A stretch of DNA of 32,000 nucleotides. Origin: Thermodesulfobacteriota bacterium. Lineage in GTDB: Bacteria > Desulfobacterota > WTBG01 > JAGOGO01. The stretch is from the NCBI GenBank assembly GCA_026625185.1, contig CP113000.1, positions 1,425,622 through 1,457,621 of the forward strand. The letters are read 5' to 3'. Shown piece after piece: positions 1 through 32,000 of the stretch. Positions within the stretch are counted from its first letter, which is position 1. Each line of letters opens with the position of its first letter. Below the pieces are notes generated by a model. The model searched no databases. It was given only the letters and a program-made list of their open reading frames with translations, and was not told the DNA's origin. The position numbers were made by a program, and so were the translations under genes.

Positions 1-18
1 AAATTAGCTCCGGGAAGG

Positions 19-77
19 GTTCACTTTAAGTCTGGTTTGGCCTGTTTTAGTCTGTCTACTATACAAAAACTATACAT
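19..77. repeat. Copy 1 of an unexplained dispersed repeat of about 60 nt (partner at 6277-6335)
   Basis: GGTTCACTTTAAGTCTGGTTTGGCCTGTTTTAGTCTGTCTACTATACAAAAACTATAC aligns without gaps to 6277-6335 and most positions are identical. Weaker similarity (AGGTTCA..CAA) continues about 50 nt further. Confidence 0.6.
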
Positions 78-288
78 TTTAATAATTCTTTTCCGAAAAA
101 ACTTCCAGGTTCAGGTCAAATATCTGCTCCTTATCTTCCTTGGCTACTCCTTATACTTCGCACTTTTTCCGGGAAGTCGCGTAAGAGCGGTTTTTATCTG
201 CCCAGTTAAACATAAAAATTATGATAACCCCGAGGAACCACCCTCCAAACATATCGACGGCGCAATGCACATCCGAAAGAGTAATTTT

Positions 289-552
289 TCAGACCTGTGA
301 GGTGCGTCCCTTTATAACGCGGTACAAAATCAAGAGGATGACAGCGCCACCAACCGCCACTAAGATACTTCTTATATTAAAACCGGTAATTGTCCCAATA
401 CCCAGAGAAGACCCAATAAAGCCGCCTACGAAAGCACCTGCTATTCCTATCAAAATAGTAATAATAAGTCCTCCTGGGTCCTTGCCCGGCATGATTAATT
501 TTGCGAGCAACCCTACGATTAACCCCATAAGTATCCAAGATAGAATTCCCAT
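289..552 (-). CDS. GlsB/YeaQ/YmgE family small membrane stress protein (transglycosylase-associated)
   Basis: 87-aa ORF with glycine-rich TM helices (GLIVGLLAK, IITILIGIAGAFVGGFIG). AAGGAAG RBS upstream of the ATG. Confidence 0.85.
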   Translation of the reverse strand: MGILSWILMGLIVGLLAKLIMPGKDPGGLIITILIGIAGAFVGGFIGSSLGIGTITGFNIRSILVAVGGAVILLILYRVIKGRTSQV

Positions 553-788
553 TATTAACTTCCTTTATTAGGTTAATATTCAATTTTCTTGTACTAACAT
601 CACGTTACTGAGGGGAGAATACATAGAGGTCCCAAACCTCTCTGTAACCCTGCTTTAACTTTGGGAAAAAGATTTGCCATTAAATCCCGCGGTCATACCA
701 AAGCCCGACTTTTCGTAAAAACCGCTTTTGTGCTGTCGTTTGCGGGTTACTAAACTCGCATCGGCCTTATTGTTGCTTTATTTCTACC

Positions 789-1442
789 TCACTTTATACT
801 GGGATCAACCATCCTGCCCATGAACAGAATGCTGCCGGTTTGATTATCCCGAATTAAAAATAAAAAGGGATGATCCGCACGTAAAACCGGATAACTCTTG
901 ACCGATGTAGTTTGCATTTCGACGGCCGTGGCAGCCGCAGCCTCTGTTCCTTCTTCGTTGACTTCATAAAGATTCATCATTCGGCCTGATCCAACCGGGC
1001 ATTCTACCTTGAACGCATCTCCATAATACAGGTAGTGCTGCAGGAGCGCCCGTAGGATAAGCACGTTAACCGGCATCCAGATAGGACCTCGCCAGTTAGA
1101 ATTACCACCGAATAAGAAAGAGTTTGAATCTCCCGGGATATACTCAACTTTGAATTCATCCGTGGTCACCCAAAATGCAAATGGTTTTTTTGCATGAGCA
1201 CGGGAGAGTGCCCGAATCCCAAACTCCCCCAAAAACTCTGTTTCATCCCACATCTCATCATTGTTGTCTCCGATCCTGTCTATGGCAGAAGCGATCCAGA
1301 TAAAATGCTCGGCGAATTTGACGACCATATTTTCATAGGTGGAGTCATAAAGCGCCAGCTCCAGAGAATCGACCCCTTGTTTTTGTTTTAAAGTTGATAC
1401 TTTCATTTCAGAACCAATTGCCTTCATCCGGGCGCATGGCAA
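789..1442 (-). pseudogene. In-frame mosaic ORF made of two non-contiguous pieces of a GH63/MGH1-like glucosidase fused to a serpin C-terminus
   Basis: aa 25-67 (LELALYDSTYENMVVKFAEHF..MWDE) and aa 68-160 (FGIRALSR..FGGNSNWRGPIWMPVN..YYGDAFKVECPVGSG) resemble (alpha/alpha)6 glucosidases. aa 161-217 carry the serpin hinge EEGTEAAAATAV and the signature LRADHPFLFLI..ILFMGR. Only a TTG start is available, 2 nt from the upstream stop, with no RBS. Confidence 0.6.
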
Positions 1443-1444
1443 GA

Positions 1445-1918
1445 TTAGGCTTTTTTACGCCTTAATATTTCGAGACCCTGGGAGATCAGGTCAGCGTGAT
1501 TCTCCGGGACTTTTCCTTCCGGCGTAAGCCGGTTTACGAGCTCGGGCAGGATCTTCGTCAGCTCCCAATTTGCCTGGCCGTGTGATAAACCAATCTGCTG
1601 CGCGAGGTTGTTTAGCGAGGAATCACCAAACACCTCCTGAATTTTGTCTGACGAGACGTTTAGGTTGGGGCCAGTGCTCACCCAGGAGTCGGCCTCACGG
1701 GCCATCCCTTTATTCCGAAACATGTCAAGCACGTTGGATAGACCACCATTTTCCTGGACCATAGACAAAACCGCAGCGAGTAGATTTCCTCCACCGGCTT
1801 GATTGGCACCGCCGAGGCTTTTGATAACCGAATCTATCGGGCTCGCTGACTGTCGCGACCGATCACCACCCAAAACCGAGCCTAAGATGCTGCCTAAGAC
1901 ATTGCTTAAAAATCCCAT
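1445..1918 (-). CDS. YidB family protein (DUF937)
   Basis: 157 aa with a Gly-rich N-terminus and DSWVSTGPNLNVSSDKIQEVFG..LAQQIGLS..LPELVNRLTPEGKVP, typical of DUF937. GGAGG RBS. Confidence 0.75.
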   Translation of the reverse strand: MGFLSNVLGSILGSVLGGDRSRQSASPIDSVIKSLGGANQAGGGNLLAAVLSMVQENGGLSNVLDMFRNKGMAREADSWVSTGPNLNVSSDKIQEVFGDSSLNNLAQQIGLSHGQANWELTKILPELVNRLTPEGKVPENHADLISQGLEILRRKKA

Positions 1919-2062
1919 AATTTCCTCCTTTCTTCTTTTGTAATGATCCCTAAGATTACCTTTAAGGGGAAAAAGCTATTGACTAAAAGAGGTGATTTTT
2001 TTCTTGATGTTAATAAACCGGGACGTCCTACCCCTTCACCGGGATCTGCAGTGCTCGACTTA

Positions 2063-3556
2063 CTAACGGCGGCGGGATCCGCCGAAAATGCCGCCTAAAA
2101 CCCCCCGCAGAATCTGCCGGCCAATCTGGCTGCCGACCGTTCGCATTGCCTGCTTGGCCATGGTTTCCACCATGCCCTGGCGGCGATTGGTGCCCCATAG
2201 CACCTTACCCAAAACACCGCCTCCCACGCCAGTCGGCTTTTCCGCCGGAGGTTCGTTTTGCCGATCTTCGGCTTTCTGTTTCGACAAGTTCCGACGGTTT
2301 AGGATCTCATAGGCCGACTCACGATTCACTGGCAAGTCATACTTGCCCCCTAATAGACTGCGTCCCCGCACTGCTGCCCGCTCTTCCGGCCTGATCGCCC
2401 CAATTCGGCAGCGTGGCGGGCATATTAAGGTACGCTCCACCGGCATCGGGACGCCTTTCTCCTGAAGGGTGGATACCAGTGCTTCTCCAACACCCAGTTG
2501 GGAAATCACCTCGACGACGTTGAGCTTAGGGTTAGTAACGAAAGTCTCCGCCGCAGTACGCACTGCCTTCTGATCACGCGGGGTAAAGGCCCGCAAAGCA
2601 TGCTGAATACGGTTTCCAAGTTGACCGAGAATCTCGTTCGGAACGTCGTCCGGGAACTGCGAGCAAAAGTAAATTCCCACGCCTTTGGAACGAATAAGTC
2701 GCACGACTTGTTCTACCCTCTGGAGTAGTTCCGGCGGAGCATCGTCGAAAAGCAGATGGGCTTCATCGAAAAAAAATACCAGCTTGGGCCGATCGAGGTC
2801 TCCTACCTCAGGAAGGTTTTCGAACAGCTCTGACAAAATCCACAGCAGGAAGCTCGAATATAGGCGCGGCCTTAAAATCAGTTGGTCGGCGGCGAGGATG
2901 TTGACAATGCCACGGCCGTTAAGGTCCGTCCGCATAAGATCCCCGAGTTCGATAGCCGGCTCGCCTAACATAGCTTCTCCACCTTCGCGCTCCAGCGACA
3001 ACAAAGCGCGTTGGATAGCAGCCACGGACTGTGGGCTGACAAGACCGTAGTCCGACGAGATCTCCTTCCGGTTGGACTCAATGAACCCGAGGAGGGCGCG
3101 CAGATCGTCAAGGTCGAGCAGCAATAATCCCTGGTCGTCCGCCAACTTGAATGCGATCTCAAGCGTCCCTGCCTGGATATCATTAAGTTGGAGGATCCGA
3201 CTCAGAAGGTTCGGACCGATCTCGCTGACCGTGGTACGTACTGGATGGCCTGCCTGGCCGTACAGGTCCCAGAACAATACCGGACATGCCTCGTAAGCGT
3301 AATCCTCGATGCCGATCTGGTCGACACGCTGTTTTATCTTCTCGTTGGTGTCACCAGCCAGCGCTAAACCAGCGATATCACCCTTCACGTCAGCCATGAA
3401 CACCGGTACCCCCAGACGCGAAAAGCCCTCCGCCAGCACAAGCAGCGAAATACTTTTACCGGTGCCGGTAGCGCCAGCTACCAAGCCATGGCGATTGCCG
3501 TATTTGGCAAGTAAATAAACAGGCGATTCCCCTTTGCCAACGAGAATTTGATTCAC
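2063..3556 (-). CDS. HerA-like helicase-domain ATPase (DUF853, YjgR-like)
   Basis: 497 aa. Walker A GATGTGKS, Walker B LVFFFDEAHLLF, basic Gly-rich tail. GTG start with GGAGG RBS. Confidence 0.85.
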   Translation of the reverse strand: MNQILVGKGESPVYLLAKYGNRHGLVAGATGTGKSISLLVLAEGFSRLGVPVFMADVKGDIAGLALAGDTNEKIKQRVDQIGIEDYAYEACPVLFWDLYGQAGHPVRTTVSEIGPNLLSRILQLNDIQAGTLEIAFKLADDQGLLLLDLDDLRALLGFIESNRKEISSDYGLVSPQSVAAIQRALLSLEREGGEAMLGEPAIELGDLMRTDLNGRGIVNILAADQLILRPRLYSSFLLWILSELFENLPEVGDLDRPKLVFFFDEAHLLFDDAPPELLQRVEQVVRLIRSKGVGIYFCSQFPDDVPNEILGQLGNRIQHALRAFTPRDQKAVRTAAETFVTNPKLNVVEVISQLGVGEALVSTLQEKGVPMPVERTLICPPRCRIGAIRPEERAAVRGRSLLGGKYDLPVNRESAYEILNRRNLSKQKAEDRQNEPPAEKPTGVGGGVLGKVLWGTNRRQGMVETMAKQAMRTVGSQIGRQILRGVLGGIFGGSRRR

Positions 3557-3664
3557 GAGCTACCTCCTTTTTTCTGAGTAAAATCTGATCTCCGCTCAAG
3601 GTGGCAATAAACAAGCGTACTTAAGCGAACGTCGCTTTAAAACATTCGGTTGAACGTGCCTTGC

Positions 3665-3799
3665 TTAACTTTGTTGTTTTGCGAGCGCTTTTTTTATCAT
3701 GTTAATAACGACCATTAATACGCCGTTTCCCACACCACCCCAGACAATACTTCCGATTATGCTACCAATATCAATGCGGCCGACACTATTGATTTTCAA
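3665..3799 (-). CDS. Possible 44-aa glycine-zipper membrane peptide
   Basis: My own translation gives (M)KINSVGRIDIGSIIGSIVWGGVGNGVLMVVINMIKKALAKQQS. It has a TTG start and no clear RBS, and lies between ypfJ and the DUF853 gene. It is below the ORF-track length cutoff. Confidence 0.3.
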   Translation of the reverse strand: MKINSVGRIDIGSIIGSIVWGGVGNGVLMVVINMIKKALAKQQS

Positions 3800-3854
3800 T
3801 TTTTAAATCTCTATTGGTTTTCTAATAAGTTTATTCTGGAGCTCAATTTTGGCA

Positions 3855-4697
3855 TTATAAATTATCAGTATTAAAAGTATCTCCCCCTTTTAAATCACCG
3901 GATCGGAATCCTTTATCAAACCATCGTTTTCTCTGCACTGAGGTACCATGAGTAAAACTCTCCGGCACAACATATCCCCGGGCACTTTTTTGAATGCGGT
4001 CATCACCAACTGCACTTGCGGCATTGAGTGCTTCGTCAAGATCCCCCTCTTCAAGCACATTCATTCTTTGGGCGTAATGCGCCCACACACCGGAAAAATA
4101 GTCTGCCTGCAATTCAAGACGAACAAGGTATTTATTAAACTCCTCCTCGCTCAGTCTTGAACGAAGAGACATCACCTTCTCATTGATACCCAGAAGGGTT
4201 TGAACGTGGTGCCCCACTTCGTGGGCAATGACATACGCCATGGCAAAATCACCCGGTGCCTTAAAGCGTTGTTGAAGCTCATCATAAAAACTCAAATCAA
4301 TATATAGGTTGTAATCACCCGGGCAATAAAATGGACCGGTAGCGGCACCGGAAAACCCGCAGGCTGACTGCACACTTCCGGAATAAAGAACCAGTTTTGG
4401 ATAACTATACTCTGCTCCTTCCTTACGAAATAACTCCGTCCAGACATCTTCTGTGTCTGCAAGAACTACTGATACGAATTGCGAAAGTTCATTCTCTTCC
4501 GCGGTTCCTTGATAAGGTGCAGTGGTCTGAGTATTCTCGATCTGCACATTATTCAAAAGTTGTGAGGGATCGCCGCCCAGAAAATAAATTGCGAGTATGA
4601 CAATTATTGTTCCGATTCCCCCGCCAACCATGACTTTTGGAGACCGTCCCCGGCGGTCTTCCACGTTTGCGCTTTGCCTTCTGCCTTTCCAAAGCAT
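3855..4697 (-). CDS. ypfJ: YpfJ-family neutral zinc metallopeptidase (membrane-anchored)
   Basis: 280 aa. N-terminal RRQSANVEDRRG followed by a TM helix, HEVGHH zinc motif, C-terminal QRKRWFDKGF, as in PF04228 proteins. Confidence 0.85.
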   Translation of the reverse strand: MLWKGRRQSANVEDRRGRSPKVMVGGGIGTIIVILAIYFLGGDPSQLLNNVQIENTQTTAPYQGTAEENELSQFVSVVLADTEDVWTELFRKEGAEYSYPKLVLYSGSVQSACGFSGAATGPFYCPGDYNLYIDLSFYDELQQRFKAPGDFAMAYVIAHEVGHHVQTLLGINEKVMSLRSRLSEEEFNKYLVRLELQADYFSGVWAHYAQRMNVLEEGDLDEALNAASAVGDDRIQKSARGYVVPESFTHGTSVQRKRWFDKGFRSGDLKGGDTFNTDNL

Positions 4698-4817
4698 ACT
4701 ATTTCCCCTTTTCTATTATTAATTATATTTCAAATTAAATTTTTAAGTTTTTCTTACTGATAACTTTGGTTATTTATTTCCTATAAAACCCCACGTTCTG
4801 ATAAGTTCCTTCTCCTA

Positions 4818-4855
4818 ACAAAAAAGGCCGCTCACCTTCCTAAGGTAAGCCAGCC
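4818..4855 (-). terminator. Rho-independent terminator-like hairpin on the minus strand
   Basis: The minus strand reads GGCTGGCTTACCTT-AGG-AAGGTGAGCGGCC followed by TTTTTTGTT. The one non-Watson-Crick stem position is G-U on the minus strand and C-A on the plus strand. Confidence 0.4.
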
Positions 4856-5442
4856 TTCTTTTCTTCTAATTACGTTAAAACCATGTCCTTTTCTACCATC
4901 TTGCACAAAGGGTCTTTTGATTTTTATTTTAATATTGTTATATTAATTCCTTATAGGGAACGAGTCAATAATATTAATAATAAGATAGTTTGGGAAATAA
5001 AAACCCCCGCATTTCTGCAAGTGTTTATGGGAAAATGGAGGATATTCCTCCTCGTTTTAACAATTCCAAATCTTAAAGGCGCTTGTCCCTAAGATAAAAA
5101 TCTTTTATTATATATGGTAATATTTCATAAATGAGGTGAAAAAATCTGCACGATAAATAAGGCTTAAGATTTCCCATTAAACCTTTGATATTTTTAATAT
5201 AGGCGGAGCAGGTTTCAAATTTACGACCTCTGGCTGGTAAGTTATATTTTTAGGATCCCGCACCAACGATTTCAATGGGTTACAAGAGACAAGTTGCGGG
5301 TTTGATACTGTAAAACGCAACTTATATGCAACCAGTTGTCGTAGTTTGCAGAGTGATATAAAGTGAAGTAAAATAAGGCAAATTTTTATGGTACAGATAA
5401 GCAAGGTCAAACAATTCAAACCAGAAAGGAAGGATCAAATTC

Positions 5443-6234
5443 GTGAGCTACATGGCAATGGCTTTGATCGTGTTCGTCTGCGTCTTCACTAGCGCATTAT
5501 TAACTATGTTTTTGCGCGCCATGCTGCCCCACCATCATCTGAGCCAGGATACCAAGGATGTCGTTAATTTGTCGATGGGCCTGATTGCGACGATGGCGGC
5601 ACTGGTCCTCGGTCTGCTGACCGCCTCGGCAAAGACTTCGTTTGACCAGGCGAACAGCGGGATTCAGCAGAGTGCCTCCAACCTCATCCAGCTTGACCAT
5701 ATTCTGGCCCGTTATGGACCTGAGACGAAAGCGATCCGTGACCGGCTCCGGCGATTGGTGGCCATCAGGATAAATCAATTATGGCCCGAAGAATGTTCCC
5801 CTTCGGAAAAGTTGGAGACGCCGGAGGAGAAGGTGGGGGTCGAGGGTGTCGTGGCGGAGGGAAAAGAGGGAGAAATTATCGAGGATGCAATTCGCAAACT
5901 CTCTCCGCAGAATGAGGCCCAGCGAGAGTTCCAGTCCCGTGCTTTGCAGTTTATGCGGGACCTTGCGGGGACGCGATGGCTGCTATTCGTGGAGGCGCTC
6001 AACCCGATGCCCAAACCATTTATAGTAGTTCTCGTCTTCTGGCTCTGCTTGTTGTTTGCCGGCTTTGGCCTTTATGCACCCCGCAACGCAACGGTCAGCG
6101 TCTCCTTCCTACTCTGTGCGGTAGCAGTTTCCAGCGCGATCTTTCTGATAATGGAGATGAACCAAGCATTCGAAGGGTTGATCAAGGTTTCAAGCGGACC
6201 ACTGCGCTATGCTCTCTTACGGCTCGGGCAGTAG
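5443..6234 (+). CDS. DUF4239-like membrane protein
   Basis: 263 aa, GTG start with AAGGAAGGA RBS. N-terminal TM helix, LVLGLLTASAKTSFDQANSGIQQSASNLIQLDHILARYGPE, and two C-terminal TM helices. Confidence 0.55.
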   Translation: MSYMAMALIVFVCVFTSALLTMFLRAMLPHHHLSQDTKDVVNLSMGLIATMAALVLGLLTASAKTSFDQANSGIQQSASNLIQLDHILARYGPETKAIRDRLRRLVAIRINQLWPEECSPSEKLETPEEKVGVEGVVAEGKEGEIIEDAIRKLSPQNEAQREFQSRALQFMRDLAGTRWLLFVEALNPMPKPFIVVLVFWLCLLFAGFGLYAPRNATVSVSFLLCAVAVSSAIFLIMEMNQAFEGLIKVSSGPLRYALLRLGQ

Positions 6235-6276
6235 CGGTGGAGATGACCTGAGTAAGTCAGCAGCCAAGAAGCGAAT

Positions 6277-6335
6277 GGTTCACTTTGAGTCGGTTTTGGT
6301 TTGTTTCAGACTGTATATTATATAAAAAGTATCAG
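6277..6335. repeat. Copy 2 of the dispersed repeat of about 60 nt (partner at 19-77)
   Basis: GGTTCACTTTGAGTCGGTTTTGGTTTGTTTCAGACTGTATATTATATAAAAAGTATCAG, starting about 40 nt after the DUF4239 stop. Confidence 0.6.
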
Positions 6336-6457
6336 CGACAAGGCTGTTAACCGGACGTTTAGGTTCATACAAGTTTTTCAGAAATTAAGAAAGAGGGGGT
6401 AAGGATATACTCGACTTTATTTTGAGGACCTAATAGTTGACAAGGTGGCCTGCCCGA

Positions 6458-6880
6458 GATGCCGATAATTACGGTAAAATTGAGCTGCTCATTGCCGAAT
6501 TAACCGGAAGGTTACAGACTCTTTAAGAATTTTCAAATATAAAGGCGGGACCTACGACCTAATCTGGACTTTTTCCACCCTCTCAACGGTGAATCCTAAT
6601 TCCGGCCTGTTTGTCGGTGATGTTGACAATAATGGGGCAAATGAGGTTGCCCTAAATCAAAATGGTTAAAAATTTACCAATCTCAGATTCGATCTGAGTT
6701 TTTAATGGAAGTTCCACCGATATTAATGATTATCCGGTTTTTATTGGAAATCCTAACAACGATGGATGGAAAGAATGAAAAATCCAAGAAAAAACTACAT
6801 TTGGGGTGCAGGCTTATACTGTGGTTATCGGCGCAATGATTAACATTACTCCTGACACCTTGAATTTTAAGAGTAAATAG
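6458..6880 (+). pseudogene. Remnants of an FG-GAP/VCBS-repeat surface protein, broken across several frames
   Basis: Fragments translate as DADNYGKIELLIAE, GLFVGDVDNNGANEVALNQNG, IGNPNNDGWKE and VVIGAMINITPDTLNFKSK in different frames with stops between them. No intact ORF. Confidence 0.4.
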
Positions 6881-6984
6881 AAAAGAAATTGTTTTCTCCC
6901 TTTTTTGTGCTATATTTTAAATGTACTTTCAACCCGTTAAATAAGCGGTGTTGGTTATGTTAATTAACAAAGCTTTAAAAATAG

Positions 6985-7026
6985 CCCTTCCAACCAGTTG
7001 ATAGCTGGGAGAGGGGTTTTTTATTT
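6985..7026 (+). terminator. Terminator- or attenuator-like stem-loop upstream of the ACT-domain gene
   Basis: CCCTTCCAACCAGTTGATAGCTGGGAGAGGGG followed by TTTTTTATTT, about 40 nt upstream of the RBS of the next gene. Confidence 0.35.
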
Positions 7027-7064
7027 GAGACGAAAGGAGGAAACACCATGAAAAGGAGGGTAAT

Positions 7065-7490
7065 ATGATGAACTTAATGGTCGATCGTGTAGATGTGTGG
7101 CATGCCACTGTCGATGACAAGCCAGGCGGGTTGGCGAAAATGCTTTCCGGCCTCCATGCTGCCGGTGCTGATCTCAATTTCATCCTTGCCAGGCGGGCGC
7201 CCGATAAACCGGGCACGGGGGTTGTGTTTGTCACCCCGTTGCAGGGCGACAAGGAGATCCGCGCAGCCTTTAGTCTTGGTTTCAGTGTTACAAGAAGCCT
7301 AAGGTCGGTGCGGGTGGAGGGAGAAAACAAACCGGGAATTGCCGCAGAGCTGGCCGAAAAACTTGCTGAAGCGGGGATCAACCTTCGTGGATTCTCCGGG
7401 GCGGTTATTGGAAAGAAGTTCATCCTCTACATCGGTTTTGACGCCGATCAAGACATAGAAAAAGCCGTCGCTGTTTTGCAGCAGCCTTAG
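7065..7490 (+). CDS. ACT-domain protein (tandem ACT-like halves)
   Basis: 141 aa with two halves (VWHATVDDKPGGLAKMLSGLHAAGADL and VRVEGENKPGIAAELAEKLAEAGINL). AAGGAGGG RBS. Confidence 0.6.
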   Translation: MMNLMVDRVDVWHATVDDKPGGLAKMLSGLHAAGADLNFILARRAPDKPGTGVVFVTPLQGDKEIRAAFSLGFSVTRSLRSVRVEGENKPGIAAELAEKLAEAGINLRGFSGAVIGKKFILYIGFDADQDIEKAVAVLQQP

Positions 7491-7628
7491 TTAGATTAGA
7501 TGGTTTTTGGTGTTGACTGATGTTCAGGAAGGGGTAATTAAATAAATAATAGGTGCGGGATTCAGGAACGAAGGTCCTGTTGCTTATGAGAAACAATCAA
7601 TAAATTTCCCTTCAGAAAGGTAAAAACC

Positions 7629-8111
7629 ATGGAAAAAATATTGATTGCCATTGACAATTCAGCGGGTTCTTTGAAGGCTATTGGTTATGCCGGGAGACAA
7701 TACTATCAAAGGAAAGATATTCAGATTACTCTTTTTCATGTCCTTTTAGGCGAACCGCCAGAATTTTGGGATGATGGCCATATCCTGACCGAGGAAGAAA
7801 AAAAGGCCCGTAAGCATGTTATTAAAAAGTGGTCAACCAATAAAAAGAAAGAACTTGGCCCTTTGTTTAATAAGGCAAGAGAAGTTCTGACCGAGCAGGG
7901 AATCCCAGCTAAGCAGATCAAGACAAAGTTTTCCATCGAATCATTGCATTTGGTGCCTCAACGCATTGTTGGAGAAGCTAAAGCCGGTGGGTATAAAACC
8001 ATCATCATTGGTCGGTGCGGCCGGTCTCATTTAAAACATATTCTGCTCGGCAGTATCGCAAATAAAATTATCAATTCTGCCATAGGAATTGCTGTGTGGG
8101 TGGTTGATTAA
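7629..8111 (+). CDS. Universal stress protein (UspA family)
   Basis: 160 aa. KILIAIDNS N-terminus and C-terminal IIIGRCGRSHLKHILLGSIANKIINSA, the ATP-binding G-x2-G-x9-G-S/T region. Confidence 0.85.
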   Translation: MEKILIAIDNSAGSLKAIGYAGRQYYQRKDIQITLFHVLLGEPPEFWDDGHILTEEEKKARKHVIKKWSTNKKKELGPLFNKAREVLTEQGIPAKQIKTKFSIESLHLVPQRIVGEAKAGGYKTIIIGRCGRSHLKHILLGSIANKIINSAIGIAVWVVD

Positions 8112-8194
8112 AAAAATGGGAAATGGATAAAAGGTTGGGACTTAATTTGGTTGTCTATCCTGTGGTTTGATGTTCGGAGAAACTCAAAAAAATT

Positions 8195-8228
8195 GAGGAA
8201 AAACCGTTTTGTTTTTCCTCTTATTTTA
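8195..8228 (+). terminator. Rho-independent terminator after the usp gene
   Basis: GAGGAAAAA-CCGTTTTG-TTTTTCCTC followed by TTATTTTA. Confidence 0.6.
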
Positions 8229-8307
8229 TCCCATATTGGCTTATTAGGGTAACAAAATGGTAACTAATGAGTAATTAAATGAAAAAACGAAACATTTTAG
8301 CCATCAG

Positions 8308-8360
8308 TGCCCGGGGCCGGACTTGAACCGGCACAGTACTGAGAACCGAGGGATTTTAAG
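8308..8360 (-). other. 3' fragment of a tRNA-Leu(UAA), not a complete gene; att-site-like scar
   Basis: The minus strand reads CTTAAAA (anticodon loop, UAA) TCCCT, CGGT-tctcagt-ACTG (long variable arm), GCCGG-TTCAAGT-CCGGC (T arm), CCCGGGC-A (acceptor 3' strand plus discriminator). The upstream sequence offers no D arm, no 5' acceptor strand and no complementary anticodon-stem strand. Confidence 0.65.
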
Positions 8361-8589
8361 ACCAAAACACATGAAAAAACGGGAGAAACACAAGCCCCCG
8401 TTTTTCTTTTTAAATTTTTATTATACCTATACAAATTAAAAAACTTATAGTTGGATACAGTTGGCTTGAATTGGCAACATTTCGATCATGACGGGCACAA
8501 AATTAGGCACAATAAAAAAAGAATTCCTTTTAGGAAAAGCTCCTGGGAAAGTAAATTTCACTCTTGAGTGATGAAAGGAGGATAAAAAG

Positions 8590-9293
8590 ATGAAAAGGTT
8601 TTCAATAATGTTGGCATCAATAGTTATCGTTCTGGGGGTTCTTGTCTCTCCGGCAAACTGCGCTGTTATATATGCCACGCTTGATACTTATGTAGACAGT
8701 TTTAATCCCAATTGGACGCTTGGGGGGTCGCAGCAAACAATGGCTGTAGGGCAGCAGAACCCCATAACTACACCTCCCCTACTAGATACAGAATATACCG
8801 AGGTTTCCTCCAGTTTGATTTAAGTGGCATCCCTGACAACGCCATAATAACGACGGCAGAACTGTGGGTGTATTATGGTGGGGCGAATCCTCAGAATTGT
8901 AGCCTATACTATGTGCCAAGTGACAGCGCCGTAACAAACACGATGAGCTGGAACTCACAACCCGCACCTAGTGGAGCGGCTCTGGACGAGCAATTTCTTG
9001 ATATGAACAATAGGTGGACTACTTTTAATATCTTGGCCGTTCCCAACGTCTGGAACTTCGCCAGTGACCTGTCGGATAACTTGCTTTCTCTGCTTATAAA
9101 AGGTTGTGAAAGTTCAGGTGGGCCCTACATTCTTTCACAATTTAGTACCTTGGAAGCATTACCAGGCACAGATCTTGACCCCTATCTGGTCATTGAATAC
9201 ACGGTCCGGCCGGTACCTATCCCCGCAGCTCTCTGGCTCGTCGGCTCGGGATTGATTGGCCTTTTTGGGTTCAGGCGGAAGTTTAGAAAATAG
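8590..9293 (+). pseudogene. Secreted DNRLRE-like domain protein with a PEP-CTERM/VPLPA-CTERM-type anchor, frameshifted
   Basis: Frame 1 gives a signal peptide plus DTYVDSFNPNWTLGGSQQTMAVGQQNP. The reading continues in another frame as YRIYRGFLQFDLSGIPDNAIITTAELWV and ends VPIPAALWLVGSGLIGLFGFRRKFRK. The shift lies at about 8757-8790, which contains C-runs. Confidence 0.6.
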
Positions 9294-9499
9294 TATCAGT
9301 AATCATAGATTGCCATAAAGGCATGGTCAAAAGGCTCTGCCTTTTTTGTTTGCCGATAGATGGATTACCACTCAAAATCGAACTTTCTAACTGTGGACTC
9401 CGCTCAGGCGTATAGGTTATAAAGAAAATTAATAGGGTTGATTTTATTTTTTTGGCCTTTCACCGGAACCTGAAATGGGGCAATATTGAAAAACATTAA

Positions 9500-9670
9500 G
9501 TGGTAGAATTCTAACTCAAAATGTGGGCCATCTTTCAGGGGCAGATCACTTGCCCAGCTTCTTCGGAAGGCGACCAAGTAATTTGTCATGCTGCTCCCGT
9601 GAGCAGCCATATTGCTGTTTGAATTTACCCTGCACTTTATTCCATGTGCCGTTGAATATTATTTGTTCAT
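9500..9670 (-). pseudogene. CsbD-like small stress protein remnant with multiple frameshifts
   Basis: The minus strand gives MNK then a stop. A neighbouring frame gives FNGTWNKVQGKFKQQYG..DKLLGRLPKKLGK, resembling the CsbD pattern W-K-x-x-K-G-K-x-K-x-x-W-G. No intact frame. Confidence 0.3.
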
Positions 9671-9728
9671 TCCCGCAATTCCCTTGTCCTATGTGCTGCA
9701 TGTTATGGGAGACCCCTGTGGTAATGCT

Positions 9729-10304
9729 TTACTTGTTGATCTTCGTGAACTTTGCCCCCTTCAGGGAAACGTCAACCATAAGTCCCTTGGCGCCAAAAAC
9801 AAACGCTACTACCGGGTCCTTTAATGACGTGGTGTCGAGCCGCTTGCCGCCGCCAACGTCAATCATCGCCACGTTGCCGTCCACCCCTACTTCCCATCCT
9901 TTGATCTTTCTGAACTCCCTTAACGCATCCTCGGTCATAAAGGCTATGATAATATCCATTTGTTCTCCGCCAAAGGTGAATCCATAGGATCCGGCGACAA
10001 GATTATAATACCCCTGGCTCTTGCCTTTAATTCGAAGCACACCCTGTCCGTACTCCCCCCCGACAAAAAATCCTGCCTTGGTAACGCCGGACATCACCAG
10101 CAGCGCTTTCGCGGAAGATGTAAGCTCTTTGGCGCCTTTGACCTCTTTATAGAAACGCTTCAACGTCCTGTTGGCGTCTGCGTTGATCTCAGCAGCTGTT
10201 TTCGCGTACGCATTGTGGGAAAACATGCCGAAGATAGTTATCGCCAGGCCAATGAAAATTAACCGTACAGTTTTACCTAAGTTTCTTGTAGAAAATGTTT
10301 GCAT
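9729..10304 (-). CDS. SYLF (Ysc84/DUF500) lipid-binding domain protein, secreted
   Basis: 191 aa with a signal peptide ending AYA, then GVTKAGFFVGGEYGQGVL..LVAGSYGFTFGGEQMDIII..GVDGNVAMIDVG, typical of SYLF domains. Confidence 0.8.
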   Translation of the reverse strand: MQTFSTRNLGKTVRLIFIGLAITIFGMFSHNAYAKTAAEINADANRTLKRFYKEVKGAKELTSSAKALLVMSGVTKAGFFVGGEYGQGVLRIKGKSQGYYNLVAGSYGFTFGGEQMDIIIAFMTEDALREFRKIKGWEVGVDGNVAMIDVGGGKRLDTTSLKDPVVAFVFGAKGLMVDVSLKGAKFTKINK

Positions 10305-10493
10305 TGTGTCCCTCCTTTAAGAAAAGCGTTCTGTTTTTTAAAATTGGTTTTTTAGTTGCATATTTAGGCTTGCCACGCAATGTAACCAGATTACCTTTGG
10401 CACTGAAAGAGCGATGCGAGACCCCTTGGTAGATTCGAGCCTCATTATATAGTCGGTTGAACCTTGTGTCATTCTACCTTCTATCCTGTTTTT

Positions 10494-11069
10494 CTACTTC
10501 CCCCCTTCTTTTTGGTTTCCCTGGTGTTGCTGGCCCTGACCATGATACTGTTGGTGGTGCAGTTGTCTTTCATTTCTTAGTTCCTGTTTCTGTTGTTGTG
10601 GTGGAGGCTGATAGCTCTGTACGCCCCAGGTTCTTTGCTTTTCCCAATGTCGATTATTATGCCAGCTGTTCCAGTTCTGTTGAAGTTTTTGGTTAGGAAT
10701 CCGTTCATATTCCCACCGGTGTCCGTTCCAATTATGGTTTCGGTAGTGTCCTCTCCAACCCGGGTCTATATCAAAATAAAAGCTTGGGATCTGGTCATAA
10801 TAAGCCCATCCCCGGTCATAGTGATGTGAGCGATACCAACGACCTTCCCATGGACGCCACCACCAACCATTCCAGAAAAACATGTCAAAAGTTATATCAG
10901 GAACAAAGTACACATCGTCCGTATCAGGCATCACTACCACGTGCGGAGGTGCTTTAAATACGATGGGTGGCAGAGAAATTCCAATACCGATATTGACCTC
11001 TGCCATTGTTGGAAAAGGAGCAATAATTACCAACGTCAAAACAATTGTCCCCAGAAGCAACTTTTTCAT
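10494..11069 (-). CDS. Secreted Trp/His/Arg/Gln-rich hypothetical protein
   Basis: The likely start is MKKLLLGTIV, which has an AAAGGAG RBS. The ORF track starts 11 codons earlier. Signal peptide, then FFWNGWWWRPWEGRWYRSHHYDRGWAYY and a Q/H-rich tail. Confidence 0.55.
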   Translation of the reverse strand: MKKLLLGTIVLTLVIIAPFPTMAEVNIGIGISLPPIVFKAPPHVVVMPDTDDVYFVPDITFDMFFWNGWWWRPWEGRWYRSHHYDRGWAYYDQIPSFYFDIDPGWRGHYRNHNWNGHRWEYERIPNQKLQQNWNSWHNNRHWEKQRTWGVQSYQPPPQQQKQELRNERQLHHQQYHGQGQQHQGNQKEGGK

Positions 11070-11212
11070 TAGCGGTTCTCCTTTGTTGATAAAATGGTTC
11101 ATTAGGAGACCTTTTCTCCTGAAGGCATCCTAATATTCGGCAAAATCTTTTCCAACTTGCTGAACCCCCTCTTTTCCCAATACCTCACCTTCTCCAGGAA
11201 AGGTCCAAATCG

Positions 11213-11362
11213 CTACAATATCTTTCGTCCCTGAATTAGTTGGATCACTAACACGATGATGGCAACGACCAGCAGGATGTGAATGACCCCACCCATCGTG
11301 TAGCCACTAACCAACCCCAACAACCACAAAACTAAGAAAATCACAAATATGGTCCAAAGCAT
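11213..11362 (-). CDS. lmo0937-family small membrane protein
   Basis: MLWTIFVIFLVLWLLGLVSGYTMGGVIHILLVVAIIVLVIQLIQGRKIL (49 aa) matches the family pattern. An AAAGGAG RBS precedes this ATG, so the 65-aa track ORF is over-extended. Confidence 0.75.
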   Translation of the reverse strand: MLWTIFVIFLVLWLLGLVSGYTMGGVIHILLVVAIIVLVIQLIQGRKIL

Positions 11363-11619
11363 GGTCGACTCCTTTCTTAGGACAGAATGCGTCCATCCAT
11401 TTAAGTCCACTTTGGAGACCCTTAAAACATCGGTTTAGATTACTTTTGAAAAATTATTAAAAATGGCTAAAAAGTAAATACCGTAATTCCCGTATGTTTT
11501 TCAAAAAAATAATGTATTTAGAGAGTGAACTTTCCTGTATGGAGACAAGCGACTTTACCTTCTAAATTTCAGGAATTTCATAGCGATCTCCAAAGGGTGT
11601 TGAAAATAGAAGGTATTAA

Positions 11620-11901
11620 TTGGAAATCGGAATAACCAAGAAAAAATTTCTTGTGTTGGTTGTTCTTTCAATGTGATTAATTTTGTCATCATCGGTTTCT
11701 GCGCAACCGAAGGATGTCCCAAGGGAAGCAGTATATATTACCTATTTAATAAGCGGTATCGGTCAGGAATCCTTGGATAGAATTAAGTCTCAGGAAAAAG
11801 AATACGCCCTGAAACTGTTCTTGGTCACACAATCCGGCCCCTACTTTAGTGATGTGGATATGCAACTTGCCGACATGAAAGGAAAGGTCTTGATCGAATA
11901 A
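11620..11901 (+). pseudogene. Remnant of a secreted carboxypeptidase-regulatory-like domain protein, with an in-frame TGA and a 3' truncation
   Basis: TTG-EIGITKKKFLVLVVLSM-TGA-LILSSSVSAQP. The stop at 11674-11676 sits inside an apparent signal peptide. The ORF ends after ..YALKLFLVTQSGPYFSDVDMQLADMKGKVLIE, where my recollection is that homologues continue. Confidence 0.35.
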
Positions 11902-12069
11902 AAAACAATTTACTTGCGCTTTGCTGATGAATAAAAATTTCATGAGTCGCCTCCATAAATTGGAATGGTCTACGGTTGACAAACCCCAAGAATCAATCAA
12001 CCGTATTTAAAATAAGAACTTATCCGTAAATTTATGGCAATGATTAAGGAGGTTATGGTATTATGAGCC

Positions 12070-12192
12070 ATGAGTGCTATAAAATCATGGACCATGTCCG
12101 ACAAAGTTTGGGAACGGGTCGAGCCGCTGATTCCAAAAAAAAAGCGCCCGAGGAAGCGTAAATATCTAAATAAGGGAAAGTCTGTATTTTAG
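12070..12192 (+). pseudogene. N-terminal fragment of an IS5/IS4-type transposase (DUF4096-like)
   Basis: My own translation gives MSAIKSWTMSDKVWERVEPLIPKKKRPRKRKYLNKGKSVF*. The W-E-R-(I/V)-E-P-L-(I/L)-P motif is typical of the N-terminus of these transposases. No DDE domain follows. Confidence 0.45.
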
Positions 12193-12400
12193 AAGGTAAA
12201 AGGCTTTATCTCGAGTGAGGTGGGAAGAAAAAAGCTCTTTCTCTTCGGTGGAACCAAAATAGAATTAATATTGCTTTTCCCCTCCTTTATTCTTTAATTT
12301 TTTGGCTTACTGAGGAATGTAATGTAATAGGAGAATAACGGGATTAGACGGGATTTGCCGGTTAATGTCGGGATAATAAGAAGTTAGATGAAATTTGAGC

Positions 12401-12478
12401 AAAATTTTGTCGCCACACTGTTACCCGCCAACCCCTGTTTTTTTGTAATGAAATCGGCGACAATTTTTAAGATAAATT
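12401..12478 (-). repeat. Degenerate attC-like element (H), the distal end of the array
   Basis: The minus strand reads TCTTAAAAATTGTCGCCGAT..GGCGACAAAATTTT. It shares TTAA..GCCGAT with the clear copies and has an inverted repeat of about 12 bp, but no clear GTT R' box. Confidence 0.3.
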
Positions 12479-12505
12479 TCCGCACGTAGTTTGAAAAAAA
12501 CCGCC

Positions 12506-12643
12506 TTATTTCTTTTTGGGAACTTTAATCGTTTCGACAACGGCCGTCGACGTTCTTCTTTGAGCAACTTTAACAGGAATAAATTTTCCCGTTCCTGCGT
12601 CACGTCCAACTTTAAAAGTAGTATTACCTGCTTTTTTAGGCAT
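12506..12643 (-). CDS. Small basic hypothetical protein (45 aa)
   Basis: My own translation gives MPKKAGNTTFKVGRDAGTGKFIPVKVAQRRTSTAVVETIKVPKKK*, with a GGAGGGTG RBS 5 nt upstream. The 78-aa track ORF 12421..12657 is in a different, implausible frame. Confidence 0.5.
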   Translation of the reverse strand: MPKKAGNTTFKVGRDAGTGKFIPVKVAQRRTSTAVVETIKVPKKK

Positions 12644-12679
12644 TTCACACCCTCCATTATAAAACTATTTAATTTTTAT

Positions 12680-12768
12680 TATATTATCCGCACGTATTTT
12701 AAAAAACACTCATAATCATAAATTTTAAACGCAGAAATCAGCCGCCGGGGTCTTAGGCCGGGTGGGTT
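12680..12768 (-). repeat. Degenerate attC-like element (J) after the 224-aa membrane-protein cassette
   Basis: ATCAGCCGCCGGGGTCTTAGG resembles ATCGGCATAAGGCGCCGGGGTTAAG of copy B. The left half is poorly conserved. Confidence 0.25.
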
Positions 12769-12769
12769 T

Positions 12770-13441
12770 TCAATCCGGCGAATTGAGGTTCGGAATTTTC
12801 AGGCCGACCCTTAGTGCTGCATCACTTCCCAGATCTTGGACGTAATAACCCCGATTTGGTATTTGTAGGCCCGTTAACAATTTAGACAGCGTAGCGCCAA
12901 TATCGGGACTATCCGGGCGTGCCCACCAAATGACTCCATATTCTACCCCAGTCACCATTCCTATCTCGCCATCTACCTCGACGCGTAGTCCTGATGCCTT
13001 CAAGGCTTCTGCAATTTCGTTTGCGAAATTGTATGGTTCAAGCTCACCGCGGCGATGGATATTTATTGTCATCCCACGAAATCTGGACATTGCGTTAATG
13101 ATTGACCAGCGATCTACCTTAGTCAAATGACGGGGCGCAAGTTGCCGCTCTAATTGAATGCGTGCAAAACGCTCTTTTTCGACCTGCAAGGATAGGTCCG
13201 AAGCTTGTCGTTCTTTATAATGTGAGTATATTGCTTGCACCACGGATAGGGCAACAAACAAAACGAGAAAGAGGATTGTCAAACTCATGCCCCACTTGAT
13301 CTTGAAGATTTTTTCCAAAAACCCAAGACTTCCAAGAATAATCAATCCGATTGAAAGCGCCAGCCGCCACGAGAAAATAAAAGATACAGCAAATAGGCCG
13401 CAAAAGACAAAAACTATCACGATAATTAAGCATTTTTTCAT
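12770..13441 (-). CDS. Cassette ORF: membrane protein with a soluble C-terminal domain (hypothetical)
   Basis: Start taken at MKKCLIIV, because the track's TTG start lies inside the attC-like repeat. Three or four N-terminal TM helices, then about 130 aa of soluble sequence. Confidence 0.55.
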   Translation of the reverse strand: MKKCLIIVIVFVFCGLFAVSFIFSWRLALSIGLIILGSLGFLEKIFKIKWGMSLTILFLVLFVALSVVQAIYSHYKERQASDLSLQVEKERFARIQLERQLAPRHLTKVDRWSIINAMSRFRGMTINIHRRGELEPYNFANEIAEALKASGLRVEVDGEIGMVTGVEYGVIWWARPDSPDIGATLSKLLTGLQIPNRGYYVQDLGSDAALRVGLKIPNLNSPD

Positions 13442-13458
13442 AATAATTTTTGATGCAT

Positions 13459-13560
13459 AACAGTATTTATATTGAGCCAAATAAAAACCCAAATGGTTTA
13501 CTCAATTATAAAAAATGGCATAAAATCCAGTTGTTAAAAATTTTATAATTTTGGGGGCGT
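13459..13560 (-). repeat. attC-like recombination site, copy A
   Basis: The plus strand reads AACAGTATTTATATTGAGCC..ATGGCATAAAATCCAGTTGTTAAAAATTTTATAATTTTGGGGGCG. R' on the minus strand is GTTATGC and R'' is TTTTAAC. Confidence 0.55.
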
Positions 13561-13579
13561 CCCCATCTTTCCGTTTTAG

Positions 13580-14693
13580 TTAGGTAGAATCAACTTCAAA
13601 GTGCACCATTTGAGAAAAGCATGCGACATGACAGGAATTCTGGTATGTTGAGAAGAACGACCAACTCGCAACCAGAAAGAGCCTGCCATGTCATATATAC
13701 ATTTAACAGAAAACGAACGATATGTCATCAGCCATTTAAATGTGGCTGGATTTAGTAAACGAGAAATTGCCCGCCGGATAAACCGAGATCACAGCACGGT
13801 CAGTCGTGAACTTAAACGCAACGGGCCGGAATATGATTGCACTGTTTATTGGTATGACTGGACGCATCCGGTAGCTCTAAAACGACGGCATCAGGCCAGG
13901 CATTATCGTCGGGAGGGCAACGAGCGCCTTGTTGATTATGTAAAAACAAAACTGAATCTGCAATGGTCTCCAGAGGAGATAAGCGATTATATGCGGATTA
14001 ATTATCCTGATGATGAGACGATGCGAGTGTGCCATGAGACAATTTATCGCTGGATTTATAAGGATGCGAAGGTTAATGGCAAGCTTTATCTAAACCTGCG
14101 GCGGGGGAGGAAAAGGCGACGGCGCCAGAAACGGTATGGTTTGGGAAGGCGGTTTCTTGCCGGGCGCAAGAGAATTGCTCAACGACCTGAAATCGTGGAA
14201 GGGAGAAAACGATTTGGAGACTGGGAGGGCGATACGATCGAAGGCAAAAAAAGCAGTGGCTATATCGCGACGTTAGTCGAACGCAAGAGCCGCTACCTTT
14301 TGGCTGGCAAGCTGGAAAATAAGAAAGCTACGACATTGACAGATAAAAGCACTCAAATTTTCAGGCGCATTCCTGGAATAATGCGGCAAACTTTAACGGT
14401 AGATAATGGAACAGAGTTTGCCCAATTTAAAGAACTTGAGGAAAAAACCAAACTCAGTATTTACTTTGCCGATCCTTATGCTGCATGGCAGCGAGGAGCC
14501 AATGAAAACACCAACGGATTACTGCGGCAGTATTTTCCGAAAGGAACTTACATGAGAAAAATTACCGAACGTGATATTTCTCGTGCTGTTAAAAGGCTTA
14601 ATAATCGGCCAAGAAAATCTCTCAACTACCGGACACCCTATGAAGTGTTCTGGAATGCAGCTCGTGGTGCACTTGCAATTTGAATTCACCTTA
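13580..14693 (+). mobile_element. IS30-family insertion sequence
   Basis: Imperfect terminal inverted repeats: left ..AGGTAGAATCAACTTCAAAGTGCACCA, right (reverse complement) ..AAGGTGAATTCAAATTGCAAGTGCACCA. They enclose a single transposase gene. The element is about 1.1 kb. Confidence 0.8.
13688..14683 (+). CDS. IS30-family DDE transposase
   Basis: 331 aa. N-terminal HTH (LTENERYVISHL..GFSKREIARRINRDHSTVSRELKRN), then GDWEGDTI..TLTVDNGTEF..ANENTNGLLRQYFPKG, the DD(E) signature. Confidence 0.9.
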   Translation: MSYIHLTENERYVISHLNVAGFSKREIARRINRDHSTVSRELKRNGPEYDCTVYWYDWTHPVALKRRHQARHYRREGNERLVDYVKTKLNLQWSPEEISDYMRINYPDDETMRVCHETIYRWIYKDAKVNGKLYLNLRRGRKRRRRQKRYGLGRRFLAGRKRIAQRPEIVEGRKRFGDWEGDTIEGKKSSGYIATLVERKSRYLLAGKLENKKATTLTDKSTQIFRRIPGIMRQTLTVDNGTEFAQFKELEEKTKLSIYFADPYAAWQRGANENTNGLLRQYFPKGTYMRKITERDISRAVKRLNNRPRKSLNYRTPYEVFWNAARGALAI

Positions 14694-14711
14694 TACAATA
14701 AATACTCCCAT

Positions 14712-15032
14712 TCACAGCGTTAACAAGCCTCGTTTCTCATAGAGGCTCTGCGGTTCTTTGCGCCAGAAGCTCCAACACTTTTCCTGTCCCGGAAGGTAAT
14801 GAATCCGCGGATCGGACATGCACGCGCACCTTGCACGATCCTCTGAAAGGCCCGTTCCCTTCGCCAGTGTTTCAGTGGTCACATGGCTCTCTTGGGGTTC
14901 GTCCCGCGTGTTGGCGCGGAGCCAATTATATACCTTCCGCCGGTCCAATTTCGCACGCACTCGCGCGACTAACCACCAGAGCAGGCCCACGGCCAATGCT
15001 GACGAGACCGCTTTTACAACGTCATCTTTCAT
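14712..15032 (-). CDS. Cassette ORF: hypothetical protein with one TM helix (106 aa)
   Basis: Start moved to MKDDVV, which has a GAGGGAG RBS 5 nt upstream. The track start would overlap attC copy B. The IS30 element separates it from its attC (copy A). Confidence 0.55.
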   Translation of the reverse strand: MKDDVVKAVSSALAVGLLWWLVARVRAKLDRRKVYNWLRANTRDEPQESHVTTETLAKGTGLSEDRARCACMSDPRIHYLPGQEKCWSFWRKEPQSLYEKRGLLTL

Positions 15033-15051
15033 ACTATCTCCCTCACCTATC

Positions 15052-15128
15052 AGGTAACGGGCTTTCCATCCCATATATATAAATCGGCATAAGGCGCCGG
15101 GGTTAAGAATTTTGTAATTTTAGGGATG
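15052..15128 (-). repeat. attC-like recombination site, copy B
   Basis: The plus strand reads AGGTAAC..ATATATATAAATCGGCATAAGGCGCCGGGGTTAAGAATTTTGTAATTTTAGGGATG. R' is GTTACCT and R'' is TCTTAAC. Confidence 0.5.
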
Positions 15129-15356
15129 TCTCTCACTTTTTCCCCTGGTTCGAAGGATGACGCCAGTCTGCTCAATCTGGTACTCGCCCTTCTTCAGCCG
15201 ATTTATGGTCAATCCGTCTGAAGTCCGAAGCTCCTTTAGCCCTTCAACGACGGTTTTTTGATTCTCGCCAGTTTCAATGAAGTCGGTGTAGACGTAGACG
15301 GTGTACCGACGGCCGTCGTCACCAACCGCTAAGAATCTGCCAGTTTGTCTCTTCAT
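15120..15356 (-). CDS. Cassette ORF: small hypothetical protein (78 aa)
   Basis: AAAGGAAAA RBS. The TAA stop lies inside the conserved box of the repeat. Confidence 0.6.
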   Translation of the reverse strand: MKRQTGRFLAVGDDGRRYTVYVYTDFIETGENQKTVVEGLKELRTSDGLTINRLKKGEYQIEQTGVILRTRGKSERHP

Positions 15357-15373
15357 TAATTTTCCTTTAAACC

Positions 15374-15484
15374 GCCGAACAGTGGTTATATTGATCCGTA
15401 AAAAAACCTAAATAAGTTATTAAGTTATAAAAAAATCGGCATAAGGCGCCGTTGTTAAGAATTTTATAATTTTAGGGACGGCCA
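15374..15484 (-). repeat. attC-like recombination site, copy C (best-preserved)
   Basis: The minus strand reads CCCTAAAATTATAAAATTC-TTAAC-AACGGCGCC-TTATGCCGAT..ATCAATATAA-CCACT-GTTCGGC. On the plus strand AACAGTGG pairs with CCGTTGTT and TTATATTGAT pairs with ATCGGCATAA, using G-T pairs and leaving GGCG unpaired. Confidence 0.65.
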
Positions 15485-15500
15485 CTTTCTTTTCACTTCG

Positions 15501-15722
15501 TCAGTCGATTTTGCGCACCTGAATCATCTCATTCATGCCTTCGACTTCGAGCATATACTTGGAGCCATCCTTCAAGATCTTCGCCCTGGGCCTATATTTG
15601 TACTTGTACTTATATTTATAGCGTACCTGTTGCCATTTAGACCCATCAACAAGCTCGTACACATTATCTAAATCCCAACCGTGGAATTCTCCAACAATTC
15701 GGCTTTTCTTTTTGAGTTCCAT
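15501..15722 (-). CDS. Cassette ORF: small hypothetical protein (73 aa) with a KYKYKYKY run
   Basis: GAAGGAAAG RBS. IVGEFHGWDLDNVYELVDGSKWQQVRYKYKYKYKYRPRAKI..MLEVEGMNEMIQVRKI, a small beta-rich pattern I have seen widely in bacteria but cannot name. Confidence 0.6.
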   Translation of the reverse strand: MELKKKSRIVGEFHGWDLDNVYELVDGSKWQQVRYKYKYKYKYRPRAKILKDGSKYMLEVEGMNEMIQVRKID

Positions 15723-15742
15723 TTATAATCTTTCCTTCACAA

Positions 15743-15790
15743 AGCCAACAATATTTATATTGATCCACATAGAGCGCCGTGGTTAAGAAT
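15743..15790 (-). repeat. attC-like recombination site, copy D (short form)
   Basis: The minus strand reads TTCTTAAC-CACGGCGCTCTATGTGGATCAATATAAATATT-GTTGGCT. The upstream ORF's stop codon is the TAA inside TTAAC. Confidence 0.5.
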
Positions 15791-16535
15791 TTGTCCCGTG
15801 CGCCGCCCCGTTCGCAAATTTGATTTGTTGTCGTCCTACGAGCTCCTTGAGTTGCTCGACGGTTAGCCAAGGTTGATGCTTACGATGCAACATGCTGTGG
15901 CAATTAGAACAAACAGGAAGCAAGTCTGCAACGCTTACGATAGTGTCAGGAGTCAAAGTTGCAATAGGAATCTTATGGTGAGCTTCGATGAAACCTGCAC
16001 CAAGCTCCCCATACGTTTTAGAAAAACTGAAACCGCATGCACTGCATGAAATGTTTCCATGTGAGGCAGCCATCCACGTTTCTTTTGCTCTATTAACAAG
16101 ATTGCGATTCCTCTCCTTGTCTCGATGAAGTCGGAATTGCTCTTTGCCTTCCCTGAAGGATTGCTCGTTGGGATCGAATCCAAACTCCTGCGCCAACAAC
16201 ACATCAGGTTCAGGTGCGATATATAGAGCATTTTCGATCCGCTCACGGTCAGAGGAACTCGTCGCATGTTTGAGAAGAATGGCTTTGAGTTCTGGCGACT
16301 TATCATTTTGCCAATCTCTATACAATCGGTCAAAGTCATGCAAGGAACTTATATGGGGTCGAAGACCTCTAATGAACTTGTCGTTGACAGTGGTCTTTTC
16401 AATTCCTCTTTGCGCAGCAATAGACTTGGTGGCCTGCAAACGCCTTGAATAAACACTGGTGTCCGAAGGATTTGCCCGAAAGGCTTCCTTGATTTCCTCA
16501 ATTACTTCAGCAATCTGCTCTATCTTGACACTCAT
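15783..16535 (-). CDS. Cassette ORF: HNH nuclease with an unknown N-terminal domain of about 140 aa
   Basis: The C-terminus CSACGFSFSKTYGELGAGFIEAHHKIPIA..LLPVCSNCHSMLHR is a McrA-like HNH motif (CxxC..HH..CxxCH). I do not recognise the N-terminal half. Confidence 0.7.
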   Translation of the reverse strand: MSVKIEQIAEVIEEIKEAFRANPSDTSVYSRRLQATKSIAAQRGIEKTTVNDKFIRGLRPHISSLHDFDRLYRDWQNDKSPELKAILLKHATSSSDRERIENALYIAPEPDVLLAQEFGFDPNEQSFREGKEQFRLHRDKERNRNLVNRAKETWMAASHGNISCSACGFSFSKTYGELGAGFIEAHHKIPIATLTPDTIVSVADLLPVCSNCHSMLHRKHQPWLTVEQLKELVGRQQIKFANGAAHGTNS

Positions 16536-16563
16536 GATGAAAAGTCCAACGTCGGAGTTTGTG

Positions 16564-16675
16564 AGCTAACAAGGCTTATATTGATCCATATTAAAACCCA
16601 AAATGCGTAACTCAATCTATAAAAAAATCGGCATAAGGCTCGTTTGTTAAGAATTTTATAATTTTAGGTACGGGG
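16564..16675 (-). repeat. attC-like recombination site, copy E
   Basis: The minus strand reads CCTAAAATTATAAAATTC-TTAAC-AAACGAGCC-TTATGCCGAT..ATCAATATAA-GCCTT-GTTAGCT. Confidence 0.65.
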
Positions 16676-17347
16676 CCTTCCTCCCGGGTATCTATCCACT
16701 GCCCATATCTCTCGGTTTGTGATCCTACATTCGGAGATGAGGGAACACACCAAAACAAAGAGTCCGGCATAAAAAATCAGACGTAAGTTGCCTTGAAAAC
16801 TGCAGTTTCGAAACCAACAAAAGTAGAGTGGGACAATGATCATAAAATAGCTTGAACAGTACAAAAAGTTCAGCATGGATGCCCATTTGTCTATTTCAAT
16901 TTGAATGGATCCCACTTCCTTATCAGGAGCTGCCCTCCGCAGCAAACGCTGGGAGTCCAATTGGAAAATAACCTCCCACGCCCTGATGGTTCCGAGTCTT
17001 TTGGTCAATTTCTCTCTATTGTCAGCCCTCCTGATAGTATAGGAGAAGACAATTAAAAACCCAAAAAACCTTACAATGGATCCCGTGTGCAAAGCGTAGA
17101 TTGCTAAACCGGTGAGAATTGCGATCAGCAATACCAATGTAAAAAAGACATTGTCCGGGAGAGAAACAGCTTGAGGGGGTTTGAGGATTATGGACAAAAC
17201 TGGATGGGATCCGGGGGGTGCTGCCGGATGGTATTCGGCTTTTATGGCCCAGACAACAAGAACAGCGACAAACCCAGGTGCAATATACCGAAGAACATTG
17301 CCCAACTGTGCGAATAGACGATCAATCGCCAAGAATACATCATTCAT
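16664..17347 (-). CDS. Cassette ORF: polytopic membrane protein (227 aa), hypothetical
   Basis: GGAGGTGG RBS. Five or six hydrophobic helices. The stop lies inside the conserved repeat box. Confidence 0.6.
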   Translation of the reverse strand: MNDVFLAIDRLFAQLGNVLRYIAPGFVAVLVVWAIKAEYHPAAPPGSHPVLSIILKPPQAVSLPDNVFFTLVLLIAILTGLAIYALHTGSIVRFFGFLIVFSYTIRRADNREKLTKRLGTIRAWEVIFQLDSQRLLRRAAPDKEVGSIQIEIDKWASMLNFLYCSSYFMIIVPLYFCWFRNCSFQGNLRLIFYAGLFVLVCSLISECRITNREIWAVDRYPGGRPRT

Positions 17348-17363
17348 TTTCCACCTCCACTTA

Positions 17364-17432
17364 CCCTACAGTGTTCTAAAAAATCGGCATAAGGCGCCGT
17401 TGTTAAAGAATTTTATAATTTTATGGACGGCC
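17364..17432 (-). repeat. attC-like recombination site, copy F (central part deleted, R' degenerate)
   Basis: The minus strand reads CCATAAAATTATAAAATTC-TTTAAC-AACGGCGCC-TTATGCCGAT-TTTTTAGAAC-ACTGTAGGG. It follows the HsdS-like gene. Confidence 0.5.
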
Positions 17433-17458
17433 CCTTTTTCCCCTCATTGCTATATACC

Positions 17459-18970
17459 CTAAATTGGCACATTGACCGTTTTCCCTTCGATGATTTGCTC
17501 CTGCACTTCGGAAAGGGTGTGTTGTAGGGCTTTCATCTCGCGGTCAAGCTCCCAGATGCCCAAATCAAAGTTCCATCGGCGGTGCCATTGTACGAAAGTG
17601 TCGAGAGTTGGTTGCCCCGGTGGCTCAGGAGCGTCGTGGTGGTACAACTGAGTCATCTCCACTTGGAAATCATCCTGAAATTTGGGAATAGGCAAAAAAG
17701 AAAAATAACCTTCAACAAAACTGCCGCCATTTGAAGTGTCGGAAAGCCTCGCAAATATGCCAATCTGTTTGCAATAATTAAGAAAAAGAGCAAGAAAGAC
17801 ATTTCGTGAAATATTACCTGAATCGATTAAAAAAGAATCAAAATTCGTTACAAGATCGGCGTCTGCCAAATGAACGTATGTATGCCCAATGCTAACTTCG
17901 CGCTTCCCTTTTGCCGCAAACATCACCTCGCCCTTCCTTACAATGTCAACCCTTCGGGCATTGCCGTAATAACGGAATCTTGGAATGGTCATATAATCCG
18001 TTATGTCGCCTGGTGTAGCGTGCAATTGAGCACTTCCATAGGGATCATCATAATAGTAGCCAACTCCAGAAACACTCACAGCGAGATTCGGACCACGACG
18101 AGTCTTATAACCTGCTTTATAGATTGATTCCCATATACCTCCGCGATAGACAAAAAGTCTCCAAAGTTGCTTTTTAAGCTCGGGAGACCAAAAACAGGCA
18201 TCCATCCTACCTGATTCTTGAATGCTGTTCACTGTCGGGCATTCATAATGGAATGACGGGGACGTTTTTGTGTTTTTAAGTTCGTCCGTAAACCGTCTTA
18301 AGATAAGCACGTGTCGATCTCGTACAGCTTTTTCTTTTTCGACGATAGCCTCCATGAGTGCAGAGACGTATTTTATAACCCGATCGTAAGCGGGTTGATT
18401 TGGAAATGGAATAAGGCAGTTGAGTAATGTGTCTTTATTCCAGTTGTCAAGAGCACGAATAGCCCCCTTTATAGATGGTTCTTGTTGAAGTCTGCAAATA
18501 GGATGGCGGAGAAAAGCGAATAGATAAAATGGGTTCTCCTTGGGTATCAGTTTGAGGATATGACTACTCGCTATAGCATCTCCACAGTTGTAAGCTATAG
18601 CGACCTGGCCGACGGCACCGCCACGAGTGTACAATATATCACCTTCAATTATTTTACGTGCCGGCTTGGTTTTGAGAGCAGCATGATAGGCCTTCGGTGT
18701 AATGAAGGGGTTCGCGTCGTTCTTGGGATATGTTAAAGTTGTATAGTCCTGTATGGCTTTAGTGCGGACAAAATTGAAGGTGCTTTTTCGGACATATGCC
18801 AAAGAACCAACCTCGGTTCCCTGAATATAATCCTCGAGCAAGTTTGCCACGCGATTCACCGCAGATGTGGGGATAATGACCCTCCGATACATGGATGGAG
18901 ACCACGAGGTTTCTTTTTCTTTAACTTCGGAAAGATGGATTTCGCTGGGGACGCGCACGTAGTTTATCAC
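17459..18970 (-). CDS. Type I restriction-modification specificity (HsdS)-like protein
   Basis: 503 aa. Two variable halves, each followed by a conserved (I/L)P(F/I)P box and a long helix (CLIPFPNQPAYDRVIKYVSALMEAIVEKEKAV..; FLPIPKFQDDFQVEM..LDREMKALQHTLSEVQEQI). The GTG start directly abuts the methylase stop. Confidence 0.55.
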   Translation of the reverse strand: MINYVRVPSEIHLSEVKEKETSWSPSMYRRVIIPTSAVNRVANLLEDYIQGTEVGSLAYVRKSTFNFVRTKAIQDYTTLTYPKNDANPFITPKAYHAALKTKPARKIIEGDILYTRGGAVGQVAIAYNCGDAIASSHILKLIPKENPFYLFAFLRHPICRLQQEPSIKGAIRALDNWNKDTLLNCLIPFPNQPAYDRVIKYVSALMEAIVEKEKAVRDRHVLILRRFTDELKNTKTSPSFHYECPTVNSIQESGRMDACFWSPELKKQLWRLFVYRGGIWESIYKAGYKTRRGPNLAVSVSGVGYYYDDPYGSAQLHATPGDITDYMTIPRFRYYGNARRVDIVRKGEVMFAAKGKREVSIGHTYVHLADADLVTNFDSFLIDSGNISRNVFLALFLNYCKQIGIFARLSDTSNGGSFVEGYFSFLPIPKFQDDFQVEMTQLYHHDAPEPPGQPTLDTFVQWHRRWNFDLGIWELDREMKALQHTLSEVQEQIIEGKTVNVPI

Positions 18971-20377
18971 TCACGCCTCCTTAAGGAACAAACGCTGAAG
19001 GGTTTCTTCCTGGCCCAACGCCCATTGACGAAAGTCTACAATGGTTTGTGTGAAATCCTCGTCGAGGATAGGATGCCCTTCGGCGTCGGTCATCACCTCG
19101 AAAGTGGTTTCATCCATACGATAGACGGAATTAAAAAAGACATTGCGCTTGCTGGTTCGCTTCTCGTAGCCCACTCGCTGTATGTCCCGCACAAAGATGG
19201 AATAATCCGATTCAAGCAATTTCTTGAGCGCTGAGGAATTCTTTGGTTTGTAAGCGACTATTAGAGTTGTGTTGACGCCCGTCTCTGCGAAAACGTTCGC
19301 GGGAAGGTCAAAAAGTGCGACAATTCGCATTCGTTCCATCAGCCATTCACGCACCTGCCTCCATCGGTTAATTGAGGCGATGGAATTGGAAAGGACGATG
19401 CCGAGACGGCCTTCAGATTTCAAGATTTGATAGGCGTTTTCGAGGAAGACAACGCCAAGGTCAAGGTTATCGCCCCCGCCCGATAGGTTCCATGTCTCAT
19501 ACATTTCAATGATACGGCGTTCTTCCTCATTGCCGGGGCGGTACGCGCGATCTTCTCCGAAGGGCGGATTGGTAAGGACGACATCAAACTGCATGAGGCG
19601 GGTGTTGTCTGGCCAATCATCCCAAGCGCCGGACTTGTGGCGGTCTGGAATAAGGTCAATAAGGGTGGGCGGATTGCCGGCGACGAATTTCGCAAGTATG
19701 GAGCCGGGAAGGTGCCGGTAATGAAGTTTGGCTTCGCCATCGCCGTTAAGAAGCATATTGAGAGTAGCGAGCATAATCATGTTTTCGTCAAGGTCCACGC
19801 CATAGATATTAGCATCGTCGAGCTGCCAACCCTTTTCCTTTTTCAAGGCGTTAACAAACGAAAGAGAGAGGAAATCACCTATGCCACAACAGGGGTCAAT
19901 AATCTTCTCGTCGTCACGAGGGTTGACGATTTTGACGAGGAAGTCAATGACCGGGATCGGGGTGAGGAATTGGGCGGCTTCATTGCGTGTAAAAAAGTTG
20001 GCGAAGTTATAAAAAACAAGTTGGTAAAGGTCGCTATTGGCGGATTTGATAAATGAAAAGTCTTGGAAAGCACGGCAAACAGCGACAACGGCCCGGACGT
20101 GGTTGGCGTTCTTCCAATCGATGGCATCGGCACTCAGGATTTTCTGGTACTGGCCTGCGGCTTCTGCGCGGATGCCCTTCATGCGCTTGATAAAATCCTG
20201 AATTGGCTTGTTGCTAAGAGCATGAAACGCGGCTTCGGAATCTGTGATGAAAAACTCCAGCTTTTTTTTTGGGTATTTCTCGTTGCGCTTCTCGTCAAAA
20301 ATTTTGATGGCGAAGGTTTCAATAAGAATTTGATAGCCTCGTTGGTTCACAAGCGACGCCTTGTCGAGGGTGCGCAA
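18971..20377 (-). CDS. N6-adenine DNA methyltransferase (gamma class, HsdM-like), 5' end possibly truncated
   Basis: Motif I IIDPCCGIGDFL and motif IV VLTNPPFG. Only a TTG start is available, and the frame stays open upstream with protein-like sequence (..SYAELDVITSIATVQLQTALSEVL) but no start codon. Confidence 0.75.
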   Translation of the reverse strand: MRTLDKASLVNQRGYQILIETFAIKIFDEKRNEKYPKKKLEFFITDSEAAFHALSNKPIQDFIKRMKGIRAEAAGQYQKILSADAIDWKNANHVRAVVAVCRAFQDFSFIKSANSDLYQLVFYNFANFFTRNEAAQFLTPIPVIDFLVKIVNPRDDEKIIDPCCGIGDFLSLSFVNALKKEKGWQLDDANIYGVDLDENMIMLATLNMLLNGDGEAKLHYRHLPGSILAKFVAGNPPTLIDLIPDRHKSGAWDDWPDNTRLMQFDVVLTNPPFGEDRAYRPGNEEERRIIEMYETWNLSGGGDNLDLGVVFLENAYQILKSEGRLGIVLSNSIASINRWRQVREWLMERMRIVALFDLPANVFAETGVNTTLIVAYKPKNSSALKKLLESDYSIFVRDIQRVGYEKRTSKRNVFFNSVYRMDETTFEVMTDAEGHPILDEDFTQTIVDFRQWALGQEETLQRLFLKEA

Positions 20378-20444
20378 GACCTCGGAGAGGGCAGTTTGAA
20401 GCTGGACGGTGGCTATGGAGGTAATGACATCAAGTTCAGCATAA

Positions 20445-20699
20445 GAGCGGCGGCTGCGGTCGACCTGCGCCGGGCTGTCAATGGAGGTTAAAGATTGGGG
20501 TTTAAGTACGACAACGTTTACTCTATTCCTCGCGATGCCGAAAACGATTCAAATCGGCGATACCTACGAGGCCTATCCCGGATGTGATAAAAAAGTGAGC
20601 ACCTGTGAAGATAAATACGACAATGTAATAAATTTTAGGGGTGAGCCGTTTGTGCCTCCCGAAAGCGTTATAAATCAATCTCCGGATGCAGAGGACTAA
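20445..20699 (+). pseudogene. C-terminal fragment of a phage/GTA DUF2163 (BR0599-like) distal tail protein
   Basis: GLSMEVKDW..FTLFLAMPKTIQIGDTYEAYPGCDKKVSTCEDKYDNVINFRGEPFVP matches the GCDK..TC..K(F/Y).N..NFRG C-terminus. The frame opens only at 20445. About 200 N-terminal residues are absent. Confidence 0.6.
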
Positions 20700-20705
20700 T
20701 TTTAC

Positions 20706-23700
20706 ATGTGGGGTTTCCTTTTTGCGATAGGGCTTTCATTTTTAGGAAAGCTTTTTAACAAGCCGGTTAAACAATACGGCCCGCGCCTGGAAGACCGGCG
20801 AGTAACCGCGAAAACGTATGGGGAACCGATTAGGCGCGGATGGGGGGCAAATCGCTGGGAGGGTAAATATATATGGGTGGAAGGAAATCAATTAAGGGAA
20901 AAAAAGAAATCGAAGACCAGCGGCGGGGTAACGACAGTTACCTACCATTACTATGCGACCTTCGCGGTGTCATGGGGGTCCGGGCCGATTACCGCCATAC
21001 GGCGGATTTGGCTCAATGATAAGCTGGTCTATAATGTTATGCCCGACAATAAAAAAGTGGCAAAAAAAATAGTTGACAGCATGACCCATTACCTTGGAGA
21101 CCAAACCCAAGAGACTGACCCCTACATGGAAAGCGTTGAAGGCATCGGCAAAGTCCCGTCTTATCGAGGCCAGGCTTACACGTTGTTTAAAAATGTCCGT
21201 TTAGACGATTTTGGCAGCCAATTACCGTCTAAAGTCGAGGCCGAAGTGGTGGCATCGGGCGACATAGTTAATGATTTGGATATTTTTGAGTTGCCTGAGA
21301 ATCCGAATACAGATGCGATATATTTTAAACCGTGGGGCATGCCGGAAATTATATATGCTATAGGTGGTTCAACAGTAATTGTGGTGGATATTTACGATCA
21401 GTCCGTTCAAAAATATTTTCCGGCTTCTGAAAGTGACATTGGAGGGGGTGATTGGTGTTTCGATTTTTTTGGGTACGCTTACGCCTGGGGGTTTGGAGCC
21501 TATGGTTTTGTGACCGTCCCCCTTGTAAAGTACAGCAAAGACTTTAAATACCTGGGGTGGACAGTTGATTATCAGGGCAATAAAGCCGGGACAGATCAAC
21601 CCAGTGGTGGTTACTGCGTATCATTTGTCGATTACATGGGAGTATCATTGCCCTACATTTGGATTTTAGGGGGAATATCGGGAACCGTAATTGAAGGGGT
21701 GCAGCCGTTTATTTTTGGGCAAAGTCTTATGGGGGGCAAAACGCTTATTTTAGACGGTGATATGTGGTTGACCTATCTATTAAATCCTATTCCTAACCCG
21801 GCGACAACTGGTTACGGCTGCGAGGTTTTACAGGGCGCGGTGGACAAAAATGGTGATTGCTGGGCTGTTTGCGGGGTGCCATCAATGGGGCATACAGGAG
21901 GGTTTTTAATACACTGTATGATCCCGCCGGTTGTGGAATTATTGGATGCCCTCTTTATCCCATATTTTGGCAATGAAAAATTTGATATTTCTCCCTCCGA
22001 TCTGGAATATCCTCTTTACATAACTTATTTCCAAAATAAAACAGGGGATGATTTTCTCATTGTGGGCGGTCAACATAGTGGTGTCGGGCGGCTGATTAAA
22101 TATTCACTCAATTCTAAAACAGTAGTTTCCACGCTCGATTTTTCCTCCACGCTAAGAAGTGGCAACTCTGCCGCTTTTAAAAATGGTCCCAGCTCGGGGG
22201 GGATTTTTTGGCTGGTTTTGGAAAGCGGGTACGCGTGGGTGGTCGATTGTAATACCCTCACGATATTACGGCAAGTAACCTGTAGTAGTTTGGGATTTAC
22301 GGGCACTCCTAACCAGTTGCTTATTGATGATGAAGGTTTAGCATTGTGGGGTCGTGGCACAAATAGTGGTTGGGTGATGTACATCGATCGAGTTAGTGCC
22401 GATAAAGTTACTTTATCGAGTATTATAACAGAAATTGCCGAGCAGATGGACCTGACTGCCGCAGACATTGATGTCTCCGGACTGACCGGTATTGATGTTG
22501 ACGGCTTTACCGTTACTGGAGAAACAACCGGCAGAAATGCCGTGGAAACGCTTCAATTGGCGTATTTTTTCGACGGCGTGGAAAGTGACTGGAAACTTAA
22601 ATTTCCACTGAGGTCGGGAGTATCAGATGGAACAATTGACGAAGATGATTTGGGTGCGCATATATTCGGAGAGACCAGAACAGAACGGCTCCTTACCAAT
22701 CGGGAAATTGACATTGACCTCCCCCAAACAATCGAAGCCAAATACCTCGACATTGATCAAGCGCACGAAAGTAAAACCCAATTTTCTACTCGCGTCCCAA
22801 CAACTATGTATTCGCGCAATCGGGAAACAATTGATTTACCCATTGTGATGGATAAAGACCTTGCCAAACAAACAACTGAAAAATTACTTTATCTCACCTG
22901 GCTGCAAAAAGAAGGCGAATATAATTTTAATTTGCCCTGGAAATACCTGAAGTACGATCCCGCCGACTTGCTCACCGTGCCGTACAAAGAGAATAATTAT
23001 TTGTTGCGATTACTGGAAATTCAACTCGGAGCAAATCTTTTAAGTGAATATAAAGCCCTACCTGATGCTGATTATTGCTACATCTCTAATGCAGTGGGCA
23101 CAACCCAGAGCGCAGTTGAAGGTGAGGTAGAAGAAGGAGAAAAAAATTCCCATGGTCAGCTCGATCCGTATTTTTTAGATATTCCGATGATTAATGACAG
23201 AGATGATGATTGCGGATTTTATCTGGCTGCTCGGTCTTCCTATTACTGGTACGGAGCTAAAATTTTGGAATCCAACGACGGCATCAAAAATTTTGACCAG
23301 ATGGGTAGTATCGAAGATGAGTCTGTGGTTGGGCGTTGCCTATCCGCGCTTGGATCGGTTGGGAGCGTGGGGTCATTTGACTTGATTAACTCTTTAACTG
23401 TCCAGCTTTATGATTCTGATGCTGTTTTAGAGGACGCGACGGAAGCGGACGTATTAAACGGAGCAAACATATTCTTAGTGGGTGATGAAATTATACGGTT
23501 TATGAATGTTACTGACAATGGGAGTGGAAGCTGGACAATCTCAACCCTGATGAGAGGATTGCGAGGCACGGAATGGGCGGTGGGGGAGCATACCACGGGC
23601 GAGCGGTTCGTTATGCTGAATGACTCGAAAAAGCACGATCGAATCAAGCTGCAATCGGACGATATAGAACAAACGAGATTTTATGTGGTGATGCCGCCGG

Positions 23701-24080
23701 ATGCCGATCGAGGCGACCATCAGACCATACCGTTTGTGTGTAATGCGGTCGGCAAAAAACCTTATGCGCCCTGCCATGTTGGGGGCACGCGGGATGGAAG
23801 CAATAACCTGACTATCACCTGGATTCGACGAACCAGAATCGGCGGAGAGTGGCGAGACAACTCAGACGTGCCCTTAGGAGAATCCACGAAAAGTTATGAA
23901 GTGGATATTTACAAAAGCGGTTCGGTCGTGCGGACAATAACCGCGACCACCGAATCGGCGAGCTATACGGCCGCTCAGCAGACCGCAGACGGCATTACGC
24001 CCGGAAGCCCGGTTGATCTGATAATCTATCAGATTTCAGCGATCGTGGACCGGGGTTACGGGGCAGCGGCAACCGTTTAA
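20706..24080 (+). CDS. Phage host-specificity / central tail protein (lambda J-like, GTA ORFg15-like)
   Basis: 1124 aa. N-terminal YGEPIRRGWG..VTYHYYATFAVSWGSGPITAIRRIWLNDKLVY is typical of the Phage-tail_3 family. It sits directly after the DUF2163 fragment. Confidence 0.75.
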   Translation: MWGFLFAIGLSFLGKLFNKPVKQYGPRLEDRRVTAKTYGEPIRRGWGANRWEGKYIWVEGNQLREKKKSKTSGGVTTVTYHYYATFAVSWGSGPITAIRRIWLNDKLVYNVMPDNKKVAKKIVDSMTHYLGDQTQETDPYMESVEGIGKVPSYRGQAYTLFKNVRLDDFGSQLPSKVEAEVVASGDIVNDLDIFELPENPNTDAIYFKPWGMPEIIYAIGGSTVIVVDIYDQSVQKYFPASESDIGGGDWCFDFFGYAYAWGFGAYGFVTVPLVKYSKDFKYLGWTVDYQGNKAGTDQPSGGYCVSFVDYMGVSLPYIWILGGISGTVIEGVQPFIFGQSLMGGKTLILDGDMWLTYLLNPIPNPATTGYGCEVLQGAVDKNGDCWAVCGVPSMGHTGGFLIHCMIPPVVELLDALFIPYFGNEKFDISPSDLEYPLYITYFQNKTGDDFLIVGGQHSGVGRLIKYSLNSKTVVSTLDFSSTLRSGNSAAFKNGPSSGGIFWLVLESGYAWVVDCNTLTILRQVTCSSLGFTGTPNQLLIDDEGLALWGRGTNSGWVMYIDRVSADKVTLSSIITEIAEQMDLTAADIDVSGLTGIDVDGFTVTGETTGRNAVETLQLAYFFDGVESDWKLKFPLRSGVSDGTIDEDDLGAHIFGETRTERLLTNREIDIDLPQTIEAKYLDIDQAHESKTQFSTRVPTTMYSRNRETIDLPIVMDKDLAKQTTEKLLYLTWLQKEGEYNFNLPWKYLKYDPADLLTVPYKENNYLLRLLEIQLGANLLSEYKALPDADYCYISNAVGTTQSAVEGEVEEGEKNSHGQLDPYFLDIPMINDRDDDCGFYLAARSSYYWYGAKILESNDGIKNFDQMGSIEDESVVGRCLSALGSVGSVGSFDLINSLTVQLYDSDAVLEDATEADVLNGANIFLVGDEIIRFMNVTDNGSGSWTISTLMRGLRGTEWAVGEHTTGERFVMLNDSKKHDRIKLQSDDIEQTRFYVVMPPDADRGDHQTIPFVCNAVGKKPYAPCHVGGTRDGSNNLTITWIRRTRIGGEWRDNSDVPLGESTKSYEVDIYKSGSVVRTITATTESASYTAAQQTADGITPGSPVDLIIYQISAIVDRGYGAAATV

Positions 24081-24085
24081 TTTGT

Positions 24086-24105
24086 AGGGGCGCATTGCCA
24101 TGCGC
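24086..24105 (+). promoter_or_regulatory. Intercistronic 8-bp stem-loop
   Basis: GGGCGCAT-TGCC-ATGCGCCC lies between the tail gene stop and the RBS (GAAGGG) of the next gene. Confidence 0.4.
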
Positions 24106-24121
24106 CCGAAGGGAAAATATT

Positions 24122-24775
24122 ATGACCGATTTTTTGCAGATTACCGACATGACTGAAAGTCAGGCATCAAAATATCTGACGCACAACCAGGCAAACCACC
24201 GGCTGGCAGTCATGTCTCAGATATTGATTATTGACCGCGATTTAACCGCACCTCCAGGCAGCCCCAGCAATGGGCAGGTCTATATCCCCAAAGCGACCGC
24301 GACCGGCGCATGGGCCGGAAAAGAAAATTACGTGGCGATTTACGATAACGGGTGGATATTTTTAGCTCCGGCCGAAGGCTGGCGGGCATACGTGCAGGAT
24401 GAGGATGTTGAAATTAATTACAATGGCAGCGCGTGGAAACTAAAACATCCTGAAAAGGTGGTGCAGACAATTACCTGCGCCGACAATGTCACCATTGACT
24501 GGTCTCTCGGCGGGATCGGCAAAATGACCTTCGACCGGGCGACGGTAGCCTTTACTTTTTCCGGCGCGGCTGATGGGCAAAAATGCCAACTTCTTTTAAA
24601 ACAGGATGCCACTGGAGGACGGACGGTCACATTCGGCGCTGAGGTGCGCGGCAGTGACGACCTGCCGTCACCGCCGACATTATCATCCGGGGCGAATAAA
24701 CTTGACCGTCTCGGTTACGTCTATAACGGAACGGACTCAAAATATGATTTTGTGGCGATCAATAAAGGGTATTAA
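24122..24775 (+). CDS. DUF2793 phage tail-associated protein
   Basis: Start taken at MTDFLQI, which has a GAAGGGAAA RBS; the track's TTG start at 24095 falls inside the hairpin. QASKYLTHNQANHRLAVMSQILIIDRDLTAPPGSPSNGQVYI..WAGKENYVAIYDNGWIFLAPAEGWRAYV is the DUF2793 pattern. Confidence 0.65.
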   Translation: MTDFLQITDMTESQASKYLTHNQANHRLAVMSQILIIDRDLTAPPGSPSNGQVYIPKATATGAWAGKENYVAIYDNGWIFLAPAEGWRAYVQDEDVEINYNGSAWKLKHPEKVVQTITCADNVTIDWSLGGIGKMTFDRATVAFTFSGAADGQKCQLLLKQDATGGRTVTFGAEVRGSDDLPSPPTLSSGANKLDRLGYVYNGTDSKYDFVAINKGY

Positions 24776-24777
24776 CC

Positions 24778-27162
24778 GTGGGTAACGATTTTTCTCAGGA
24801 TATTTTTTGTAAGGCTCTTTGGCGCATGGAAAACGGGGCCCTTACCGTAGATTCCATAAGCACGAACACGCTATCAAATACCGGGGTGGTTAATTCTACA
24901 ACCAGCTATAAGGAAGGTTCAGATTCTGCCAAACTTAATGATACGGCTGCAAAAAATAGACTTTCAATTTCCAGCGCAAATCAATGCGCCGGGTTCCCGC
25001 TTAAAAGTGGCGATACGGTAAAGAGATTTTCGGGGTGTTGCTGGTTTTATCTCAGCGGAACGCCCTCCGGTTATCCACTTCTTTTCGGGAATGCTGAATG
25101 GAATGGAGTTGGGAGTTGCCTCTTTGTGGGGTTTAAAAATTCGACCACTCAGTTTAGGGTCGCTTGGGGATATGGAACCGTTCAACAACAGGAAGAATGG
25201 GTGGTGGCTACCTTAAGCACAGGACGGTGGTATCATGTTGGATTGGTACTCGATGGGGTAACCAAAAAGATGGTCGTGCGTATTTGGGATGATACCGCTC
25301 AAACCGCTACAACTTACACTCATACTTTTTCCAATACCCTTACCGTCCGGTCAAGCAATTCTTTTTATATCGGTTGCGATCCCACGGATAGCCCAAATTC
25401 CGTTCCCGTACTGGTTGATGAGTTGGTTTTGTTTAACCGAAATTTAGTAATAGCTGAGATAGATGCAATTCGGGGAGGAACATTTTCCGGGATTGGGTAT
25501 ATTCCTACCGCAATGAATCTTTCTGTAGTTGGGTCTCCTACTTATTTTGACCCAGATCCCTCAGGTTTGAATGATTTTTCTGAAAACTTTTCCGCCGATA
25601 ACGGACAATTCACTAAATTTACCGAAAACAATGCTGGTTCCACGTCTATTGCAAACAATAAATTTACCATTGCACAGACCACTTCGGGATCACCACAAAG
25701 CGATTATGTAGCAGAAAATACCAGTTCTTTTTCGATGCCGCAGGCATTTATAGAAGCTCAAATCGACTCATTTTCAGGAGATTCCGCCAACTGGCGAGCC
25801 GGGGTTGTTTTGATTAAGGATGCAGATAACTTTGTGAAAGTTGTTTATGAAAGCGATAACACTTACGTCCATATAACATGGAAATTTGGGGGAAGTGGTT
25901 CTTCAGGGACAGCCTCTTTCAGCATAACATTAACTCCTCCGTTTAAAATCGGATTGAGTATTGTGGGGAATTCATTGTGTGCATGGTACGATTCCGGATC
26001 GGGATGGACGTATGCTTGCAAACAGGCTTCTTCGACAACAGATTTAAGAGGATCAACTGCGTTGTCGGGCTACATGGCGGGATTTTTTGCCTTAAAAACC
26101 AGTGGGACATCCACTATTGCTTTTTCAAATTTCAAATGTGGCAGGTTTGGGGGAGTCGGGCTTAGAGATACGCGGGTTGTCACAAATGAAGACGGTACGC
26201 CTTATATAGATGGAACCACCATTCTTTTTACTGCCACTGCTTCTGACCCAGCAGGGTCATATTATGATTCTTTTACATCTCAAACCACACCTTCTGGATA
26301 TTGCGGAGTTTTCTCTCTTGATCTCGGTGACTATACCATTACCCAATTGGCTGTAATTATGGTTTCTCGAAGTAGCAAAATCATGAACGACCATGCAGCC
26401 CATATTATAAGGCATAACAATGGTGACAGGAGGCTGTTTATTTCACGATGGGGTGACGGACTTTTAACCACAATCACCGCTGACCATAAACTATTTACTA
26501 CCGGAGATATCCTTTCCGGCACGAATGTGGTTAGTGGATTGTCTGCCCTAAGCCTTCCGACAACCAGCGGAGGGGCCGGCGCCTTCGATCTCATGTCCGC
26601 CTACGATAGCGCAAATTCCCGATGGTTAATTGCATACACCACTTGGGATTCTGGAGGGAGCCAACGGCCTGCCTTGGCTTATTCAACAGATTTAAGTTCG
26701 TTTACCTCAATTAGCATTGATACCAATAACAGGGCAGAGGGAACATGTCTACAAAATTTTGACGGTACTTTTTGGATTATCGCTCAAACCTATAAGGCTA
26801 ATAGTTCATTGGTCTATGATGTTGGAATGAATCTTTTGATCTCTACTTTAGTCGCCACCTTTGACGGCGACCCGGATACCAGCCCTTGGCCGATGGTGTT
26901 TTTATTCGGTGGGCACTTTTACATGCTCACATTTAATAAAACCAGAGCATCATCCAATAATACTTGGACATGGGGTCAGCCCAAAATTGAGAAGGATAGT
27001 ATCTACTCGGTCGGCAATGACGTCGATGAAATGGTTATTCAGCCGGTTTGTGATGAGGTAACCAGCTCAATTTATAATGTCGATGAAATTATCTGTGAGT
27101 TGATTTGTGATGTTGTCACTAAAGTAAGTGGCGGTGATTATTTAATGTTTTTAGTTTTTTAG
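24778..27162 (+). CDS. Tail fibre / receptor-binding protein with LamG-like lectin domains and a C-terminal beta-propeller-like region
   Basis: 794 aa, GTG start. The N-terminal region (RLSISS..WYHVGLVLDG..LVDELVLFNRNL) is a LamG/ConA-like pattern. aa 470-740 show repeated blade-like motifs (RWLIAYTTWDSGG, GTFWIIAQTY, GGHFYMLTFN). Confidence 0.6.
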   Translation: MGNDFSQDIFCKALWRMENGALTVDSISTNTLSNTGVVNSTTSYKEGSDSAKLNDTAAKNRLSISSANQCAGFPLKSGDTVKRFSGCCWFYLSGTPSGYPLLFGNAEWNGVGSCLFVGFKNSTTQFRVAWGYGTVQQQEEWVVATLSTGRWYHVGLVLDGVTKKMVVRIWDDTAQTATTYTHTFSNTLTVRSSNSFYIGCDPTDSPNSVPVLVDELVLFNRNLVIAEIDAIRGGTFSGIGYIPTAMNLSVVGSPTYFDPDPSGLNDFSENFSADNGQFTKFTENNAGSTSIANNKFTIAQTTSGSPQSDYVAENTSSFSMPQAFIEAQIDSFSGDSANWRAGVVLIKDADNFVKVVYESDNTYVHITWKFGGSGSSGTASFSITLTPPFKIGLSIVGNSLCAWYDSGSGWTYACKQASSTTDLRGSTALSGYMAGFFALKTSGTSTIAFSNFKCGRFGGVGLRDTRVVTNEDGTPYIDGTTILFTATASDPAGSYYDSFTSQTTPSGYCGVFSLDLGDYTITQLAVIMVSRSSKIMNDHAAHIIRHNNGDRRLFISRWGDGLLTTITADHKLFTTGDILSGTNVVSGLSALSLPTTSGGAGAFDLMSAYDSANSRWLIAYTTWDSGGSQRPALAYSTDLSSFTSISIDTNNRAEGTCLQNFDGTFWIIAQTYKANSSLVYDVGMNLLISTLVATFDGDPDTSPWPMVFLFGGHFYMLTFNKTRASSNNTWTWGQPKIEKDSIYSVGNDVDEMVIQPVCDEVTSSIYNVDEIICELICDVVTKVSGGDYLMFLVF

Positions 27163-27171
27163 GAGGGTTTT

Positions 27172-27690
27172 ATGAAAAAAATATTTTTCTCTTTAGTTTT
27201 CGTTTTTCTTTTTGCGTTACGAACTTTTGCAGCAGGAACAGCGGAGCTTTCCGTCTACTGGTCAAGGACTGCTGACATGATAGGTACAGAACCAACTCAG
27301 ACATGCTTACAGTGGGATTGTGTACCTGACGCAAATGGGACTCTTAATATTTCTGCTGCCGATGTGGTTAAGAAGATAGATAGTCCTGTTCTTTTGGAGT
27401 GGGTTGATACTGCCATGTGGACATTCTGTGAATACATTTCTCAAGTAGAAGTGGCAGTTGATGGTTGCTATGGCTGGAAAGTGCAATTAAAAAATGATTT
27501 AGGAAATGACATACTGGACAAATTGGTCGGTAAATCTACCACGCAAATAGGCGGTAGAATAATTCAACTTCAATTAGGCATTCAGGTAATGAACCTACCG
27601 GTCCCTTACGCTACTGGGATGAGACAGAAAAATACTCAAGGAATTTATGAACCTAAGCCATTTAAACTAAGAATTATATTATTTAGATAA
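27172..27690 (+). CDS. Secreted hypothetical protein in the phage module
   Basis: 172 aa, AGGAGGG RBS, signal peptide MKKIFFSLVFVFLFALRTFAAG. Confidence 0.6.
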   Translation: MKKIFFSLVFVFLFALRTFAAGTAELSVYWSRTADMIGTEPTQTCLQWDCVPDANGTLNISAADVVKKIDSPVLLEWVDTAMWTFCEYISQVEVAVDGCYGWKVQLKNDLGNDILDKLVGKSTTQIGGRIIQLQLGIQVMNLPVPYATGMRQKNTQGIYEPKPFKLRIILFR

Positions 27691-27699
27691 GGAGAAAAA

Positions 27700-28080
27700 A
27701 TGGGGAAATTAATACCCGATGATGAAAAAGACTTACTATTGGCGGACATTGCCGACAATGGTAATAAGCTCGACCTCTGTTCTGCCCAGCCTGCTAACTA
27801 TGCCGGAATAGCCGCGGTTTCTCTCGGCCAAGTAACGCTGACCACCGGAGACGGTAACGGTGACTATACTATCGGCGATGGGGATACAAGTGGAAGAAAG
27901 CTGACAGTTGCGGCACAGACGATTACGGGGACCGGGACAAACACGGCAACACATGTGGTAATTTCTGATTCGGTAAATTCGGAGATTAAGGCAATCAGCA
28001 CCTGTAATATCCCGGTGATAGATGAAGTAGAATGTCCTCTTAATCCATTTGATATATTGGAGATCAGGGACCCGAGCTGA
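27700..28080 (+). CDS. Phage hypothetical protein (126 aa)
   Basis: AAGGAGAA RBS. Its stop overlaps the next start (TGATG). The Thr/Gly-rich middle resembles small proteins found next to tail fibres. Confidence 0.6.
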   Translation: MGKLIPDDEKDLLLADIADNGNKLDLCSAQPANYAGIAAVSLGQVTLTTGDGNGDYTIGDGDTSGRKLTVAAQTITGTGTNTATHVVISDSVNSEIKAISTCNIPVIDEVECPLNPFDILEIRDPS

Positions 28081-28586
28081 TGAATAATTATTCTCAACAT
28101 CGTGAGGCTATCAAGTCCGGAGACGTGATCCTCTGGAAGGGCACGGGAGCGATCTCGCGCCTGATCCGGCTTTACGGCGGTTACAGCCACGCTTCGCTGG
28201 TGATCCGGCTGGAAGAGTTTAAAGGCTTGACCGATCGCCGGTTTATTCTTGAAGCCAACGCGTCAGGCATTGAGCTGCGTATTTTATCGTGGAGGGTTAA
28301 AAAATATGACGGTGAAGCCTGGTGGCTGCCGCTCAAAAAAGAATATTGTGGCGCGCGTGAACAAATCGTCACCTGGGCGCTTGATCAGGTCGGCACGCCG
28401 TATGATTTTGGCTCGGTAATTAAAAATATTTTTGGCCGGGTCTCGGCGGATTGCACGAGGTATTTTTGCAGCGAGTTTGTTTTTCTGGCGTATCGAGCCG
28501 CCGGGCTGGTGGAAGGTAAAACCGCTCCCCGGCCGGGCGATATCGCCAAATGGGATGTTTTAAACGAGCCGGTACGGCTCAAATAG
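28080..28586 (+). CDS. Permuted papain-like amidase (YaeF/YiiX, C92 family); probable endolysin
   Basis: SGDVILWKG..YSHASLVI..ILEANASGIE..GTPYDFG..YFCSEFVFLAYRAAG. The His precedes the catalytic Cys, as in permuted NlpC/P60 enzymes. Confidence 0.65.
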   Translation: MNNYSQHREAIKSGDVILWKGTGAISRLIRLYGGYSHASLVIRLEEFKGLTDRRFILEANASGIELRILSWRVKKYDGEAWWLPLKKEYCGAREQIVTWALDQVGTPYDFGSVIKNIFGRVSADCTRYFCSEFVFLAYRAAGLVEGKTAPRPGDIAKWDVLNEPVRLK

Positions 28587-28598
28587 AAAGGAGTTCGC

Positions 28599-29030
28599 AT
28601 GAAAAAAATATTCTATTATTTTGAGTTCGAACTGTTTTGTGTTTATTTTATTACTGTTTTGGTTGTTTGGGGGTTGATTTTTTCAAGTGGGTGTACCACC
28701 ATGACCATCCACAAAGAACAGTACGATAGTACGGGGAAAATAGTGATTGCAAAAATGGATATAACGGCCAAAAAACCGCCTTTTGTAAACCAGGTAATAA
28801 CCTGGAGTGATTTACTCGGCACGTATAATGCCGACACAAGCACACAGTTGAGCGGTTTTATGACCAATATCTTGAATGCGGCGGCAGCTTATGGCGCAGT
28901 GGCAGCTAAGACTCAAGGCGTTCCCGCAACCGCTCCAGTGATACCGGATTCTCAGACGGTTGCGACTCCTGCACCATTGGTTTCGACGCCGCAGGCCACT
29001 ATAACTCAATCAGATCAATCATTAAAATAA
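28599..29030 (+). CDS. Putative lipoprotein (possible spanin-like lysis accessory)
   Basis: AAAGGAG RBS. A hydrophobic N-terminus ends in IFSSGC, which is lipobox-like. Thr/Ala/Pro-rich C-terminus. Confidence 0.5.
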   Translation: MKKIFYYFEFELFCVYFITVLVVWGLIFSSGCTTMTIHKEQYDSTGKIVIAKMDITAKKPPFVNQVITWSDLLGTYNADTSTQLSGFMTNILNAAAAYGAVAAKTQGVPATAPVIPDSQTVATPAPLVSTPQATITQSDQSLK

Positions 29031-29043
29031 AAGGAAAGTTCGG

Positions 29044-29069
29044 GGCAGAGATTGTGATGGATCTCTGCC
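29044..29069 (+). terminator. Perfect 9-bp stem-loop after the lysis genes, with no U-tract
   Basis: GGCAGAGAT-TGTGATGG-ATCTCTGCC, 14 nt after the stop. Confidence 0.35.
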
Positions 29070-29190
29070 ACCGCCGCACTGGCACCACCCAGCGCAGTCC
29101 GCATAATGCGGAAACTCTCCACCATCGGGATGAGAAAAGATGGTGTGGGAATAATAACACAAGTTATTTTTCTGCACAAGGAGGTGTCCA

Positions 29191-29949
29191 GTGGACAGTC
29201 CATTAGCGTACATCGGCGGCAAAAGTAAGCTGGCAAAAACAATAATTGAGATGATCCCGGAGCACAAAATGTACTGTGAGGTCTTTGCCGGGGCAGCGTG
29301 GGTATTTTTTCGCAAAGAACCCTCTAAATTTGAAGTTATCAATGATCTGGATAGCGATCTGATTTGCTTTTACCGTGTATTACAGCATCATTTAGAGGAG
29401 TTTTTAAAACAATTTAAATGGATTTTATCATCGAGAGAATGGTTCGAGGATTTTAAGCGGCAGCAAGTTGCCGGGGGTTTGACTGATATCCAACGAGCAG
29501 CCCATTATTATTATCTCCAGCGGCACGCGTTCAGCGCAAAGGTGGTGGGTAGAAACTTTGGGATGAGACCCTTGCATAGACCCGGGATTAATCTGCTTCG
29601 GCTGGAAGAGGAGTTATCAGAAGTCCATTTGAGGTTGTCTCAGGTTACGATTGAAAATCTCCCGTACCAGAAATTTTTGGTTTGTTATGATCGTGCTGAG
29701 GCCTTTTTTTATCTCGATCCGCCCTATTGGAAGGCTCCCTGGTATAAGTTTAATATGGAACTGCCTGATTATAAAGAGATGGCGGATAAGCTGGCCAAAA
29801 TCAAAGCGCAATTCGTTCTGAGTATCAATGATGCGCAGGAGATCAGGGAAATATTTAAAGGATTTAAAATTAAGCCGGTATCGACAATTTATACTCTAAA
29901 TAGGGGTAATCACAGCGAAGGGAAAGAATTGTTAATTAGTAATTTTTAA
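29191..29949 (+). CDS. dam: Dam-type (alpha class, D12) N6-adenine DNA methyltransferase, orphan
   Basis: 252 aa, GTG start with AAGGAGG RBS. Motif I YCEVFAGAAWVFF, motif IV FFYLDPPYW, N-terminal YIGGKSKL. No adjacent endonuclease. Confidence 0.85.
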   Translation: MDSPLAYIGGKSKLAKTIIEMIPEHKMYCEVFAGAAWVFFRKEPSKFEVINDLDSDLICFYRVLQHHLEEFLKQFKWILSSREWFEDFKRQQVAGGLTDIQRAAHYYYLQRHAFSAKVVGRNFGMRPLHRPGINLLRLEEELSEVHLRLSQVTIENLPYQKFLVCYDRAEAFFYLDPPYWKAPWYKFNMELPDYKEMADKLAKIKAQFVLSINDAQEIREIFKGFKIKPVSTIYTLNRGNHSEGKELLISNF

Positions 29950-29959
29950 AAAAGAAGGT

Positions 29960-30033
29960 TTTTATGCCTTAATGAATTTGTTTTTTTAGGGGAAAAATCG
30001 GCTTCGGCCATAAGAATTTTGGGGATAAAATAC
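29960..30033 (-). repeat. Rearranged attC-like element (G)
   Basis: The minus strand reads CCCCAAAATTCTTATGGCCGAAGCCGATTTTTCC..ATTAAGGCATAAAAACC. It shares AAAATTCTTA, GCCGATTTTT and the GGCATAA half with the clear copies. The AAC/GTT boxes are missing. Confidence 0.3.
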
Positions 30034-30170
30034 CTGCTGATTTTGAAGTCAAAAATCAGACAGGTTTTGTGTTGCCTGAAAAATACCCCTGGGAAATTGT
30101 GCCCGATTTCATTAACGTGATTATATATTTAACAAACCCAATTAATAACCAACAAAGGAGATAGTAAAAA

Positions 30171-30374
30171 ATGAATAAATTTCCAGAAACACCACCGCCC
30201 GGAGATATGGAACGCAAACAAAGAATGCGTAGACTCCATAAAACACTTATCGAGCAAGGTCTTTATGTAAGACCTGTTTACTTGAATGAGTTGATGTCTG
30301 AATACGGTTACTTTATCGTCTCGGTTGATGATCCATATTTACTATACGAGACTCAAGGGCAAGACCAAGGATAA
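30171..30374 (+). CDS. Small hypothetical protein (67 aa)
   Basis: Strong AAAGGAGA RBS. It is convergent with the HNH gene and overlaps its 3' end by 22 nt. Confidence 0.5.
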   Translation: MNKFPETPPPGDMERKQRMRRLHKTLIEQGLYVRPVYLNELMSEYGYFIVSVDDPYLLYETQGQDQG

Positions 30375-30655
30375 TTATCACCCTTTGCCCTATTATTCTC
30401 CCATTGGAGAGGTTGGAGATTATCAAGATTATCTGAACCTCCTTTGGCAGTTGGCTTTATGTGATCTATTTCCCATCCTACGTCTGAGTTTATATTTCCA
30501 TGTTCTGAATACTTTATGGGCTTACCACAAATATCATATCGCCATTCTGCCGGACTCCAATGTTTCCCGTCCTTATCGGGAACTATTTTTCTTTTTGCCC
30601 AGACAGCTCGCTTTGTTTGTTCATCGGCCGTCTTGAATGAATAAACGTAAGTCAT
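30353..30655 (-). CDS. Small HNH endonuclease (100 aa)
   Basis: GWEIDHIKPTAKGGSDNLDNLQPLQWENNRAKGD is an H-N-(H/N) His-Me finger motif. AAGGAGAA RBS. Confidence 0.75.
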   Translation of the reverse strand: MTYVYSFKTADEQTKRAVWAKRKIVPDKDGKHWSPAEWRYDICGKPIKYSEHGNINSDVGWEIDHIKPTAKGGSDNLDNLQPLQWENNRAKGDNYPWSCP

Positions 30656-30737
30656 GATTGATTTCTCCTTTCTGTGATTTAATTTTTCTCATCAATCAAA
30701 GAAAGTTTTATTTTTTTGCTCTTTATTGGTTTCTTTT

Positions 30738-30812
30738 TTTAAGTGGTGGGGCAGATAAAATTGTTTCCATAATGGTTTTAAATTTATCGGCTGGGATTTT
30801 TTTTAGAAGTTT
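30738..30812 (-). repeat. Degenerate attC-like element (I) between the PIN operon and the HNH gene
   Basis: The minus strand reads TAAACTTCTAAAAAAAATCCCAGCCGATAAATTT..CCCCACCACTTAAAA. It shares TTCT(T)AA, GCCGAT and CCACT with the clear copies. The match is weak. Confidence 0.25.
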
Positions 30813-31314
30813 ATTTTTCGTCTTCCTCTGGTTCTTCTTCTGGCTCTTTTTCTTTTCCATCAAATAATCCTAATTGAATATCTGTTGGTTCTCTAACATC
30901 TATTTTTGGAAAACCATCGTTTTTGCTTCTCTTAATTAAATCATCACCATCGTAAGTTTCAAGAATAGTTAGTTTTGCTTTCAATGCACTTGCAACATGA
31001 ATAGCATCCTTTGGTGGAACATTGTGATCCCATACCACCTCTTGTGCAAGACGAGCAACCCAACGATCGAGATTGATAATGGTTATGTAGTCGTTTTCAA
31101 AAAATTCAAAAACTTTTTCTTTTTTATCTTTTCCAATTGGTTTACTACCTCTATATCTTAGAACTTCGGCAATAGTTAGTGCAGATGTGAATAACTGAAT
31201 TTTACCCTCTTCGGCTGCATCTAAAATAGCTTTACATTTTGGGGCACGTCCATGCTCATCGTTTAGGTAGGCAATAATAACGCTACTTTCCCAATATCTT
31301 TTTTCGGGTTTCAA
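30811..31314 (-). CDS. PIN-domain (VapC-like) ribonuclease with an acidic C-terminal tail
   Basis: YWESSVIIAYL, TSALTIAEV, PKDAIHVASA and ILETYDGD supply the four acidic positions of a PIN fold. The first is Glu rather than Asp. The TTG start overlaps the upstream stop (TTGA). Confidence 0.65.
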   Translation of the reverse strand: MKPEKRYWESSVIIAYLNDEHGRAPKCKAILDAAEEGKIQLFTSALTIAEVLRYRGSKPIGKDKKEKVFEFFENDYITIINLDRWVARLAQEVVWDHNVPPKDAIHVASALKAKLTILETYDGDDLIKRSKNDGFPKIDVREPTDIQLGLFDGKEKEPEEEPEEDEK

Positions 31315-32000
31315 TTAAAAATACCTCGAATATCGTCATGATGAGGAAGCTCACGATTAAATGGGAACCTAAAAATTTTTTCCACTTCTATAGAAATTGG
31401 CGTTCCGTCTTCCCTATAATGGATTAATCCAGTTATAGATACCCTTCTTTCAAATGCATCCTTTGCATCCTCAAGTTGTTCATAAGTAATAATACAATGT
31501 ATCAAACGATTAGATATTTCATCCCGAACTTCAACCTCATAGCGATTTCTTTTTGCTAAGACACGAAGCTCCCCCTCTATAGTTCCAATTCCAGAATGTG
31601 TCCATCTAAAAAGTGTTTCTATGTTTGTGCTTATTTTGGGGGAAATTTCTTGCTTTCTTTTTCCAAAAAAAATGGAAGTCGGAACCCCGTTATTTTTAGT
31701 TAAATCAGATAGCCCCTTAATTTTTTCAAGGGCTTTCTCAGAAAAATTTATAGGTTTTTCTGCTTTTTTTTGGATTACCCGCAATCCTTTTTTGAATGTA
31801 TTAGAAACCGCTAAAGGTTTTATTTTGGGGTCAGCGGGTGGCTCTGCAACTGCCATAATAACTTGACTCCCCTGCTTTACCATAGCAGACCAGACTATTG
31901 CCTTTTTATTTCCATAAAGACTATCTGTGATCTCTTCTAATGTTTCAAAAAAGGATTTAACTCCTTGGATAAACATAGCAGAAGGAATCTTGGAGGCATC
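31311..32000 (-). CDS. Unknown protein translationally coupled to the PIN gene, possibly 5'-incomplete at the window edge
   Basis: At least 221 aa. The frame remains open from the annotated ATG (31976) to position 32000. I recognise no motif. It occupies the antitoxin position but is about three times the usual antitoxin length. Confidence 0.5.
   Translation of the reverse strand, partial: DASKIPSAMFIQGVKSFFETLEEITDSLYGNKKAIVWSAMVKQGSQVIMAVAEPPADPKIKPLAVSNTFKKGLRVIQKKAEKPINFSEKALEKIKGLSDLTKNNGVPTSIFFGKRKQEISPKISTNIETLFRWTHSGIGTIEGELRVLAKRNRYEVEVRDEISNRLIHCIITYEQLEDAKDAFERRVSITGLIHYREDGTPISIEVEKIFRFPFNRELPHHDDIRGIFN

Follow-up and report, generated by a model that had tools for sequence, protein, structure and literature searches.

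An atypical, probably integron-type cassette array in Desulfobacterota strain ORM2a, with integron end motifs but without the usual attC hairpin shape

The chromosome of ORM2a, a benzene-fermenting (benzene-degrading) strain of the Desulfobacterota (Thermodesulfobacteriota), carries a cassette array at 12.7–20.4 kb of the 32-kb stretch of DNA analysed here (hereafter, the window). The array is a series of small, unrelated, tightly packed open reading frames (ORFs) in one orientation, with a short repeat at the 3′ side of six units. Read along the minus strand, the island begins with a gene for an N6-adenine DNA methyltransferase (18971–20377), upstream of which neither a repeat nor a core site was found. 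A specificity-subunit-like gene with a Methylase_S domain follows (17459–18970) and is succeeded directly by repeat copy F (17363–17445). The next units encode a membrane-like protein of 227 amino acids without a family match (16664–17347, then copy E, 16565–16690), an HNH endonuclease of 250 amino acids (15783–16535, then copy D, 15744–15792), a 73-amino-acid protein without a family match (15501–15722, then copy C, 15375–15497) and a 78-amino-acid protein (15120–15356), whose stop codon lies within the 5′ extension of copy B (15052–15132). The ORF of the sixth unit (106 amino acids, 14712–15032, with a likely start behind GGTGAGGGAG) is separated from copy A (13456–13578) by an IS30-family insertion sequence on the plus strand (13582–14691), which encodes an HTH_38+rve transposase between inverted ends of 27 nt. 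All of these genes and repeats other than the insertion sequence lie on the minus strand, and each ORF downstream of a repeat has its own unique leader and ribosome-binding site.

Beyond copy A lies a minus-strand ORF of 223 amino acids (12770–13441), after which there is no family repeat, only a non-significant attC-like stretch at 12724–12794. The original prediction placed a repeat after every minus-strand ORF; this is correct for six units, but not for the ORFs at 12770–13441 and 12506–12643, and in the sixth unit the IS30 element splits 14712–15032 from copy A. The distal end of the array is marked by a conserved minus-strand block of approximately 195 nt (12300–12500), which has approximately 92% identity to a block after the last attC of metagenome locus L024 and looks like a transposon end. 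The right boundary of the island falls at 20468–20480: from 20468 onwards the DNA matches a phage/GTA-like tail cluster that is intact elsewhere (L039) and truncated at the ORM2a island edge; the island marks a rearranged hotspot beside it. The array is identical, with the same gene order, in five of five assemblies, with no sign of recent activity across them, suggesting that it is probably a static remnant and may be a fossil.

In the IntegronFinder definition, a CALIN is a cluster of attC sites that lacks an integron integrase (Cury et al. 2016, PMC4889954). We searched for an integrase by the presence of PF00589 together with the IntI-specific insertion, and with TIGR02249. No intI was found in contig positions 181.6–230.2 kb (approximately 48 kb of the 3.3-Mb genome, reaching approximately 18.5 kb past the left end of the window and 8 kb past its right end). 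The sole tyrosine recombinase in these approximately 48 kb is XerC, encoded approximately 6 kb left of the window, which scores 336 bits with TIGR02224 and 120 bits with the integron-integrase model, against a cut-off of 265. The absence of intI next to the array fits a CALIN and not a complete integron. It had been proposed that the array is either a CALIN or the distal part of an integron; the first is supported, whereas the non-integron DNA at both flanks speaks against a distal portion of something larger.

The repeats form a genuine family. A degenerate 33-nt pattern matches four times against none expected, repeat clustering of the window places five to six copies in one group, and nhmmer profiles trained on metagenome copies only recover six, bearing out the repeats first noticed at these places. 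We distinguish two modules, X on the 5′ side, which is conserved (TAAAATTATAAAATTCTTAAC-AACGGCGCC-TTATGCCGAT), and Y on the 3′ side (GATCAATATAAACAYTG|TTRRRY). X has six matches in the window (E 2e-18 to 9e-4) and Y has four (E 1e-4 to 0.02). Every match falls on the minus strand within 13.4–17.5 kb; the six copies are spaced 0.3–1.6 kb apart, and the same profiles found no further copies in the remainder of the window. The six copies originally called clear all contain X, but a complete repeat is limited to A, C, D and E. Copy A, a long form, consists of a 5′ extension with the palindrome GGGGACGCCCCC, X (13517–13567, E 6e-13), a centre of approximately 45 nt with the L-box-like pairing TTTATAATTGAG/CTCAATATAAA, and Y (13456–13478, E 1e-4), and ends in GTTATGC. 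Copies C (X, E 2e-18; Y, E 1e-4) and E (X, E 6e-15; Y, E 0.02) are also complete long forms, ending in GTTCGGC and GTTAGCT, respectively. In copy D, the short form, a partial X (E 9e-4) is fused to Y (E 1e-4) without a centre or 5′ extension, and the end is GTTGGCT. Copy B has X only (15081–15132, E 5e-12), with a diverged 3′ half and no Y match; the GTTACCT formerly read as its end (15052–15058) belongs to this diverged sequence. Copy F combines X (E 1e-17) with a truncated Y (AACACTGT-AGGGT) that gives no profile match.

The ends of the repeat are those of an integron site. Every copy has T(C/T)TTAAC as its inverse core R″, the first base being T rather than the R of RYYYAAC. In the four complete window copies and most metagenome copies, R′ is GTT followed by AGGC, ATGC, GGGC, AGAT, AGCT, GGCT or CGGC. 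The AAC/GTT core triplets of attC are therefore present, although neither B nor F has a clean R′, and the TCTTAAC on the 5′ side could form an R box of 5–6 bp with the GTTRRRY core on the 3′ side. Several 3′ ends (GTTAGGC, GTTATGC, GTTATGT, GTTAGAT and GTTGGGC) are cores that class-1 attCs also have. Information content in the Y alignment falls from 8–9 to 0–3 (about zero) right after GTT. As with attC, there is one site per cassette at the ORF 3′ end, with the same polarity throughout and with conservation that stops at G|TT. Together with the co-oriented, unrelated and packed ORFs, this upholds the cassette-array architecture first proposed for the region.

The interior is less orthodox. The sites are AT-rich and defined by sequence, not structure. 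The conserved unit begins approximately 35 nt upstream of TTCTTAAC with GGGGnCGTCCC-TAAAATTATAAAA, a stretch missing from the first description, and so reaches approximately 35 nt past R″. Between R″ and L″ lies an insert of 22 nt, itself conserved. The AT-rich L box is TTAT/ATAA; the long form extends it to TTATA(N1-4)TTGA / TCAATATAA and has additional bases in the L″ arm. The R″-to-R′ span of the long form is approximately 88–100 nt, within the 57–141 nt of known attCs, and that of the short form is 45–49 nt, which is under this range.

Folding sets these repeats apart from ordinary attCs. With DNA parameters, the copies give ΔG values of −0.9 to −7.6 kcal/mol (about −1 to −8) and z-scores of −1.5 to +1.1 on both strands, no better than shuffled sequences, whereas 11 control class-1 attCs give −9.8 to −36.2 kcal/mol, with z ≤ −2.4 in 9 of 11. 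The stable imperfect palindrome of an attC hairpin is thus missing from the family, contrary to the earlier reading of the repeats as ordinary attCs whose bottom strand forms a hairpin with extrahelical bases and R/L boxes. Nor did the analysis support folding specific to the plus strand, as had been suggested: both strands fold weakly, and the wobble pairs of the short form favour the minus (ORF) strand. Some trace of attC-like pairing can be seen. When pairing of the R box is imposed, a three-way fold resembling that of attC lies ≤0.3 kcal/mol from the minimum free energy in copies A and E, although it is only marginally accessible, and R- and L-box positions pair in register in 74% of cases, compared with 26–46% when the partners are slid. 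No compensatory changes or covariation were found in the proposed R/L pairs.

A surrogate attC covariance model, built from the 11 class-1 attCs, recovered all controls at 27–53 bits, including untrained OXA-2 and aadA16 sites. Over the window it matched none of copies A–F; its best matches (≤11 bits, E > 1) fall at unrelated places. Failure of all copies in an attC covariance model had been named at the outset as grounds for giving up the attC interpretation, and with this 11-sequence surrogate all six are missed. The same holds for every one of approximately 25 family copies. By these measures, the repeats are not attCs of the canonical kind.

A defender of ordinary attCs could answer that these belong to a sedentary chromosomal integron, and that the negatives reflect only the crudeness of an 11-sequence model and the limited stability of DNA rich in AT. 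The R″/R′ core motifs, the length of 48–111 nt, the position, polarity and in-register complementarity, and the 1–4 extra bases on the L″ arm of the long form, which resemble extrahelical bases, all agree with this, and IntegronFinder is reported to be little affected by G+C content (PMC4889954). However, the surrogate model found attCs of lower AT content in metagenome arrays that also carry the family, as well as untrained controls, yet 0 of approximately 25 family copies; the R″–L″ spacing is approximately 27 nt rather than approximately 5; the short form entirely lacks the L″ arm; and folding z-scores are close to zero. We therefore consider ordinary attCs unlikely.

Related metagenome contigs place the family in integron-like company. 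They carry co-oriented ORF–repeat–ORF arrays with one ORF per repeat (four copies in L013, two to three in each of L015, L016, L019 and L026), and every contig with a family repeat has it within such an array. In three of them the surrogate model identifies canonical attCs of the same polarity beside family repeats (L022, 35.5 bits, E 2e-7; L024, 22 bits; L015, 20.6 bits). Two canonical attCs of the related arrays fold as hairpins (ΔG −9.9 and −17.3, z −2.1 and −5.2). Comparison of L015 with L022 reveals an extra mini-cassette of 112 nt in L015, inserted exactly at G|TT of the canonical attC and ending in the Y-like CTATATAAACT|TTAGAC. L013 and L024 have a common upstream platform of 119 nt and diverge right after ...GATCAG|TTAA(G/A)G, a possible attI.

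It is highly improbable that the repeats are a genome-wide dispersed element of the REP, MITE or ERIC-like type, clustered here by chance. The sequence is indeed short, AT-rich, intergenic and multi-copy. But 163 kb of further sequence from this genome and its relatives (approximately 5% of the genome, including four other IS30 contexts) contains no copy, and none lies elsewhere in the window; GTDB representative genomes yield only two chance-like matches; and the repeat always sits in co-oriented ORF–repeat arrays.

A separate intergenic module is a stronger competitor. The repeats would then be a terminator, insulator, protein-binding unit or small parasitic element, spread among cassettes by homologous recombination or junction targeting, with the true attCs decayed. 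Conservation of X and its 5′ extension well outside the R″–R′ span, approximately 35 nt past R″ and beyond what an attC needs, is unexplained by an attC model. The two modules also behave independently: X stands alone in copies B and F and in L017 and L020, Y-only copies also exist, and in L017 X fronts an ORF without any ORF before it. L015 and L022 have an identical repeat and downstream cassette, and their upstream difference begins at the 5′ edge of X, a junction that is not expected from an IntI crossover but is predicted by homologous exchange within X. The lack of both a hairpin signal and a covariance-model match agrees with a non-attC module as well. On the ORF strand, copies B, C and F further carry a hairpin like that of a terminator (CGGCGCCTTATGCCG, then a T-run). 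However, this 5-bp stem with its T-run is confined to those three copies, many members have lost or shifted the pairing and the short form has no T-run, so that the family does not qualify as an intrinsic terminator; nor does the region show an excess of terminator-like or promoter-like sites. Conservation stops exactly at GTT and the RRRY-type core, where the next cassette begins, and there are no copies outside arrays in the 163 kb examined, no terminal inverted repeats and no MITE-type target duplications. We regard a separate module as possible, though rather less than an even bet.

We favour a CALIN-like, integron-type cassette array without an adjacent integrase, whose repeats are present or past attC-equivalent sites, and assign this a probability of roughly 0.55. 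The presence of the family in related arrays with canonical attCs, and the L015 insertion at G|TT, support it. The six repeats would mark cassette junctions and serve, or have served, in recombination as attCs do. They were presumably recombined at G|TT by an integron integrase whose gene lies elsewhere or has since disappeared, and an integrase adjacent to the ORM2a array may have been lost or may never have been there. The array is a real and atypical variant with integron end motifs but without the usual hairpin shape.

Comparison with known systems brings out what is familiar and what is not. Integrons and CALINs are known in Desulfobacterota, and the attCs of chromosomal arrays are conserved in sequence (PMC8618304, PMC4889954). 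Like a CALIN, the ORM2a array has at least two putative junction sites within 4 kb, co-oriented, promoterless-looking ORFs mostly of unknown function and no intI nearby; an insertion sequence inside the array, rearrangement as a likely origin and a typical size of five to six sites are further likenesses. Its sites differ in that neither the surrogate covariance model nor folding identifies them as attC; the case for a CALIN depends on their core motifs, where they lie and their neighbours in related arrays. The attCs of sedentary chromosomal integrons (the Vibrio cholerae repeats and those of Xanthomonas) are likewise lineage-specific families, conserved in sequence from cassette to cassette and between related genomes, with short and long classes and a GTTRRRY R′ core, but they are strong imperfect palindromes that form stable hairpins, whereas the ORM2a family is AT-rich, with z near 0, a 22-nt R″–L″ insert and a 5′ extension outside the site. 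With the attCs of mobile integrons (59-base elements; aadA1, aadA2 and dfrB1) it shares the AAC...GTT triplets, the G|TT boundary and the R′ sequences GTTAGGC, GTTATGC, GTTAGAT and GTTGGGC, but not the GC-rich stem, the 5-nt symmetric spacers or the clear pattern of extrahelical G/T; ΔG is −1 to −8 compared with −10 to −36 kcal/mol.

The double-stranded, sequence-specific attI offers another parallel, being sequence-defined and A/T-rich with a G|TTRRRY end, and by eye the candidate platform end of L013 and L024 (A/T run, TTTAAC, spacer, GATCAG|TTAAGG) loosely resembles the family. An attI, however, occurs once per integron beside intI, whereas the family repeat recurs after each ORF. A more speculative extension, which we consider rather unlikely, is that X–Y is a second class of integron site, sequence-defined and maybe double-stranded and attI-like or dependent on a host or accessory factor at X, which occurs alongside canonical attCs in the arrays of anaerobic sediment bacteria and is missed by attC covariance models. 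Present tools would then under-count cassettes and arrays in these lineages. Integron cassette detection relies almost wholly on the attC hairpin structure. If a weakly folding, AT-rich site marks, and perhaps mobilizes, cassettes beside canonical attCs, surveys miss part of the cassettes of anaerobic bacteria of the Desulfobacterota type, and recognition of attC by structure and not by sequence would be a rule with an exception; if the sites are inactive, the array is an ordinary, decayed CALIN.

The XerCD/dif-like (pdif) modules of Acinetobacter plasmids are also small gene modules with short bounding sites and no dedicated recombinase nearby, and a chromosomal XerC is present here. However, the repeats match the dif consensus poorly (by eye, 7/11 and 4–6/11 per arm, with no inner palindrome), and pdif sites alternate in orientation whereas the family repeats are all co-oriented. 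As for its cargo, the island has brought ORM2a defence-type genes, namely the methyltransferase with its specificity subunit and the HNH nuclease.

The repeats that accompany the minus-strand open reading frames (ORFs) of the window form a real family. A repeat search grouped five or six of the copies, here A–F, which lie on the minus strand between 13.4 and 17.5 kb, each 3′ of a co-oriented ORF, and a degenerate 33-nt pattern of the repeat matched four times against zero expected. Profiles for nhmmer were made solely from metagenome copies and are thus independent of the window; they recovered the conserved 5′ part of the repeat (module X) six times and the 3′ part ending at GTT (module Y) four times, all on the minus strand within 13.4–17.5 kb, with no copies elsewhere in the 32-kb window. 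In ORF orientation, the consensus reads GRAAAGR-GGGGnCGTCCC-TAAAATTATAAAA-TTCTTAAC-AACGGCGCC-TTATGCCGAT-[0 or ~45 nt]-GATCAATATAAACAYT-G|TTRRRY, with a conserved 5′ extension made up of the palindrome GGGnCGnCCC and TAAAATTATAAAA. Copies A, C and E are long forms and copy D is a short form; copies B and F keep X and have lost or truncated Y. Conservation of Y collapses right after the GTT, where the next four bases (AGGC, ATGC, ATGT, AGAT, GGGC and similar) match core variants extracted from class-1 cassettes. The original prediction placed a repeat after every minus-strand ORF of the array, which holds except for the last two (12770–13441 and 12506–12643); a candidate canonical attC after ORF 12770–13441 scored 5 bits (z ~0) and is not significant.

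Several other identities for the repeat were rejected. Of 17 copies, only about 6 have a tiny ORF (MGT..KL*) within the 5′ extension, the mini-hairpin proposed as a terminator is not conserved across copies, and arm matches to a dif/Xer-like site, judged by eye, reach 7/11 and 4–6/11 with the inner palindrome absent. Neither promoter-like sites (8 versus 13.7 expected) nor terminator-like sites (12 versus 9.8 expected) are enriched. Rfam gave no match at gathering or permissive thresholds, and a tRNA search found none.

The same architecture recurs in metagenomes. One metagenome scan yielded 14 short contigs, the majority with family members (four copies in one of them, L013); once oriented, they show a single plus-strand ORF between consecutive co-oriented repeats, each ORF downstream of a repeat having its own leader and ribosome-binding site. 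No family copy occurs in a further 163 kb from the same or related genomes, so the copies in non-cassette contexts that would mark a REP or MITE family were not seen there, and the repeat pattern has only two matches among GTDB representative genomes, both unrelated and chance-like. These results speak against a dispersed repeat of the REP or MITE kind, which we regard as highly improbable. Viral contigs scanned for module X, for a block distal to the array and for a candidate array platform (both described below) gave no matches. Some Y-only junctions of the metagenome arrays are preceded, in place of X, by a second conserved module, AAAAAGGTGAT(A/G)GGCCTTTTTTG, with a clean terminator-like hairpin (L015 ~240–330, L016 ~620–660 and L023 ~180–215, oriented coordinates).

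We favour, at a probability of roughly 55%, a CALIN-like cassette array, that is, an attC cluster without an integron integrase, in which the junctions are formed by an AT-rich attC variant that is specific to the lineage and only weakly structured. A covariance model built here from 11 attC sites of class-1 integrons on PLSDB plasmids, used as a surrogate attC model, detects canonical attCs within the metagenome arrays that carry the family, in the same polarity as its copies. The best lies after a mazEF-like cassette (L022 1443–1501; 35.5 bits, E = 2e-7; GCCCAAC...GGACGC...GTTAGAT), with a homologue in L015 at 20.6 bits; another in L024 (1222–1281) scores 22 bits, and a match in L017 is weaker than these three. 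The canonical attCs of L022 and L024 fold as hairpins, and the mazEF cassette of L022 spans from the G|TTGGGC of a family element to the cassette's own attC. These canonical sites of shared polarity indicate that the arrays are genuine integron-type arrays, with X-Y at attC positions. Desulfobacterota are already known to carry integrons and CALINs (PMC8618304), so the array itself is of a known kind; its unusual part is the site family.

The CALIN-like part of the original prediction is supported; its description of the repeats as canonical attC hairpins is not, as the folds are weak and the covariance model gives no match. Bottom strands of the 11 control attCs fold at −9.8 to −36.2 kcal/mol, with z ≤ −2.4 in 9 of 11; family members reach −0.9 to −7.6 kcal/mol with z from −1.5 to +1.1 on either strand. 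Once the AAC/GTT pairs are imposed, a three-way fold like that of attC comes close to the optimum only in copies A and E, where it is still weak. The expected preference for folding of the plus strand finds no support; wobble pairs of the short form favour the ORF (minus) strand. It seems unlikely that established attC models would recognise these sites: the surrogate recovers all 11 controls, the OXA-2 and aadA16 sites on which it was not trained, and none of the family copies, whether in the window or at the metagenome loci. In ten short copies, 74% of cells in the R and L boxes pair in register versus 26–46% when slid, and these pairs show no covariation. If the sites do represent such an attC variant, their long form would resemble an attC with a conserved 22-nt insert between the inverse core R″ and a bulged inner arm L″, and the short form would be one without L″ and the loop.

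Junction polymorphisms bear on how the cassettes move. Relative to L022, L015 has gained a mini-cassette of 112 nt (L015 oriented 3579–3690; L022 1497), whose insertion point is precisely the G|TT of the canonical attC. The mini-cassette ends in an AT-rich, non-folding, Y-like ...CTATATAAACT|TTAGAC and encodes a possible 16-aa hydrophobic peptide. A 10-nt duplication (ATTGTTGGGC) lies at the family core R′ in L015 and L018. L015 and L022 also have an identical repeat and downstream cassette and differ upstream from the 5′ edge of X, which counts against a simple IntI model and looks less like an IntI crossover than like homologous exchange in module X, which is invariant over 45 nt. This exchange junction, the independent X-only and Y-only copies and the conserved extension beyond R″ all support the main rival, in which X-Y is some other kind of intergenic module that inhabits integron arrays; we consider this less likely than the attC-variant reading.

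An attI-like platform end has a candidate position in the cassette-array reading. Contigs L013 (Ga0068714_10033979; 1–119, oriented) and L024 (Ga0209164_1001694; 13–131), from two different samples, are 100% identical over 119 nt and split right after ...TTTTTTTAACTGTTGAAGATCAG|TTAA(G/A)G, with different first cassettes; the shared segment terminates in TTTTTTTAAC-TGTTGAAGATCA-G|TTAA(G/A)G, and its divergence point may be the platform end. Both contigs end ~120 nt upstream of the junction, so an integrase would be out of view. A search with IntI1 in a 5.8-billion protein set returned solely IntI1-like proteins among the best 120 listed and is uninformative for ORM2a, the lineage of the window, whose literature makes no mention of integrons. 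Homologues of the HNH cassette protein lie in five contexts (L047, L049–L052) that are not integrons and contain no covariance-model attC and no integron integrase.

Contigs of the DGG-B/OR methanogenic benzene-degrading consortium match the window (PMC10190668), and the closed Desulfobacterota ORM2a genome has 44.1% G+C. Ordinary chromosomal genes (HerA-like, Zn-peptidase, Usp, PEP-CTERM) lie left of ~11.1 kb; farther left are hslVU and a tyrosine recombinase of XerC type (XerC equivalog 336 bits versus a cut-off of 335; integron-integrase model 120 bits, far under its 265 cut-off). With these genes at the left and a phage/GTA-like tail module at the right, the island, ~11.2–20.47 kb, is bounded by non-integron DNA. 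The tail module (20468–30115) encodes a BR0599 fragment, an Rcc01698-like host-specificity protein, DUF2793, a lectin-like protein, a C92 peptidase and a Dam methylase. It is cut off at 20468 relative to an intact copy, 88–98% identical, that a different contig of this metagenome carries (L039), and the island abuts the break. The region past the phage remnant belongs to a wider mobile-element hotspot: from 30353 to 31976, and further on in L038, it holds an HNH gene, a gene for a PIN-domain protein together with a partner of 221 aa, and a transposase of the IS1595 family. At the other limit, a 40-aa N-terminal fragment on the plus strand (12070–12192; ...WTMSDKVWERVEPLIPKKKRPRKRKY...), IS5-type transposase-like by eye, survives as a remnant where the array gives way to chromosomal genes.

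An IS30-family element with 27-nt imperfect inverted ends (13582–14691) sits between one ORF and copy A; identical copies of its transposase occur at several other spots of the same genome, and one of these lies in a phage-like region (L042/L045), next to a serine recombinase. Directly after the last cassette, a ~195-nt block (12300–12500, minus strand) is 92% identical to 1283–1474 of L024, an unrelated metagenome contig in which it also directly follows the last cassette; the flanks beyond it differ. Within it are an inverted pair TTGTCGCC/GGCGACAA, the motif 5′-TGTGGCGACAAAATTTTG and AATCCCG(T/A)C repeated three times; it resembles the end of a transposon or a conserved 3′ piece of the array platform. 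A 23-nt direct repeat, TCCGCACGTA(G/T)TTT(G/A)AAAAA(A/C)AC, at 12479–12501 and 12687–12709 flanks a 45-aa lysine-rich ORF (12506–12643), its downstream copy being the start of the block, an arrangement resembling insertion of the small gene into a duplicated start of the block. Array order is identical in five ORM2a-type assemblies. At the methyltransferase and specificity-subunit genes (17459–20377), L010, L011, L012 and the window have identical downstream cassettes, and called lengths vary between assemblies (459, 468 or 516 aa for the methyltransferase; 477, 499 or 503 aa for the specificity subunit), which suggests strain-level variation in target-recognition domains.
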